Source of the DNA: an uncultured Planctomycetia bacterium
GTDB lineage: Bacteria > Omnitrophota > Gorgyraeia > 2-01-FULL-45-10
Direction: 5' to 3'
Length of the DNA stretch: 61,206 nt
Assembly (NCBI GenBank): GCA_964352425.1
Contig: CAYGRZ010000005.1
Location: forward strand, 1-61,206
The notes under the pieces are model-generated. The model searched no databases. It was not told the DNA's origin and was given only the letters and a program-made list of their open reading frames with translations. Position 1 is the stretch's first letter. Each line of letters begins with the position of its first letter. Shown here in pieces: positions 1-61,206 of the stretch. Both the position numbers and the translations under genes were made by a program.

Positions 1-130
1 GGACAGAGATTGTAAAATCTCTTCCTACTCTATTTAAAATACCGTGCAATAATTTTGGTACTTTTGGCATCCTATGTGGTAGGGGAATGTTTGTGGGTTT
101 GATGGGGATTGACAAAGCAAAAAAACAGTA

Positions 131-180
131 TTGACATGGCTTGCCTAACAAGTTATACTATTTGCTAGTTTGTTAGGCAA
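131..180 (+). promoter_or_regulatory. Sigma70-type promoter overlapped by a putative operator inverted repeat
   Basis: TTGACA 131-136, 17-nt spacer, TATACT 154-159. Perfect 11-bp inverted repeat TTGCCTAACAA (141-151) / TTGTTAGGCAA (170-180) spans the -10 and the start region, about 30 nt upstream of the 209 ORF. Confidence 0.6.
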
Positions 181-208
181 TTTTATAATATGAAGGATCG
201 GAGGGCGT

Positions 209-529
209 ATGAGAGGGGTGATCAAAGGGGCGCTTGCGGAAGAGCTCGATAATTCTATCAGAATGAAGAAAGAGTATGAGCTTGCTTTGGCAAAATTACC
301 TGAAGGATGCTTATCGGTAAAGAAAAGAGGAGGTCGTAAATATATCTATTTGGCCCAGAGGAAGGGTGATAAAGTACGATGGGTCTATAAGGGCAGAGTG
401 TCCGAGGAGCAGGTAAAAAAATATAAGGAAGCTACGTTATTGCGGGCAAAGTACCGAAAACTGCTGTCTCAGGTAAAAAAGCAGATCAGGTTTTTAAAAG
501 GAGCCTTGCGTGGAAAAGAAGCAATCTGA
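209..529 (+). CDS. Small basic hypothetical protein, putative partner (antitoxin-like) of the downstream nucleotidyltransferase-fold protein
   Basis: 106-aa ORF with GGAGGG RBS. It overlaps the next ORF by 20 nt. Lys/Arg-rich with a KKRGGRKYIYLAQRKG motif. No family recognised with certainty. Confidence 0.5.
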   Translation: MRGVIKGALAEELDNSIRMKKEYELALAKLPEGCLSVKKRGGRKYIYLAQRKGDKVRWVYKGRVSEEQVKKYKEATLLRAKYRKLLSQVKKQIRFLKGALRGKEAI

Positions 530-1196
530 ACTATGTTTTGAGATCTTAAGGCGATTCCACAAAGAAGGCATATTGCGCGATCTCATACTTATAGGGAGTT
601 GGTGTGTCTATTTCTACAAAGATTACTTTAAAACAGCTTCCTATATAGAGAATGTCACGATTAAAACAAGGGATATCGACTTTTTGATAGACAATCCTCG
701 TCGGATAAAAATAGAGGTAAACATCCCTCTTCTTCTAAGGGACCTTGGGTTCGTGACGATTTTTAAAGGCAGCCAAGGATATATTAAGCTAGATCATCCC
801 GACCTGCTCTTGGAATTTTTAGTTCCGGAAATAGGGAAGGGAACGCATAAGCCATATCCATTGCCGATGTTGGGGATGAACGCTGTTTCTCTAAGATTTT
901 TGTCTTTTCTTTCGCAAAATACCATCAAGATAAAAGTCGAAGACTTTTATGTAACCATGCCGCACCCCGCGAACTTCGCTTTACACAAACTCATAATGTA
1001 CAAGCGGAGGCTAAAAAAGGAAAAGGCGTTAAAGGACCGGAATACCGCACTGGAGGTCTTGAAAGTTCTTATAAAAAGCGGCGAAACCGGCACGATCAAA
1101 AAAGTTTTTCATTCCGTGCCTAAAAAATGGCAGGCGAAAATAATTAATGGCCTGGAGGAGACCGGAGAAGGAGATATCCTCGATGTTCTTGTATAA
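510..1196 (+). CDS. Nucleotidyltransferase-fold protein (MNT/AbiEii-like, possibly GSU2403-type), putative toxin component
   Basis: 228 aa. LILIGSW...TRDIDFLI resembles the G-S...DxD minimal nucleotidyltransferase signature. Translationally coupled to the upstream small ORF. Confidence 0.5.
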   Translation: MEKKQSELCFEILRRFHKEGILRDLILIGSWCVYFYKDYFKTASYIENVTIKTRDIDFLIDNPRRIKIEVNIPLLLRDLGFVTIFKGSQGYIKLDHPDLLLEFLVPEIGKGTHKPYPLPMLGMNAVSLRFLSFLSQNTIKIKVEDFYVTMPHPANFALHKLIMYKRRLKKEKALKDRNTALEVLKVLIKSGETGTIKKVFHSVPKKWQAKIINGLEETGEGDILDVLV

Positions 1197-1205
1197 AGAA
1201 GGAAT

Positions 1206-1268
1206 TGCACCGCTTCGCTTAAGCTCATGGCTTAAGGATACAATCATTGTGAAGATGAGGGAGATCAT
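1206..1268 (+). repeat. 63-bp perfect direct repeat, copy 1 (partner at 2311-2373)
   Basis: TGCACCGCTTCGCTTAAGCTCATGGCTTAAGGATACAATCATTGTGAAGATGAGGGAGATCAT is identical at both sites. Looser similarity continues about 15 nt further. Confidence 0.95.
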
Positions 1269-1475
1269 CAAACTGGCGGGATGAGGGTGATGTTGGATAG
1301 AGATTTGACTCATTTATACGGGGTTCCTACAAAACGGCTGAATGAGCGGGTTAAAAGGAACTCAAAACGGTTCCCCGCGGATTTTATGTTTCAAATGACT
1401 GAAACAGAGAAAGGTGATGTGGTCGCAAAATGCGACCGCATCAGAGGGCTAAAGTTTTCTTATCAACTACCCTAG
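1255..1475 (+). pseudogene. ORF6N (KilA-N-like) domain gene, frameshifted near the 5' end and truncated at the 3' end
   Basis: RVMLDRDLTHLYGVPTKRLNERVKRNSKRFPADFMFQMTETE matches the ORF6N core. The expected N-terminus MREIIKLAG lies in another frame (ATG 1255, stop 1281-1283). The ORF stops after SYQLP, well short of the usual 150+ aa. Confidence 0.65.
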
Positions 1476-1551
1476 GTCGCAGGGTAGCACCAAGTGGGAT
1501 GGCACCCATAAGACGGGGCGTTTCTCTTAGATGTACTAATAATCAGGTGTC

Positions 1552-1579
1552 TTGACAACTATGCATTTTGTGATATACT
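1552..1579 (+). promoter_or_regulatory. Sigma70-type promoter of the AbrB/RelE-like pair
   Basis: TTGACA 1552-1557, 16-nt spacer, TATACT 1574-1579. Confidence 0.6.
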
Positions 1580-1633
1580 TGAATTGTAAGAATGTAAGGA
1601 AGTAAGGAATAAATGCATAGCCAGGAGGGCATC

Positions 1634-1918
1634 ATGAAGACGACGGCAGGGAGCAGGCTCTATATTTCCCATGTGACATCGAAAGGCCAGACCACTATTC
1701 CCAGGCAGGTGCGAGCTATTCTTGGGTTGGCGGAAGGGTCCGAGATAGCCTTTAAGCCTGAGAAGGGTGGTTTTATGCTCATAAGGGTTACCACCACTAT
1801 CAAAGGAGCGGATCCGTATACATCCCAAGAGTGGGAGAAGATCAAGAAGCTTGCGTCAGAAAAGGGCAGGACATTCAGGACGAAAGAGGCCCTGCTAAGG
1901 CATCTCCACAAGGCATGA
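1634..1918 (+). CDS. AbrB/MazE/SpoVT-family antitoxin
   Basis: SKGQTTIPRQVRAILGLAEGSEIAF is a typical SpoVT-AbrB swapped-hairpin motif. AGGAGGG RBS sits 5 nt before ATG 1634. The longer ORF from 1613 is unlikely. Confidence 0.75.
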   Translation: MKTTAGSRLYISHVTSKGQTTIPRQVRAILGLAEGSEIAFKPEKGGFMLIRVTTTIKGADPYTSQEWEKIKKLASEKGRTFRTKEALLRHLHKA

Positions 1919-1924
1919 TGAACA

Positions 1925-2209
1925 ATGAACTTTAATCTCAAGCCTTCTTTTGGGCGCATTTATAAGAAACTTCCCTCATATGAAAAGCAGGTAATTGATA
2001 TCAAGATCGCCGAGCTTTTCGATTATTACAGCAAACGCACGTTTTTTGCCAAGCTCAGGGTAAAAAAGCTAAGTGGCCGAGGAAATTTCTTCGAAATCGA
2101 CACCTCTTCGAACAGGAGAATTCTGATACGTAAGTATAAAGATCTTATCGAATTTATAGCCTATGGCAATCATGATGAGATACGGCGCTTTCTGAAAAGC
2201 TTCGAGTAG
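1925..2209 (+). CDS. RelE/ParE-superfamily type II toxin
   Basis: 94 aa, starting 6 nt after the antitoxin. Pattern KKLSG..NFFEI....NRRILIR...D.IEFIAYGNHDE is typical of RelE/ParE-like toxins. Confidence 0.6.
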   Translation: MNFNLKPSFGRIYKKLPSYEKQVIDIKIAELFDYYSKRTFFAKLRVKKLSGRGNFFEIDTSSNRRILIRKYKDLIEFIAYGNHDEIRRFLKSFE

Positions 2210-2310
2210 TTAGAGGTTTAATGAGCGGCAAGTTAAGGCCGTCACCTTTATCTTCATTGCTAAGACAAAGAGCCTGGAGCCGGCACAGCTGCGCACGCAT
2301 CTCAAAGAAC

Positions 2311-2373
2311 TGCACCGCTTCGCTTAAGCTCATGGCTTAAGGATACAATCATTGTGAAGATGAGGGAGATCAT
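2311..2373 (+). repeat. 63-bp perfect direct repeat, copy 2
   Basis: Identical to 1206-1268. Here the ORF6N-like start (VKMREIIGLAE*) is followed by no gene body. Confidence 0.95.
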
Positions 2374-2446
2374 TGGGCTGGCGGAGTGAGTGGGGGGGGT
2401 GGGGGTACGATCTATCTTCCCATTCCCAAGAAAAAAGGTAAATTTA

Positions 2447-2572
2447 CTTGACAGATATAATATCGGCGTGTATACTTATCCGTACTATCTTAACAGATAT
2501 GGTACCGGCGTGCGTACTTAAATGTATTATCTTGACAGATATGATACTGGCGTGTATACTTAAATATACTAT
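2447..2572 (+). repeat. Three tandem 42-bp repeats, each resembling a complete sigma70 promoter
   Basis: Units 2447-2488, 2489-2530 and 2531-2572. Units 1 and 3 carry TTGACA-N17-TATACT (2448-2476 and 2532-2560). Unit 2 is degenerate (TTAACA-N17-CGTACT). The repeats end 35 nt before the ATG at 2607. Confidence 0.85.
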
Positions 2573-2606
2573 AGTGTATTAATATCAAGATCAACGGAGG
2601 AATGAG

Positions 2607-3416
2607 ATGAAGAAAGCCGCTCTGGCAGTTGCTTTTATCGCTATACTTGGCTTGCTTGCAATGCCGGCGTTCGCCCAGGTGCAGATTCCCACGCCTTTGC
2701 AGGGGATGACAGAGATGACGGCATCCGTGACGAAGATGCAGGGTGAGGTCCTTGTGACAAAAGCCGGTCAGTCTGCAGTCCAACCGCTGAAGATAGGGGA
2801 TGTCCTCGGTTCCGGAGACAAGATCGAGACTAAGGATAACGGTAAGGTCGGAATAAAGATGGAAAACGGCAATCTCATCAATCTCACCCCGAATTCCGAG
2901 ATCGTCCTGTCGAGGCTCGCCTCAAACCCGAAAACCGGTGACTACGAGAATCTCATGGAATCCAAGTACGGGACGATACGCGCCCACGTTGTCGCGAAGG
3001 TAAAGGGAAAATCCACATTCAGGATAAAGACCCCCACCGCGATAAGCGGCGCCAGGGGGACAGTCTTCTATCTTATCATCACCGCGACCGAGACGCGCGT
3101 TTTTGTAGTGAGCGGTTCGGTCGATTTCTCGAACCCGAACTCCGGAGATACATTCGTCGTCGTCGAGAACATGACAGCGCTGTCTGAAGCTGCCGGCGTT
3201 TCAGAGCCGGTCGAGCTGACGGGCGCGGATAAAGAGGCTGTCCTGGCCGCGTACGAGGCGAGCCTGGCCACCGATTCCGATACAGATGAGGATATCGATC
3301 AGGATGTCCCTGATGCGCCGTCGCAGGTAGACAGCCCGCAGACGCCGACGGATAATCCGCCGCCGGTGGTGCCGCCGGAACCGACGCCGGAACCGACGCC
3401 GCCGAGCAAATCGTAG
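2607..3416 (+). CDS. FecR-domain protein with signal peptide and Pro-rich C-terminal tail
   Basis: Signal peptide ends AMPAFA-QV. IGDVLGSGDKIETKDNGKVGIKMENGNLINLTPNSEIVL is FecR-like. C-terminal PPPVVPPEPTPEPTPP. Confidence 0.6.
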   Translation: MKKAALAVAFIAILGLLAMPAFAQVQIPTPLQGMTEMTASVTKMQGEVLVTKAGQSAVQPLKIGDVLGSGDKIETKDNGKVGIKMENGNLINLTPNSEIVLSRLASNPKTGDYENLMESKYGTIRAHVVAKVKGKSTFRIKTPTAISGARGTVFYLIITATETRVFVVSGSVDFSNPNSGDTFVVVENMTALSEAAGVSEPVELTGADKEAVLAAYEASLATDSDTDEDIDQDVPDAPSQVDSPQTPTDNPPPVVPPEPTPEPTPPSKS

Positions 3417-3425
3417 GAGCATGTA

Positions 3426-4601
3426 ATGAAGAGACAGATAGTAGCCGTTAGCTGTCGGCTCTTGGCTCTTAGCCTCGTGATGGCTCCGTGCCTTTTCGCG
3501 CAGCCCGGCGAAGGCATAAAGCACGGCAACTGGAAACTTCATCCCGTAGGCGCGATCCAGGAACAGTTCGACTCCAATATATTCCAGGAGCCTGACAATA
3601 CAAATAAAGACTGGATCACGACCTTCAGGGGCGGATTCCAGGGCGAAGGCATCGTCATGGCCGATACCGCTCTTAAAGGGGGCTACCTTGCCGAGTATAA
3701 TCTCTTCGCCAACTATCCCAAGCAGAGCGCATTAAACCAATACGTCAACGCGGCGATAGAACACGAATTTAAAGATATCACGTTCAAAACCGATGATTCG
3801 TTCCAGCACACGTATAGCAGGCCCGACTCGGAAACGACGCAAAGGGTCCTGTGGAACAAAAACGATCTCGGGTTTAAGGCGTCGGCTGAATACAACAGGT
3901 TCGGCTGGTCCGCCGAATATAGGCCTATCTACTATAATTACCAGACCGACGGATGGCAGGGCGAGAACAGGTGGGAAAATGACGCCAGCATCGTCCTCAG
4001 CTACCGCATTTATACGAAGACATATGTCTTCACCGAATTCAACTATGGCAATATTGACTATGTCAAGAAGGTCAACTCCGACGCCAATTTCTTCCAGGGC
4101 CTGGTGGGTGTAAGAGGTAAACTTACCGCAAAGCTCACGGGAACGGTAAAGGCCGGCTGGCAATATCGCGGCTATACCAGAGGAACGATGAAGGATTACG
4201 ACAGCCCGGTGACGATGGCCGGCCTCCTCGAGGAATTCAGCGACCGCGACAAGTTGGAGATAAACTGGATACGTTCGCCATACGAGTCGCTCTACAGCGG
4301 AACGAACTACTACGTAGACAACAGTATAAACCTCAGGCATACGCACAAATTCACCGATAAACTGTCCGGGAACATAGGCGGCCTCTACCGGCTGACCCAG
4401 TATCCTACCGAGACATTGGACGGCGGCACGTGGAAGAAGAGGCTGGATAATACGTGGAATGTCGGCGCCGGCGTCGAGTATGCCATGCAGAAATGGCTCG
4501 TCTGTAACGCCGGATACACCTTCATCCAGAGGCAGTCCAATTTTGGCAGCTCTGATTATAACGATAATCTCGCCACGGTCTCGGTCAAGGCGACGTATTA
4601 A
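3426..4601 (+). CDS. Putative outer-membrane beta-barrel protein of the polysaccharide export locus
   Basis: Signal peptide, alternating aromatic/polar strand pattern rich in Y/G/N, and a C-terminal ...VSVKATY typical of OMP termini. Confidence 0.5.
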   Translation: MKRQIVAVSCRLLALSLVMAPCLFAQPGEGIKHGNWKLHPVGAIQEQFDSNIFQEPDNTNKDWITTFRGGFQGEGIVMADTALKGGYLAEYNLFANYPKQSALNQYVNAAIEHEFKDITFKTDDSFQHTYSRPDSETTQRVLWNKNDLGFKASAEYNRFGWSAEYRPIYYNYQTDGWQGENRWENDASIVLSYRIYTKTYVFTEFNYGNIDYVKKVNSDANFFQGLVGVRGKLTAKLTGTVKAGWQYRGYTRGTMKDYDSPVTMAGLLEEFSDRDKLEINWIRSPYESLYSGTNYYVDNSINLRHTHKFTDKLSGNIGGLYRLTQYPTETLDGGTWKKRLDNTWNVGAGVEYAMQKWLVCNAGYTFIQRQSNFGSSDYNDNLATVSVKATY

Positions 4602-4633
4602 TATCCTGCCGTTTTAACCTGCGAAAGAACGAT

Positions 4634-5203
4634 ATGCGTAGATTAATATTTTTTTCAGTTGCCTTATTGTCACTCGCCATTTTTGCGGCCGCGTCCTGCG
4701 GCGAATATAAGATAGAGACGGGAGACCTCCTCCTTATCACCGTCTATGACCAGACCGACCTTACCACGAAAGTCCGCGTTACCAACGGCGAGCTATCATT
4801 TCCGCTCATAGGCAATGTAAAGGCCGAAGGGCTTACCGTCGGGGAATTGACCAAGACCATCGAAGACCGCCTGCGTGAGGATTACCTGGTCAATCCTAAG
4901 GTTAACGTTGTCGTCGAAGAATATAATCCCCGCAAGGTCTTTGTGCTGGGCTCGGTCGACAAGCCGGGCGCGTATGAACTGCCGGCGAACAGGCCCACCA
5001 CCGTTATCGAAGCCATCACGATGGCGGGAGGCTTCAGCAAGGTGGCCGACCGGAACGGCACGAAAGTGATACGCAAGACCGCCGCCGGCAAGGAAGAGAC
5101 GATAAAGGTGAAGGCAGACGACATAACGCAGAAGGGCCAGAAGGACAAGGACGTCACGGTCCAGCCCAATGACGTCGTATTTGTTCCGGAGAGTTTTTTC
5201 TGA
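4634..5203 (+). CDS. Polysaccharide export protein (Wza/Poly_export + SLBB type)
   Basis: GDLLLITVYDQ...ELSFPLIGNVKAEGLTVGELTKTIEDRL...YLVNPKVNVVV...VFVLGSV.KPGAYEL is a classic Poly_export motif set. Confidence 0.8.
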   Translation: MRRLIFFSVALLSLAIFAAASCGEYKIETGDLLLITVYDQTDLTTKVRVTNGELSFPLIGNVKAEGLTVGELTKTIEDRLREDYLVNPKVNVVVEEYNPRKVFVLGSVDKPGAYELPANRPTTVIEAITMAGGFSKVADRNGTKVIRKTAAGKEETIKVKADDITQKGQKDKDVTVQPNDVVFVPESFF

Positions 5204-5204
5204 T

Positions 5205-6857
5205 ATGGAAACATCAATACCTGTACAGGAACAGGAAATAGAGATAAACCTGCAGGATTACATCACGATAATCCGGCGCAGGCGCTGGGTCATCCTCACC
5301 TTCTTCATCGTGGTGACGACCGTCGTCACGGTGTGGACGTACCTGCAGACGCCGGTATACCGCGCCACGACGACAGTCCTCATTGACCAGGAAACGCCGG
5401 ATGTCCTCGCCGCCAAAGACGGCCTCTCGCTCGGCTCGCCCGGATATGTCTCATACCGCGAGTATTACCAGACACAGCTCGAGATAATAAAGAGCCGCGC
5501 CATAGCAAAAGACGTCTTCTCAGCGCTTGCGCTGGAGAAAAGCCCGAAATATGTCGGAGCGATAGATCCTATAAAGCGGTTCCTCTCAAAACTCAAAGTT
5601 GAGCCGTCCCGGAATACCAGGCTGGTCTATATAAATTACGAGGATGAGGACAGGGAGCTCGCGACTCAGATAGTCAACATGATGGCCACCGTTTATTCGG
5701 CGAGAAACCTCGTATGTATCTCGAAGAACGAGAACGTGAACCTCATAAAGAACGAGTACCTGAAGCTGCAGGCAAAGTATTCGGAGTATACAAAGATATT
5801 TAAATCCAAGCACCCCAAGATGACACGGCTGAAAGAAGAGATCGCCCAGCTGGAAGACCGGATGAGGAAAGAAGAGGCCGATCCTTTCAAGGCGACGGGC
5901 TTGAAGGCGAACAACGTGAGGATAATCGACGCGGCAGAAGTGCCAAAGGCGCCTGAGAGGCCGAAGAAGGCGCAGAACATCCTGATAGCGATGATCGTCG
6001 GGCTCATAGGCGGGACGGCCTTAGCCTTCCTGATAGAATACCTCGATAACACGATCAAGACGACGGACGACATAGAGCGCTATGTGAAGCTCCCGCTCCT
6101 CGGCTATATCCCTGTGATCGAAAAGAGCTTCACCGAGCTTCAGAGGGACCGCCTTGTCAACCTCCTGCCGACATGTCCTGTGAGCGAGGCATACAGGTCG
6201 ATAAGGACGGCGATCATGTTCTCAAGCTCCGAGGAGAAGACGACGAAGGATGTCCTGATAACGAGCGCCGGCCCGCAGGAAGGGAAGAGCCTGACCGCGT
6301 GCAACCTCGCCATCACGATGGCCTATAGCGGTAATTCCGTCCTCCTGGTCGATGCCGACATGAGAAAGCCGAGGATCCACGAGGTCTTCAAGCAGAAGGA
6401 GGATGTGGGCCTGAGCAATTTCCTCACCGGCCAGGCCAGCCTCGACGAGATAATCAAGAAGACCGACATAGAGAACCTCTCCGTCGTCACGTGCGGCCTT
6501 ATTCCGCCCAACCCGTCGGAGCTTTTGAGCACCAAGCGGATGAGGGAGTTCGTGGAGAAGGCGAAAGAGAAGTACAATAGCGTGATATTCGACTCACCGC
6601 CGCTCGCGGTGGTGACGGACGCGGTGGTGCTCTCGAGCATCATAGACGGCACGGTCATTGTCATCAACTCCAAGAAGACGACGCGCTCTGCCGTAACCCG
6701 TTCGAAACAGCTCCTGGAAAACGCAAAGGCTAACGTCTTTGGCGTCATCCTCAACAACTACCGCGTAGAGCGGGGCAGTTATTACTACTATTCCCATTAC
6801 TACTATGCGAAAGACTCTAAAGACGGCGGTAAACGGGAACGCAAGAAGAAGACGTGA
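5205..6857 (+). CDS. Polysaccharide co-polymerase / tyrosine autokinase (Wzz domain + BY-kinase)
   Basis: N-terminal Wzz-like TM segment, coiled coil, Walker A SAGPQEGKS, DADMRKP, and a C-terminal Tyr cluster YYYYSHYYYA. ATG 5205 directly follows the upstream stop. The 5169 start would overlap by 35 nt. Confidence 0.85.
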   Translation: METSIPVQEQEIEINLQDYITIIRRRRWVILTFFIVVTTVVTVWTYLQTPVYRATTTVLIDQETPDVLAAKDGLSLGSPGYVSYREYYQTQLEIIKSRAIAKDVFSALALEKSPKYVGAIDPIKRFLSKLKVEPSRNTRLVYINYEDEDRELATQIVNMMATVYSARNLVCISKNENVNLIKNEYLKLQAKYSEYTKIFKSKHPKMTRLKEEIAQLEDRMRKEEADPFKATGLKANNVRIIDAAEVPKAPERPKKAQNILIAMIVGLIGGTALAFLIEYLDNTIKTTDDIERYVKLPLLGYIPVIEKSFTELQRDRLVNLLPTCPVSEAYRSIRTAIMFSSSEEKTTKDVLITSAGPQEGKSLTACNLAITMAYSGNSVLLVDADMRKPRIHEVFKQKEDVGLSNFLTGQASLDEIIKKTDIENLSVVTCGLIPPNPSELLSTKRMREFVEKAKEKYNSVIFDSPPLAVVTDAVVLSSIIDGTVIVINSKKTTRSAVTRSKQLLENAKANVFGVILNNYRVERGSYYYYSHYYYAKDSKDGGKRERKKKT

Positions 6858-8071
6858 GTGACCGTATCGTCCGGGCCTGCCTCGTAGCTATCCTCATTTT
6901 TACGCCATTCGCCCTCGGCGCCAACAGGCTGTGGGCCATTACCCCCGTCTTTATCGTAACCCTTACAGGCCTATGCGCCCTTGTAGTGCGCTTGAACGCG
7001 CAGGGCGCCTCCGGTTTCAGGCGGACGCCGCTCGGTGTGCCGCTCTTCTTATTTCTGGCGCTTGCGGGCGCGTCGTGTCTATCTTCCGCGTATCCTCACG
7101 ACAGTATCATGGCGCTGTACAGGGTTATCACGTATATCGCGATATTCTACTGTATCGTCAATTCGTTCAATACCAGGGAAAGCATGCTCCGCCTCGTCAG
7201 TATCATCGTCGGGATCGGCGCCGTTCTTTCGCTCCTCGGGATCATCCTGTATCTCGGACACAGGTACTACAGCTACTGGCTTCCCGGCTCGACGCTCAGC
7301 GCCACTTACATAAACCGCGACCATTTTGCGGGGTACCTTGAGATGGTGATCCCGCTCGCCGTAGGATTCCTCTTTACACGGCCCTCGAAGGAGAAGAAGG
7401 TCCTGGCGGCCTTCCTGGTGATAATGATGCTCGTGGCGTTCGTGCTCGCCGCCTCGCGCGGAGCGTGGGTCTCGCTCGTGGCCGCATCTTTCATAGCGAT
7501 CCCGTTCCTTTCCGGGAAGCGGCTCCTAAAACGCATCGCGCTTGCGGCTGTCCTCTTCGGGATAATCCTGTTTTTTACCCTGTCCCAGTTTGACCTTACC
7601 GTGGCAGCGGCGAGGGCACGGACGATCATCGAGGGGGTGGGCATAGACGATACGCGCGCGCAGATGTGGCTCGGCACCACCGACCTTATAACGTCAAAGC
7701 CGTGGCTGGGGTATGGGATAGGCGCATTCATGCATGTCTTCCCGCAGTACAGGCCCGTAGGCATATACAGATACTGGTTCATCGATCACGCGCACAATGA
7801 CTATCTGGAGCTGACCTCCGAGCTGGGGATCGCCGGGCTTTTCCTGATACTGTGGGTGATCGCCTCGGCTGTCTGGACGGGGCTTACGGGGTTCCGGATC
7901 GGCGAAGGCCCGTTCAAGCGGGCTATTTCTCTCGGCGCTACTATAGGTGTAATGAGCATGGCGCTCCACAGTCTGGTAGATTTCAACCTGCATATTCCGG
8001 CGAATGCCATCATGTTCGTGACGCTCATCGGCATAATAATGGCGATGCACGGCAGGAGGCGCTATGATTAA
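6854..8071 (+). CDS. O-antigen ligase/polymerase family membrane protein (Wzy_C)
   Basis: Polytopic membrane protein with GYGIGAF...HAHNDYLELTSELGIAG, the Wzy_C signature. GTG start overlaps the upstream stop. Confidence 0.75.
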   Translation: MSDRIVRACLVAILIFTPFALGANRLWAITPVFIVTLTGLCALVVRLNAQGASGFRRTPLGVPLFLFLALAGASCLSSAYPHDSIMALYRVITYIAIFYCIVNSFNTRESMLRLVSIIVGIGAVLSLLGIILYLGHRYYSYWLPGSTLSATYINRDHFAGYLEMVIPLAVGFLFTRPSKEKKVLAAFLVIMMLVAFVLAASRGAWVSLVAASFIAIPFLSGKRLLKRIALAAVLFGIILFFTLSQFDLTVAAARARTIIEGVGIDDTRAQMWLGTTDLITSKPWLGYGIGAFMHVFPQYRPVGIYRYWFIDHAHNDYLELTSELGIAGLFLILWVIASAVWTGLTGFRIGEGPFKRAISLGATIGVMSMALHSLVDFNLHIPANAIMFVTLIGIIMAMHGRRRYD

Positions 8072-8759
8072 GCGGTTGTGTGCGCTACTTGTCGCGCTCG
8101 TCTTCATCGCCGGATGCTATTTCGCTTGTGCGCCGCTCGCGGCCGAACTGTATGCCGGCCAGGCCGCCCGGCTGGAAAAGATGCGGAAGCTGGACAGCGC
8201 TATGGCCGCTTACAGGAAGGCCCTGCGCCTGGACGCTCTCAACGCGAAATATTACGGCGAGATAGGCCGCCTATACCTGAAGAAGGCCGCTGGTGTTGCG
8301 GATACGGGCCTGCGGACCGATTCAAAGAACGCGTACGTGAAGGCGATAGATTTAAGTCCCACGAACAGCAGATACCGGATCGGCTGGGGCACCGCGGAGG
8401 CGCTTCTCCTGTCCGGTAAGAAGGATTTCTCCGATGGAGAATTAGGCGCGTATGTCGACAATTTCAGGAAAGCGGTGGAACTTAGCCCCAATGATTATTA
8501 CGTCAACGCGGTTTCGGGGTATTATATCCTTGTTTTCAGGAACAGGATAAGCGTGAAAGACAGGAATTTTGCCATCTACCGCTTAAGGTATTCCCTGGAG
8601 CTGAATCGCGATTACGCCAACCAGGTCTTTTCGTATGTCGCCAACGGCCTGGGTGATTTCAGGATCCTTGAGAAGATCACGCCGCAGACGCCGTATTGGC
8701 AGGGCCGGCTGCGGGATTTCCTGCGCAACATCGATAAGTGGAAGTATAAGAGGGTGTAG
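8064..8759 (+). CDS. TPR-repeat protein
   Basis: N-terminal TM/signal segment followed by AYRKALRLDALNAKYY..., YVKAIDLSPTN..., FRKAVELSPNDYY TPR-like repeats. Overlaps the upstream gene by 8 nt. Confidence 0.6.
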   Translation: MIKRLCALLVALVFIAGCYFACAPLAAELYAGQAARLEKMRKLDSAMAAYRKALRLDALNAKYYGEIGRLYLKKAAGVADTGLRTDSKNAYVKAIDLSPTNSRYRIGWGTAEALLLSGKKDFSDGELGAYVDNFRKAVELSPNDYYVNAVSGYYILVFRNRISVKDRNFAIYRLRYSLELNRDYANQVFSYVANGLGDFRILEKITPQTPYWQGRLRDFLRNIDKWKYKRV

Positions 8760-8803
8760 GGTCTCAAGAACGTAGGGGGGGCTGGAACCTATACCCTATG
8801 CTA

Positions 8804-8832
8804 TTGACTGTGCCGGAGCTTTGTTATACACT
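8804..8832 (+). promoter_or_regulatory. Putative promoter of the tRNA pair
   Basis: TTGACT 8804-8809, 17-nt spacer, TACACT 8827-8832, about 34 nt upstream of tRNA-Ala. Confidence 0.45.
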
Positions 8833-8865
8833 AATGGCTGGATTTGGGATAATTATATCTACTAC

Positions 8866-8939
8866 GGGGCTGTAGTGAAGAGGGATCACAGCACAATGGC
8901 ATTGTGCAGTCACGAGTTCGATTCTCGTCAGCTCCACCA
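8866..8939 (+). tRNA. tRNA-Ala (anticodon GGC), CCA encoded
   Basis: Hand-folded cloverleaf. Acceptor GGGGCTG/CAGCTCC has the G3:U70 Ala identity pair. Anticodon stem GCACA/TGTGC with loop ATGGCAT. T-arm ACGAG-TTCGATT-CTCGT. Ends ACCA. Confidence 0.85.
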
Positions 8940-9089
8940 TACTTCGCTTGTATAAGCTGACTCGAGGAGCTTCGTATGGCTAGCCCTACGAAGCCCTGAG
9001 TTATCGCATAGCGGCGTAGTATGAGCAGGCCTTGCGAAGCCCTGAGCAGCCGCCCCCCTCTTAACCATCAGAGGGAATTTTATTCTAAT

Positions 9090-9176
9090 GCCGAGGTGCT
9101 GGAACTGGCATACAGGCCGGTCTCAAAAACCGGTGTCCTCACGGGCATGAGGGTTCAACTCCCTCCCTCGGCACCA
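9090..9176 (+). tRNA. tRNA-Leu (anticodon CAA), type II with long variable arm, CCA encoded
   Basis: Acceptor GCCGAGG/CCTCGGC. Anticodon stem CCGGT/ACCGG with loop CTCAAAA. Long variable arm. T-loop GGTTCAACTCC. Ends ACCA. 87 nt. Confidence 0.85.
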
Positions 9177-9563
9177 TTACTCTTTATATTTTCTCCACAG
9201 GCGGAAGAGCTTCTCTTTATCCTCGCTCCGTAACTCCTTGAAGTGGACGCCGATCAGGAAATATTTCTTATACCTGCCCTTGACCTGCCTGAACCATTTG
9301 ACCGTCCCGCTGGCCCTGATCAGGTTCAGGCTCTCCTCATCCGGTATGAGAAGCTTCATCTGGAGCTTGGATTCAGGCGGCAGGGGCTTTGAGCACATTA
9401 TCTTCAGGCCGTCAGGAGTGAAATCGACCCCGCTCTCGTCGTAGAACTTCGGGTTGGTTTTTATAGCATCGAACTTCACGGTTTTTTTGCCGCTATCGAC
9501 CGCGACGATATTGATCGCGAAGTACTTCCTGGCTCTCGTATGCGCGCGCCGTTCCTTCATCAT
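9177..9563 (-). CDS. PilZ-domain protein
   Basis: N-terminal ERRAHTR (RxxxR) and a C-terminal GTVKW...YLIGVHFKEL pattern typical of PilZ. 4-nt overlap with the upstream regulator gene. Confidence 0.6.
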   Translation of the reverse strand: MMKERRAHTRARKYFAINIVAVDSGKKTVKFDAIKTNPKFYDESGVDFTPDGLKIMCSKPLPPESKLQMKLLIPDEESLNLIRASGTVKWFRQVKGRYKKYFLIGVHFKELRSEDKEKLFRLWRKYKE

Positions 9564-10273
9564 TCACCTATTATATGTTTCAGCGTGTTCAGTATTTCCT
9601 TGAGGGAGAGAGGCTTTTCGATATATCCTTCAATGGCGAGGTCGTTCACGTGGATATCGGCCACATCCTGGGGATGGCCGGTGATCACGACGACCGGGAC
9701 AGAGCTTACCTTCCGCAGTATCTTCAGGACCTCGACGCCGTCTATGTCCGGAAGCTTCAGGTCCAGGAGCACTATATCCGGCTTTATCTCCTCGAAATAC
9801 TCGAGCCCCATCTGGCCGTTGAATGCCAGGAACACCTTATAATTATGCGGGACGAGGAAGGAATAGAGCATCTCGCATATCTCCTGCTCGTCATCGATGA
9901 TCAGGATCTTCTTCAGGTGCGGGCCCATCGCGGGAGGGGGCGCGGTCGGGATAGCGCCCTTTTTTGATTTGACGAAATTGATGTATTCGATGATGCCTTC
10001 CACATCGGTCGGTGCCAGCTCGCTTACCTTTTCGCCGTCTATGTAGATCTCGTTCTTCGTTATCTCTATATTCCGCTCTTTCCCGCTCAAGAGGCGGCTG
10101 ATGGTGATGCCGAGGACTCTGGCAAGGCGCTTGAGCTCGTCGAGTTTCGGTACGCGCCTGCCGGATTCCCACATCCCGACGGTCGATTGGGCAACGGATA
10201 GTTTTTTGGCGAGCTCCTGCTGGGAGACCTTCTGGTTGAGGCGGGCGTTCTTCAGGTTATCCGCGAAACTCAT
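9560..10273 (-). CDS. Hybrid regulator: N-terminal XRE-family HTH plus C-terminal response-regulator receiver domain
   Basis: LKNARLNQKVSQQELAKKLSVAQSTVGMWESGRRVP is HTH_XRE. KKILIIDDE...PDIVLLDLKLPDIDG...VVVITG is a REC domain with the phospho-acceptor Asp. Confidence 0.8.
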   Translation of the reverse strand: MSFADNLKNARLNQKVSQQELAKKLSVAQSTVGMWESGRRVPKLDELKRLARVLGITISRLLSGKERNIEITKNEIYIDGEKVSELAPTDVEGIIEYINFVKSKKGAIPTAPPPAMGPHLKKILIIDDEQEICEMLYSFLVPHNYKVFLAFNGQMGLEYFEEIKPDIVLLDLKLPDIDGVEVLKILRKVSSVPVVVITGHPQDVADIHVNDLAIEGYIEKPLSLKEILNTLKHIIGE

Positions 10274-10329
10274 ACATAAAATATATCACGCATCGCGGCG
10301 AAGTCAACACAAAATGTGAAAATATTTTC

Positions 10330-10357
10330 TTGCAATTATCACAAATTGTGATATACT
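10330..10357 (+). promoter_or_regulatory. Promoter with an embedded palindromic operator in the divergent region next to the XRE-REC gene
   Basis: TTGCAA 10330-10335, 16-nt spacer, TATACT 10352-10357. Palindrome ATCACAA-A-TTGTGAT at 10338-10352 fills the spacer. Confidence 0.6.
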
Positions 10358-10377
10358 TCCATGGTGGGAGGTGGGTT

Positions 10378-10623
10378 ATGAAAGTCCTTCTGAAGATAGG
10401 CAGCCCTTTCAGGCTGTTCCGCGTAGAGCTCTCGGGGCCGGCAAGCATAGTGAGGGTGCGCAGCCTCGTGGGCAAGGGAAAATATTCCCAGGCGATGGTG
10501 ACGGCGTTGTCGGGCGACGGGTCGATAGAGGAGCTCACGGGATCGAGCGTTTCCCGCCTCAACGCGGATCTGGTATTGACCGAAGAAAGCGCCCACTGGG
10601 ATCTCGGCGGCATTAAACGGTAG
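10378..10623 (+). CDS. Hypothetical small protein (81 aa)
   Basis: ATG 10378 preceded by GGGAGGTGGG RBS. Codon usage matches its neighbours. No family recognised. Confidence 0.45.
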   Translation: MKVLLKIGSPFRLFRVELSGPASIVRVRSLVGKGKYSQAMVTALSGDGSIEELTGSSVSRLNADLVLTEESAHWDLGGIKR

Positions 10624-10642
10624 CCCGGAGCAGCTTTCTTTA

Positions 10643-10672
10643 TTGACCCTTCCGGTGTTTATGTGCTAAAAT
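10643..10672 (+). promoter_or_regulatory. Extended -10 promoter of nfo, implying a leaderless or near-leaderless mRNA
   Basis: TTGACC 10643-10648, 18-nt spacer, TGcTAAAAT 10664-10672. The nfo ATG lies at 10680 with no SD between. Confidence 0.5.
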
Positions 10673-10679
10673 CACGTCT

Positions 10680-11522
10680 ATGCGCATCGGGGTCCATGTC
10701 TCCATAGCCGGCAGGATATATGAGTCGCTTGAGAGAGCTAAATCTTTGGGCTGCAACACGATGCAGATATTCAGCCGGAACCCGCGCGGCTGGCAGGCCG
10801 CGAAGCTCGATCCGGACGATGTCGCGGAGTTCAGGCGGCTCAAGATCAAATACGACATACGTCCGGTCGTCATCCACATACCGTATATCATCAACCTCGC
10901 GACGCCCGACGGTGTATTATATAAGAAGTCGATAGCCGCCTATATCGAGGATATCAGGCGCGCCGATGAACTCGGCGCCGAATATTTCGTGACCCATCTC
11001 GGCAGCCATGTCGGAAGCGGTGAGGAGGGCGGGATAGAAAGGTTCGCCGCGGCCCTCCGCGAGATACTAAAGAAAGCAAGGCCGAAGACGATGGTGCTCC
11101 TCGAGAACACCGCCGGTCCCGGGTCCTGCATAGGGTACAGGTTTGAGCATCTGAAGCGTATCATCGACAGCCTGGACGATGCAAAAAATGTCGGCGTCTG
11201 CTTCGACACCGCCCATACGTTCGAGGCGGGGTACGACCTGAAGACCAAAAAGGGCCTTGAGGCGACGTTAAGGGAATTTGACAGGCTGCTCGGGCTGGAC
11301 CTGATAAAAGTGGTGCATTTTAACGACAGCCTCTCGCCGCGGGGATCTCATGTCGACAGGCATCAGCACATAGGCAAGGGCAAACTTGGGCTAGAGGCGT
11401 TGTCGCGGATCATAAATCACCCGAAGCTCAAAGGCGCGGCGTTCATCATGGAAACGCCGAAGAAGACGGATAAGGACGATAAGCGCAATCTGGCGGCGGC
11501 AAAGAAGATCTATAAAGGCTGA
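10680..11522 (+). CDS. nfo: Deoxyribonuclease IV (endonuclease IV)
   Basis: MRIGVHVSIAG...LGCNTMQIFSRNPRGW...VIHIPYIINLA...ENTAG...CFDTAHTFEAGYD...HFNDS is the AP endonuclease family 2 pattern. Confidence 0.9.
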   Translation: MRIGVHVSIAGRIYESLERAKSLGCNTMQIFSRNPRGWQAAKLDPDDVAEFRRLKIKYDIRPVVIHIPYIINLATPDGVLYKKSIAAYIEDIRRADELGAEYFVTHLGSHVGSGEEGGIERFAAALREILKKARPKTMVLLENTAGPGSCIGYRFEHLKRIIDSLDDAKNVGVCFDTAHTFEAGYDLKTKKGLEATLREFDRLLGLDLIKVVHFNDSLSPRGSHVDRHQHIGKGKLGLEALSRIINHPKLKGAAFIMETPKKTDKDDKRNLAAAKKIYKG

Positions 11523-11523
11523 T

Positions 11524-14004
11524 ATGGACGACGAGAGATTCATACCGTTCAATACTATTGAGCCAAAGTGGCAGAAGTTCTGGCGCGACAAGAGGCTCTT
11601 CAATGTCGACACGAAGAGCGCCAGGGACAAATACTATTGCCTGATGATGTTCCCGTACCCGTCCGCGGCGCTCCACGTCGGCCACGGGCGCAATTACATC
11701 ATAGGCGACGCCGTCGCGCGCTACAAGATGATGCGAGGCTTCACGGTCCTCACGCCGATGGGCTTCGACGCGTTCGGCCTTCCCGCCGAGAACGCCGCGA
11801 TAAAGGGCGGCATGCATCCGGAGGAGTCGACCCTCAAGAACATCAGGACCATGAAATCGCAGTTCAACCGCTGGGGTGTTGAGTACGACTGGGACAGGGA
11901 GGTCATCTCCTGCCTGCCGGACTACTACAGATGGACGCAGTGGATATTCCTGAAGCTGTATGAGAAGGGGCTCGCCTACAAGAAGAAGGCCTTCGTGAAC
12001 TGGTGCCCGTCGTGCAAGACGGTCCTCGCCAACGAGCAGGTCGTCGAGAACGCCTGCGAACGCTGTCAGGCGGAAGTTACCCAGAAAGACCTCGAGCAGT
12101 GGTTCTTCAGGATAACCCATTATGCCCCGCGCCTCCTCAAGGACATCGAAAAGCTCACCAACTGGCCCGAGCGCGTCAAGACCATGCAGCGTAACTGGAT
12201 AGGCCAGAGCCACGGCGTCGAGATAGATTTCCGGATCGACGGCTCCGACCAGGTCCTCCGGTGCTTCACGACGAGGGTCGACACCATCTACGGAGCCACG
12301 TTCATGGCGATCGCCCCCGAACACCCGTTCGTATCGATGCTGGTCAAGGGCGCGACGACCGAGGCCGCCATCCTGAAAGAGGTCCAGAGGATGCGCGGCG
12401 AGTCAAAGATAGAGCGCTCGGCCGCCGAAGTCGAGAAAGAAGGCATCTTTACCGGCCGGCATGTGATCAATCCGGTCACCGGCAGCAAGATACCGGTCTA
12501 CATCGCCAATTACATCCTCTTGGAGTACGGCACCGGCGCCATCATGGCCGTGCCGGCGCACGACCAGCGGGACTTTGACTTCGCGAAGAAATATAAGCTC
12601 CCGATAGTCGTCGTCATCGACGACCCTGGAAAGGCGCTCGACCCTGCGACGATGAAAGAGGCGTACGTCGGCGAAGGCGTGATGGCAAATTCCGCGCAGT
12701 TTAACGGAATGCCGTCGGGCGAGGCGGTCGAAAAGATCGCGGATTATTTCGAAGAGAAGAAGTTCGGCACGCGGGCCGTCCAGTACAAGCTGCGCGACTG
12801 GCTCATTTCGCGCCAGAGATACTGGGGCGCGCCCATCCCGATAGTCTACTGCGAAAAGTGCGGCGTCGTCCCCGTTCCCGAAAAGGACCTGCCGGTGCTC
12901 CTGCCGCACGATGTCGAGTTCAGGCCCACGGGCGACTCGCCGCTCAAGTTCTCAAAAGATTTCGTCAACACCGCTTGCCCGAAGTGCGGCCTCGCGGCGG
13001 CGCGCGAGACCGACACGATGGACACGTTCGTCGACTCGAGCTGGTATTACCTGCGCTACATTACGCCGAAGCTGGGTGACAAACCGTTCGACAAGGCGAT
13101 CGTGGACAGGTGGCTGCCGGTCGACCAGTATATAGGCGGCGTCGAGCACGCGATACTGCACCTTCTCTATTCGCGGTTCATCACCAAGTTCCTCCACGAT
13201 ATCGGATGGGTCGGCTTCGATGAGCCGTTCAGGAACCTTTTCACCCAGGGAATGATCACGAAGAACGGCGTGAAGATGTCGAAGTCCAGGGGAAATACGG
13301 TCAGCCCCGATGACCTTATAGACGCCTACGGCGCCGACACGGTGAGGCTGTACACGCTCTTCATAGGGCCGCCGGAGAAGGACGCCGAGTGGTCGGACAG
13401 GGGCGTAGAAGGCGCGTACAGGTTTTTAGGAAGGGTGTGGCGGCTGGTGGAAAAAGTCCACGGCCAGCTGTCCGGAGCCGGCAGGGAAGGCGCCCTCACT
13501 GAAGAGGAAAAGGCCCTGCGGCGCAAGACCCACCAGACGATAAAGAAAGTCACCGAAGACCTCGACGGAGGATTCCATTTCAATACCGCTATAAGCGCGG
13601 TGATGGAGCTCGTGAACCAGGCGTACGATGTCGTGGCGCTGGCCGAAGGCGGCCGGTGCGGGACTGAAGTCTTGAAAGAGGCGGTCGAAAGCGCGGTGAT
13701 GCTCCTTGCGCCGTTCGTGCCGCACGTTTCCGAAGAGATGTGGCAGTCGCTCGGCAAAAAGAGCAGTATCTTCAGGTGCCCGTGGCCGTCGTACGACACG
13801 GCCCTCATCGTTGCGGATGTCATCCCGATATCGGTCCAGATAAACGGCAAGCTCCGTTCCAAGGTGGACGTCCCTGTCGATATACAGGAAGATGCCCTTA
13901 AAGAAACGGTGCTTGCGGACCCCAAAGTCCGGACGTGGATAAAAGACGGAACTGTAAAAAAAATCATCGTAGTCCCTAAGAAACTGGTAAATATCGTCGT
14001 CTAG
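11524..14004 (+). CDS. leuS: Leucine--tRNA ligase
   Basis: 826 aa with HVGHGRNY (HIGH) and KMSKSRGN (KMSKS) motifs, a CP1 editing domain and the typical LeuS N-terminus. Confidence 0.95.
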   Translation: MDDERFIPFNTIEPKWQKFWRDKRLFNVDTKSARDKYYCLMMFPYPSAALHVGHGRNYIIGDAVARYKMMRGFTVLTPMGFDAFGLPAENAAIKGGMHPEESTLKNIRTMKSQFNRWGVEYDWDREVISCLPDYYRWTQWIFLKLYEKGLAYKKKAFVNWCPSCKTVLANEQVVENACERCQAEVTQKDLEQWFFRITHYAPRLLKDIEKLTNWPERVKTMQRNWIGQSHGVEIDFRIDGSDQVLRCFTTRVDTIYGATFMAIAPEHPFVSMLVKGATTEAAILKEVQRMRGESKIERSAAEVEKEGIFTGRHVINPVTGSKIPVYIANYILLEYGTGAIMAVPAHDQRDFDFAKKYKLPIVVVIDDPGKALDPATMKEAYVGEGVMANSAQFNGMPSGEAVEKIADYFEEKKFGTRAVQYKLRDWLISRQRYWGAPIPIVYCEKCGVVPVPEKDLPVLLPHDVEFRPTGDSPLKFSKDFVNTACPKCGLAAARETDTMDTFVDSSWYYLRYITPKLGDKPFDKAIVDRWLPVDQYIGGVEHAILHLLYSRFITKFLHDIGWVGFDEPFRNLFTQGMITKNGVKMSKSRGNTVSPDDLIDAYGADTVRLYTLFIGPPEKDAEWSDRGVEGAYRFLGRVWRLVEKVHGQLSGAGREGALTEEEKALRRKTHQTIKKVTEDLDGGFHFNTAISAVMELVNQAYDVVALAEGGRCGTEVLKEAVESAVMLLAPFVPHVSEEMWQSLGKKSSIFRCPWPSYDTALIVADVIPISVQINGKLRSKVDVPVDIQEDALKETVLADPKVRTWIKDGTVKKIIVVPKKLVNIVV

Positions 14005-14014
14005 CCGGTGTCCG

Positions 14015-15748
14015 ATGCCCAATAGAGACCACCTCGTATTCATATTCATTCTCGCCGCGATAACTCTCCTCGTCTATTACGATTCGTTCAATAACGGGTT
14101 CGTCTATGACGATTACCCGTTCCTCGTCCAGAACCCTTCCGTAACGAAGCTCGACATGAAGAATATCCTCGCGGACTTCACCGAGATGAACGCTGTCTCG
14201 TCAGACGAAAAGCTTGCCCGGGATGTCTGGCGCCCGTTCATGACGCTGTCTTTTGCTCTCGACTACAGGCTTTGGAAGCTGAATGCCCGTTTCTACCACA
14301 TCGAGAACGTCCTTTTCCATATCGCGAACGCCATCCTCATCTATATAGCCACTGTGCTTGTGATGGGCGACGGCTTCACCGCGTTCATAGCCGCCGTCGT
14401 ATTTGCTATCCATCCCGTCCAGACGGAGGCGGTGACATGGGTCTCCGGCCGCTCGAATGTCCTGTTCCTGTTCTTCTTCCTCCTGGCATTCCTGGCGCAC
14501 GTACAGAACAGGCAAAAGGGCGCGCGCACGCTGTACTACTGCCTCTCGCTGATATTCTTTTCGTGCAGCCTCATGTCGAAAGAGATGGCGATCGTCCTGC
14601 CGCTCGTCCTGATCCTGTATGACATGCATTTTTTCAGGAAGGATGTCAGGGCAGGTATAGGGTACTATATCCCGTTTTTTCTGGTCGCCGCCTCGTATAT
14701 CCTCACGCGGTTCTCCGTGCTCGGTGTCATTGCGCAAAAGAGCGAGTGGTGGGGAAGCGGCATCCCGGATACCGCTTTCGTGACGCTGAAAGCCGTCGCG
14801 GAATATGTGCGGCTCCTGATCGTCCCGGTTAATCTGAGGGTTGAGTACATGACGCCGCCCCCGACGGCGATAGCCGGTACCCAGGCGCTTGCGGTCTTCA
14901 TGACGCTTGCGTCGGTCGCGCTGCTCTACGCTTTTCTTCGATGGAAAAAAGAGGCGTCGTTCTACATCCTCTGGTTCTTCGTGACCCTGATACCGGTCTA
15001 CAATATCGTGCCGTTCAAGGCGGTCATGGCGGAGAGGTTCCTCTATCTTCCGCTGATCGGTTTCGCCGCGCTCTTCGGCATCCTTTTCTCGAAAGTGAAC
15101 ACGGCGGAGCGAATAGCGCCCCCGGTGAAATATTGCCTGGTCTCTATCCTGGTCTCCGTGATGGTCGCCTACGGCATGCTTTCGATCTCGCGCAATATCG
15201 AATGGAGGGACGAGATCTCGTTCTATACGCGCGAAGCCGCGCTCTCTCAGTCGCATCCGAAGGCGCATTACAATCTCGGGTACGTCTATGCGAAGAAGGC
15301 CTCGGAGGCCGCCGGGTCGGATAAGCAGACGGCCGGGGCGTATTATTCCCTGGCGATAGAGGAGTTCAAAAGGGCGATCGCGCTTAAACCGGATTCGCAG
15401 GTCTGCTATTACGCGTTAGGCAACGCGTATAATGCCCTGGGACGGCATGACCTCGCAATAAAAAATTTCAGGAAGGCCGCCGCCATCAAAGAGGACAGCG
15501 ATATCTACAATAACCTCGGCGTCGCGTACTATCGTAAAGGGATGTACGACGCGGCGCTGGGGTCGTTCAGGAAGGCGCTAAGGCTAGACGCCGGCCATCG
15601 GAACGCGTCGATCAACCTCGGCAACGCGTATTACATGAAACGCGACTTCGCGAAGGCGAAACAGGCATGGCTCAGGGTGATCCGCGGCGGCCGGGCGGGG
15701 GCGGACCTCGCGGAGTCCGTGAAGGCGCTCGAAAAGGCGGGATATTGA
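14015..15748 (+). CDS. Polytopic membrane protein with C-terminal TPR repeats (PMT/GT39-like, DUF1736-type architecture)
   Basis: About 11 predicted TM segments including WRPFMTLSFALDY, followed by four or more TPR motifs (AIALKPDSQVCYYALGNAY..., ALRLDAGHRNASINLGNAY). Confidence 0.6.
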   Translation: MPNRDHLVFIFILAAITLLVYYDSFNNGFVYDDYPFLVQNPSVTKLDMKNILADFTEMNAVSSDEKLARDVWRPFMTLSFALDYRLWKLNARFYHIENVLFHIANAILIYIATVLVMGDGFTAFIAAVVFAIHPVQTEAVTWVSGRSNVLFLFFFLLAFLAHVQNRQKGARTLYYCLSLIFFSCSLMSKEMAIVLPLVLILYDMHFFRKDVRAGIGYYIPFFLVAASYILTRFSVLGVIAQKSEWWGSGIPDTAFVTLKAVAEYVRLLIVPVNLRVEYMTPPPTAIAGTQALAVFMTLASVALLYAFLRWKKEASFYILWFFVTLIPVYNIVPFKAVMAERFLYLPLIGFAALFGILFSKVNTAERIAPPVKYCLVSILVSVMVAYGMLSISRNIEWRDEISFYTREAALSQSHPKAHYNLGYVYAKKASEAAGSDKQTAGAYYSLAIEEFKRAIALKPDSQVCYYALGNAYNALGRHDLAIKNFRKAAAIKEDSDIYNNLGVAYYRKGMYDAALGSFRKALRLDAGHRNASINLGNAYYMKRDFAKAKQAWLRVIRGGRAGADLAESVKALEKAGY

Positions 15749-15749
15749 T

Positions 15750-16106
15750 ATGTTCAGCCTGGAACGATCCGAACGGGCAGTGATACTGGTCTTGGTATGC
15801 ACGCTCCTTCTCGGCACCGGCGTCATCGTGTACAGGAAGGCCCATTCCGCGGCCGACGTCAGGATAGGGACGTTTGATGCCGCTCCCGCCGCGATCGCCG
15901 AGGGCGCTCGGGCAAAGGTCAATATTAATGACGCGGATATGAACGCCCTGATGCGCTTACAGGGCATCGGAAAAGTTTTGGCAGGGCGCATCGTCGCGTA
16001 CCGCGACGCCAGCGGGCCGTTTGTCTCAGCCGAAGAGCTGAAGAAGGTAAAAGGCATAGGGCGCACACTTTTTGACAAGATAAAAGACGGCATCTCGACG
16101 GAATGA
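15750..16106 (+). CDS. comEA: ComEA-family helix-hairpin-helix DNA-binding protein
   Basis: N-terminal TM segment. INDADMNALMRLQGIGKVLAGRIVAYRDASGPFVSAEELKKVKGIG is the ComEA HhH signature. Confidence 0.85.
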   Translation: MFSLERSERAVILVLVCTLLLGTGVIVYRKAHSAADVRIGTFDAAPAAIAEGARAKVNINDADMNALMRLQGIGKVLAGRIVAYRDASGPFVSAEELKKVKGIGRTLFDKIKDGISTE

Positions 16107-18523
16107 AGCGCCCTTTTCTCGGCATCACCATATCGTTTTGCCTCGGCATAATAATATCCCGTCTTCTCAGCATCCCGATTGTCTATCCGCTTGCGTTAAG
16201 CTCCGTCTTTCTGGGAGCGGCTCTTTTTTTCAGGGCTCAGGTCTCGCGCGCGCACGCGAGCCTGTATCTCGCCATACTGTTTCTCGGCATGGCGCATTAC
16301 CAGAATTCCTGCACGTTGGCGCGCGACCACATATATAACCTGATATCGGATGAGCCCCGCAAGGCCTTTGTTATCGGTACGATCGTCGACGACCCGGTCA
16401 CCGAGAGGACGCCATACGGCATGAGGACGCGTTTTACATTGAAGGCCGATTACGTCAAAGATGATTCTACCGTGCGCGCTCGAACAGGGCTTATCGCGGT
16501 CAGCGCCTATCCGGAGGAGGCCGCCCGGTTCCGATACCGAGACACCGTCCTGCTCGACGCTCTCATCTCCAGGCCGTCGGGCCTGAAGAACCCCGGGCTC
16601 TTCGATTACGTAAAGTATCTGGAGACAAAGAATATCTACGTCGTCCTCAGGGTCAAAGACGGGAACCGCGCGTCCGTTATGAAGCGTGCCGGCGTGCTAT
16701 CGGTGCAAGGCCTCGCGTACAGGTTGCGGGGCAGGGCCAGGGCTTTGTTTGACCGGTATATCGACGAACCATACAGTGGCTTCCTGAAAGCCATAATGAT
16801 AGGGGACAGGGTCGGCCTCGAATATGACATCAAAGACGATTTCGTGAAGACGGGCACCGTCCACATCATCGCCATAAGCGGCCTGAACGTCACGCTGATA
16901 GCGGCCCTCGTCCTGGCGGCCTTTGGCATTCTCAGGATCCCGAAGAAGGCCAACCTCGTGCTGACGATCGCTTTCCTCGTCGTATATTCGTTCATGGCGG
17001 GCTCCGGCGCGCCCATCATACGGGCCGTGATCATCTTCGCGATCATCGCTGTAGGCTACATGATCGGCAGGCAGACCGACATGCTGAACTCGCTTGCGGT
17101 CGCCGCATTCCTGATACTCGTCTGGAACCCGAAGGGGCTCTTCGACCCGAGCTTCCAGCTGTCGTTCGTATCCGTCGCCTCCATTATCATATTCGCGCCG
17201 CGGATAAACGCGGCGCTGAAGGCCGACGACATCCGGAGAGACCGGTTTTCCGGCAGGGCGAAGTTTTACCTGTTGAGCGGCATATCGGTCTCGATAGCGG
17301 CATGGATCGGGACGTGGCCGTTCGTCGCCGCGTACTTCAATATACTGTCGCCTGTCGCGATCGTCGCAAACCTCTTCGTCGTGCCGATGCTCTTTGTGCT
17401 GACGGTCGCCTCGGCGCTCTTTCTCTTTGTCAGCCCCATATCGGTCCTGTGCGCGAATTCGCTGGCGTACGCGCTCGAGATGATGTGCCGGGCGCTTTTT
17501 TCGGTCAATGGCTTCCTTGCGCGGCTGCCGTGTTCGTATTTCAGGATCCCGACGGTGTCGGCGGCCCTGGCGGCCGTCTACTACGCCCTCGTCTTTTTAT
17601 GGATAGCGCCGCCGCCGGCGCTGCGGCACATCCGGATCGGTAAACGCAGGATCCTTATAACCGTCCTGGTGATCCTCAACATCCTGGCCTGGAAAGAAGC
17701 CGCCTCGCCGGTGCGCGATGCCATGCGGATCACCTTCCTCGACGTCGGCCAGGGTGATGCCGCGTTCATCGAATTTCCCGGCAAAGGGAATATGCTTATC
17801 GACGCGGGGAGCGCAGGGGAAGACGGGAGATCTGATATGGGCCGGTCCGTCGTCGCGCCGTATCTCTGGAACAAGTCCGTCTCGAGGATCGACGCTATCG
17901 TCGTGACGCACATGCATGCCGACCACGTGGGCGGCGTTATATATATGCTGGACAATTTTAGGATCGGTGCCGTCATCGACGACGGCTCATCGGCCGCCGG
18001 CAGCGATGTTTACAGAGCGTATGTGAAGGCGATCGAAGCCAGCGGCGTCCGGCATATTACCGTCGGGGCGGGGGATACGATCGGCATCTCCGACGGCGTG
18101 CGGGTATCGGTCCTGAATCCGGTGCGGGGAACCTCGTCGGGCTTAAACGATGACACGATCGCGCTGAAAATATCGTACGGGAATTTCAGCGCGCTCTTCT
18201 GCGGCGATATCATGGCCGCGTCGGTCGAAAATATCGTCACCAGGTACGGCGCGTTTCTAAAATCAAATGTCATAAAAGTGCCGCATCACGGCGGAAATCT
18301 CGGCGACGAGTCAACAATTAAAAAATTTTATTTTACAATCGCTCCGGAAGTTACTGTGATCAGCGTAGGCAAATCGAACCGTTACAGGATGCCATCGAGC
18401 AATATGCTGCATATCTTAAGTACCTTAAATGCAAAGAGTTACATCACTAAAGATGACGGCGCTATCCTTGTGATCGCGAAACCGGATTTTTACGAAATTT
18501 CCACGCCTGCGAGGCTTAACTAA
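16103..18523 (+). CDS. comEC: DNA internalisation competence protein ComEC/Rec2
   Basis: 806 aa. Competence domain (GTVHIIAISGLNV) plus C-terminal metallo-beta-lactamase domain (VTHMHADHVGG). Confidence 0.9.
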   Translation: MKRPFLGITISFCLGIIISRLLSIPIVYPLALSSVFLGAALFFRAQVSRAHASLYLAILFLGMAHYQNSCTLARDHIYNLISDEPRKAFVIGTIVDDPVTERTPYGMRTRFTLKADYVKDDSTVRARTGLIAVSAYPEEAARFRYRDTVLLDALISRPSGLKNPGLFDYVKYLETKNIYVVLRVKDGNRASVMKRAGVLSVQGLAYRLRGRARALFDRYIDEPYSGFLKAIMIGDRVGLEYDIKDDFVKTGTVHIIAISGLNVTLIAALVLAAFGILRIPKKANLVLTIAFLVVYSFMAGSGAPIIRAVIIFAIIAVGYMIGRQTDMLNSLAVAAFLILVWNPKGLFDPSFQLSFVSVASIIIFAPRINAALKADDIRRDRFSGRAKFYLLSGISVSIAAWIGTWPFVAAYFNILSPVAIVANLFVVPMLFVLTVASALFLFVSPISVLCANSLAYALEMMCRALFSVNGFLARLPCSYFRIPTVSAALAAVYYALVFLWIAPPPALRHIRIGKRRILITVLVILNILAWKEAASPVRDAMRITFLDVGQGDAAFIEFPGKGNMLIDAGSAGEDGRSDMGRSVVAPYLWNKSVSRIDAIVVTHMHADHVGGVIYMLDNFRIGAVIDDGSSAAGSDVYRAYVKAIEASGVRHITVGAGDTIGISDGVRVSVLNPVRGTSSGLNDDTIALKISYGNFSALFCGDIMAASVENIVTRYGAFLKSNVIKVPHHGGNLGDESTIKKFYFTIAPEVTVISVGKSNRYRMPSSNMLHILSTLNAKSYITKDDGAILVIAKPDFYEISTPARLN

Positions 18524-18540
18524 CTTTTTTATATCTTACC

Positions 18541-18569
18541 TTGACAAACTTTTTGAATTATGATACATT
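18541..18569 (+). promoter_or_regulatory. Putative sigma70 promoter of the PilZ gene
   Basis: TTGACA 18541-18546, 17-nt spacer, TACATT 18564-18569. Confidence 0.5.
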
Positions 18570-18617
18570 TGAAGCACAAATTGAATAATATATAATTTAT
18601 AACTCGGGGAGAAACGG

Positions 18618-18992
18618 ATGCAAAACGTGGAAAATTTCACGAACGTAGAAGAGAAGAGGAAGTTCAAGAGAGTTGATTCAGGCCTGCAGGTCCAGTATAA
18701 AAATCTGAGACAGGCAAGCGAATTGCCCGTCGGCTCATTGACGAAGAATGTGAGCGAGGGTGGGGTCTGCTTTAAATCCAGCAAGTTCATCTCTCTGGCG
18801 TGCCGCCTTGTCCTGGAGATCAGCATCCCCAACTCGCCGAAGCCGATCAAGGCGATCTCGAAGGTCGCGTGGATCAGGAAGATCCCGTCAAGCGACCAGT
18901 ATGAGCTCGGCAACCAGTTCCTCGAGATCACCAGGGAAGATAAGGCGAACGTCATGAATTTCGTGAATGAGTCGCTGAAGACCACCCTCTAG
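18618..18992 (+). CDS. PilZ-domain protein
   Basis: EKRKFKRV (RxxxR-like) and NVSEGGVCF (D/NxSxxG) c-di-GMP-binding motifs. Confidence 0.8.
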   Translation: MQNVENFTNVEEKRKFKRVDSGLQVQYKNLRQASELPVGSLTKNVSEGGVCFKSSKFISLACRLVLEISIPNSPKPIKAISKVAWIRKIPSSDQYELGNQFLEITREDKANVMNFVNESLKTTL

Positions 18993-19013
18993 GATCAAGC
19001 CTCCTGCCGCTTC

Positions 19014-19046
19014 AAATCATCCCTCCAATGAGTGATTTCTTTTTTT
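19014..19046 (+). terminator. Rho-independent terminator after the PilZ gene
   Basis: AAATCAT...GTGATTT stem followed by a T7 run. Confidence 0.5.
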
Positions 19047-19087
19047 GACTATTGGCGCACGTACGTGGTATAATCTCCCCTGATCAT

Positions 19088-20887
19088 ATGAGAAGAAAAC
19101 TGCTTATTATAGCCTCGGCCGCGATCGTATCATCACTATTGTTCCTCAGTACCGCCTCCGCCTACTGGGTCTGGACGCCGGAGACCAAGAAATTCATAAA
19201 TCCCAAGTACGCCGTTAAGGACAGCCCCAAAGAGCAGTTCGATTGGGCGATGACTTTCTATGACGCCAGGGACTACGAGAGGGCGGCCTTCGAATTCGAT
19301 AAGCTCACCAGGAACTACGAGTATTCCGAATATGCGGCGAAGGCGCAGTATCACGTCGGCCTGTGCTACGAGAGCGAGGGGAAGTATTACCTTGCCTTCC
19401 AGAATTACCAGAAAGCGGTAGACAATTTCCCTCATATCGACAATATAGATGAGATCAGCGCCAGGGAGTTCAATATAGGGCACATATTTGCGCAGAAAGA
19501 GAACCCGAAGGTCCTCGGCACCGATATCATGACGTCGTTCGACAGGGCCATCGAGATATACAAGAAGGTCGTTGAGAACGCGCCGTTCGGGAAGATCGCG
19601 GACCAGGCGCAGTTCAAGCTCGGCGAGACGATGAAGACGGCCGGCAGGTACGACGAGGCCACGGTGGTATTCCAGAAGTTCGTAGAGGATTATCCCAACT
19701 CGCCGCTGGCGGAAAAGGCGCGGTATGAGGTGGCCAATTGCGCGTACAGGGCGTCCCTGCAGCCGGCATATGACGCGGCGCCCACCGACAAGGCGATAAA
19801 GGCGTTCGAAGAATTCACCGAGGCAAATAAAGACACGCAATTGTCGAAGGAAGCGGACCAGACCCTCCTGCGCCTTAAGGACAAGGCCGCCGAGAAGTCG
19901 ATGATGACCGCCGAGTTCTATGAGAGGACGAAGCATTATGACAGCGCCGCGGTCTATTATAAGGATGTCCTGGAGCGGTTCCCCGACAGCACGATCGCGC
20001 CGATAGCGAAGAAGAGGATAGAGGAGATCCAGGCCAGGAAGGTCCCTGCCGAGAGAAAGAACTGGCTGGCGTGGCCCGGAAGCGGTAAGAAGCAGGAGAA
20101 GAAGGTCGAGGGCGCGCAGGCGCAGAAAGAAGGTCAGGCGCAGCCCGCGCCGGCTAAAAAAGAAAAAAGCAAAGGATGGTTCCCCTGGTTCGGCAAGGGT
20201 GAGAAGGAAAAGAAAGCAGCCGGTGAGGTTGCTCAGCCTGCCGAGGTGCCCGCTCAGGCGCTGTCCGGTGTGGCTGAAGAGGTTCCCCAGCCGGCACCTA
20301 TGCCTATTACAGTGGAAGAGAAGAAAGAAGTTGCTGCGCCGCCTGCGCCGGCAGTTACGGCTTCAGAACCGCCACCGGCACCCGTTGCAGAGAAAATAGA
20401 AGAGCCGGCGCCGGCCGTTCCGCAGAGGGCGCAGGCCGGCCCGACGAGCGTCAAGGTCTATTTCGAGGAGAAGCCGGCCGAAAAGCTCGTGCCACGACCG
20501 GTGGAGCCGCCTCGCGATGTAGTGAAAACGGGCTGGCAGCCATTCACATTTGAAAAGAAAGCTGCCGTAAAAGAGACGGTAAAAGAAACGAAAAAGATAA
20601 AAGAGACGAAAGAAGCGAAGGGCCGGGATTCAGGCTGGTTCCCGTTCAAATTTGACAAGAAGGATAAGGGCCCGAAAGAGCCGGCGCCGGTAAAGCCGGC
20701 AGCGCAACCGAAGAAGGACATCGGGAAGCCAGCCAGGAAAGGGTGGCTTCCGTTCGCGTTCGGCGGCAAGGAAGAGGGCCAAAAGGGTGAGCCGAAGAGC
20801 GCGCAAGAGCCCGTTAAAAAGGGGTGGAAGCCTCTAAACTTTGAGAAGAAAGGAACGTCAGGAGAAGGGGGCGGTAAAAATGAATAA
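19088..20887 (+). CDS. BamD/YfiO-like TPR protein with a roughly 280-aa repetitive low-complexity C-terminal extension
   Basis: Signal peptide, then BamD-like TPR helices (QFDWAMTFYDARDYERAAFEFDKL..., AQYHVGLCYE...). The tail is P/A/E/K-rich with five GW-P-F-F-KK motifs. Upstream: TTGACT-N18-TGgTATAAT at 19045-19074. Confidence 0.55.
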   Translation: MRRKLLIIASAAIVSSLLFLSTASAYWVWTPETKKFINPKYAVKDSPKEQFDWAMTFYDARDYERAAFEFDKLTRNYEYSEYAAKAQYHVGLCYESEGKYYLAFQNYQKAVDNFPHIDNIDEISAREFNIGHIFAQKENPKVLGTDIMTSFDRAIEIYKKVVENAPFGKIADQAQFKLGETMKTAGRYDEATVVFQKFVEDYPNSPLAEKARYEVANCAYRASLQPAYDAAPTDKAIKAFEEFTEANKDTQLSKEADQTLLRLKDKAAEKSMMTAEFYERTKHYDSAAVYYKDVLERFPDSTIAPIAKKRIEEIQARKVPAERKNWLAWPGSGKKQEKKVEGAQAQKEGQAQPAPAKKEKSKGWFPWFGKGEKEKKAAGEVAQPAEVPAQALSGVAEEVPQPAPMPITVEEKKEVAAPPAPAVTASEPPPAPVAEKIEEPAPAVPQRAQAGPTSVKVYFEEKPAEKLVPRPVEPPRDVVKTGWQPFTFEKKAAVKETVKETKKIKETKEAKGRDSGWFPFKFDKKDKGPKEPAPVKPAAQPKKDIGKPARKGWLPFAFGGKEEGQKGEPKSAQEPVKKGWKPLNFEKKGTSGEGGGKNE

Positions 20888-21419
20888 ATCGTTTATTATT
20901 TTATCACTGGTTGCCGTAGTGTCTACCGCCGGGTGCGGGTATACAACCCGTTCGCTGCTCCCTTCCGAATACAAGACGATCCGCGTAGAAAACGTCAAGA
21001 ACAGCATCAATGTCACGGCGGAGCAGAATGACCTGAGGATGTACAGGGGGTACAGGCCCGGCATGGAAGTCGACCTGACGAAGGCGATCATAGACCGGTA
21101 TCTCTTCGACGGCAACCTCAAGATCGCACCGGAAGGCAGCGCAGATCTTGTGTTGCAGAGCGAGCTGATAGATTTCGTAAGGGACCCGCTGCGGTATGAC
21201 GCAAATAACAATATAGACGAATACAGGATAAAGCTTATAGTCAACATGGAGCTGCGGGACGCGAAGACCGGAAAGACGCTCTGGAAAGAGCGCAGCTTCG
21301 CGGGCGAGACTACATATTATACGACCGGCACGAACGCCAAAAGCGAGAGTGGCGCCGTGAATGACGCGGTCAAGGACCTTGCCAGGCGCATAGTCGAAAG
21401 AACCGTTGAGGCATGGTAG
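20880..21419 (+). CDS. lptE: LPS-assembly lipoprotein LptE
   Basis: Lipobox VSTAG-C. LptE-like length and pattern. Conserved lptE-holA adjacency, as in E. coli leuS-lptE-holA. Confidence 0.7.
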   Translation: MNKSFIILSLVAVVSTAGCGYTTRSLLPSEYKTIRVENVKNSINVTAEQNDLRMYRGYRPGMEVDLTKAIIDRYLFDGNLKIAPEGSADLVLQSELIDFVRDPLRYDANNNIDEYRIKLIVNMELRDAKTGKTLWKERSFAGETTYYTTGTNAKSESGAVNDAVKDLARRIVERTVEAW

Positions 21420-22417
21420 GCGAGCCATCAGCACGATCCCCGGTGTATGCGTTTGTAGGCGAAGATAAGTATCTAAAAGAAAAAGCCTTAAAAGACCTCG
21501 GCTCATCCCTCCTCGGCGACCCCTCCAAAGAACTTGATTATAAAGTGTTCCACGGCGCCGATGCCGACCCGAAAGAAGTCCTCGATTACATAAATACCGT
21601 CCCGTTCCTTGCCGATAAAAGGCTCGCCGTCATAAAAGACGCCGACAAGGTAACGGCCGAGCTGCAGGAAAGCCTGGTCAAGTATATCAGGAAGCCGTCA
21701 AAGTCGACGTGCCTGGTGCTCGAGATCGCGGATGAGGGAACGCTCGAAGATTACGGCGAGGTGATCCGGCAGGTCAGCGTCAGGAGATTCGGCAAGGTGG
21801 CAGGCCACGAGCTCGTATCGTGGATAAAAGATTTTCTATCCGCGATCGGCAAGGAGATAGACCCGGATGCCGTGATGCTGCTGAAGGAGCTGCAGGGGCA
21901 GGGCCTTCTCTCGCTGGCCCGGGAGATGGAGAAGCTTGCCTCATTCACCGGCGACCGGAAGAAGATATCGATCGGCGACGTTGAAGAGATCGTCGGCAGG
22001 AGCCTTACGCTGTCGGCCTTCGATATCACGAACGCGATAGGCGAGAAAAAGGTGAACGACGCGCTGCGGGTGTGTTTTGACCTGATACAGTCGGGGAAGA
22101 AGGAATACGAGATCGTAGGGCTTTTGTGCTGGCACCTGAAGCGGGTCCTGAAAGCGAAGAGCATGCAGGCAAAGCGGATGAGCGATTACCAGATTGCGGG
22201 CGCCCTGAGGATAGGCCGGCAGTATCAGGGCGAGTTTTTCAGGCAGGTCTCAGGCCTCACGATGGGCCAGATACGGTCAAAGATAGAGGCGCTGCTGGAG
22301 GCGGACCTGGATATAAAAAGGACCAGGGTCGATCCGAACCTGGTCCTGGAGTTTGCTATTATAAGGTTATGTCTTGGTACTTCGACGGCGCTTGGCGCCG
22401 CCCAGTACCAATCCTGA
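21413..22417 (+). CDS. holA: DNA polymerase III subunit delta
   Basis: 334 aa. N-terminal PVYAFVGEDKYL..., LADKRLAVIKDADK, and C-terminal delta-domain helices. Confidence 0.85.
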   Translation: MVGEPSARSPVYAFVGEDKYLKEKALKDLGSSLLGDPSKELDYKVFHGADADPKEVLDYINTVPFLADKRLAVIKDADKVTAELQESLVKYIRKPSKSTCLVLEIADEGTLEDYGEVIRQVSVRRFGKVAGHELVSWIKDFLSAIGKEIDPDAVMLLKELQGQGLLSLAREMEKLASFTGDRKKISIGDVEEIVGRSLTLSAFDITNAIGEKKVNDALRVCFDLIQSGKKEYEIVGLLCWHLKRVLKAKSMQAKRMSDYQIAGALRIGRQYQGEFFRQVSGLTMGQIRSKIEALLEADLDIKRTRVDPNLVLEFAIIRLCLGTSTALGAAQYQS

Positions 22418-22421
22418 GCAT

Positions 22422-22445
22422 ATTTGCGGCCTAAAGACCGCAAAT
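22422..22445. terminator. Bidirectional hairpin between convergent holA and rpsT
   Basis: ATTTGCGG-cctaaaga-CCGCAAAT, an 8-bp perfect stem. Confidence 0.5.
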
Positions 22446-22720
22446 TACGTCGAAGGATTGGATAGGGACGAGAGCTTCTTCATCAGGCGGGAAATCTTCC
22501 TGGACGCCGTATTTCTTTTGACGACCCCTTTTGAGGCGGCTTTATCTATTTTTGAGACAAGAAGCGTGAGGGCCTTTTTCGCTTCATCTGCCTTTTTAGC
22601 CGAGATAAACTTGTCGTAATTTTTTAACAGCGTCTTCAGTTCGGTCTTGGTAGAGATGTTCTTGAAGTGCCTCAGCTTCGATTTTCTGATCTCTTTATAT
22701 GCGGCTCTTTTTATCGGCAA
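22445..22720 (-). CDS. rpsT: 30S ribosomal protein S20
   Basis: 91 aa: (M)PIKRAAYKEIRKSKLRH...KAASKGVVKRNTASRKISRLMKKL. TTG start 6 nt after GGAGGAG. The 197-aa ORF in the track is an upstream extension. Confidence 0.85.
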   Translation of the reverse strand: MPIKRAAYKEIRKSKLRHFKNISTKTELKTLLKNYDKFISAKKADEAKKALTLLVSKIDKAASKGVVKRNTASRKISRLMKKLSSLSNPST

Positions 22721-22783
22721 TGTGTACTCCTCCAAATTTCCGGTTATTATAGCATTTCGAACAGGTGAGGTCAACTTTTTTAT

Positions 22784-24322
22784 ATGAGCAAAAAAAGCCT
22801 GATACGATCGACCGGTGTCATAAGCGCCGCCACGGTGGTGAGCAGGGTGCTGGGTTTCGTCAGGGACATAGTGCTTGCCGGCCTGTTCGGGACCAGCATC
22901 GGCGCCCAGGCCTTTGTCGTGGCGTTCAGGATCCCCAACAGCCTCCGCGACCTGGTGGGCGAAGGCGCCGCGAATGCCGCGATCGTCCCCGTCCTTTCCG
23001 AGTATAAGGCCCTCAAGGATGAGAAGGAGTTCCTGCACGTCTCGCGCGTGCTCTTTAATATATCGTTCGTGATACTGTCGGTGTTGGCGGTCCTCGGAGT
23101 CATATTCTCGCCCCTGATAGTGCGGATACTGGCCCCCGGTTTCATGAGTGAGCCCGAGAAGTTCGCGCTTACGGTGAAGCTGAACAGGGCCATATTTCCC
23201 TACCTTATCCTGGTAGGCCTTACCGCGTACTCGATGGGTGTCCTGAACTCGCTGAAGCGTTTTGCCGCGCCGGCGTTCGGGCCGGCCCTGATGAACATCG
23301 CGATGATCGCGGCGGCGCTATGGCTGTGTCCGAAGATAGGCGTGATGGGCCTTGCGATAGGCGTCCTGGCCGGAGGGGTTTTCCAGTTACTGCTGAATAT
23401 CCCGTACATGTATAAAGAAGGGGTAAGCCTCAGTTTCCGCGACGGCCTCCGCCATGCGGCGGTAGGGCGGATAGGCAGGCTCCTGGTGCCGCGGGCTCTC
23501 GGCTCGGCCGTCTACCAGATCAACATATTTGTCGATATGATACTGGCGTCGCTTGCATGGATAGTCGGCGCAGGCGGGGTCGCGGCCCTCTATTATGCCA
23601 ACAGGCTGCTGCAGTTTCCGCTCGCAATATTCGGGCTTGCGCTCGCCCAGGCCGCGCTCCCGAAGATGAGCCAGGAATTTGCCGCCAATGACATAGACAA
23701 GCTGAAGGACACACTCTCTTTTTCGCTTCGCATGGTCATCCTGATCATGGTGCCGGCAAGCTTTGGGCTCGCCATGCTCGGCGCACCGATAATAAAGATA
23801 TTGTTTGAGCGGGGCCAGTTTACCGCGTATTCGACGTCGATCACCCAGAGCGCCCTCTTCTTCTACTCGTTCGGGCTCCTGGCGTACGGCGGGATAAAGC
23901 TGCTTGTCACGGCATTCTACGCGATGCATGATACGATGACACCGGTCAGGACGGCGTGTGCCGCGGTCATCGTAAACGTCCTCCTGAGCATCATCCTGAT
24001 GTGGCCGCTTAAATTGGGCGGCCTGGCGCTTGCCACGTCCATCTCGGCGACGATCAATATGCTGGCCCTCTACAAAGTGCTTCGGAGAAAGATAGGCGAT
24101 TTCGGGACGAGCGCCATCATCGATTCGTTCCTGCGCGTGCTGCTGGCCAGCATCGTCATGGGCGCAGCCCTCAAGATAGTGTCGCTGGTATTCCCGGCAG
24201 CGTCTTGTGCGGGACTTCTCGTATCGATCGCCGCGGCGATAGCGACGTTCTTCACCGCCGCCTATATATGTAATGTGAAAGAGGTTAGGAGCATCCCGGC
24301 ATGGATCATAAAGAGAAGATAA
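22784..24322 (+). CDS. murJ: Lipid II flippase MurJ
   Basis: STGVISAATVVSRVLGFVRDIVLAGLFG is the canonical MurJ N-terminus. 14-TM MOP-family profile. Confidence 0.9.
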   Translation: MSKKSLIRSTGVISAATVVSRVLGFVRDIVLAGLFGTSIGAQAFVVAFRIPNSLRDLVGEGAANAAIVPVLSEYKALKDEKEFLHVSRVLFNISFVILSVLAVLGVIFSPLIVRILAPGFMSEPEKFALTVKLNRAIFPYLILVGLTAYSMGVLNSLKRFAAPAFGPALMNIAMIAAALWLCPKIGVMGLAIGVLAGGVFQLLLNIPYMYKEGVSLSFRDGLRHAAVGRIGRLLVPRALGSAVYQINIFVDMILASLAWIVGAGGVAALYYANRLLQFPLAIFGLALAQAALPKMSQEFAANDIDKLKDTLSFSLRMVILIMVPASFGLAMLGAPIIKILFERGQFTAYSTSITQSALFFYSFGLLAYGGIKLLVTAFYAMHDTMTPVRTACAAVIVNVLLSIILMWPLKLGGLALATSISATINMLALYKVLRRKIGDFGTSAIIDSFLRVLLASIVMGAALKIVSLVFPAASCAGLLVSIAAAIATFFTAAYICNVKEVRSIPAWIIKRR

Positions 24323-25764
24323 AGGACCTGCCGGGCTCCCCGGGCGTCTATATCATGAAGGGCGAGCATGCCGACGTCCTCTATGTCGGCAAAGCGCTCA
24401 ATATAAAGAAGAGGGTCTCGAGCTATTTTTACCGCAGCCGCAACCTTCCGGAGAGGCTGCGGATCATGGTCTCGCAGATCGCGGATATCTCGTATATACC
24501 GACGTCGACGGAGGCCGAGGCGCTCATTTACGAGAACAGCCTGATAAAACAGCTTGCGCCGAAATATAATGTCGCGCTGAGGGACGACAAGAGCTACCCG
24601 AGGTTAAAACTTACCATCAATGAAAAGTTCCCCCGCCTCTTCATCACCAGGCGCAAGGCGGACGACGGCGCCGCGTATTACGGCCCTTATACGGGCGCGA
24701 AGCTCCTGAAGCAGGCGGTGATAGAACTGCGGCAGATATTCCCCTTACGGAGCTGCGGCACGATGGCCAAGAGGCCCTGTCTCAACTACCACATCAACCA
24801 GTGTCTCGCGCCGTGCGCCGGCACAATCGGCGAGGCGCAGTACGCGGATATCGTCGCGGAGCTGAGGCTGTTCCTGGATGGGAAGATGTCTCAGCTTCTC
24901 AAATTCATCACTGCGAAGATGATGGCCGCGTCGACGCGCGAAGATTTTGAGGAAGCGGCGCGCTTAAGGAAGAGGATCGAGGCGTTCAGCTCGATGAAAG
25001 AGCAGGCCGTGATCTACAGGCCCATCGATGAGGTCGAGGAGCTTAAGTCCATGCTGGCCTTAAGCGCACCCGTCGAGGTGATCGAGGCCTTCGATGTTTC
25101 CAATATAATGGGGAAGGAAGCGGTCGGGTCGCTCGTCTGTTTCCATAAAGGAAGGCCGAGGAAGAGCCAGTACAGGAAGTTCCGGATAAGGACCGTCTCG
25201 GGCGTCGATGATTATTCGATGATGCGCGAGATAGTCCGCAGGAGATACGCGAGGGCGCTTGAGGAGAAGACGGCCCTGCCCGACCTGATATTGATAGACG
25301 GCGGGAAGGGGCATCTGGCTGCCGCTCTTGGAGAATTGGAGAAGCTCGGCCTCTCGAACATTCCGACTATCGGCATCGCTAAACCTGCCCGCCTGCATGG
25401 AGCTCCCGCTCGGGCAGGCGGGGAGTTTGAGCATGTTTATATGAAAGGCAGGGCGGAGCCTCTTATCCTGCCGAAGGATTCGAAGGCGCTCCACCTGCTG
25501 GAGCGGATACGGGACGAGGCCCACAGGTTCGCGATAACGTACCATAAGAGCCTGCGTTCAAAAAAGATAGGCTCTTCCGAACTCGACGGGATCCCGGGCA
25601 TAGGGCCGAAGAGGAAGAAGGCGCTGCTGGGCCATTTCGGCTCGGTCGATAAGGTCAGCGCGGCCTGCGTCGAAGAGCTCCTGAAGGTGGACGGTCTTGA
25701 CGAAAAGTCGGCGAGAAATATTATCGCGTATTTTAAGAAATACGTGAGCGCATCGAAGGGTTGA
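24301..25764 (+). CDS. uvrC: Excinuclease ABC subunit C (compact, 487 aa)
   Basis: GIY-YIG (PGVYIMKG...VLYVGKALNIKKRVSSYF), UVR motif (FEEAARLRKRIEA), RNase H-like endonuclease domain and C-terminal (HhH)2 (IPGIGPKRKKALL). Confidence 0.85.
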   Translation: MDHKEKIKDLPGSPGVYIMKGEHADVLYVGKALNIKKRVSSYFYRSRNLPERLRIMVSQIADISYIPTSTEAEALIYENSLIKQLAPKYNVALRDDKSYPRLKLTINEKFPRLFITRRKADDGAAYYGPYTGAKLLKQAVIELRQIFPLRSCGTMAKRPCLNYHINQCLAPCAGTIGEAQYADIVAELRLFLDGKMSQLLKFITAKMMAASTREDFEEAARLRKRIEAFSSMKEQAVIYRPIDEVEELKSMLALSAPVEVIEAFDVSNIMGKEAVGSLVCFHKGRPRKSQYRKFRIRTVSGVDDYSMMREIVRRRYARALEEKTALPDLILIDGGKGHLAAALGELEKLGLSNIPTIGIAKPARLHGAPARAGGEFEHVYMKGRAEPLILPKDSKALHLLERIRDEAHRFAITYHKSLRSKKIGSSELDGIPGIGPKRKKALLGHFGSVDKVSAACVEELLKVDGLDEKSARNIIAYFKKYVSASKG

Positions 25765-25809
25765 CTTACGGCAGGGGCGGCTGTTATAATCATTCAAAAG
25801 GCGCAGACT

Positions 25810-26926
25810 ATGATAGAAGAGCTTAACGGGGAAATAAAGGTAGTAGAGGAGAAGCTGGGCACCCTCAGAGGTTATCTTTGACGTCGACGAAAAGCTTAAG
25901 AAGATAGGCTTGCTCGAGACGGAGATATCGCAGGCCGATTTCTGGAAAGATGAAGCCAGGTCCAAAGAAGTCATCGGCCGGCTCAAGGACCTTAAGGCGG
26001 TTGCGGAGCCCTTCGTGAAGCTCTCCGCCGAGTTAAACGGCATAAAAGAGATCGTCGGCATCGCGGGGCCGGAAGACAGGGAGTCTCTGGAGCATTTCAA
26101 GAAGGACCTCGCGGCCCTGCGGAAAAAGCTCGACCTGCTGGAGTTTAACAGCCTGCTCTGCGAAGAGGCGGACCGCAACAATGCCTTCCTCAGCGTGAAC
26201 GCGGGTGCCGGCGGCACGGAATCCTGCGACTGGGCGGCGATGCTGCTCAGGATGTATACGCGATGGGCCGAGGATAAGGGTTTCCAGGTAGATATCATCG
26301 ATCAGCTCACGGGTGAGGAAGCCGGCATCAAGAACGCCACGATCCTTATTAAGGGCGGTTACGCGTTCGGCTTCCTGAAGTCGGAGTCGGGCGTCCACCG
26401 CCTGGTCAGGATCTCGCCGTTCGATTCGAACAAGCGCCGCCACACCTCGTTCGCTTCCATCGACGTGATCCCCGAGATATCCGATGACATACAGATAGAC
26501 TTGAAAGATGACGATCTGAAGGTTGATACGTTCCGCGCCGGCGGCAAGGGCGGGCAGCATGTCAACAAGACCGACTCCGCCGTCCGTATCACGCATCAGC
26601 CTACGGGCATCATCGTCCAGTGCCAGAGCGAGCGGTCCCAGTTCAAGAACAAGCAGACGGCGCTGAAGGTATTGAAGGCGAAGCTCTACGAGAAGGAGCG
26701 GATGAAGAAGGTAAGACAGATCGAGAGCGCGTACGAGGCGAAGAAAGAGATAGCGTGGGGAAGCCAGATACGCTCGTATGTCCTCCACCCGTATTCGATG
26801 GTCAAGGACCACAGGACCGACCACGAGACCGGCAACGCCCAGGCGGTGCTGGAGGGTAAGCTCGACCAGTTCATCGAGGCGTATCTGAAAAAGGCGAAGA
26901 GCGAAGGGCGAAGGGCCAAGGGCTAA
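25810..26926 (+). CDS. prfB: Peptide chain release factor 2, requiring a programmed +1 frameshift: join(25810..25878, 25880..26926)
   Basis: Frame 0 is MIEELNGEIKVVEEKLGTLRGYL, then in-frame TGA at 25879-25881 within CTT TGA C. The +1 frame continues DVDEKLKK... with SPF (RISPFDS) and GGQ (GGKGGQHVNKT) motifs. Confidence 0.92.
25867..25882 (+). promoter_or_regulatory. prfB +1 frameshift site
   Basis: AGAGGT TAT CTT TGA C: an SD-like element, 3 nt, then the slippery CTT before UGA-C, matching the classical RF2 autoregulatory site. Confidence 0.85.
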
Positions 26927-26951
26927 GAGCGAAGAGCTAAGGGCTAAGGAT
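26896..26951 (+). repeat. Heptanucleotide tandem repeat (NAAGRGC x8) spanning the prfB stop and the prfB-secA spacer
   Basis: GAAGAGC GAAGGGC GAAGGGC CAAGGGC TAAGAGC GAAGAGC TAAGGGC TAAGGAT. Confidence 0.85.
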
Positions 26952-26955
26952 AAGA

Positions 26956-29709
26956 ATGATCAATTTTATACTCAAAAAGATAATCGGGACGCAGAACGAG
27001 CGCATCGTACGGGAGCTGAGGCCGCTTGTTGAAAAGATAAACGCCTTCGAGCCTGACGTTTCGAAGTTGTCGAACGAGGGCTTACGCGCCAAGACCGATG
27101 AATTCAGGAAGCGCATAGCCGATGCCTACGCGGCGCATAAGGATGAACTCGAAGCGATCGACGGCGCTTTCAGGGACTCGACCTCGCCGGACGAGAAGGA
27201 GAAGATAAAGCGCAAGGCGCGCGACGTGAAGAACAGGGTATTCGAGGACGTGCTGCCCGAGGCGTTCGCCGTGGTGCGCGAGACGGCCAGGCGCAGCGTC
27301 AATATGCGCCACTTCGATGTCCAGCTCATGGGCGGCATCGTGCTGCACCGCGGCAAGATCTCCGAGATGGCTACGGGCGAAGGCAAGACGCTGGTGGCCA
27401 CACTGCCGGCGTACCTGAACGCGCTCACGGGCGAGGGCGTGCACGTGGTGACCGTCAACGATTACCTGGCCAAGAGAGACCGGAACTGGATGGGGCCGGT
27501 CTACGAATCCCTCGGGCTCACCGTCGGCGCGATACAGCACGACATGGACCAGCGGTCCAGGCAGGCGGCATACGCGTGCGACATCACCTACGGGACGAAC
27601 AATGAGTTCGGGTTCGATTATCTCAGGGATAACATGGTGGTCCACAAGGACGACATGGTGCAGCGCGGGTCGAATTACGCGATTGTCGACGAGGTCGACT
27701 CTATCCTGGTCGATGAATCCAGGACGCCGCTCATCATCTCGGGCCCCGCCGAAGAGTCGACGGACAAATATTACATAATAAACAAGATAGTCCCGAGGCT
27801 GTCCGGCAAGGTCATCACCGATAAGGAAGAGATAGACGCCAAATATAAAGGGGTCGACCTGGAAAAGGGCATCGATTATATAGTTAACGAGAAGAACCAC
27901 ACCGTGAACCTGACCGAAGAAGGCATCGTGAAATGCCAGCAGCTTATCGGCGTCAAGAACCTCTACGAAGACCTCCAGTCGGAATGGGAGCATCACATCA
28001 GGCAGGCCATACGGGCGCACGCCCTGTACAAGAAAGACGTCGATTATGTCGTGAAGGATGGCGAGGTGCTGATAGTCGATGAGTTCACGGGCAGGCTGAT
28101 GCCCGGCAGGCGCTGGTCTGACGGCCTCCACCAGGCCGTCGAGGCGAAGGAGGGCGTCAAGATAGAGCGGGAGAACCAGACGCTCGCCACCATAACGTTC
28201 CAGAACTACTTCAGGATGTATAAGAAGCTCGCGGGCATGACGGGTACGGCCGAGACCGAGGCGGCGGAATTCAGCAAGATATACGGCCTGGATGTCGTCG
28301 TGATACCGACCAACAGGCCGATGAAGAGGAGCCACAATCCCGACGTCATATATAAGACCGAGCGGGAAAAATTCAATGCCGTATGCGCCGAGATCGCCGA
28401 GCTTTATAAGGCGGGCAGGCCGGTGCTGGTCGGCACGATATCGATAGAGAAGTCGGAGCGCCTTTCGAGCCTTTTAAAACGGATGACCATACCGCATCAC
28501 GTGCTGAACGCCAAATACCACGAGATGGAGGCGGAGATCATCGCGAAGGCAGGCCAGAAATACGCGATCACGATAGCTACGAACATGGCCGGCCGCGGGA
28601 CCGATATCGTCCTCGGGGAAACCGTTGCCGGCCTCGGGGGCCTCCATGTCCTCGGCACCGAGCGCCACGAGGCCCGCCGCATAGATAACCAGCTGCGCGG
28701 CCGCTCCGGCAGGCAGGGTGATCCGGGTTCGAGCAGGTTCTATCTCTCGCTCGAAGACGACCTGATGAGGATATTCGGCTCCGACAGGATAAAGGGCGTC
28801 ATGGACAAACTTGGGATGGAGGAAGGCCAGGATATACAGCACCCGTTCATAACGCACGCCATAGAAACGGCGCAGAAAAGGGTCGAGGCGCACAACTTTG
28901 AGATAAGAAAACACCTTCTGGAATACGATAATGTCATGAACAGGCAGAGGGAGGTCATCTACGAGGAGCGGCGCAAGGTCCTCTTCGGCAGTGACATGAA
29001 GGATTATATTTACGAGATCATGGAAGAGGTCGTGGAATATGCGCTCGATACCTACCTGAACGAGAAGGTGGGCGTCGACACGTGGGATTTCGACGGATTC
29101 AGGCAGTATCTCGAATCGAGGTTCGGCCTGAAGACGAAGGACGTAAACTTCGAGGAGATGCGCAGGCCGGAGGTGCAGGATACCGTGATCGAATCTCTTA
29201 AAGCGGCCTACGGGGCTAAAGAGCGGGAGCTCGGGCCGGAGATGGCACGGCACCTCGAGAGGATGATACTCCTCCAGGTCGTGGATTCGCGGTGGAAAGA
29301 CCACCTGTACGCGATGGATAATCTCAGGGAAGGCATAGGCCTCCGCGCCTACGGGCAGCGCGACCCTCTTGTGGAATATCAGCACGAGGCGTACGCGATG
29401 TTCATGGACATGATAAGCCGCATAAAGGAAGAGACGCTCGAATATCTGTTCAAGATAAAAGCGATACGGGAAGAGAAGGCGCCGGAGGCGGTGTTCGATT
29501 TCTCAAGACAGCAGCTCCTGCATGAAGAGAAGACCCAGTTCCAGGATGTCCCCTCCCGGGAAGAAGAGTCGGCTGCCGGGCAGTATAAGGGGCAGCTTCC
29601 TCCTGCCGAACATATTCCTACCTACAAGAGGGAAAAGCCGAAGGTCGGCAGGAACGATCCGTGCCCGTGCGGGAGCGGCAAGAAATACAAGAAGTGCTGT
29701 GGAAAATAA
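26956..29709 (+). CDS. secA: Preprotein translocase ATPase SecA
   Basis: 917 aa. Walker [19 protein letters not shown], and C-terminal zinc motif [14 protein letters not shown]. Confidence 0.95.
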
Positions 29710-29752
29710 AAAAAAATCACAAATTAAAAATCACGCCGGCCCGCCGATAGCC

Positions 29753-31339
29753 ATGGCCGGGGCGGGCAAATTCCAGTATACAAAATCTATTTTTTTCATT
29801 GTTCTCTCCGCAACCTTCCTCGTCTTATCCTATCCAAACTTTAATCTCTGGTTCCTTACCTGGGTCGGATTCGTTCCCCTGTTTATGGCGATCGAAGGCA
29901 GGCGGCCGTGGCAGGCATTCCTCATATCCTTGTCGACAGGGATCATCTTCGGCCTCGGCACCGTCTACTGGCTGATCCACGTCACCCTGCCCGGCATGAT
30001 CTGCGGCGTGCTCTATCTGGCGCTTTACGTCGCTGTATTCGCTCTCATCGTACTGCCGGCGGTAAACCGCCCGTCGATAGTCAGCCTGCTGGTGATCCCC
30101 GCCGCGTGGGTTGCGCTTGAATGGGTGCGCGCGCACCTCTTTACCGGTTTTGGCTGGGCGCTCCTGGCGTATTCACAGAGCTCGAACCTGCCCGTGATCC
30201 AGATCGCGGATATGACGGGGGCATATGGCGTCAGTTTCCTGGTGATGCTGGTCAATGCGGCCGTTTTCATGACCATCCGGGAAGCGCGCAGGAAGAACTA
30301 TTACACCTATTACATGGCCGTCGCGCTCTTTTTGGTATTTCTTTCGCTCGCCTACGGCGTGTTCAGGCTGAAGAATATCTTTGCCGGCGATATGCTGAAA
30401 GTCGCGGTCGTCCAGGGCAATATCCCGCAGTACCAGAAATGGGATCAGGACTTCCGCGCAGAGATCATGGGAAGATACGCGGCCCTTACGCTGGAAGCCG
30501 CTAAGGAAAAGCCTGACCTTATCATCTGGCCCGAGACCGCGGTGCCGGGATTTCTCGATGCCGAGCGCGACCTGTTCGATAAGGTTACGGGACTGGCCAA
30601 GAGCACCGGTGCTCCGCTGCTGGTCGGCGCCCCGGCCCTTGCGCGCGGCGAGAAGGACGCCTATTTCAACAGCGCCATCCTCTTCGGCGAAGACGGCAGA
30701 GTGATAGATCGTTACGACAAGCTGCATCTCGTCCCGTTCGGGGAATACATACCGCTCAAGATCGTCTTCGGGTTCGTGCAAAAGATCGCGCCGATAGCGA
30801 TCGGGGATTTCTCGGCAGGGAAGAAATGGACCGTCTTTAAATTCTTCATCGAGCGCGAGTCGAAGGGAAAAGAGGCGACCTGGCGGCTTCTCAAGAAGGT
30901 GCGTTTCTCGAGCCTGATATGCTTCGAAGACATATTCCCCGAGCTTGCCAGGGGGTTTGTCAGCCGGGACGCGCTCTTCCTGGTCAATATGACCAATGAC
31001 GCGTGGTTTGGCAATACGAACGCCGCGCACCAGCACGCGCAGGCCTCGGTCTTCAGGGCTGTCGAGAACCGGGTCAATGTCATCAGGGCCGCCAATACGG
31101 GTGTATCCTGTTTCATCGACCAGAAGGGGATCGTCACCGAGAAAGTCGCACGGGACGGTAAGGATACGTTTCTTGACGGTTTTGCCGTGCACGACATAGT
31201 GCTGACAAAGACGAGGACGATCTATACGGTCTACGGCGATCTCTTCGCGTATTTCTGCATCCTGGTCGCTGTCGCGGGTATCGTGATCTCGAGAATTAGA
31301 TCATCTAACCTGGTTAGATTTGCCAGGTTAACCGGATAG
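29753..31339 (+). CDS. lnt: Apolipoprotein N-acyltransferase
   Basis: Multi-TM N-terminal half plus CN-hydrolase domain (VVQGNIPQ..., LIIWPE, LICFEDIFPE). ATG 29753 avoids the 190-nt overlap with secA implied by the 29522 ORF. Confidence 0.85.
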   Translation: MAGAGKFQYTKSIFFIVLSATFLVLSYPNFNLWFLTWVGFVPLFMAIEGRRPWQAFLISLSTGIIFGLGTVYWLIHVTLPGMICGVLYLALYVAVFALIVLPAVNRPSIVSLLVIPAAWVALEWVRAHLFTGFGWALLAYSQSSNLPVIQIADMTGAYGVSFLVMLVNAAVFMTIREARRKNYYTYYMAVALFLVFLSLAYGVFRLKNIFAGDMLKVAVVQGNIPQYQKWDQDFRAEIMGRYAALTLEAAKEKPDLIIWPETAVPGFLDAERDLFDKVTGLAKSTGAPLLVGAPALARGEKDAYFNSAILFGEDGRVIDRYDKLHLVPFGEYIPLKIVFGFVQKIAPIAIGDFSAGKKWTVFKFFIERESKGKEATWRLLKKVRFSSLICFEDIFPELARGFVSRDALFLVNMTNDAWFGNTNAAHQHAQASVFRAVENRVNVIRAANTGVSCFIDQKGIVTEKVARDGKDTFLDGFAVHDIVLTKTRTIYTVYGDLFAYFCILVAVAGIVISRIRSSNLVRFARLTG

Positions 31340-31349
31340 AATATTACCC

Positions 31350-31395
31350 CCACAGCGTAGGGCACCTTTAAAGGTGCCCTACGCTGTGGATAACT
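31350..31395 (+). repeat. REP hairpin (variant A) with CTGTGGATAACT tail
   Basis: Perfect 40-nt palindrome CCACAGCGTAGGGCACCTTTAAAGGTGCCCTACGCTGTGG, 11 nt after the lnt stop. The tail points toward the RAYT gene. Confidence 0.9.
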
Positions 31396-31890
31396 TTATA
31401 GTATAAATTTATCTATGGTTAAAATGTCGCATTTATTATTAAAATAGAATTGGTAACTGGAATATCTATATTCCTCTAATGACGTAACCATGTCTGACCT
31501 CAGCGGATTATTATGTATGTATTCTATTTTTCTGATAAGCATTAATTCATCCCTGATCACCTCATCATAATATCTCTTTTGCCATAATTTCCCGGTTGAA
31601 ACGCTCATTCTGTTTATCTTTCTGGCGAAACTTCCCTTGATCATCTGCATAATGTATGAAAGATCGTATTTTCCTATAGGGTGCAATATGAGATGCAAAT
31701 GGTCCGGCATTATGCAGTAAGCGTATATTTTGTAATCGAGAATTAATTTAAAATATTCTATACTGACCAGAAGAATATTACACATTTTTTCATCTGTAAA
31801 AATTGGTCGCCTTTCCTGAACGACAGTTGTTACGAAGTATGAATATCCAATTTCAAAATGCCGTTTAATATTTCCCATAAAGATATACAC
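31396..31890 (-). CDS. REP-associated tyrosine transposase (IS200/IS605 TnpA-like, HUH/Y1)
   Basis: 164 aa. HUH motif MPDHLHLIL and catalytic-Tyr region IEYIHNNP. Flanked by inverted REP hairpins. Confidence 0.8.
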   Translation of the reverse strand: MYIFMGNIKRHFEIGYSYFVTTVVQERRPIFTDEKMCNILLVSIEYFKLILDYKIYAYCIMPDHLHLILHPIGKYDLSYIMQMIKGSFARKINRMSVSTGKLWQKRYYDEVIRDELMLIRKIEYIHNNPLRSDMVTSLEEYRYSSYQFYFNNKCDILTIDKFIL

Positions 31891-31899
31891 GCCTTGGAA

Positions 31900-31936
31900 T
31901 TATCCACAAGGTAGGTCACCCTTAAGGGTGACCTAC
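31900..31936 (-). repeat. REP hairpin (variant B), inverted orientation
   Basis: TTATCCACAAG + GTAGGTCACCCTTAAGGGTGACCTAC. The tail lies on the RAYT-proximal side, mirroring the 31350 copy. Confidence 0.85.
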
Positions 31937-31977
31937 GATATTTTATTATGTTGTTTTATTAGGTTGTTTTATAATTA

Positions 31978-32211
31978 TTATTGTTTGAAATATACAATAT
32001 CACATGGCTCGTTTTTCATCGATTGGCATAAGGGGTAATCGTCTTCAAGGTCATCGTCAATATGACCATCGAGAATCTCTTTAATTCTCTGTTTTATCTG
32101 TTCTTCCGTAGGATCGTCCTGATGGATTATGTTATAGCCGTTTACTCGGGAAACCATGACATTTTTCCCGTATACTTGTGTCAGCATGGATAAAGGTGTA
32201 GCCCCGTTCAT
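31978..32211 (-). CDS. Hypothetical acidic 77-aa protein inside the REP island
   Basis: AAGGAGGG RBS, AT-rich. No family recognised. Confidence 0.45.
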   Translation of the reverse strand: MNGATPLSMLTQVYGKNVMVSRVNGYNIIHQDDPTEEQIKQRIKEILDGHIDDDLEDDYPLCQSMKNEPCDIVYFKQ

Positions 32212-32236
32212 TGTTGCCCTCCTTATGTTAGTATCG

Positions 32237-32275
32237 GTAGGGCACCTTTAAAGGTGCCCTACGCTGTGGATAACT
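32237..32275 (+). repeat. REP hairpin (variant A) plus tail
   Basis: GTAGGGCACCTTTAAAGGTGCCCTAC + GCTGTGGATAACT. Confidence 0.9.
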
Positions 32276-32292
32276 TTAAAGTTGAAGTAGAA

Positions 32293-32331
32293 GTAGGTCA
32301 CCCTTAAGGGTGACCTACACTGTGGATAACT
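32293..32331 (+). repeat. REP hairpin (variant B) plus tail, abutting the yifB stop codon
   Basis: GTAGGTCACCCTTAAGGGTGACCTAC + ACTGTGGATAACT. The last nt is the first nt of the TCA (stop) of the minus-strand gene. Confidence 0.9.
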
Positions 32332-33863
32332 CAGCCCCAGAGATTCCTGTCCAAGCTTCTGTAAGAAATCGCCTCCGATATATGATGCGCTTCGATGATC
32401 TCTTTGCCATCAAGGTCCGCAATAGTCCTCGATACTCTCAGGATCTTATCGTAAGCCCGCGCAGAGATCCCAAGCTCAAGTATCGCCAGCTTCAAGAGTT
32501 CCTCGCTTTCTCTATCGAGCACGCAGTATTTTTCCATCTCCTTCGGATCGAGGTGCGCGTTGAAATTTATCCCGTCGCCTTTGTAACGCGCTTTCTGTAC
32601 CTCGCGCGCGTTGTCGACGCGCTTACGTATCGCCTCTGACGGCTCTCCGCGTCTTTTATCGGTCAGATGCTCGAGCTTCAGCCGTGGCACCTCAAGGTGT
32701 ATATCTATCCTGTCGAGGAGCGGCCCCGATATCTTCGAGAGGTAATTCTGTATCTGCATCGGCGAGCAGTGGCATTCGCGCTTCGGATCGGTGAAGTAGC
32801 CGCACGGGCAGGGGTTCATCGCGGCGACGAGCATGAATTTCGCAGGATACGTAAACGTGTTGGCGACGCGCGCGATAGTGACGTGCCCGTCTTCCATAGG
32901 CTGGCGCAGGACCTCGAGGACATTTTTCTTGAACTCCGGAAGCTCGTCCAGAAAAAGGACGCCGTTATGGGAGAGGCTTATCTCGCCGGGACTGGGATTT
33001 GTCCCGCCGCCGACGAGCGCGGCGTCCGATATGGTATGATGCGGGGCGCGGAAAGGCCGGGTGCCGATGAGTACCTTGTTCGGCGCCAGGAGCCCCGCCA
33101 CGCTGTGTATCTTTGATGTCTCCAGGCTCTCACCAAGCGTCATCTCCGAGAGTATCGTCGGAAGCCGCTTGGCGAGCATGCTCTTTCCCGAACCCGGCGG
33201 CCCGATCAGGAGGACGTTGTGGCCTCCGGCGGCGGCGACCTCGAGCCCGCGCTTGACATGTTCCTGGCCTTTGACGTCGCAGAAATCGGCTTTATACTTT
33301 GAGCTGCGCTTCAGGATCTGTTCGGTATTCTGTTTTTGCGGCTCCAGGGCTGTCTTTCCGTTGAGGAAATCAACGACCTCTTTCAGGGAGCCGGCAGGGT
33401 AGGCCTCTATCTCACTGACCGTCGACGCTTCTTTCGCGTTCTCTTTCGGGAGGATGAATTTCTGCCTGCCCATCGCCTTGATGCCCATCGCTATAGGCAA
33501 GGCCCCCCGTATGGGTTTCAGCCTCCCGTCGAGCGAAAGCTCGCCGCAGAAGAGAAATTCTCCGAGGTCGGGACGCTCCAGCGCGCCCTCGAACAAAAGG
33601 ATCGAAAGGGCGATCGGCAGGTCGAATGCCGCGCCTTCCTTTTTGATATCCGCAGGGGCCAGGTTCACGGTGATCTTTTTCGACGGGAATAAATATCCGG
33701 AATTCCTTATTGCCGCCTTTATCCTGTCCCGGGATTCTTTGATGGCCGTATCAGGCAGCCCGACAATATTGAATCCCGGCAAACCTCCGCCCATGTCCGT
33801 TTCGACGGTGACTTCATATGCGTCTATACCTATGACGCAGCCGGAATAGACCTTCGCTATCAT
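32331..33863 (-). CDS. yifB: YifB/ComM-family Mg-chelatase-like AAA+ ATPase
   Basis: 510 aa. Lon-protease-like N-domain, Walker A GPPGSGKS, and VLFLDELPEF Walker B. Confidence 0.9.
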   Translation of the reverse strand: MIAKVYSGCVIGIDAYEVTVETDMGGGLPGFNIVGLPDTAIKESRDRIKAAIRNSGYLFPSKKITVNLAPADIKKEGAAFDLPIALSILLFEGALERPDLGEFLFCGELSLDGRLKPIRGALPIAMGIKAMGRQKFILPKENAKEASTVSEIEAYPAGSLKEVVDFLNGKTALEPQKQNTEQILKRSSKYKADFCDVKGQEHVKRGLEVAAAGGHNVLLIGPPGSGKSMLAKRLPTILSEMTLGESLETSKIHSVAGLLAPNKVLIGTRPFRAPHHTISDAALVGGGTNPSPGEISLSHNGVLFLDELPEFKKNVLEVLRQPMEDGHVTIARVANTFTYPAKFMLVAAMNPCPCGYFTDPKRECHCSPMQIQNYLSKISGPLLDRIDIHLEVPRLKLEHLTDKRRGEPSEAIRKRVDNAREVQKARYKGDGINFNAHLDPKEMEKYCVLDRESEELLKLAILELGISARAYDKILRVSRTIADLDGKEIIEAHHISEAISYRSLDRNLWG

Positions 33864-33875
33864 TACAGCCCTCCT

Positions 33876-34250
33876 TTAGCCGTTATCTTCAACCGCATTC
33901 TCTATTATTTCTATATTCTCCACTTCATATTGTTTATTCAGCTTCACCGACACGACATCCACCCTCCAATCCGATTCGAGAAGGCCGTGTTTTTTTAAAT
34001 ACATGAGCGCTGTCTGTACGATATGCCGCTGCTTTTTCCAGGTTACGGACAGAAAGGGCGGGCCGAGAGAAGAGGTGGTCCGGGTCTTTATTTCGACGAA
34101 TACGAGAGCGCTGCCTTTCCTTGCGATCAGATCGATCTCGCCCAGGGGCGTCCTGTAGTTGGACGCTATCGCCCTGTAGCCTTTTTTCTTCAGGAACGCA
34201 TGTGCTATCTTTTCGCCTATTGCCCCGGTCACTTTATTCTCCCGGCCCAT
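33876..34250 (-). CDS. yraN: YraN-family (UPF0102) endonuclease-like protein
   Basis: GEKIAHAFLKKKGYRAIASNYRTPLGEIDLIARKGSALVFVEIKTR is the YraN signature. Confidence 0.85.
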   Translation of the reverse strand: MGRENKVTGAIGEKIAHAFLKKKGYRAIASNYRTPLGEIDLIARKGSALVFVEIKTRTTSSLGPPFLSVTWKKQRHIVQTALMYLKKHGLLESDWRVDVVSVKLNKQYEVENIEIIENAVEDNG

Positions 34251-34253
34251 CCT

Positions 34254-34526
34254 TTATCCTCCGTATGCTTCCAGAACGACCTTTTCGATCTCGTCCTTGA
34301 TCTCCCTTCTTAAGGGGATCACCGTGTTATACCACTTGCCGTCCTTGCCGGCTTCCTGCGGCATGCCGACGAAGAGCCCGTCCTTGCCTTCGACGACCCG
34401 CAGCCCGTTGATGACCAGGCTGTCGAGCACCGATATGTCGCAGAAGGCCTTCAGGGCTCCGTCGCCATCCAGCTTGTGGATGCGCGTTACCGCCAATTTA
34501 AGATCCTCAGCTACCATCGCTATCAC
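34254..34526 (-). CDS. spoVG: SpoVG-family protein
   Basis: LKAFCDISVLDSLVINGLRVVEGKDGLFVGMPQ...KDGKWYNTVIPL.REIKDEIE is typical SpoVG. Confidence 0.85.
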   Translation of the reverse strand: MIAMVAEDLKLAVTRIHKLDGDGALKAFCDISVLDSLVINGLRVVEGKDGLFVGMPQEAGKDGKWYNTVIPLRREIKDEIEKVVLEAYGG

Positions 34527-34778
34527 CTCCTTTCAATGAGGCCATGACTTACGGAGCATTAGCGACGTAAGTCATATGGCCGAATTGATCCCGCAAAACT
34601 CCTCTAAATGGTGTTCGGTTGCTTTAAAGCCGTTTTGCGGGACTTTTGCGTCTCTACTATATAAGATGCAAAAGCCCCTGAAATTATTGCAAATATTTTT
34701 ATGGAACTTTCCGGTTAGCAATAAAAAAGGAGGTCGCCCCGGTATTGCAAAGGCGGGGGATTGTGTTATACTTAAAGC

Positions 34779-35050
34779 AGAGGAAGGGAGAGCTTCCCGC
34801 TATTGCAGGTGTGCTGCGGCGGATCCGCCGAGGTGCAAAGCACGCGGGCGGAAACCTTGTGAGGGGAAGGCCGATCCAAAGATGGCCGAGAGGCTATGCG
34901 GTTGGGATAACGGCCACCGGGGCCAGCCAGAAAACCCGTAAAAGGGGGCGATGAAAAGCCGAAATGGCCGGTCTTGACGCTTTCTTTCGTGAAGGTTGGA
35001 CTCTTTCTTCGGAAATGACCCAAGCCGAAAAGACTTGGGCCTTTTTCTTT
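34779..35050 (+). ncRNA. Candidate structured non-coding RNA of unknown class (about 270 nt)
   Basis: Lies in a 530-bp gene-free gap. TTGCAA 34745-34750, 16-nt spacer, TGtTATACT 34764-34772. GC-rich core with many local hairpins (for example CGGCGGATCCGCCG, GTGC-AAA-GCAC). Purine-rich 5' tracts are complementary to CU-rich 3' tracts. Terminator CCCAAG-N9-CTTGGG + CCTTTTTCTTTC at 35019-35050. No + strand gene follows. Confidence 0.35.
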
Positions 35051-35059
35051 CGGGATATG

Positions 35060-35509
35060 TCAAAAGCGGGGTTTAGACTTAGCGTCGAGCGTTTCCAGGA
35101 TGCGCGAGGCTTCCCTCTCGCCGCCCGACTTCCACGCCTCGTAGATCATTACGAGCATTTTCGTCGATTTAGCATCTACCACCCACTTTATGCCCAAAAT
35201 TAGAGTAGCTACCAGTAGTTGTATGAAGTACCGGGGGGTAGTGAACGACAGGGCAAATGCGATAACTGCCAATATGAGGTACAGGTTGATCTTTTTCATA
35301 ACACTCGTCCTTCTTTTCTTATGCGGGGCCGCCGGCTTGAAATCCCTGACCGAATCATAAGCGGCGACCGCGGTTTCAAGGCATCCGGCACAGGATGCGA
35401 TATGCTCCTCTATTCGCACCATCTCCTTCCCGGGCAGTGACTTGCTTAAATAGGCGGCGAGGTCGGCCTCGGCCGGATGGGCGTGCGTCTTTATCTTTAC
35501 TGTTGTCAT
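35060..35509 (-). CDS. Anti-sigma factor (zf-HC2 type) with one TM segment
   Basis: HIASCAGCLETAV is the H-x3-C-x2-C motif. A TM helix follows. Located directly downstream of the ECF sigma gene. Confidence 0.7.
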   Translation of the reverse strand: MTTVKIKTHAHPAEADLAAYLSKSLPGKEMVRIEEHIASCAGCLETAVAAYDSVRDFKPAAPHKKRRTSVMKKINLYLILAVIAFALSFTTPRYFIQLLVATLILGIKWVVDAKSTKMLVMIYEAWKSGGEREASRILETLDAKSKPRF

Positions 35510-35547
35510 GAGTCCTCCTACTATATAAGATGCTAAAAGGCGCCGGA

Positions 35548-36156
35548 TTATTGCACCTTGTTTAAATATTTTTTCAATTTTTCCCGGGCTCTTTTGACGT
35601 AGCTGCAGACGGTGCCTATGGGCAGGCCGAGCATTCCGGAAATCTCTTCGTATTTCTTCTCGTGGATCAGGTTGAGTTTTATGATCAATCTCTCTTTTTC
35701 CGGGAGCGACTCTATCGCCGCGTCAAGGGCATCCGACAGCTCGTCGTTTTCTAATGCGGTGGCCGGGTCAGGACAGGTAGAGGCCAGGAGTTCCGCCAGT
35801 TCCTGCCCTCCGATACTATCGGATAGAGACAGCCTCAGAGGCCCTTCAAGGCGCCGCTTTTTGCGCATATGCAGCATCGCGGCATTTCCGGAAACTATTG
35901 CAAGCCAATAAGATAAGCTGCTTGCGTTCCGGACGCTCTTAAACATATCGGATTTCCATATCGATTCGAGCACGTCCTGCCGGATGTCATGGATATCTTC
36001 GCGGGGAAGGGTAAAGCCGTACTTCCTCAGGCGCTTCTTTGCGGCTATCGATATGAGGGCAGAGTACTTCGCGATGAAGGCGGACCAGGCCGCCTCATCG
36101 CGCTCTATGCATCCGCGCAAGAGATCCGCGTCGTCTTCGAAAGGGCCGTGTGCCAT
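35548..36156 (-). CDS. ECF-type RNA polymerase sigma-70 family factor
   Basis: Region 2 (DIHDIRQDVLESIW) and region 4 HTH (KKYEEISGMLGLPIGTVCSYVKRAREKL). Confidence 0.85.
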   Translation of the reverse strand: MAHGPFEDDADLLRGCIERDEAAWSAFIAKYSALISIAAKKRLRKYGFTLPREDIHDIRQDVLESIWKSDMFKSVRNASSLSYWLAIVSGNAAMLHMRKKRRLEGPLRLSLSDSIGGQELAELLASTCPDPATALENDELSDALDAAIESLPEKERLIIKLNLIHEKKYEEISGMLGLPIGTVCSYVKRAREKLKKYLNKVQ

Positions 36157-36277
36157 GCCGGCAGGATACTATACTATATGGTATAAAGTCAATATAAATT
36201 TGCTAAATCATCAAATAATCGGCCCGGCTGATGCGCTCCTTCAGGAGCCGCACAGGCCTCTGCAGATAGTCTCCCAT

Positions 36278-36306
36278 TTGACTTATTCTGATAATAATAG
36301 TATACT
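36278..36306 (+). promoter_or_regulatory. Sigma70-type promoter of the PAS-GGDEF-HD-GYP gene
   Basis: TTGACT 36278-36283, 17-nt spacer, TATACT 36301-36306. Confidence 0.55.
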
Positions 36307-36367
36307 TAAATTAATACGGCTGCGGACAGCGGGATGATTTTACCGATATACTACAGTATAAAGGCAT

Positions 36368-39300
36368 ATGGACACGGCATATAACAGGCTATTCGAATCC
36401 ACAAATGACGGCATATTCCGCTATACGTTTGACGAGGGCAGGGTCCTTATCGCCAACCAGGGCTTTGTCAACATGCTGGGCTTCGACTGCATAGCGTCAA
36501 ATGTGGAAGGAAAACTGCTGAGAGAGCTTATCGTATACACCGAAAAAGAAGGCCATATACGCGAGATGCTCGACAGGCAGGGCGAGCTCCACGGTTATGA
36601 ATACCACTTCAAGACGCTGAAGGGCGAAGACAAGTGGGTCATCGCCGACGCCTTCACGACCACCGACCCCGCCACCGGTAAGAGGATCGTCGAGATAATG
36701 ATCAAGGATATCACCAGCCGCAAGATGTCGGAGGATGCGCTCAAGGTCTCCGAGGCGAATTACCGCGCCATATTTGACACGGCGAATGACGCCATATTCA
36801 TCCACGATATCGAGAACGGCCAGATCGTAGACGTCAACCAGAAGACCTGCGAGATGTACCTGTATCCGAAAGAGGAGATACTCCGCCTGAGCGTTGCCGA
36901 CATAAGCCTCGGGGAGGCGCCCTACCGCCAGGAAGACATGATCGGGTATATAAACAAGGCGGCGTCCGGTGAGCCGCAGCTCTTCGAGTGGGTGGCGAAG
37001 GACCGCGCCGAGAGGCTCTTCTGGGTCGAGGTGAACCTGAAGCGCGCCGTGATCGGCGGGAAATACCGCATCGTCGCGATCGTGCGCGATATCACCGAGC
37101 GCAAGCAGCGGGAAGAGCGCTGGGCGAAGATAAACGAGGTCTTCCTGAGTTTCGGGGCCGATCCCCATGAGAACATCAACCGGCTGACGGCCCTGTGCGG
37201 CGAGCTGCTCGGAGCCGACTGCGCCCTGTATAACCGCATTGAGGAAGGCCAGTATCAGCTGCGCGCCTGCGGCCAGTGGAATGTGCCGCCGGACTTCGTC
37301 TCAATCGACAAACCCGACGGGCATATCTGTTACGATGTCATAAAGAAAGGGACCGACGAGGTTACGATCATCAGGAACCTGCAGGAGACCGAATACGCGA
37401 AGACCGACCCGAATGTCGTCAAATATAACCTGCAGACGTATATCGGGCGCGCGGTGAAATTCGGCGATGAGTACATCGGCACGCTCTGCGCCGTATACCA
37501 GCACGACTTCGGGCCGACCGAAGAGGACAGGGAGATCATGAGCTTCCTCGCGCTCGCGATCGGCGTCGAAGAGGAGCGTAAGAGCGCCGAAGAGATAAGC
37601 CAGATCGCGCAGTTCGCGATCGAGCGGTCCGCGGAACCGATCTTCTGGGTCGGCCCGGATGCCAGGATCATGCATGTCAACGAGATGGCCTGCATATCGC
37701 TCGGCTACACGCGTGAAGAGCTCCTCTCGATGAGCATCCCCGATATAGACGTGAATTTCACCCGGGAGGTCTGGCCGAACCACTGGAAGGAATTAAAGGA
37801 GCGCGGCTCGTTCACGTTTGAGACCAGGCACCGCCGGAAGGACGGGACCGCAATACCCGTCGAGATGACGGTCAACTACCTCGAGTTCCAGGGCAATGAG
37901 TACAATTTTTCCTACGCCCGCGACATCACGATGAGAAAGAAACAGGAGGAGGACCTTCTGCGGCGCGACTACCAGCTGGAGATCCTCTCGCGGACCAGCC
38001 AGCATATAAACGCAGTTCTCGAGGCGCCGGTCATCCTGCGCACGCTCATCACCGCGGCGATAGAACTCGTCGACGCGACGGCAGGGACGGCCGGGATGGC
38101 GGTCGGCGACAGGATGGTATTCAAGGAATACAACAAGAACGGAAAGGTGGAGTCGGTCGACTATGCCTTCAAGGCGGGCGAGGGCGTCTGCGGCTGCGTC
38201 ACCAGGACGCTGAAGACCTATATCTGCAACGACGCCGAACATGACCCGAACCTGTCGAAGGAGTTCCGCGAGGCCTTCGGCCTGTACAACCTGGTCAATA
38301 TCCCGATCCTGGACCGCGAGGGAAAGCTGCTCGGGTGCCTGGAGCTCCACAACAAGAGAGACCGCCGCCCGTTCGACGTGCAGGATGTCTTCATGCTGCA
38401 GGGGCTTGCCGCGAGCGCGGCCGTGGCACTCGAGAACGCGCATATCCTCGACCAGCGCGACAAGGCGGAGAAGGCGCTGGCGTGGCAGAAGGACTATTAC
38501 GAGACGCTGCTTGACGAGGCGAACATCTGGACGGACGTCATCGACAGGGATGGCAAAGTCCTGCTGTGGAACAAGAAGGCCGAAGAGATCACCGGGTACA
38601 AGCGGGAAGAGGTCATCGGGAGCATTAAGGTATGGGGCCTGATCTATCCGGACCCGAAGCAGAGGATCAGGATCCTCAATTTCATGAGGAAGCTGGTCGC
38701 GGCCGGCAAGACGATCAAGGACCTCGAGACCGAGATAACGACCGCCGGCGGCGACAAGCGGACGATCGCGTGGTCGTCCACGATAATACGGGACAGTTCC
38801 GGAAAGATAGTCGGCAGCATGTTCGTCGGCGACGATGTCACGGCCCGCAAAGTGGCGGAGAGGGAGCGTGAGCACCTGAACAACGAGCTCGTCAGGTTCA
38901 ACAAGAGGCTGAACCAGCTCGCGCTGAAAGATTCCCAGACGGGACTCTATAACTACCACTACCTTACCGAGATCATAGAGCCGGAGTACTACCGCGCCAA
39001 GCGCTACGTCCATCCGCTCTCGGTCATCATGATCGATATCGACTATTTCAAGTCTGTGAACGACCTGTACGGCCATGAGTTCGGCGATCTCGTGCTGAAG
39101 CAGCTGGCCGTGCAGCTGAAGAGGATGGTGCGCCGCTATGATATCGTCATCCGGTACGGCGGCGAGGAATTCGTCATCATATCGTCGGGCGCGGACCGCG
39201 CCAAGGCGCTCGTCTTAGGCCAGCGGCTGCTCGAGGCGCTCACGCTGTATAATTTCGGCGACAAGAAACATATTGTGAAGCTGAAGCTCTCCGTGGCAGT

Positions 39301-40087
39301 CGCGTCATACCCGGACGACGTGGTGTCGAAAGGCATGGACCTGATAAACCTGACCGACAAGATCCTGGCCAGGGTCAAGGAGGCGGGCGGCGCGAAAGTA
39401 TATTCGATGGTGGACATAAAGAAGGGCACAATACCGGTCGCCGAAAGCGTCGAGATCACCGACGTGAGGTTCCTCAAAGACCAGATAACGAGGCTGAACA
39501 AGCGCGGCAAGCAGAGCCTGATGGAAGCAATATTCGCCTTTGCGAAGACGATCGAGATGCGTGACCATTATACCGGCGAACATGCCGATTCCACCGTCCG
39601 GTATTCTACGCAGCTGGCGCGGGCGCTCGGCGTGGGCCAGGAAGATATCGACAATGTCAGGAAGGCGTCGATACTGCACGACCTCGGCAAGGTCGGCATC
39701 AGCGACAAGATACTGCTGAAGAAGGCGAAGCTGACGAAGGGCGAGTTCGAAGAGATAAAGAAACATCCGCAGATCGGAGCCGACATTATACGGCCGATCC
39801 AGTTCATGCAGGAGATAATACCGCTCATCCTCTACCACCATGAACGGTGGGACGGGAAAGGATATCCCGAGGGCCTGAAGGGCGAGGGCATACCGATCGG
39901 CGCGCGCATAATATCGATAGCGGATGTCTACCAGGCGCTGACGTCCGACCGGCCGTACCGGAAGGCGTTCACGAAGAAAGAAGCGATGAACATCCTCAGG
40001 GAGGGCGCCGGCTCGCAGTTCGACCCGGAGATAGTGAAAGTATTCCTCGGGATCCTGAAGAAAGAGAAGAACCACAACCATACGTAG
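36368..40087 (+). CDS. Multidomain c-di-GMP signalling protein: PAS/GAF sensor array plus GGDEF diguanylate cyclase plus HD-GYP phosphodiesterase
   Basis: 1239 aa. Several PAS motifs and two GAF-like blocks. GGDEF domain with RYGGEEF. HD-GYP domain with HYTGEHA...ILHDLGK...HHERWDGKGYPEGL. Confidence 0.85.
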   Translation: MDTAYNRLFESTNDGIFRYTFDEGRVLIANQGFVNMLGFDCIASNVEGKLLRELIVYTEKEGHIREMLDRQGELHGYEYHFKTLKGEDKWVIADAFTTTDPATGKRIVEIMIKDITSRKMSEDALKVSEANYRAIFDTANDAIFIHDIENGQIVDVNQKTCEMYLYPKEEILRLSVADISLGEAPYRQEDMIGYINKAASGEPQLFEWVAKDRAERLFWVEVNLKRAVIGGKYRIVAIVRDITERKQREERWAKINEVFLSFGADPHENINRLTALCGELLGADCALYNRIEEGQYQLRACGQWNVPPDFVSIDKPDGHICYDVIKKGTDEVTIIRNLQETEYAKTDPNVVKYNLQTYIGRAVKFGDEYIGTLCAVYQHDFGPTEEDREIMSFLALAIGVEEERKSAEEISQIAQFAIERSAEPIFWVGPDARIMHVNEMACISLGYTREELLSMSIPDIDVNFTREVWPNHWKELKERGSFTFETRHRRKDGTAIPVEMTVNYLEFQGNEYNFSYARDITMRKKQEEDLLRRDYQLEILSRTSQHINAVLEAPVILRTLITAAIELVDATAGTAGMAVGDRMVFKEYNKNGKVESVDYAFKAGEGVCGCVTRTLKTYICNDAEHDPNLSKEFREAFGLYNLVNIPILDREGKLLGCLELHNKRDRRPFDVQDVFMLQGLAASAAVALENAHILDQRDKAEKALAWQKDYYETLLDEANIWTDVIDRDGKVLLWNKKAEEITGYKREEVIGSIKVWGLIYPDPKQRIRILNFMRKLVAAGKTIKDLETEITTAGGDKRTIAWSSTIIRDSSGKIVGSMFVGDDVTARKVAEREREHLNNELVRFNKRLNQLALKDSQTGLYNYHYLTEIIEPEYYRAKRYVHPLSVIMIDIDYFKSVNDLYGHEFGDLVLKQLAVQLKRMVRRYDIVIRYGGEEFVIISSGADRAKALVLGQRLLEALTLYNFGDKKHIVKLKLSVAVASYPDDVVSKGMDLINLTDKILARVKEAGGAKVYSMVDIKKGTIPVAESVEITDVRFLKDQITRLNKRGKQSLMEAIFAFAKTIEMRDHYTGEHADSTVRYSTQLARALGVGQEDIDNVRKASILHDLGKVGISDKILLKKAKLTKGEFEEIKKHPQIGADIIRPIQFMQEIIPLILYHHERWDGKGYPEGLKGEGIPIGARIISIADVYQALTSDRPYRKAFTKKEAMNILREGAGSQFDPEIVKVFLGILKKEKNHNHT

Positions 40088-40109
40088 CGCGATTGGCTCA
40101 AAAAAGGCG

Positions 40110-41597
40110 ATGATGCAGGAACATAGTGAAGAGAATGAACTGATAAGACAGAAGAGGCAGAAGCTCGAGAACATGACGGCCGCCGGCGTGAACGCGTACG
40201 GGGGCAGGTTTGAGGTAACCTCGCGCATAGGCGAGCTGAAAAACGCATTTACCGAAGGCAGGGAGGTCGTGGTTGCCGGCAGGATCATGGCGGTCAGGCT
40301 GCACGGCAAGAGCTGCTTTCTCGATATCAAGGACTCGACGGGCACAATGCAGGGCTACATCAAAGCCGACGCCGTCGGCGCGGAGAAGTTCGCGTTTATC
40401 AAGGCCAATGTCGACATCGGCGATTTTGCGGGGTTGAAGGGCGACACCTTCACAACGCGCACGGGCGAGCCTACGGTCGTCGTGAAAGAATTTACGGTAC
40501 TGTCGAAAGGCTTGAGGCCGCTCCCCGAGAAATGGCACGGCCTGAAGGACGTTGAGACGCGCTACCGCCAGCGGTACGTCGACCTGATCGTCAACGACGA
40601 GGTGAAGCAGACGTTTATTCAACGCTCGAAAATCGTCTCGCATATTCGCGCGTTCCTCGACTCGAAGGGCTTCCTCGAAGTCGAGACGCCGATGATGCAG
40701 GCGATCCCGGGCGGCGCGGCCGGCAAGCCGTTCAGGACGCACCATGAAGCGCTCGACGCCGACCTCTACCTGCGCATAGCCCCGGAGCTGTATCTCAAGC
40801 GGCTCCTCGTCGGCGGGTTCGAGAAGGTCTACGAGATAAACAGGAACTTCCGCAACGAGGGCATATCGATAAAGCATAATCCGGAATTCACGATGCTCGA
40901 GGTCTACGAGGCGTATTCCGACTGCGCGGGCATGATGGCTCTGACCGAGGAGCTCGTGACCGGCATCGCAAAAGACGTCCTCGGCAGGACGGCGCTGGAA
41001 TACCAGGGCAAGGTGATAGACCTCTCAAAGTGGGAGCGTGTATCGTTCGCCGAGCTCATGAAGGACCAGTTCGGGATACTGCCGGAAGACCCGCAGGAAG
41101 CATGGGTAAAGAAGCTGAAGGCCAAAGGCATAGAGATAGAAGGCAAGGATGTCTCCCGGACCCAGATCATAAATATCGTGGGCGAGCTCGTCGAGCCGAA
41201 AGCGCATAACCACCCCGTCTTCGTCGTCGATATGTTCCGCGAGATGTGTCCGCTTGCCAAGGTCAAGCAGGACAATCCGCTCCTGACTGACAGGTTCGAA
41301 CTTTACATGGGCGGGATGGAGATCGCCAACGCCTACTCGGAGCTCAATGACCCGATCGAGCAGAAGGCGCGGTTCCTCGATGATCTTAAAGCGGCCAACG
41401 ATCCCTCGACCGCGCCCGGGACAGGCAACAAGCGCGTGATGGACGAGGATTTCGTCACCGCGCTCGAATACGGCATGCCGCCCGCCGGCGGGCTGGGTAT
41501 CGGCATCGACAGGCTCGTCATGATACTGACGAACGCCGCGTCGATACGCGATGTGATATTGTTCCCGCAGTTACGGCCTCAGGTCAAAGAAGAATAG
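40110..41597 (+). CDS. lysS: Lysine--tRNA ligase (class II)
   Basis: OB-fold N-domain, RYRQRYVDLI, class II motifs (FRNEGIS..., GGLGIGIDRLVM). Confidence 0.95.
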   Translation: MMQEHSEENELIRQKRQKLENMTAAGVNAYGGRFEVTSRIGELKNAFTEGREVVVAGRIMAVRLHGKSCFLDIKDSTGTMQGYIKADAVGAEKFAFIKANVDIGDFAGLKGDTFTTRTGEPTVVVKEFTVLSKGLRPLPEKWHGLKDVETRYRQRYVDLIVNDEVKQTFIQRSKIVSHIRAFLDSKGFLEVETPMMQAIPGGAAGKPFRTHHEALDADLYLRIAPELYLKRLLVGGFEKVYEINRNFRNEGISIKHNPEFTMLEVYEAYSDCAGMMALTEELVTGIAKDVLGRTALEYQGKVIDLSKWERVSFAELMKDQFGILPEDPQEAWVKKLKAKGIEIEGKDVSRTQIINIVGELVEPKAHNHPVFVVDMFREMCPLAKVKQDNPLLTDRFELYMGGMEIANAYSELNDPIEQKARFLDDLKAANDPSTAPGTGNKRVMDEDFVTALEYGMPPAGGLGIGIDRLVMILTNAASIRDVILFPQLRPQVKEE

Positions 41598-42818
41598 ATG
41601 AACTGGCAGCTCAAAGTAAGCCTGCGGTATCTCACCTCCCGACACAGGGAAAAGTTCATATCCGCGATAAGCCTCATCTCGATCTTCGGCGTCGCCATCG
41701 GCGTCGGTGCGCTCATCATCGTCATAGCGGTCATGAGCGGCTTCGACGAGGACCTCCAGTCGAAGATCATCGGCACGTACTCGCATATCGAGGTGATCTC
41801 CGACTACGGCGTCAAACCCTCCGACGCGTTCACCGCGAAGATCCTTCGGTGCGGCGGCGTGAAGGCGGCGGCGTACTTCCTGAACGGGCAGGCGCTCATC
41901 ACCTACGGCGACAAGGTAACCGGCGTTATCGTGAAAGGCGTGAAGATCTCCGACGAGGTGAAGGTCAATAAGCTCGGAGCGTACCTGAAGACAGGTTCTC
42001 TCAATGTGGCCGGCGGCGGGGCGGTCCTCGGCAGCGAGCTCGCCCATAAGCTCGGCGTAACGACAGGGGATACCATCTCCGTCCTGTCACCGGCATCCAT
42101 TACCGTGAAGAATATGATCCTGCCCGGCCGCCTGAAGGCCGAGGCGAAACCTTTCAGGGTGGCCGGCATATTCACCTCGGGTATGTATGAATATGACGCC
42201 AACCTCATTTATGTCGATCTCGCCGACGCACAGGCCCTGCTTGGCGCCGGCGATATCGCAAGCGGTGTTTCCGTCCGTGTCGGCGACACTCAAGAGGCGG
42301 ACGGCATCAAGAGGGCGCTGCAGGTCAGCCTCGGCCCCGAGTACGTCGTCCGGACATGGGTGGAGATGAACAGGAACCTGCTTTCGGCGCTTAAATTAGA
42401 AAAGACGGTCATGTTCATCATCCTGGCTCTTATAGTCATGGTCGCCTGTTTCAATATCGCCAGCACTCTCATCATGACGGTCCTCGAGAAGACGAAAGAC
42501 ATCGGCATCCTGAAGGCGATCGGGGCGACGAACGTCAACACGATGGCGATATTCGCGATGCAGGGCGGCTTCATCGGCATCATCGGCACATTTCTCGGAA
42601 CGGCGATGGGGCTCGGCGTCTGCTGGTGCCTCAAGACATATAAATTCATCACGCTCCCGCCGGAGATATACTATATCGATAAACTTCCCGTCAAGATCGA
42701 CATGGGAGACATCTATCTCATAATCGCCTCGAGCATATTGATAAGCTTTATCGCGACGATATATCCCGCGTACAAGGCGTCGCGGCTCGACCCGGTGGAG
42801 GCCCTGCGCTATGAGTGA
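41598..42818 (+). CDS. lolC: Lipoprotein-releasing system permease (LolC/LolE family)
   Basis: 406 aa. MacB-like periplasmic domain plus FtsX C-terminal TM bundle. N-terminus LRYLTSRHREKFIS is typical. Confidence 0.85.
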   Translation: MNWQLKVSLRYLTSRHREKFISAISLISIFGVAIGVGALIIVIAVMSGFDEDLQSKIIGTYSHIEVISDYGVKPSDAFTAKILRCGGVKAAAYFLNGQALITYGDKVTGVIVKGVKISDEVKVNKLGAYLKTGSLNVAGGGAVLGSELAHKLGVTTGDTISVLSPASITVKNMILPGRLKAEAKPFRVAGIFTSGMYEYDANLIYVDLADAQALLGAGDIASGVSVRVGDTQEADGIKRALQVSLGPEYVVRTWVEMNRNLLSALKLEKTVMFIILALIVMVACFNIASTLIMTVLEKTKDIGILKAIGATNVNTMAIFAMQGGFIGIIGTFLGTAMGLGVCWCLKTYKFITLPPEIYYIDKLPVKIDMGDIYLIIASSILISFIATIYPAYKASRLDPVEALRYE

Positions 42819-43497
42819 CGTGATATTGACGGCGCGGGATGTTTCGAAAGTGTACAGGAAAGGATCGAAGGAAGTCCGGGCCGTGAACGGCGTCAGCCTC
42901 GACGTGAAGAAAGGCGCCTCAGTCGCGGTGATCGGCCCCTCGGGCGCCGGCAAATCCACCCTCCTGCACCTTCTGGGCGGGCTCGACCGGCCGACCGCGG
43001 GCACGGTCCTGATGGACGGCGCCGACATGTACCGGCTCTCCGACAAGGCCCGGGCGCGGCTCAGGAACGGCCGCGTCGGTTTTGTGTTCCAGTTCTACCA
43101 TCTTCTGCCCGAATTTACGGCGCTCGAGAACGTGATGTTGCCGGGGATGATCGGAGGGCATGGCGCATGGGGCATGGCGCATGGGGTAAAAGAAAAAGCG
43201 AGAAATCTGTTGAAGTCTGTCGGGCTGGAAGATCGGGCAAGCCACAGGCCGGGTGAACTTTCCGGCGGAGAATCCCAGCGCGTCGCGATAGCGCGCGCCC
43301 TCATGAACGCCCCGCAGGTTCTCCTCTGCGACGAACCGACCGGTAATCTCGATTCAAAGACCAGCGAATCTATATTTGAACTCTTATTCGGCCTTAAGGC
43401 GAAGACAGGCATGTCTATAGTCATAGTAACTCATGATGAAAGCCTCTCCAAAAGGACTGACGAGGTCCTCCGCATCAAAGACGGCAGCGTAGTATAA
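42811..43497 (+). CDS. lolD: Lipoprotein-releasing system ATP-binding protein
   Basis: Walker A GPSGAGKST, signature LSGGESQR, Walker B LLCDEPTGNLD. Overlaps lolC by 8 nt. Confidence 0.85.
   Translation: MSDVILTARDVSKVYRKGSKEVRAVNGVSLDVKKGASVAVIGPSGAGKSTLLHLLGGLDRPTAGTVLMDGADMYRLSDKARARLRNGRVGFVFQFYHLLPEFTALENVMLPGMIGGHGAWGMAHGVKEKARNLLKSVGLEDRASHRPGELSGGESQRVAIARALMNAPQVLLCDEPTGNLDSKTSESIFELLFGLKAKTGMSIVIVTHDESLSKRTDEVLRIKDGSVV
43158..43185 (+). repeat. Perfect 14-bp tandem duplication inside lolD
   Basis: GCATGGCGCATGGG x2, encoding HGAWGMAHG in the variable loop after the Q-loop. Confidence 0.9.
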
Positions 43498-43520
43498 TTC
43501 CCATCGTATAAGAATATCCA

Positions 43521-43597
43521 TTATGTTAGTATCGGTAGGGCACCTTTAAAGGTGCCCTACGCTGTGGATAACTCAGCCCCAGAGATTCCTGTCCAAG
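43521..43597 (+). repeat. REP hairpin (variant A) with both flanks duplicated from the 32223-32355 locus
   Basis: TTATGTTAGTATCG + GTAGGGCACCTTTAAAGGTGCCCTAC + GCTGTGGATAACT + CAGCCCCAGAGATTCCTGTCCAAG. The last 24 nt are identical to the reverse complement of the 3' end of yifB. Confidence 0.9.
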
Positions 43598-43670
43598 AAA
43601 TAGTCATCGCAGTTTCGGACTTGTACATACATGAAGAAAATGTTAAACATAAAAAAGTCAGATATAGCAA

Positions 43671-43699
43671 TTGACAGATATCGTTACATGATGTATACT
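43671..43699 (+). promoter_or_regulatory. Consensus sigma70 promoter of the giant gene
   Basis: TTGACA 43671-43676, 17-nt spacer, TATACT 43694-43699. Shares the TTGACAGATAT core with the 2447-2572 repeats. Confidence 0.6.
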
Positions 43700-43740
43700 C
43701 ACTTTCGCATATGTTAATTCCATTATCGTCTCCTGCAGCC

Positions 43741-43774
43741 AGACACTTTGCCGCGCGCAAGGTGTCTTTTGTTT
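43741..43774 (+). terminator. Terminator-like hairpin inside the 5' leader of the giant gene (possible attenuator)
   Basis: 11-bp stem AGACACTTTGC / GCAAGGTGTCT with a 5-nt loop, followed by TTTGTTT. Located between the predicted TSS (about 43706) and ATG 43817. Confidence 0.5.
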
Positions 43775-43816
43775 ATCATAATATTTCAAAAGTAAATATC
43801 AATTCCGGAGGAAACA

Positions 43817-46800
43817 ATGTTTAAGAAATTCGTGCGCATCATTGTTGCTATTACTTTCCTTCTCAATGAAACAGCTTTTGCATTGGGACCCGGTGTTGTC
43901 TCGGGCCAGTTACGTCCGAACGGCAGCGATACCAGGGACGATATGTACGCTGCCGGCCAAAAACTGTTCGCAGCCAGGCGCGGACCGGGATCGATCAACT
44001 GGGAATCGTATATCAACAGGGATGGTTTCCAGGGTGATATCCCTAATATTCCTGGTTTAAAGTTTGTGCAGTCAGGCGATATGAACGTCGCGCCTGCGGG
44101 CTGGGAGAATAACAAGCTGCTCAATGCGGGCGTCTCGGACCTGATCCAGGCGCTTACGTATTTTCGCGATTCTGAAGCAAAATTGCCGGCTTCATATGAT
44201 ATCAGGGAAGGTTATTATGAAGTCGACAAAGCGGGCGGCGGGCTTCCGATCAGCAGGTGGGAATATGACGCCCAGAAAGATAGCTGGACCCTCGTCGTGC
44301 ATTACGATTTCGTCCAGATGTGGAATAACATCCTTGCCAATGACGTGCGGTTCGAATATACGTTCCCTGACGGCGAGAAACGTACCGTCAGCCTCGCCTG
44401 GGCTGTATTTTACAGGATCGCGAAACACGAGATGGCCGACCTGCAGAAGAAGACGGGGACACCGAAAGGCGGCGGCCACATTACAGAAAATGAGGCGACC
44501 GACGGCGAGATCGGCGGCGAGCTTGCCGCCAACACGATCGGCGGACGCTATAACATCATCAATGACGCGGTATGGATGTGGTTCCTCGGCTCCTACGCGT
44601 TCGGCTCACCGACGCAGCGTAACAATGACATATTAAAGGAAAGGCTCACGTGGTTCTTTGCGGGTAAGGAAGCGCGGGACATGAAATTGAATCTCGAATT
44701 CCCGAACCTCCTCCGGGACGATGCCGCGCGCAAGGCCGCGATCGGCCTGGCGCTTGCCCTCAACCGCCAGTTTTATGCGCACTACAGGAAAACACCGGAT
44801 GAGGAGTATAAAAGCGCGCGGATGGAGCGCCTCAAGCATGATTACGAAATGCGGAAGTCCGCCGTCACCGAAGCGCTGTCCGCTACGGGGAAAGAGGAGA
44901 TCATTACGAAGCACCTCCCCGGCCGTGCCCTCACGATTAACGGCAAGAAGTATTACGGCAGCGCCGATCATTATTTTGATACGATCTATGGCACATTGCA
45001 GGAAGCTGTCATGTGGATGCTATCGAACAAAGATATCGCGTGCCTGAAACCGTCCGTTGACAAGGGCATGTTCGGTGACACAGTAACTGTGATGGTACGG
45101 AATCCTGATAATGAGAATGAAACACTGCGCCTGAAGGTTGAGATAAAGAGGCATTCTCCGGAAATAATCCATTCCTTTAGTATTATTAACGGCATGGAAA
45201 TCTCGACGGGCATCAATTCCAAAGGTAATGATGCGGCATTCATCGGGAAGATGCAGGAATTGCTCAGCGATATTAAGACAGGAAAGATGAGGGATGTCTG
45301 GCCGTTAAGCAGATGGGCCAGGGTAAAAGGGGGACAGCGCCCTATTTCCGAAGCGCCGGCCGCGTCCGGCGAGATGCGCGGGGACGGGACCGGCTTCGAT
45401 ACGTCGAAGGAGGAGCTGCGCAAGGACCTCGGATTCGACAAGCCGGCCGCGGGCGCGGAGGCTGCGGTAAGATCAGCTACGGTCCACGGCATTACTCCGG
45501 CGCAGGTTGTCACCGTTACGGGTGTCCCCGAAACCGGCGCGAAGCAGGCGCTGAGAAACGCCCTGCAACAGATCCGGAATAACAGCAGGCTTGACGCGGC
45601 GGAACGCGGACGACTCGTGTATGATGCAATTGAGAGGCGGTCCAATATACCGATAGAGGAGGCCGTGGCGATAAGGCGTGACTTGGGTATTACTATGGAA
45701 GACCTGACCATGGCGCTTTTTGCGCAGCAGCTGGAAGTCGGTTTTATCCGCGATACATTAGAGCGCGAAACGCCCAAGGAAATGAGGCTCGGGACATCGG
45801 AAAAAGACATCGCCCTGAAAGCGGTGCTGAACCGTGAACGTACAAGGAGGCTGGACAAAAAACAGGAGCCCTGGAAGAACGGCGTCTTGGCTGCAAAGAC
45901 CCCTGAAGAGATCGTGAAAATATTGCAAGACATGAGAGATGCTAAGGACTGGCTGCCGTCGCTGAGCCTGCAGCAGGCTGTCTGCAGGAGGGTGAAAGAG
46001 CTCCATCCTTCCGAGGACCTGGATCCGTATTTTGACAAGATCGCCGGTGAGCTTGTGGAGGGCTATGACGGACTGAGGGGGGTTTTTTACGATCTTGAAC
46101 ATCCGAAAGCGGTGCGCGGCCTGCATTTGCTGAATCAACGAGGCGATGTCTCCGGTGAATTCTGCACTCTCTGCTATCCCACCGTCGTCAAGGACCTGAA
46201 AACGGAGCGAGGGTTGCCGTGGGGGGATTACAATATATTCTTCACCTATTTCCCGTTCGCCAAGCACGGAATAACCATAGGATATAAGGACCATGTTTCT
46301 CAAAAGGCCGACCGGGCCAAGATCCTCGATATGCTCAGGCTCATTGAAGAGATGCCGTCATTCCGCATCGTCTTCAACGGTGTCGGCGCCGGCGCCGCCA
46401 TACCTAAACACACTCACTTCCAGGGATTTACGGAGACGATGCCCGTAGAAGAGTTATTGAACAGGCTGGATGGCGAGGAGAGGCTCAGGTGGGGCGACAC
46501 GGGGAAGGGTTCGTTCGTGACCTTGCTCCCCGGCTATCCTGCGTCGGCGGTCGTGGTCAAGAGCAAGGACAGGAAAACCCTGGCCGGGCAGGCCGCCAAC
46601 ATTGTAGAGATGATTAACGTCATCGGCAATATGGAATCAAAGAACTATTCGGCAAGCCTCATGTTCAGATATGTCCCCGGAGAAAAAGCCTATTACGCGT
46701 TCATCTTCCCGCGCAATGTCGCCGGTGAGACGCCGACGGGCTTCGACGGCATGTTCGGGATCAGCGAAATTAGCGGCAAGGTCATTTGCGAGCATGACAA

Positions 46801-48334
46801 GAATTTTAACAATGCATCCGCGCAGATAGTATGGGCTGCCCTGAAAGAGGCCGGCATACCGCAGGATCAGTTTATCCCGATGCTGGCAAGGGCCCGCGAA
46901 TACCTTGACTCGAAATATGGCAACGGCAGTGTCTCCATTGGGACAGGGAAGGCTGGATTCTCCTCGGCGGGCGACTCCGGCAGCCCCGTAAGCGCGGCGG
47001 GTAAGGGATCGGTTGTACTGAAATCGATGGATGCCGAGACGATGCGCGGCATGCTGTCATGCCTGATCGAAGCAGAGCAGGGCGGTACTCCAGACGTGTC
47101 CGGCGAGCAGCGCGGGGACGGGACCGGCTTCGATACGTCGAAGGAGGAGCTGCGCAAGGACCTCGGATTCGACAAGCAGGCGGAGGCGAGGATAGCCGCG
47201 GATAAGGAAGCGCAGCAGGCTGAAGACCTGGCAAATATCAACATCATAGCAGACTCGGATTCGCTCGGCTTCATCAACGCGGTCGAAGTGCTGCTCCGGA
47301 ACGGAAAGAGCAGTCTCGACCAGTACCAGGAGGATATGCTCAAGCGCGCTTTCGTCGTCCAGGATCTCGAAGCGCTGCGACCGGCCCTTCAAAGGATCAT
47401 TGTTGCGATCAAGGACCGCAAGAAAGTTCTGCAAGATGCAGCGAAAGACAAAGAAGCGCTCTATGAAGCGCCCGACGGGAAATTGCTGAAACAATCGTCG
47501 ATGATAACCGCAGGCGCCATTGCGCAGAGCGCCGCGCCGCGCGAAATGATCGAAGCCGGCCGTCAGCCGGCGGCGGATCTCGCGCCAAAGCGGATCGTGG
47601 TAGCGCCGAACATTGCCGATATCATATCCGACTACGCGGCGCGGATCGCCAGAGATAAAGGCCCCGGCGTCGTCGAGCCGGCGCCCCGCGAGATCGCGGC
47701 ATTCTATCCTTTATTCGGCCTGCTCGAAACGCAGCCGGTCGAGATCTGGCTGCCGCAGAGCGTCGAGAAACAGCTGACCGCCCCGGTGCGCGCCGAGATC
47801 GCGAAGCTCAATAAGCGTATCAGGGAGCGCAGCGGCTCCAAAGAAGACGCCATCACCATCAAACCGTATGATGGAGCAAATCTCTCGAAGAAACTCGCCC
47901 AGAAGAGTGACAAGGTGCGGCGGATATTCATCAATGACCTGTCGATGACACAGTATTTCAGGGACGTCCTGCGGTCGGCTGACGGTGTTGAGCTCTTCAA
48001 AGGTAACCGCATATTCACGACCACTATCCCTCAGGGCAGGGACGAGCTCGAGAACTCTGTCTTCCAGGCATGGTTGGTCAAGGTCTCGATACTGTCATGT
48101 CTTCTTACGGAGAGTAACGCGCCGGTCGTGGGAGCGGCCTTACGATCAGAACTTGAGGGAAGATTTGAAGGCGATCCGGCAGAATTCATCGATAATCTGG
48201 CCAAGGACGAGACGAGCGCGACCCCTGAGGCGGTCGCCAGGCGCGTCAACTACTTCCTCGGCAAGATCGTGAAACTCAGCAAGGTCATTGCCGAACAGCT
48301 CAGGATGCTCAAGGCGTTCTGGACTGCGGCGTAA
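43817..48334 (+). CDS. Giant hypothetical exported protein (1505 aa) with a central GalT-branch HIT-like (HxHxQ; GDP-hexose/Ap4A phosphorylase-like, DUF4922-like) domain
   Basis: GGAGGA RBS. N-terminal signal-like segment FVRIIVAITFLLNETAFA-LG. Residues about 760-1000 (nt about 46090-46810) contain FFTYFPFAKHGITIGYKDHVSQ and FNGVGAGAAIPKHTHFQGF. The remaining 1250 aa or so are unrecognised. Confidence 0.7.
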   Translation: MFKKFVRIIVAITFLLNETAFALGPGVVSGQLRPNGSDTRDDMYAAGQKLFAARRGPGSINWESYINRDGFQGDIPNIPGLKFVQSGDMNVAPAGWENNKLLNAGVSDLIQALTYFRDSEAKLPASYDIREGYYEVDKAGGGLPISRWEYDAQKDSWTLVVHYDFVQMWNNILANDVRFEYTFPDGEKRTVSLAWAVFYRIAKHEMADLQKKTGTPKGGGHITENEATDGEIGGELAANTIGGRYNIINDAVWMWFLGSYAFGSPTQRNNDILKERLTWFFAGKEARDMKLNLEFPNLLRDDAARKAAIGLALALNRQFYAHYRKTPDEEYKSARMERLKHDYEMRKSAVTEALSATGKEEIITKHLPGRALTINGKKYYGSADHYFDTIYGTLQEAVMWMLSNKDIACLKPSVDKGMFGDTVTVMVRNPDNENETLRLKVEIKRHSPEIIHSFSIINGMEISTGINSKGNDAAFIGKMQELLSDIKTGKMRDVWPLSRWARVKGGQRPISEAPAASGEMRGDGTGFDTSKEELRKDLGFDKPAAGAEAAVRSATVHGITPAQVVTVTGVPETGAKQALRNALQQIRNNSRLDAAERGRLVYDAIERRSNIPIEEAVAIRRDLGITMEDLTMALFAQQLEVGFIRDTLERETPKEMRLGTSEKDIALKAVLNRERTRRLDKKQEPWKNGVLAAKTPEEIVKILQDMRDAKDWLPSLSLQQAVCRRVKELHPSEDLDPYFDKIAGELVEGYDGLRGVFYDLEHPKAVRGLHLLNQRGDVSGEFCTLCYPTVVKDLKTERGLPWGDYNIFFTYFPFAKHGITIGYKDHVSQKADRAKILDMLRLIEEMPSFRIVFNGVGAGAAIPKHTHFQGFTETMPVEELLNRLDGEERLRWGDTGKGSFVTLLPGYPASAVVVKSKDRKTLAGQAANIVEMINVIGNMESKNYSASLMFRYVPGEKAYYAFIFPRNVAGETPTGFDGMFGISEISGKVICEHDKNFNNASAQIVWAALKEAGIPQDQFIPMLARAREYLDSKYGNGSVSIGTGKAGFSSAGDSGSPVSAAGKGSVVLKSMDAETMRGMLSCLIEAEQGGTPDVSGEQRGDGTGFDTSKEELRKDLGFDKQAEARIAADKEAQQAEDLANINIIADSDSLGFINAVEVLLRNGKSSLDQYQEDMLKRAFVVQDLEALRPALQRIIVAIKDRKKVLQDAAKDKEALYEAPDGKLLKQSSMITAGAIAQSAAPREMIEAGRQPAADLAPKRIVVAPNIADIISDYAARIARDKGPGVVEPAPREIAAFYPLFGLLETQPVEIWLPQSVEKQLTAPVRAEIAKLNKRIRERSGSKEDAITIKPYDGANLSKKLAQKSDKVRRIFINDLSMTQYFRDVLRSADGVELFKGNRIFTTTIPQGRDELENSVFQAWLVKVSILSCLLTESNAPVVGAALRSELEGRFEGDPAEFIDNLAKDETSATPEAVARRVNYFLGKIVKLSKVIAEQLRMLKAFWTAA
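45364..45443 (+). repeat. Intragenic 80-nt repeat, copy 1
   Basis: Encodes SGEMRGDGTGFDTSKEELRKDLGFDK. A 68-nt run (45376-45443) is identical to 47110-47177. Confidence 0.95.
47098..47177 (+). repeat. Intragenic 80-nt repeat, copy 2
   Basis: Encodes SGEQRGDGTGFDTSKEELRKDLGFDK. Two mismatches to copy 1. Confidence 0.95.
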
Positions 48335-48362
48335 TGTGTAGCATATAGTAAATTCTAAACAA

Positions 48363-48394
48363 GGCGTAGCGGAGGTTTAAACCTCCGCTACGCC
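48363..48394 (+). repeat. REP-like hairpin (variant C)
   Basis: GGCGTAGCGGAGGTTTAAACCTCCGCTACGCC. Same GTAG-N6-TTTAAA-N6-CTAC architecture with fully compensated arms, and a partly conserved tail TACTGTG. Confidence 0.75.
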
Positions 48395-48450
48395 TACTGT
48401 GTCAGGATCATAGGGTGTAGGTTATCGCAGGGCGCAAGTTCGGTACCATA

Positions 48451-48478
48451 GCCCCGGAGAGATCCGGGGCCGTTTTTT
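48451..48478 (+). terminator. Rho-independent terminator of the giant gene
   Basis: CCCCGG-agagat-CCGGGG followed by CCGTTTTTTT. Confidence 0.7.
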
Positions 48479-48516
48479 TGCCTGCGGAGCTACCGGGGAA
48501 AAGCCATTCATATTAA

Positions 48517-48545
48517 TTGACATACTATTACCATTTATATATAAT
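48517..48545 (+). promoter_or_regulatory. Consensus sigma70 promoter of ilvE-mcsA-mcsB
   Basis: TTGACA 48517-48522, 17-nt spacer, TATAAT 48540-48545. Confidence 0.6.
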
Positions 48546-48572
48546 TGAATCGAAATATCATGGGCAAATACT

Positions 48573-49439
48573 ATGAAAATCTACCTTAACGGCAAGCTGG
48601 TCGACAAAGAAGATGCCGTGATATCGGTCTTCGACCATGGCCTCCTGTACGGAGACGGCGTGTTCGAAGGCATACGTACCTACGATGGCCTCGTCTTCAG
48701 GCTGAAAGAGCACATCGACAGGCTGTACAAGTCCGCGGACGCGATAGGGCTTACGATACCGCTGAACAAGACCGAGATGATGGAAGCGGTGATAACGACG
48801 CTGAAGGCGAACAGGCTCAATGACGCCTATATCAGGCTTGTCGTGACGCGGGGGCCCGGAGACCTCGGGCTCGATCCCCGCAAGTGCAAAAAACCGACGA
48901 TATTTATCATCACGGACAAGATCGTCCTCTATCCGAAGGAGTTTTACCGGAAGGGCCTCGATATAGTGACCGCGACGACGAAGCGGAACCTGCCGCAGGC
49001 GCTCGATCCGAGGATAAAATCGCTCAACTACCTCAACAATATCCTCGCGAAGATAGACGCGATAAAGGCCGGCACCGTGGAGGCGATCATGCTCACGCAT
49101 GACGATTATGTGGCAGAGTGCACGGGCGACAACATATTTATCGTCGCGGGCGGCGAGCTCATAACCCCGCCGGCCGATGTCGGCGCGCTCGAAGGCATAA
49201 CCCGCGACGCGGTGATAGGCATCGCGCGCCGCACGGACGTGCCGGTCTTCGAAAAGATGCTCAGGATGGAGGATGTCTACGGCGCCCGCGAGGTATTCCT
49301 GACGGGCACCGCCGCAGAGATCATACCGGTCGTGAAGATAGACGAGCGCGTGATAGCTGACGGCAAGCCCGGGAAGGTGACGCTGAAGCTGTGGGACGAG
49401 TTCAAAAAGCTGACGAAGACAGACGGAGTGAGGTACTGA
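48573..49439 (+). CDS. ilvE: Branched-chain amino acid aminotransferase (class IV PLP fold)
   Basis: VFDHGLLYGDGVFEGIRTY..., catalytic Lys context IKSLNYLNNILAK, GITRD. Confidence 0.85.
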   Translation: MKIYLNGKLVDKEDAVISVFDHGLLYGDGVFEGIRTYDGLVFRLKEHIDRLYKSADAIGLTIPLNKTEMMEAVITTLKANRLNDAYIRLVVTRGPGDLGLDPRKCKKPTIFIITDKIVLYPKEFYRKGLDIVTATTKRNLPQALDPRIKSLNYLNNILAKIDAIKAGTVEAIMLTHDDYVAECTGDNIFIVAGGELITPPADVGALEGITRDAVIGIARRTDVPVFEKMLRMEDVYGAREVFLTGTAAEIIPVVKIDERVIADGKPGKVTLKLWDEFKKLTKTDGVRY

Positions 49440-49440
49440 T

Positions 49441-49944
49441 ATGCTCTGCGACGCCTGCGGTAAAAAAGAAGCGACGGTCCACCTTACCGAGATCATCAAC
49501 GACAAGATAACGAAGCTCCATATCTGCGAGGAGTGCGCGAAGGCCAAGGGCGCCGAGATGGAGGAGCATTTTGGCTTAAGCGACCTTCTGGCGGGCTTAA
49601 GCGACCTCGGCTCAGGCGTCGAGACCGAGCTGGTCGGGACGACAAAATGTCCTACCTGCGCTTTCACCTACAACGATTTCAAGAAGATGGGACGGCTCGG
49701 CTGCAGCGACTGCTACGAGGCCTTTAAGAAGCAGCTCGGGCCGCTGCTGAAGAGGATACACGGCGTCGGCCACCATGTCGGCAAGGTCCCGCTCACGGTC
49801 GGCAAGACCGTCAAGGAGACGAGGACGATCCAGGACCTCAAGATGCAGCTGGAGAAGGCGATACAGGCTGAGGAGTTTGAAGAAGCGGCAAGGCTCAGGG
49901 ATAAGGTCAGGGAGCTTGAGAGTAAACATAAGAGCGGGGGCTAA
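49441..49944 (+). CDS. mcsA: Protein-arginine kinase activator McsA (zinc-finger repeats plus UVR motif)
   Basis: CDACGKKEATVHLTEI...LHICEECA, a second CxxC pair, and C-terminal EEFEEAARLRDKVRELE UVR motif. Confidence 0.8.
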   Translation: MLCDACGKKEATVHLTEIINDKITKLHICEECAKAKGAEMEEHFGLSDLLAGLSDLGSGVETELVGTTKCPTCAFTYNDFKKMGRLGCSDCYEAFKKQLGPLLKRIHGVGHHVGKVPLTVGKTVKETRTIQDLKMQLEKAIQAEEFEEAARLRDKVRELESKHKSGG

Positions 49945-49950
49945 AGGCGA

Positions 49951-50997
49951 ATGACGCTGAATGACATGTTGAAACAGTCGAGCGAGTGGCTGAAAGGCAC
50001 GGGTCCCAGCGCCGATATCGTGATGTCGTCGCGCACGCGGCTGGCCAGGAATATCGACAAGGTGCCGTTCTCGAACTGGGCGAACAAGCAGCAGCTCGAG
50101 GACATCCTCGTCCGGGTCGCGGAGGCGGCGCTGGCCGTAAATTTCCTGAAGGACTCCCTCTTCTTCAGGCTGAAGGATTTAAGCGAGGTCGACAGGCTCT
50201 TTCTCGTCGAGCGCCATCTGATGAGCCCCGAGCATGCCAGGGACGTTGAGTTCAAGGGCCTGATCATCGATCCGAAAGAGATCGTCAGCATCATGATAAA
50301 CGAGGAGGACCACCTCAGGATACAGGTGCTGCAGTCGGGCATGAACCTGAGGGAGTGCTGGCGGATAATCGACGAGATAGATACCGCGCTTTCAAAGAAG
50401 CTGCCGTACGCCTATTCGGCCAAGTGGGGATACCTGACCGCCTGCCCGACGAACGCGGGCACGGGACTGCGGGGTTCGGTCATGATACATATGCCCGCGC
50501 TGGTCTTTGCCGGCCAGATAGGGAAAATACTTCAGGCCATCGCGAAGCTGGGCTTGAACATCAGGGGGCTCTACGGCGAGGGAACCGAAGCGACCGGCAA
50601 CATATTTCAGATATCGAACCAGGCATCGATGGGCATGACCGAAGAAGAGATGGTCGATAATATCGAGAGGATCGTGAACCAGGCGATCTCGCGCGAGGAA
50701 GCGACGAGAAAGAATATCATCCTGAAGAACAAGGAAGCGCTGGTCGACAGGGTCTCGCGCGCCTACGGGACGCTGAAGAGCGCGCATATCATATCGAGCA
50801 CCGAGACGATAACACTGATCTCCGCGATACGGCTGGGCGTCGACCTGGGGATCGTCAAGAACCTGGACAGGACGATGGTCAACGAGCTCTTCATATTGAC
50901 GCAGCCGGCGCATCTGCAGAAGCTTGAAGGCAAGATGCTGAGTTCCGGCGAGCGGGATGTGAAGAGGGCGGATCTGATTCGAGAGAAACTGAAGTAG
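49951..50997 (+). CDS. mcsB: Protein arginine kinase McsB (ATP:guanido phosphotransferase)
   Basis: SSRTRLARN, INEEDHLRIQ, CPTNAGTGLR and GEG...G.IFQISN motifs of the phosphagen-kinase fold. Confidence 0.85.
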   Translation: MTLNDMLKQSSEWLKGTGPSADIVMSSRTRLARNIDKVPFSNWANKQQLEDILVRVAEAALAVNFLKDSLFFRLKDLSEVDRLFLVERHLMSPEHARDVEFKGLIIDPKEIVSIMINEEDHLRIQVLQSGMNLRECWRIIDEIDTALSKKLPYAYSAKWGYLTACPTNAGTGLRGSVMIHMPALVFAGQIGKILQAIAKLGLNIRGLYGEGTEATGNIFQISNQASMGMTEEEMVDNIERIVNQAISREEATRKNIILKNKEALVDRVSRAYGTLKSAHIISSTETITLISAIRLGVDLGIVKNLDRTMVNELFILTQPAHLQKLEGKMLSSGERDVKRADLIREKLK

Positions 50998-51119
50998 GGT
51001 CATAGGGTTTAGGGTCATAGTAGTACAGGGTAATAGGGCAAAGATACAAGGACCCCATGACCCCATGACCCCATGACCCCATGACCCCATGACCCCATGA
51101 CCCTAAGACCCTATTACCC
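50996..51119. repeat. Octanucleotide repeat block in the mcsB-clpC spacer
   Basis: 51051-51098 is GACCCCAT x6 (perfect), followed by two degenerate units. 50996-51040 carries inverse-orientation degenerate units (AGGGTCAT, AGGGTAAT). GGGTAATAGGG (51028-51038) pairs with CCCTATTACCC (51109-51119). Confidence 0.9.
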
Positions 51120-51146
51120 AGTCTTACAGACGGAGGACTGAACGCA

Positions 51147-53579
51147 ATGCCTATGTTCAACCGTTTTACCGAGCGCGCAAGAAAAGTGATACTGCTCGCA
51201 AAGGAAGAGGCGAAGAGGTTTAATCACGACTACATCGGGACCGAGCATATCCTGCTCGGGCTCGTCAGGGAAGGCGAGGGCGTGGCGGCGGCAGTCCTGG
51301 CGAGTTTTGCCTTGAGCCCCGAAAAGATACGGCTCGAAGTGGAAAAGCTGGTCCAGCCGGGGCCGAGCACCGTCGTGTCGGGCGACCTGCCGTTCACGCC
51401 GAAGGCGAAGAAGGTCATCGAGCTCTCGATAGACGAGGCGCGCGCGCTCGGGCACAACTATATCGGTACCGAGCACCTGCTGCTCGGCCTGATCAGGGAA
51501 GGCGAGGGTGTCGCGTCGCAGGTGCTGATGAACCTCGGCCTGGAACTTGAGAAGGTCAGGGAAGAGGTGATGAACCTGCTCGGCTCCGAAGTGCCGGGAT
51601 ACGAGATGGGCCAGAAGGTCTCGCAGGCGAAGACGCCGGCGCTCGACGCGTTCGGGAGGGACCTGACGAAACTGGCGAAAGACGGCAAGCTCGACCCCGT
51701 GATCGGCAGGAAGAACGAGATCGAGCGCGTGATACAGATACTGTCGAGGAGGACGAAAAATAACCCGGTGCTGCTGGGCGAGGCGGGCGTCGGCAAGACA
51801 GCGATCGTCGAGGGGCTTGCCGAGATGATCGTGGCCGGAGAGATGCCCGAGAGCCTGAAGGACAAGCGCCTGATCATACTCGACCTCGCGCTGATGGTCG
51901 CCGGCACCAAGTACCGGGGGCAGTTCGAGGAGAGGATCAAGGCCGTGATGGACGAGATCAAGCGGTCCGAGGACATCATCATATTCATCGACGAGCTGCA
52001 TACCCTGATCGGCGCCGGCGGCGCCGAGGGCGCGATAGACGCCTCCAACATACTGAAACCGGCGCTGTCGCGCGGCGAGATACAGTGCATCGGCGCGACG
52101 ACGCTTGACGAATACAGGAAGCATATCGAGAAGGACGCGGCGCTCGAGCGGCGGTTCCAGACGATCATGGTCGAGCCGCCCAGCGTCGACGAAACGATAG
52201 AGATATTGAAGGGCTTACGTGACAAGTATGAGGCGCACCACCGCATCAAGTTCACCGACGGGGCGCTTGAAGCGGCGGCGAAGCTTTCCGACCGGTATAT
52301 CAGCGGCCGTTACCTGCCGGACAAGGCGATCGACCTCATCGATGAAGCGGGCGCCCGCGCGCGCCTCTCGGTGATGACCGCGCCGCCCGACGTGAAGCAT
52401 GTCGAGGACCGGATGGCGGTCGTGCGGCAGGAGAAAGAATCCGCCGTCAAAAACCAGGATTTTGAAAAAGCGGCAAAGTTCAGGGATGAGGAACGGAAAT
52501 TAAAAGACGACCTGAACAAGACCAAGCGCGAGTGGAAAGAATCGAAAGGAAAGTTCGAGCCGAAAGTGACCGACGACGATATCGCGACGATAGTCTCCAA
52601 ATGGACCGGCATCCCGATCGTGAAGCTCGAGGAGAAAGAGCAGGACAAGTTCCTGAAGATGGAGGAGTCGATGCACAAGCGCGTGATCGGCCAGGACGAG
52701 AGCATATCGGCGATCGCGCACGCGGTCAGGCGCTCGCGCGCCGGCATCAAGGACCCGCGCAGGCCGATCGGGTCGTTCATATTCCTCGGGCCCACCGGCG
52801 TCGGCAAGACGCTGGTCGGCAAGGCGCTCGCGGAATTCATGTTCGGCGATGAGGACGCGATCATCCAGATAGACATGTCCGAATACATGGAGAAGTTCAA
52901 TGTCTCCAGGCTCGTCGGGGCGCCTCCGGGGTACGTCGGCTACGAAGAGGGCGGGCAGCTGACCGAGAAGGTGCGGCGGAAGCCCTATTCGGTCGTGCTG
53001 CTCGACGAGATCGAGAAGGCCCATACCGACGTGTTCAATTTGCTGCTGCAGATGCTCGAGGAAGGCCGCCTGACCGATTCGTTCGGCAGGAAGGTTGATT
53101 TCAAAAATACGATCATCATCATGACCTCGAACATCGGCGCGGAGATGCTGAAGAAACAGGGCTCGATCGGCTTCAAGGCCCAGACAGAGGACGCGTCATA
53201 TCAATCGATGAAAGACCGGCTTCTCGACGAGGTCAAGAAGGCGTTCAAGCCTGAGTTCCTGAACAGGGTCGACGACATCATTGTCTTCAGGTCCCTGACG
53301 AAAGAAGATCTCGGGCGCATAGTCTCGCTCGAGATCAGGGACGTCGAGTCGCGCCTGGAAGAGCAGGATATAAAGATCGAGCTGAGCCAGGAAGCGAAAG
53401 ACTTCCTGATAGAGAAGGGGTTTGACAAGACCTTCGGCGCCAGGCCCCTGAAGAGGACGATCCAGCGTTTTCTGGAAGACCCGCTCGCGGAAGAGATCAT
53501 CAAAGGCTCTTTCAAGAAGGGCGGGAAGGTGATGGTGACCGCTAAAGTTGACCATTTAGAATTCGCGGTTACTAAATGA
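51147..53579 (+). CDS. clpC: ATP-dependent Clp protease ATP-binding subunit ClpC
   Basis: 810 aa. Double Clp_N repeat, two AAA+ modules (GEAGVGKT, GPTGVGKT) and a middle-domain UVR motif FEKAAKFRDEE. Confidence 0.93.
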   Translation: MPMFNRFTERARKVILLAKEEAKRFNHDYIGTEHILLGLVREGEGVAAAVLASFALSPEKIRLEVEKLVQPGPSTVVSGDLPFTPKAKKVIELSIDEARALGHNYIGTEHLLLGLIREGEGVASQVLMNLGLELEKVREEVMNLLGSEVPGYEMGQKVSQAKTPALDAFGRDLTKLAKDGKLDPVIGRKNEIERVIQILSRRTKNNPVLLGEAGVGKTAIVEGLAEMIVAGEMPESLKDKRLIILDLALMVAGTKYRGQFEERIKAVMDEIKRSEDIIIFIDELHTLIGAGGAEGAIDASNILKPALSRGEIQCIGATTLDEYRKHIEKDAALERRFQTIMVEPPSVDETIEILKGLRDKYEAHHRIKFTDGALEAAAKLSDRYISGRYLPDKAIDLIDEAGARARLSVMTAPPDVKHVEDRMAVVRQEKESAVKNQDFEKAAKFRDEERKLKDDLNKTKREWKESKGKFEPKVTDDDIATIVSKWTGIPIVKLEEKEQDKFLKMEESMHKRVIGQDESISAIAHAVRRSRAGIKDPRRPIGSFIFLGPTGVGKTLVGKALAEFMFGDEDAIIQIDMSEYMEKFNVSRLVGAPPGYVGYEEGGQLTEKVRRKPYSVVLLDEIEKAHTDVFNLLLQMLEEGRLTDSFGRKVDFKNTIIIMTSNIGAEMLKKQGSIGFKAQTEDASYQSMKDRLLDEVKKAFKPEFLNRVDDIIVFRSLTKEDLGRIVSLEIRDVESRLEEQDIKIELSQEAKDFLIEKGFDKTFGARPLKRTIQRFLEDPLAEEIIKGSFKKGGKVMVTAKVDHLEFAVTK

Positions 53580-53747
53580 CAAATGACGAAATTCCTGCCT
53601 GCCGGCAGGCAGGCGAATGACAAGGCAAGTTCAAAGTTCAAAAGTCAAAGTTCAAAGTGACAGTCAAAAGTTTAAAACTTTTTACTTTAATTTTGAACTT
53701 TGGACTTTGATCTTTGGACTTCAATTGTCATGTGCGCTTTGTCATTT
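53574..53747. repeat. AT-rich long palindromic intergenic element, copy A (with a nested GC palindrome)
   Basis: About 170 nt. Arms are built of AAAGTTCAAA / TTTGAACTTT-type submotifs around the centre AAAAGTTTAAAACTTTT (53671-53676). Begins within the clpC stop codon. Carries CCTGCCTGCCGGCAGGCAGG at 53594-53613. Confidence 0.9.
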
Positions 53748-53761
53748 AAATTTTTAAAAAT

Positions 53762-55216
53762 ATGAGACGCATAAGGAGCAGGAAGCGTTTCAAGTTTGTC
53801 CTTTTTGTCCTGTTGACGCTCTGCTTTACCATGTTCCTTGAGAGCAGGATAGAGGCCCTCGTGCCGGAGCTGAAGAGCCTGGCGGAGACGCATATCGAGC
53901 AGATGATGGGCGGCAGGATGAAGCTCTTCATAGGCTCGGTCGATGGCGGCATACTCCAACCGATCGTGCTGAACGATATCAGGATACAGCAGGCTGAAGG
54001 CTCGGCTCTTTTCCAGTCACTGTTGATCAGCACTATCAGGACGAATTACCATGTCTGGGACCTCCTGAAGAGCGCCAGGGACAAGCCCGAGGCGCTGGAG
54101 AAGGGCTCGTCGATCTACGCGACCTTTACGATGCCGAGCGCCGATGTCAGGGGATTCGTCGGGCTCGAAGGAGACCTTACCGACTCGAAGGTGAGCGGGT
54201 ATCTCGTCTTTTACAGGAAACACAAGATATACTTCAGCGGGACCGTCAAGGGCGATGTCTTCGACATGGAGATCAGGCCGGACCGGTCCGATCTCGGATC
54301 CCTGAGGGCTACCGGCGGCATATCGGATGACGGCGTGTTCGCCGTACACCTGAAGGCCGTGCATCTCAAGCTGGGCGGGTTCGATGTCGTTTGCGACGCG
54401 CAGCTGCGGAACAGGAAGGTGAGCGCGTCGGAGACCCGTGACGGATATATCGAGGGCTCACTCGAGACGAGCAAGCTCATCCTGAACTATAAACCGTTCG
54501 CCGACCTGAAGGCCTCGTACAGGGTATCCCGCGGCGTGCTGGAGATACCGGCTATGAGCCTCGGCGAGATCCTGAAGGTGTACGGAAAGGTTAATTTTAA
54601 GAAGCCGGCCACCGTCGACCTGACGCTTCTGGCGAACAACGTTTCCTTGAGCTGGCTGATGCTGACATTCGGGCAGAAGGAAGCGATGTCGATCCTTACG
54701 GGGACGATGAGCGGCAAATTCGAGATGAAAGGCCCGGTAAAGAAGATGAAGGTCAGCTCCCGTTTCGAGATACGGAAAGGGACGATCGGGCCGCTCGATT
54801 TTGACGCTTTGAGCGCGAGCGTGAAGGGGGAGCTACCCTTCCTGAAGATAGAGGATTCGCGCATCACCAGGCAGAGCGGGTACTTTGCGCTGGCCGGCGA
54901 GATCGATGTGAGGCGCGCGGGAAAAGACAGCATGTTCGACAGCATCAGGCTCATCACCGATGACGGGGCGATAAGCTGGGACGACTGGAATACGACCAGC
55001 TCGCGTGACGGCCAGAACGTCAGCATGAGGAAGAAGCTGTACGACAATATCGAGATCGAGTATAAGAAGGTCATCGACGGAAATACCATCGACGAAAGCT
55101 CAAGGGACAAGGATGAGGTCAGGTTCGAATACAAACTGCAGCCGACCGACAGCCTGAAGGTGATGGTGGGGCAGGACAACGATTTCTTCGGTTTTGAGCA
55201 TAAGGACAAGTTCTAG
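53762..55216 (+). CDS. Hypothetical N-terminally anchored envelope protein upstream of mlaEFD (possibly AsmA/TamB-like)
   Basis: 484 aa. Single N-terminal TM helix followed by beta-rich sequence. Its stop abuts the mlaE start. No family recognised with certainty. Confidence 0.4.
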   Translation: MRRIRSRKRFKFVLFVLLTLCFTMFLESRIEALVPELKSLAETHIEQMMGGRMKLFIGSVDGGILQPIVLNDIRIQQAEGSALFQSLLISTIRTNYHVWDLLKSARDKPEALEKGSSIYATFTMPSADVRGFVGLEGDLTDSKVSGYLVFYRKHKIYFSGTVKGDVFDMEIRPDRSDLGSLRATGGISDDGVFAVHLKAVHLKLGGFDVVCDAQLRNRKVSASETRDGYIEGSLETSKLILNYKPFADLKASYRVSRGVLEIPAMSLGEILKVYGKVNFKKPATVDLTLLANNVSLSWLMLTFGQKEAMSILTGTMSGKFEMKGPVKKMKVSSRFEIRKGTIGPLDFDALSASVKGELPFLKIEDSRITRQSGYFALAGEIDVRRAGKDSMFDSIRLITDDGAISWDDWNTTSSRDGQNVSMRKKLYDNIEIEYKKVIDGNTIDESSRDKDEVRFEYKLQPTDSLKVMVGQDNDFFGFEHKDKF

Positions 55217-56020
55217 ATGAAGATGATGATATTGAAGACGGTCAGGTTCGCCGGGATGCTCGGCCACCGCTGCATGGAGACGGTCAGGTACGCCGGCGGC
55301 ATGTCGATACTGATGGGCCAGACGCTCTTCTGGATACCGATGCCGCCCGCGCGGGGCCGCCAGATCGTCGAACAGATGTCGAAAATAGGCGTCGACAGCC
55401 TTCCGATCGTATCGATGATAAGCCTCTTTACCGGCATGGTGCTCGCGCTGCAAAGCGCGTACCAGCTGCAGCGCTTCGCGGCGGAGATGTACATAGCGTC
55501 GCTGGTCGCGTTCTCGATGACCAGGGAGCTCGGGCCGGTCCTGACGGCGCTGATCGTCGCGGGCAGGGTCGGCGCCTCGATCACGGCGGAACTTGGCACA
55601 ATGAAGGTGACCGAGCAGATCGACGCGCTGGAGACGCTTGCGACGAACCCGGTCAAGTACCTGGTCGTGCCGCGTTTCCTGGCGCTCATCATCATGGTGC
55701 CGCTCTTAACTGCCTATGCCGACCTCATAGGTATCATGGGGGGCTACATCGTAGGGGTATACAAGCTCAATATAACCCATGCCGTGTACATGAAGAACAC
55801 GTGGAACCCGCTCAAGTACAAGGACATATATACGGGGCTGATCAAGAGCTTCTTCTTCGGGGTGATAGTCTGCATCGTCGCCTGTTACGAAGGGATGAAG
55901 ACCGAAGGCGGCGCCGAGGGCGTGGGCCGTTCAACGACGGCGAGCGTCGTAGTAAGCTTCATCCTGATCATAGCGTCGGACTGCCTCTTCACGGCGCTCT
56001 TCTATTTCATAGGAAGATAG
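55217..56020 (+). CDS. mlaE: MlaE-family ABC transporter permease
   Basis: GVDSLPIVSMISLFTGMVLALQS...RELGPVLTALIVAGRVGASITAELGTMKVTEQIDAL is the MlaE signature. Confidence 0.88.
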   Translation: MKMMILKTVRFAGMLGHRCMETVRYAGGMSILMGQTLFWIPMPPARGRQIVEQMSKIGVDSLPIVSMISLFTGMVLALQSAYQLQRFAAEMYIASLVAFSMTRELGPVLTALIVAGRVGASITAELGTMKVTEQIDALETLATNPVKYLVVPRFLALIIMVPLLTAYADLIGIMGGYIVGVYKLNITHAVYMKNTWNPLKYKDIYTGLIKSFFFGVIVCIVACYEGMKTEGGAEGVGRSTTASVVVSFILIIASDCLFTALFYFIGR

Positions 56021-56030
56021 AGCAGATCAG

Positions 56031-56798
56031 ATGATAGAGATAAAAGACCTTTATAAGGCGTTTGACGGCCACCAGGTGCTGGACGGCGTGAACCTCACAA
56101 TCAACACAGGCGAGACGACCGTTATTATAGGCCGCTCCGGCTGCGGGAAGAGCGTACTGCTCAAGCATATCATAGGGCTCCTGAAACCCGACTCCGGGCA
56201 GATAATCATCGACGGAAAAGATGTCGCGAAGATGGACGAGAAGGAGCTCAGCTCCCTGAGGATGAAATTCGGGATGCTCTTCCAGGGCGCCGCGCTCTTT
56301 GATTCGCTGAACATCCTCGAGAACGTCGGTTTCGGGATGATCGAGCATACCAATACCGGCCAGGAAGCTATCAGAAAAAGGGTCAAGGAGTGCCTGGCGC
56401 TCGTCGGCCTCAGGGGAATAGAACACAAGAAGCCGGCTGAGCTCTCGGGCGGCATGAAGAAACGGGTGGGGCTGGCCAGGGCGATCGCCCTGCGCCCGCA
56501 GATAATATTATACGATGAGCCGACCACCGGCGTCGACCCGATCATGGGCGACGCGATCAACGACCTTATCGTGGAGCTGCATAACAAGCTGAAGGTGACC
56601 TCGATCGCCGTCACGCACGACATGACGAGCGCGTACAAGATAGCGGACAGGATGGCGATGCTGTATAACGGCAAGATAATAACGGTCGGCGCTCCCGACG
56701 AGATAAAGGGCACGAAAGACCCTGTGGTGCGCCAGTTCATCACCGGCGCGGGCAAGGGGCCCATTACCGAAGGCATCGATTTCGAGCATCTGATATAA
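56031..56798 (+). CDS. mlaF: MlaF-like ABC transporter ATP-binding protein
   Basis: Walker A GRSGCGKS, signature LSGGMKKR, Walker B ILYDEPTTGVD. Confidence 0.85.
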   Translation: MIEIKDLYKAFDGHQVLDGVNLTINTGETTVIIGRSGCGKSVLLKHIIGLLKPDSGQIIIDGKDVAKMDEKELSSLRMKFGMLFQGAALFDSLNILENVGFGMIEHTNTGQEAIRKRVKECLALVGLRGIEHKKPAELSGGMKKRVGLARAIALRPQIILYDEPTTGVDPIMGDAINDLIVELHNKLKVTSIAVTHDMTSAYKIADRMAMLYNGKIITVGAPDEIKGTKDPVVRQFITGAGKGPITEGIDFEHLI

Positions 56799-56830
56799 CC
56801 ATAAACAGGGTAGACACAAGGAGAGGCTAC

Positions 56831-57523
56831 ATGGAAACGACGCGGGTGTTTGAAGTGAAGGTCGGCATGTTCATACTTATAGGGATCGCGATACTCTTCG
56901 CCATCGTATTCTCGATCGGGGATATCAATATCTCCAAAGCGGGATATCATGTAACGGTCAGGTTCAATTTCGCCGGCGGTCTCGGCTCATCGGCGCCGGT
57001 ACGGGTCGCCGGCGTCGGGGTCGGCAATGTCCAGGGCGTGAAGATCATCTTCAGCGAGAAGGAAGCGAGGTCATACGCGGAAGTATACACGTTCATACAG
57101 GAAGAGGCGAAGATCGAGAAGGACGCGAAGGTCACGATCAATACGCTCGGCCTCCTCGGCGAAAAATATCTCGAGGTATATCCCGGCACGCCGGGCAGCC
57201 CGCTCCTGAAGAACGGCGACGTCATCGTCGGACGGGATCCCGTCATCATGGAAAAGCTGACCGAAAACCTCGTGAACCTTTCCGAATCAGCCACGACGAT
57301 CGTCGACAGGCTGAAGAAGGGGGAGGGCTTCGTCGGCAAGCTTCTGACCGAGGAGGGCGCCTATACCGACTTCACGGTGATGATGACGAACTTTAAGGAT
57401 TTCAGCGCCGATCTCAAGGCCGTCGGAGGTGATCTCAAGGCGACCGGCACGAATTTTAAAGATTTCAGCGAGGACTTGAAAAGGCACCCCTGGAAACTAT
57501 TGAACAAGCCCAGGGGAGAATAA
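56831..57523 (+). CDS. mlaD: MlaD-family (MCE domain) protein
   Basis: N-terminal TM helix. MCE core GLGSSAPVRVAGVGVGNVQGV...GLLGEKYLEVYPG. Confidence 0.8.
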   Translation: METTRVFEVKVGMFILIGIAILFAIVFSIGDINISKAGYHVTVRFNFAGGLGSSAPVRVAGVGVGNVQGVKIIFSEKEARSYAEVYTFIQEEAKIEKDAKVTINTLGLLGEKYLEVYPGTPGSPLLKNGDVIVGRDPVIMEKLTENLVNLSESATTIVDRLKKGEGFVGKLLTEEGAYTDFTVMMTNFKDFSADLKAVGGDLKATGTNFKDFSEDLKRHPWKLLNKPRGE

Positions 57524-57540
57524 CGATCGGGGGATAGGCT

Positions 57541-58566
57541 ATGACAACCACTTTCTTAAGGCTTTTTTTCATTTTTTTAAGCACGGTAGTCGGGTATTAT
57601 GTCGGGTCGCTGCTGGGCGGGTTCTCTCCCGCATGGGCTTTCGCGGGTTCGATCATGGGCTTCGTCGGCGCTCTCCTGATAATCGTGCTGGAGCTCGGCA
57701 TGAGGCGGTTCTCTATACGTAACCTCTCCGCCGCGGTCTTCGGGCTCCTGTTCGGGTTCTTCATGGCATGGGTCCTGACGAGCGTGCTCCGGCTGATCCC
57801 GATGTCGCTCGAGCTCTTCGCCTCGTTCCAGATCATCCTGATCCTGATCTTCTGCTACCTCGGCATGATCATCGCGATGCGCGGCAAGGACGAGTTCAAC
57901 CTGATCATCCCGTACGTAAAATTCGTCAGGCAGGACAAGCAGGAGGACGTGATCCTGCTCGACACGAGCGTGATCATAGACGGCAGGATCGCGGACATGC
58001 TTCAGACGCGCTTTATCGAAGGCAGGCTCGTCATACCGCGTTTTGTCCTGAAGGAACTGCAGCAGGTAGCCGATTCGCAGGACGCGCTGAAGCGCAACCG
58101 CGGCAGGCGCGGCCTCGATATATTGAACAAGATACAGAAGGCAGCGGCCTTCGACGTGCGGATACAGGAAGAGGATTTCCCCGACATAAAAGAGGTCGAC
58201 GCGAAGCTTGTGAAGCTCGCCAAGCTTCTCAGCGCGAAGATATTTACGAACGATTTCAACCTGAACAAGATAGCCGAGCTCCAGGGTATCCCGGTCCTCA
58301 ATATCAACGAGCTGGCGAACGCGCTCAGGCCGGTGATGCTGCCCGGCGAGTCGATGGACGTGAGGATCACGAAAGAGGGCAAGGAATACAACCAGGGCGT
58401 GGCGTACCTCGATGACGGGACTATGGTCGTGGTCGACAACTCCAGGCAGATGATAGGGACTGCCGTGAAGGTGGTCGTGACCAGCGTCCTCCAGACGTCC
58501 GCCGGCAGGATGATATTCGCGAAGCTCGAGGACCAGTCGAAGGGCGGGCCCTGGAAGGGCAAATGA
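57541..58566 (+). CDS. yacL: YacL-like membrane-anchored PIN plus TRAM domain protein
   Basis: Four TM helices, PIN domain (ILLDTSVIIDGRI...VIPRFVLKELQ) and a C-terminal TRAM-like beta domain. yacL-ispD-ispF order as in Bacillus. Confidence 0.75.
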   Translation: MTTTFLRLFFIFLSTVVGYYVGSLLGGFSPAWAFAGSIMGFVGALLIIVLELGMRRFSIRNLSAAVFGLLFGFFMAWVLTSVLRLIPMSLELFASFQIILILIFCYLGMIIAMRGKDEFNLIIPYVKFVRQDKQEDVILLDTSVIIDGRIADMLQTRFIEGRLVIPRFVLKELQQVADSQDALKRNRGRRGLDILNKIQKAAAFDVRIQEEDFPDIKEVDAKLVKLAKLLSAKIFTNDFNLNKIAELQGIPVLNINELANALRPVMLPGESMDVRITKEGKEYNQGVAYLDDGTMVVVDNSRQMIGTAVKVVVTSVLQTSAGRMIFAKLEDQSKGGPWKGK

Positions 58567-59345
58567 TTCCCGTTAGAGATCTGAATCTGGCGGGGGCGAA
58601 AAGGGGAATCTCTAACGGGATGAGTCCCGCAATCCTTCCGGCCGGAAAGATCAGCAAGGCACGGTGCAGGGTAGTCGCGATCGTGCCCGCGGCAGGGTGC
58701 GGCAAGCGGCTGGGCTCGAAGGTCAGGAAACCGTTCGTGATGCTCGGCGGCCGTCCGCTCGTTGTCCATGCGTTGAAGACACTGAACGCCTGCGCATCGA
58801 TCGACGCTATAATAGTCGCGGCGGAGGCGTCACAGGTCCGTTCTTTTGAAAAACTTATTGAGAAATACAGGATAGGCAAGGTCGCCGCTATCGTGGCCGG
58901 AGGCACAACGCGGTATGAGTCCGTAAGAAATTGCCTGGGCAAAGTCGGCCCGTCGTTCGACATCGTCGTGATACACGACGGGGCCAGGCCGCTTGTCGAA
59001 AAGAAGACGATAGCCGATGCGATACGGTTGGCGCGCGCGTACGGCGGGTGTATCGTGGCGGTGCCGGAGAGCGATACCGTCAAGCTTGTCGATAAGGCGT
59101 TGTACATAAAGAAGACGCTCGACAGGAGCCGCATATTCAGGGCGCAGACGCCGCAGGCATTCAGGGCGGGCCTGATAAAGAAGGCGTACGCGTTACGGGG
59201 CGATACGGTCACCGATGACGCCAGTCTCGTCGAGGCGGTCGGCGGCAGGGTGAAGATACTTGCCGGGCCGTATCGGAACATAAAGGTCACCACCAAAGAA
59301 GACTTGGCTATAGCGAAGTATTTTTTAAAATATTCTAATCGTTAA
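58563..59345 (+). CDS. ispD: 2-C-methyl-D-erythritol 4-phosphate cytidylyltransferase
   Basis: VAIVPAAGCGKRLG, VIHDGARP and RAQTPQAF motifs. ATGA overlap with yacL. ATG 58620 is an alternative start. Confidence 0.88.
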   Translation: MIPVRDLNLAGAKRGISNGMSPAILPAGKISKARCRVVAIVPAAGCGKRLGSKVRKPFVMLGGRPLVVHALKTLNACASIDAIIVAAEASQVRSFEKLIEKYRIGKVAAIVAGGTTRYESVRNCLGKVGPSFDIVVIHDGARPLVEKKTIADAIRLARAYGGCIVAVPESDTVKLVDKALYIKKTLDRSRIFRAQTPQAFRAGLIKKAYALRGDTVTDDASLVEAVGGRVKILAGPYRNIKVTTKEDLAIAKYFLKYSNR

Positions 59346-59405
59346 AAGAGGTAGTCCTTCAGCGCCTACAATGCTCCTGTTCGTCGCATTGTTTAACGGC
59401 GCTTT

Positions 59406-59483
59406 CCCTCGACTGCGCTCGGGATGGTCCGCACTTCGACTTTGCTCAGTGCGAATGCTGAGCATAGTCGAAGCATTCGAGGG
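59406..59483 (+). repeat. Nested-hairpin element in the ispD-ispF spacer
   Basis: Outer stem CCCTCGA (59406-59412) / TCGAGGG (59477-59483). Inner stem CTTCGACTTTGCTCAG / CTGAGCATAGTCGAAG (59434-59473). Confidence 0.6.
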
Positions 59484-59504
59484 ATGGTGAGCAAGGTCGA
59501 ACCA

Positions 59505-59538
59505 CAGGATCAAATTTACACCGCAAATTTGGGAGGTG
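59505..59538 (+). promoter_or_regulatory. Conserved leader motif upstream of ispF (paralog of 60073-60103)
   Basis: CAGGATCAAATTTACACCGCAAATTTGGGAGGTG: two CAAATTTR palindromic octamers followed directly by the RBS. Confidence 0.55.
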
Positions 59539-59543
59539 CTGTT

Positions 59544-60020
59544 ATGAGAGTCGGGATAGGATATGATATCCACAGGCTTGTTGAGGATAGGCCGCTCATC
59601 CTGGGCGGTGTCGAGATACCGTTTTTTAAAGGGCTCCTGGGCTACTCGGACGGCGATGTTGTGATGCACGCGGTCTCGGACGCGATGCTGGGCGCTCTCT
59701 CGCTCGGCGATATAGGGACGCATTTCTCGAACACCGACCCCGAGTACAAAGACATATCGTCCGGCAAGATCCTGAGGGCGGTCGCCGCGATGATAGCCGA
59801 AAAGAACTATGCCGTGAACAACGTCGATACGATGATACTTGCCGAAGAGCCGAAGATCTACCCGTTCAGGGATAAGATGGCCGACTCTCTTGCCGGCGCG
59901 CTCGGGATCCCGAAAGAGCGGATAAACATAAAGGCGACGACCAACGAAGGCGTCGGCTCCATCGGAAAGGGCGACGCGATAGCGGCCTTTGCCGTCGTCA
60001 CGCTGGAAGAGAAGAGATAA
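59544..60020 (+). CDS. ispF: 2-C-methyl-D-erythritol 2,4-cyclodiphosphate synthase
   Basis: MRVGIGYDIHRL...LGGV.IP...GLLGYSDGDVVMHAVSDAMLGA...GDIG.HF is the canonical IspF sequence. GGGAGGTG RBS. The 59424 ORF start is an artefact. Confidence 0.93.
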   Translation: MRVGIGYDIHRLVEDRPLILGGVEIPFFKGLLGYSDGDVVMHAVSDAMLGALSLGDIGTHFSNTDPEYKDISSGKILRAVAAMIAEKNYAVNNVDTMILAEEPKIYPFRDKMADSLAGALGIPKERINIKATTNEGVGSIGKGDAIAAFAVVTLEEKR

Positions 60021-60034
60021 GATCCTTCGATTGC

Positions 60035-60055
60035 GCCCTGCCTGCCGGCAGGCGG
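60035..60055. repeat. GC-rich palindrome related to 53594-53613
   Basis: CCCTGCCTGCCGGCAGGCGGG, nested in the outer inverted repeat GATTGCG...CGCAATC. Confidence 0.8.
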
Positions 60056-60072
60056 GCTCTTCGTCGCAATCT

Positions 60073-60103
60073 CAGGATCAAATTTGCACGCAAATTTGAG
60101 GTG
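60073..60103 (+). promoter_or_regulatory. Conserved leader motif upstream of cysE (paralog of 59505-59538)
   Basis: CAGGATCAAATTTGCACGCAAATTTGAGGTG. Confidence 0.55.
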
Positions 60104-60108
60104 ACACT

Positions 60109-60798
60109 ATGACAATATTCCTGAAAGCGCTGCTCGTGCTTATCATAGCCTTCGCCGTGTTCTGGACGGCGATAGCGGTCCTGTTCAAGAAGGAAATCAG
60201 GGCGGTCTTCGACCGCGATCCCGCGGCCGTCAATTTCCTGGAGGTGCTCCTTACCTACTCGGGCCTCCACGCGATCATCTTCTACAGGGTAACACACAGC
60301 TTGCGCGCGATGAGCGTGCCGTTCCTGCCGCGATGGATGTCGCAGCTGGCGCGGTTCTTGACCGGCATCGAGATACATCCGGGAGCCGAAATAGGGAACC
60401 GTTTCTTCATCGACCACGGGATGGGCGTGGTCATAGGGGAGACGACGATCATCGGTGACGACGTGCTTCTGTACCAGGGTGTCACGCTGGGCGGCACCGG
60501 GCTGCAGAAGGGAAAGCGCCATCCGACGATCGGCAATAATGTTGTCATAGGAACGGGCGCCAAGGTGCTCGGCAATGTCACCGTGGGCGACAATTCTTAT
60601 ATAGGCGCGAACGCCGTCGTAATAAAGGATGTCCCTGCGAATTCCACAGTCGTCGGTGTCCCCGGCAGGGTCACAAAACAGGACGGCAAAAAAATAGACT
60701 TCAGCCTCGACCATATCCACGTGCTCGACCCGCTGCTGCAGGAGATGGAAGAACTGAAGAAGCGCCTCGATAATATCGAGAAGCGAAATGACAAATGA
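60109..60798 (+). CDS. cysE: Serine O-acetyltransferase
   Basis: DRDPAA...[53 protein letters not shown] hexapeptide repeats. Confidence 0.9.
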
Positions 60799-60939
60799 CG
60801 AAATTCGAATGACAAGGCAAGTTTAAAGTTCAAAAGTCAAAGTTCAAAGTGACAGTCAAAAGTTTAAAACTTTTTACTTTAATTTTTAACTTTGGACTTT
60901 GGACTTCAATTGTCATTTGTGCTTTGACATTTGTCATTC
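60786..60939. repeat. AT-rich long palindromic intergenic element, copy B
   Basis: Near-identical to 53574-53747 but lacks the GC palindrome and one 7-nt subunit. Its first 12 nt form the last codons and stop of cysE. It ends 1 nt before the cysS ATG. Confidence 0.9.
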
Positions 60940-60940
60940 A

Positions 60941-61206
60941 ATGAATATGAAGATCTACAATTCCCTCACGAGAAAGAAAGACGAATTCATCCCTCTTGAA
61001 GAAGGCAGGGTCGGCATGTACGTATGCGGGCCGACCGTCTACGACGAGCCGCACATCGGCCATGCCAGGAGCGCATACATCTTCGATGTGGTGCGCAGGT
61101 ACCTCTCATATAAAGGCTATCGGGTGACGTTCGTGAGGAATGTCACCGACGTGGACGACAAGATAATCAATAAGGCAAGAGAAGCTAAGAGCTCAGAGCT
61201 GAGAGC
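60941..61206 (+). CDS. cysS: Cysteine--tRNA ligase (5' partial, runs off the window)
   Basis: [17 protein letters not shown]...[21 protein letters not shown]...[16 protein letters not shown] motif present. Not in the ORF track because no stop lies in the window. Confidence 0.9.

Follow-up and report, generated by a model that had tools for sequence, protein, structure and literature searches.

A strain-variable 1505-aa protein with a GalT-branch HIT domain belongs to a lineage-restricted family of putative exported enzyme carriers in Omnitrophota

Omnitrophota are abundant, uncultured and apparently host-dependent nanobacteria. Proteins with conserved ends and a changing middle are represented by the MARTX toxins, which have conserved N- and C-terminal arms, strain-variable effector domains, internal protease release and a C-terminal T1SS signal. 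The DUF4922/GalT branch of the HIT superfamily comprises phosphorylases such as VTC2, GDPGP1 and Apa2, which are GDP-L-galactose phosphorylase, GDP-D-glucose phosphorylase and the yeast Ap4A phosphorylase (PDB 4I5T), respectively. Within Omnitrophota, sugar-metabolism enzyme domains have already been reported in two preprints for long, predicted-exported proteins; these proteins are the giant "Archaeovorins" (West-Roberts et al., 2023, bioRxiv 10.1101/2023.11.21.568195) and the "multi-enzyme metabolic cluster" giants (Nielsen & Lui, 2026, bioRxiv 10.64898/2026.06.07.730766).

The protein considered here is encoded on the forward strand at 43817..48334 of the window, by which we mean the whole 61,206-nt stretch of DNA that was analysed. 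Its ORF, which starts with ATG, was confirmed and, as had been predicted, is the longest of the window (1505 aa, against 1239 aa for the runner-up in the ORF list). The protein and its relatives resemble the Omnitrophota giants in phylum, in the N-terminal signal peptide, in their location in variable genome regions, and in the starch synthase, PGM, PGI, aldolase, hexokinase and HIT domains that are strung on a long, predicted extracytoplasmic polypeptide. However, the giants studied there are at least 10,000 aa long and contain tens to hundreds of TM helices, HEAT repeats, C39/S8 peptidase domains and SecA-like domains, whereas the 1505-aa protein has its signal peptide as the sole hydrophobic segment and no such Pfam matches, and thus falls outside the class as so delimited. 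The family to which it belongs also differs from the giants by its one or few cargo domains and its two conserved terminal modules.

The likeness to MARTX toxins, which is an analogy only, lies in the conserved ends, the interchangeable enzymatic middle and the variation from strain to strain. In contrast to MARTX, the family has an N-terminal Sec signal instead of a C-terminal T1SS signal and metabolic enzymes instead of cytotoxic effectors, and the 1505-aa protein shows neither glycine-rich RTX repeats nor a cysteine protease match in Pfam, nor any sequence or fold similarity to MARTX. Autotransporters and T9SS CTD cargo proteins resemble the family in that an N-terminal Sec signal and a variable passenger are followed, at the extreme C-terminus, by a conserved domain with a terminal motif. 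However, prediction gives the C-module an alpha/beta, flavodoxin-like fold with a helical tail instead of a beta-barrel or beta-sandwich, the N-module is an additional conserved part, and no autotransporter or T9SS CTD match was obtained with Pfam for the 1505-aa protein.

At least 71 distinct relatives were found, and they have in common a Sec/SPase I signal peptide, an N-module of approximately 330 aa and a C-module of approximately 260 aa. All of the first-round homologs (29/29) match only aa 1-350 and 1240-1505 of the query, always at their own extreme ends. At 54 further loci, every complete ORF (640 to 3385 aa) has the N-module first and the C-module last, and the sole exceptions are two upstream tandem partners, L043a and L045a. 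Family members measure from 0.64 to more than 3.7 kAA, and their middle region can be practically absent (about 0 aa) or exceed 3000 aa; the minimal members, P0036 (666 aa) and L005 (640 aa), consist of the N- and C-modules only. Pfam matches located mid-protein and above the gathering thresholds identify the middles of relatives as hexokinase, PFK, PGI, class II aldolase, transketolase, GHMP kinase, NDP-sugar epimerase, aldose epimerase, starch synthase and dehydrogenases, among other enzymes. Regulator-type cargoes (CsrA, the RNA polymerase alpha CTD and response-regulator receivers) and non-enzyme cargoes (TPR, HEAT and NHL repeats) also occur. A search with the family HMMs found no second copy within the window.

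Because relatives with the same N- and C-modules carry such unrelated middles, the HIT domain of the 1505-aa protein is one interchangeable cargo among many, and because the terminal modules are shared and cargo-free members exist, it is accessory to a conserved framework. The original prediction had described an orphan that was implicitly defined by its HIT core and of which the other 1250 residues or so matched nothing. This description has to be abandoned: the protein has relatives, the terminal modules are its defining conserved parts, and aa 1-350 and 1240-1505 have many homologs. Whether these homologs are confined to one lineage and always carry the signal peptide had been left as a question, and the answer is a qualified one, in that nearly all are from Omnitrophota MAGs and the cleavage-site pattern occurs in 62 of the 63 distinct N-termini. 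The architecture, which had been thought unfamiliar, is not entirely without precedent, given the enzyme domains of predicted-exported Omnitrophota proteins in the two preprints. No description of a family with these modules was found in literature searches or by term look-ups in both preprints on Omnitrophota giants, and this family of putative exported enzyme carriers is apparently undescribed.

The N-module (aa 23-350; 43883..44866, forward strand) shares 34-58% identity with the N-termini of all members of the family, and its HMM matches the query with an E-value of 7.6e-146. The residues that are invariant among 71 sequences, including W169, D176, R189, S192, K203, H204, E205, D208, H221 and E235, are all present in the query. 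They contain the cluster KHEMx[D/E/H]...H...E, represented here by AKHEMAD (aa 202-208), H221 and E235, and a true HExxH occurs in the N-module of two family members. The confident AF2 model of the module (pLDDT 81, pTM 0.74) retrieved no Foldseek match with E<0.79 in the PDB and none with E<0.1 in BFVD, where rows for IrrE-N, SprT and peptidases were sub-threshold hints, and the profile retrieved nothing among PDB sequences. The N-module is a conserved, probably catalytic domain without a detectable relative in the PDB or Pfam.

The C-module (aa ~1240-1505; 47534..48331, forward strand) ends with LKAFWTAA-COOH in the query, where FWTAA is the conserved terminal motif of the family. Its identity with the extreme C-termini of family members is 23-52%, and its HMM matches the query at an E-value of 5.1e-90. 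In the AF2 model of P0036, it adopts a beta-alpha-beta three-layer fold plus helices, for which Foldseek returned weak, generic flavodoxin-like or CheY-like matches (best 6puq, E 0.013); the profile gave nothing meaningful against PDB sequences. The AF2 models depict both terminal modules as globular and non-repetitive, and in that of P0036 (pTM 0.52) there is no confident contact between them.

The signal peptide (aa 1-22, MFKKFVRIIVAITFLLNETAFA|LGPG; 43817..43882, forward strand) is specific to the family and of the Sec/SPase I type, and it is better conserved than most of the protein. In the query, the n-region MFKKFVR contains three basic residues and is followed by an h-region of 9 residues and the A-x-A site A-F-A|L. 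Among the 63 distinct N-termini of the family, position -3 is A, S, C or T in 62 and position -1 is G or A in 62, which agrees with the SPase I rule. The pattern [ASC]-[FY]-[AG] | L-x-P, which ...NETAFA|LGPG of the query fits, is found in 62/63 distinct members. The Sec signal peptide that had been read at AFA-LG is therefore a conserved feature of the family. As in the query, the signal peptide is the only hydrophobic segment in most family members. On this pattern, export of the 1505-aa protein is predicted.

The cargo of the query is a DUF4922, Apa2-like, GalT-branch HIT domain at aa ~700-1025 (45914..46891, forward strand). DUF4922 (PF16269) is the sole Pfam match of the whole protein and covers aa 783-870 (E 5e-10; 39.9 bits, with a gathering cut-off of 23.6 bits). 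The whole protein had no match in NCBIfam, only a chance PpsR row in a PDB sequence search, and no hit among the PADLOC anti-phage defence models (0 families at E<=0.1). When only the central region was used, a word-indexed search for homologs returned nothing, and it took an exhaustive HMMER search to obtain 232 relatives of the HIT core at E<=1e-3. The stand-alone relatives are DUF4922 proteins with weak similarity to GalT type 2. Moreover, a profile built from the query core and 40 relatives aligns with Apa2 (4I5T) end to end (E 6.5e-6; profile positions 21-314 on chain residues 8-324). The assignment of this region to the HIT/GalT branch, as originally proposed, thus holds.

The catalytic motif is H865-T-H867-F-Q869 (46409..46423, forward strand); the motif had been recognised correctly and numbered one too high (H866/H868/Q870). 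Its conservation among homologs, which had been suggested as a check, is nearly complete, with both histidines in 149/149 relatives and the glutamine in 138/149. Sequence comparison of the PDB chains 4I5V and 4I5T reveals that alanine replaces the second His of the H-x-H-x-Q motif in 4I5V. The CxxC motif, C783-T-L-C786 (46163..46174, forward strand), has its cysteines in 102/102 and 102/106 relatives. The two segments originally recognised are FFTYFPFAKHGITIGYKDHVSQ at aa 808-829 and FNGVGAGAAIPKHTHFQGF at aa 853-871. HxHxQ, CxxC, H826, Q829, N854, G859, R966, E984 and G987 are all kept, and the domain resembles VTC2, GDPGP1 and Apa2 in its above-gathering Pfam match, CxxC, H826/Q829, N854, G859 and HxHxQ. 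In contrast to the known GalT-branch phosphorylases, a near-invariant Asn, His and Ser are replaced. These substitutions are N810T (N in 136/139 relatives), H818G (H in 134/141, with H817 adjacent) and S861A within G-A-S-x-P-x-H-x-H (S in 141/149), and with P811 replaced by Y, the substrate-loop motif N-P-F-P-x-x-x-x-H is absent from the query. Because of the loss of N810, H818 and S861, the HIT domain of this copy may be slow, re-specialised or inactive. Another difference is that the characterised members of the branch occur in the cytosol as soluble enzymes of 300-450 aa, whereas the present domain sits in the middle of a 1505-aa protein with a signal peptide.

The closest relative of the cargo, P0038, carries G at position 818 as well but retains N and S, and its domain is fused with UDP-glucose pyrophosphorylase and phosphoglucomutase; this fusion points to hexose-1-P/NDP-hexose chemistry. 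In the query, a direct repeat of 97 nt encloses the cargo block of 1.7 kb. The first copy (45356..45452; aa 521-542, encoding RGDGTGFDTSKEELRKDLGFDK) and the second copy (47090..47186; aa 1099-1120), both on the forward strand, are 92% identical and share a 69-nt identical core. Because this repeat brackets the cargo and P0038 holds the same cargo in a different framework, the cargo appears cassette-like from the sequences. A family-wide occurrence of the repeat was considered and rejected; the exact 22-aa repeat occurs only in the query, and one related motif was seen in P0024.

The gene lies in a strain-variable insertion of 5.0 kb (43474..48516). In the related contigs L060 and L061, this segment is absent and lolD is separated from ilvE by 74 bp; the flanks of the insertion are 93-96% identical to these contigs on the right and only 81% identical on the left. 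The GC contents of the successive gene thirds are 0.524, 0.562 and 0.587, compared with 0.57-0.59 in neighbouring genes, so that the lower GC of the 5′ third that had been noticed is real; GC3 provides a clearer signal (0.687 vs. 0.79-0.83 in neighbours). Because of the 5.0-kb indel relative to L060 and L061 and the atypical GC3, the 1505-aa gene is a strain-variable accessory gene, which bears out the acquired island of the original prediction. The REP-like hairpins reported on both sides were also recovered. One, GTAGGGCACC-TTTAAA-GGTGCCCTAC (43535..43560), is a palindrome with a perfect 10-bp stem, and its 26-mer recurs exactly at 32237 and, in extended form, at 31350-31389, where both copies adjoin a Y1-transposase (Y1_Tnp) ORF. 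The other, AGGCGTAGCGGAGG-TTTAAA-CCTCCGCTACGCCT (48362..48395), is near the other end of the island. An HrrF identity for the latter was rejected as a chance match (24.6 bits in Rfam against a gathering score of 77).

In our view, the 1505-aa protein is best read as a relative, of modest length, of the "multi-enzyme" giants of Omnitrophota. We consider it reasonably probable that this strain-variable member of a lineage-restricted modular family is exported and carries, as its cargo, a phosphorylase of nucleotide sugars or dinucleotides. To judge from the distribution of the family, the gene most likely comes from an Omnitrophota genome. The carrier would be exported by Sec and its signal peptide cleaved, the terminal modules would serve all members alike, whether in anchoring, in processing or in recognition by a further step of transport, and the cargo would act outside the cytoplasm of the producer. 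The cargo would use covalent His-NMP chemistry, with H867 as the nucleophile and phosphate as the acceptor, and would convert NDP-hexose to NDP and hexose-1-phosphate or split a dinucleoside polyphosphate. Such phosphorolysis would need phosphate alone and no ATP. Taken as a whole, the family looks like a toolkit with which sugars, their phosphates and nucleotide sugars are processed, either within a partner or prey cell or at the interface with it, and this fits the host-dependent lifestyle proposed for Omnitrophota. Many of the family's cargoes are classic cytoplasmic, cofactor-dependent proteins, an observation that weighs against exported cargo; hexokinase, PFK, GHMP kinases, transketolase and dehydrogenases usually need ATP, NAD or TPP. 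Similarly, CsrA, the RNAP alpha CTD and receivers would be useless in the periplasm or outside the cell unless they were delivered into another cell.

The cytoplasmic type of these cargoes (hexokinase, PFK, transketolase, GHMP kinase, CsrA, the RNAP alpha CTD and receivers) is also what favours a scaffold, cytoplasmic or membrane-tethered, in which the N-terminal stretch would be non-exporting or a tether at the inner face, the N- and C-modules would co-localise the cell's own sugar enzymes, and the query would contribute the step of a GalT-like enzyme or NDP-hexose phosphorylase. Surveys of Omnitrophota genomes report hexokinase and PGI as often "missing", and the fused copies could be the real ones; the neighbours of the gene are housekeeping operons, with no secretion genes nearby. 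West-Roberts et al. (10.1101/2023.11.21.568195) themselves doubted the extracellular placement of glycolytic domains. However, the signal peptide is a textbook cleavable one, with a positive n-region, an h-region of ~9-12 residues that is too short for a transmembrane helix, and small residues at -3/-1 in 62/63 distinct sequences; the basic N-terminus and the positive-inside rule would place the bulk of the protein outside. Furthermore, the gene is dispensable between closely related contigs, as one would not expect of a core metabolic step. We therefore regard a scaffold as unlikely, although not negligibly so. The substituted residues raise a different doubt, namely that the DUF4922 domain is non-catalytic and, as part of an exported or surface protein, binds nucleotides or sugar nucleotides in the manner of a receptor, a lectin-like sensor or a decoy. 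N810T, S861A and H818G are found only, or almost only, in the query copy, the Asn of N-x-F-P and the Ser of G-x-S align with conserved residues of Apa2, and the TPR, HEAT and NHL repeats show that non-enzyme cargoes exist elsewhere in the family. Set against this, the chemistry residues H865/H867/Q869 are intact, as are CxxC, H826, Q829, N854, R966, E984 and G987, the adjacent H817 may stand in for H818, and P0038 likewise has G at 818, yet keeps N and S. A pseudoenzyme thus seems to us distinctly unlikely. The version originally proposed, a one-off orphan secreted effector in which the HIT core sets the function and the rest is unique, was right in three respects, since HIT core, signal peptide and island are all real. 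We give it hardly any credence, because the terminal modules, approximately 40% of the protein, are common to at least 71 relatives with unrelated middles and cargo-free members exist.

An extension of the exported carrier, which we offer as a speculative and improbable reading, is that the family serves an episymbiotic or predatory nanobacterium as a platform for effector delivery, with processing by the N-module, docking by the C-module and cassettes that pass into the host. The N-module, with its motif HExx[D/E/H]...H...E, would then be a zincin-like, metal-dependent processing enzyme that acts after Sec export, and docking or translocation of the protein where the cell touches its host would fall to the C-module. 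The cassettes (hexokinase, PFK, transketolase, GHMP kinase, NDP-hexose phosphorylase, CsrA, the RNAP alpha CTD and receivers) would enter the host cytoplasm and re-route carbon and nucleotide-sugar pools to metabolites usable by the parasite. The cargo would possibly be excised at linker repeats such as the bracketing 22-aa repeat, and recombination at such repeats would swap cargoes, as in a metabolic counterpart of MARTX. Enzyme-laden, long, exported Omnitrophota proteins are an open puzzle in the two recent preprints, and the carrier family is a small and tractable version of it. Most members have no predicted TM helices, the conserved signal peptide and terminal domains are expressible, and both empty (N + C) and single-cargo members exist naturally. 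Export itself, the role of the framing domains and the activity of the cargo are all questions that become testable in this way. If the cargoes work outside the producer or inside a host cell, this would be a new mode of bacterial metabolic interaction; should they remain within the producer, the family is an enzyme scaffold of a new kind.

Nearly all of the features first listed around the gene are present. The promoter, TTGACA-17-TATACT (43671..43699, forward strand), is sigma-70-like at 11/12 consensus positions and is recognised by this consensus match alone, and the strong terminator is found at 48451..48480 (forward strand), where an 8-bp stem with 7 G-C pairs (48451-48470) is followed by T7. 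A Shine-Dalgarno sequence, GGAGGA (43807..43812, forward strand), is read 4 nt upstream of the ATG at 43817. The structured leader is retained only in part. An 11-bp hairpin followed by a T-run (43741..43767, forward strand) is a possible attenuator, but the folding z-score of the whole leader is only -1.5, which is not significant, and the Rfam scan of the leader found no riboswitch or other family, so that a structured leader or riboswitch was rejected. The gene lies, as stated, between the lolCD and ilvE-mcsAB housekeeping operons, with lysS, a lolC/E-like and a lolD-like gene upstream and an ilvE-like gene, mcsA, mcsB and clpC downstream. In six genomic contexts of family members, no secretion machinery or fixed partner gene is conserved beside the family gene; ilv/leu genes lie downstream in three of the six, which may reflect shared synteny.

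The window protein (1505 aa, encoded at 43817-48334) was originally predicted to be an orphan. This was not borne out, because we found 29 whole-protein homologs, all of them long (840-2633 aa) and, wherever a source is named, from Omnitrophota MAGs. Each homolog matches residues 1-350 only, with residues 1240-1505 in addition in nearly all cases, and the matches always lie at its own extreme N- and C-termini; the Pfam content between them differs from homolog to homolog. A further 54 loci came from scans of GTDB genomes and JGI metagenomes, bringing the distinct N-modules to 71 in all. Complete ORFs of the family span 640-3385 aa and partial ones exceed 3700 aa. The N-module comes first and the C-module last in all complete ORFs except two upstream partners of tandem pairs, and members of 640-725 aa consist of these two modules with almost nothing between them.

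The middle region carries the cargo, for which we counted only domains located there and scoring above Pfam thresholds. The sugar and central-carbon enzymes among them include PFK, cupin-type PGI, 6-phosphogluconolactonase/GlcN6P isomerase, a complete hexokinase, a three-domain transketolase, class II aldolase, GHMP kinase, aldose 1-epimerase, NAD-dependent NDP-sugar epimerase/dehydratase, starch synthase and a GT9 glycosyltransferase. AlaDH/PNT, 2-hydroxyacid dehydrogenase, OYE and PCMT also occur, and among the cargoes that are not enzymes are CsrA, the RNA polymerase alpha C-terminal domain (CTD), a receiver domain, and TPR, HEAT and NHL repeats. No Pfam match whatever was obtained for four long members. 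The dominant theme is the metabolism of sugars, sugar phosphates and nucleotide sugars, and the DUF4922 domain of the window protein fits it. The PFK cargo of one member (P0003, aa 555-844) reads SGGESAGVN, IGGNDH, PKTIDRD, MGR and PE; judged by what we take to be the PFK active-site motifs, most catalytic motifs are retained, and two features presumably resemble PPi-dependent PFKs: the Lys preceding TID and an Asp replacing the second Gly of GGDG.

The AF2 model of the N-module is confident (pLDDT 81, pTM 0.74), and comparison with PDB and BFVD gave no structural neighbour for it; this module also yielded no PDB sequence relative and no Pfam family. Among 71 sequences, D176, S192 and K203 are present in all, R189 and H204 in 70, E205 and E235 in 69 and H221 in 68, and position 208 is D, E or H in 70. 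From this polar cluster we suspect an HExx[D/E/H]-type site for catalysis or metal binding, the support for which consists of sub-threshold IrrE-N and SprT-like matches. The N-modules of two members, P0006 and P0007, contain a canonical HExxH (HEMMH), which makes a zincin-like metal site a candidate; other members have HEMxD or HEMxE. For the C-module, the model comes from the minimal member P0036 (pLDDT 75). After a disordered linker, the module forms a three-layer beta-alpha-beta domain that carries a helical tail, and its neighbours are generic flavodoxin-like folds only (best 6puq, E 0.013). Both terminal modules would serve a role shared across the family.

Regarding the cargo of the window protein, the original prediction of a GalT-branch HIT core is sound on sequence comparison. 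Residues 783-870 match Pfam DUF4922 above the gathering score, and an exhaustive HMMER search with residues 560-1089 retrieved 232 relatives, which delimit a homologous core of ~260 aa (about 764-1025) inside a domain of ~330 aa (about 700-1025). All stand-alone relatives (300-420 aa) belong to DUF4922 and weakly resemble GalT type 2. A profile of the core and 40 relatives aligns end to end with the yeast Ap4A phosphorylase Apa2 (4I5T, E 6.5e-6), with the N-x-F-P...H and G-x-S...H-x-H-x-Q motifs in register; a second match, 4I5V, is the 4I5T chain in which Ala replaces the second His of the H-x-H-x-Q motif. The peptide motifs first noticed are present at aa 808-829 and 853-871, but the catalytic residues had been numbered one too high and are H865, H867 and Q869. 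Conservation was scored across 149 relatives, and the window protein retains these three residues, together with C783/C786, H826, Q829, N854, G859, P863, R966, E984 and G987. Three other positions are replaced: N810 by T (N in 136 of 139 relatives), H818 by G (H in 134 of 141; H817 is adjacent) and S861 by A (S in 141 of 149). This copy may fall short of full activity, and the replacements could mark a pseudoenzyme or a binding module; given the many conserved residues retained, catalytic motif included, we consider such a loss distinctly unlikely. The cargo would instead perform phosphate-dependent nucleotidyl transfer via H867. Its closest relative (39% identity over aa 612-1025) lies in P0038, a different protein of 2400 aa that also has UDP-glucose pyrophosphorylase and phosphoglucomutase domains, and this association places the cargo in hexose-1-phosphate/NDP-hexose chemistry.

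Throughout the family, the N-terminus is predicted to be a cleavable Sec signal of textbook form, and its conservation is unusually high. Median values are a charge of +3 for the n-region and 12 residues for the uncharged run; position -3 is A, S, C or T and position -1 G or A, each in 62 of 63 distinct sequences, and L-x-P comes next. No hydrophobic segment besides the signal peptide was found in the window protein. Sec export with signal-peptide cleavage would be expected, and we lean towards an exported carrier. Because a phosphorylase needs phosphate only, the cargo of the window protein is chemically plausible outside the cytoplasm. Many sister cargo families (kinases, dehydrogenases, CsrA and the RNA polymerase alpha CTD) normally use cytoplasmic cofactors or partners, which speaks either for delivery into another cell or for no export at all. 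The regulators among them, CsrA (P0019, aa 581-616) and the alpha CTD and response-regulator receiver in members of alignment A3, do not fit easily with a role confined to the periplasm or the cell exterior. Unless they are delivered into another cell, the sister cargoes argue against export and in favor of a cytoplasmic or membrane-tethered scaffold. We regard such a scaffold as unlikely, since the conserved N-terminus, predicted to be a cleavable signal, is opposed to it. Within the exported-carrier reading, a MARTX-like version with delivery into a host is less probable still, and we rate it as very unlikely.

The cargo appears to behave as a cassette. In the window gene, a 97-nt direct repeat, whose two copies share 92% identity and an invariant core of 69 nt, brackets a 1.7-kb block containing the cargo; it encodes the 22-aa RGDGTGFDTSKEELRKDLGFDK, and a related peptide comes after the hexokinase cargo of another member, P0024. 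The occurrence of the same cargo type in the different framework of P0038, the tandem genes and the frequent position at contig ends suggest that cargo is exchanged through recombination within the linkers. That the repeats double as processing sites is speculation. The tandem pairs lie at 9971-15375 of locus L010, 5166-11362 of L043 and 1862-12501 of L045; the upstream gene in L045 encodes only the first ~63 residues of the N-module (signal peptide and MYAxGQKLFAA..GPG helix) plus a C-module, and that in L043 a C-module without an N-module. Several family genes, in a set comprising the window and loci L055, L056 and L059, lie no more than a few hundred bases from a contig end, a hint that assemblies break at multi-copy sequence. 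Of six family genes whose surroundings were inspected, three immediately precede same-strand genes for branched-chain amino acids, namely ilvE in the window (48573-49439), ilvD-ilvB-ilvN-ilvC-leuA in L055 and leuC-leuD-leuB in L056.

The window gene itself is intact, starts with ATG on the plus strand and is the longest ORF of the window. It is preceded by a consensus-like promoter site (TTGACA-17-TATACT, 43671-43699), a leader hairpin followed by a T-run (43741-43767) and a GGAGGA 4 nt before the ATG, and a strong terminator follows at 48451-48470; the whole leader folds no better than shuffled sequence (z -1.5). Upstream are lysS and lolC/E-like and lolD-like genes, and downstream an ilvE-like gene, mcsA, mcsB and clpC. 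These signals and neighbours, and the palindromes around the gene, agree with the original description.

The gene is accessory and strain-variable. In L060 and L061, the contigs encoding a protein at least 90% identical to the window McsB, ilvE-mcsA-mcsB-clpC begins 74 bp after a lolD-like gene, and window positions 43474-48516 (5.0 kb) have no counterpart in this comparison. The GC3 of the gene is atypical as well (0.687 vs. 0.79-0.83 in flanking genes), and both results support the acquired island that had been proposed. The GC3 of lolD is also lower (0.712). Identity between L060 and the window is 93-96% to the right of the island (compared over 48517-56007) and only 81% in the lolC/lolD left flank (42364-43473); a single recombination event probably both brought in the gene and exchanged the lolCD flank. 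Perfect palindromes centred on TTTAAA occur at the island edge (43535-43560) and at 48362-48395. The former, a 26-mer, recurs exactly in elements at 31350 and 32237, and because these flank a Y1-transposase (RAYT-like) ORF, we consider the palindromes to be true REP-like repeats. This ORF (minus strand, 31399-31890) encodes an IS200-like protein of 164 aa (Pfam Y1_Tnp, E 2.5e-15) surrounded by REP-like palindromes at 31350-31389, 31911-31936, 32237-32262 and 32293-32318, so that 31350-32320 is a classic REP/RAYT arrangement. A faint Y1_Tnp gene adjoins the family member P0028.

According to West-Roberts et al. (2023), TPI, GPI, FBPase, PGM and aldolase domains occur in predicted extracellular parts of Omnitrophota giants, a topology that those authors doubted. 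Among proteins of 10 kAA or more, 94% with a signal peptide or TM helices, Nielsen & Lui (2026) defined a 'multi-enzyme metabolic cluster' class. Term look-ups in the two preprints gave no mention of the terminal modules or of this mid-size family, and other literature searches returned no description of the family. The family is a sharply defined addition to a recently recognised kind, neither an orphan nor a categorically new system, and its domains, being of ordinary size, make an open puzzle accessible to experiment. The original observation is thus confirmed, and its interpretation holds in part, for the HIT core, the predicted signal peptide and the island. Elsewhere in the window, the 484-aa ORF 3′ of clpC (53762-55216) has no Pfam match at 1e-5, and its ortholog in L060 (6140-7594) carries a faint TamB annotation. 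The second-longest ORF (36368-40087) encodes a 1239-aa protein of c-di-GMP signalling with the domain order multi-PAS/GAF-GGDEF-HD(-GYP-like); West-Roberts et al. (2023) observed PilZ and GGDEF, both c-di-GMP components, in the vicinity of giant genes of Omnitrophota.
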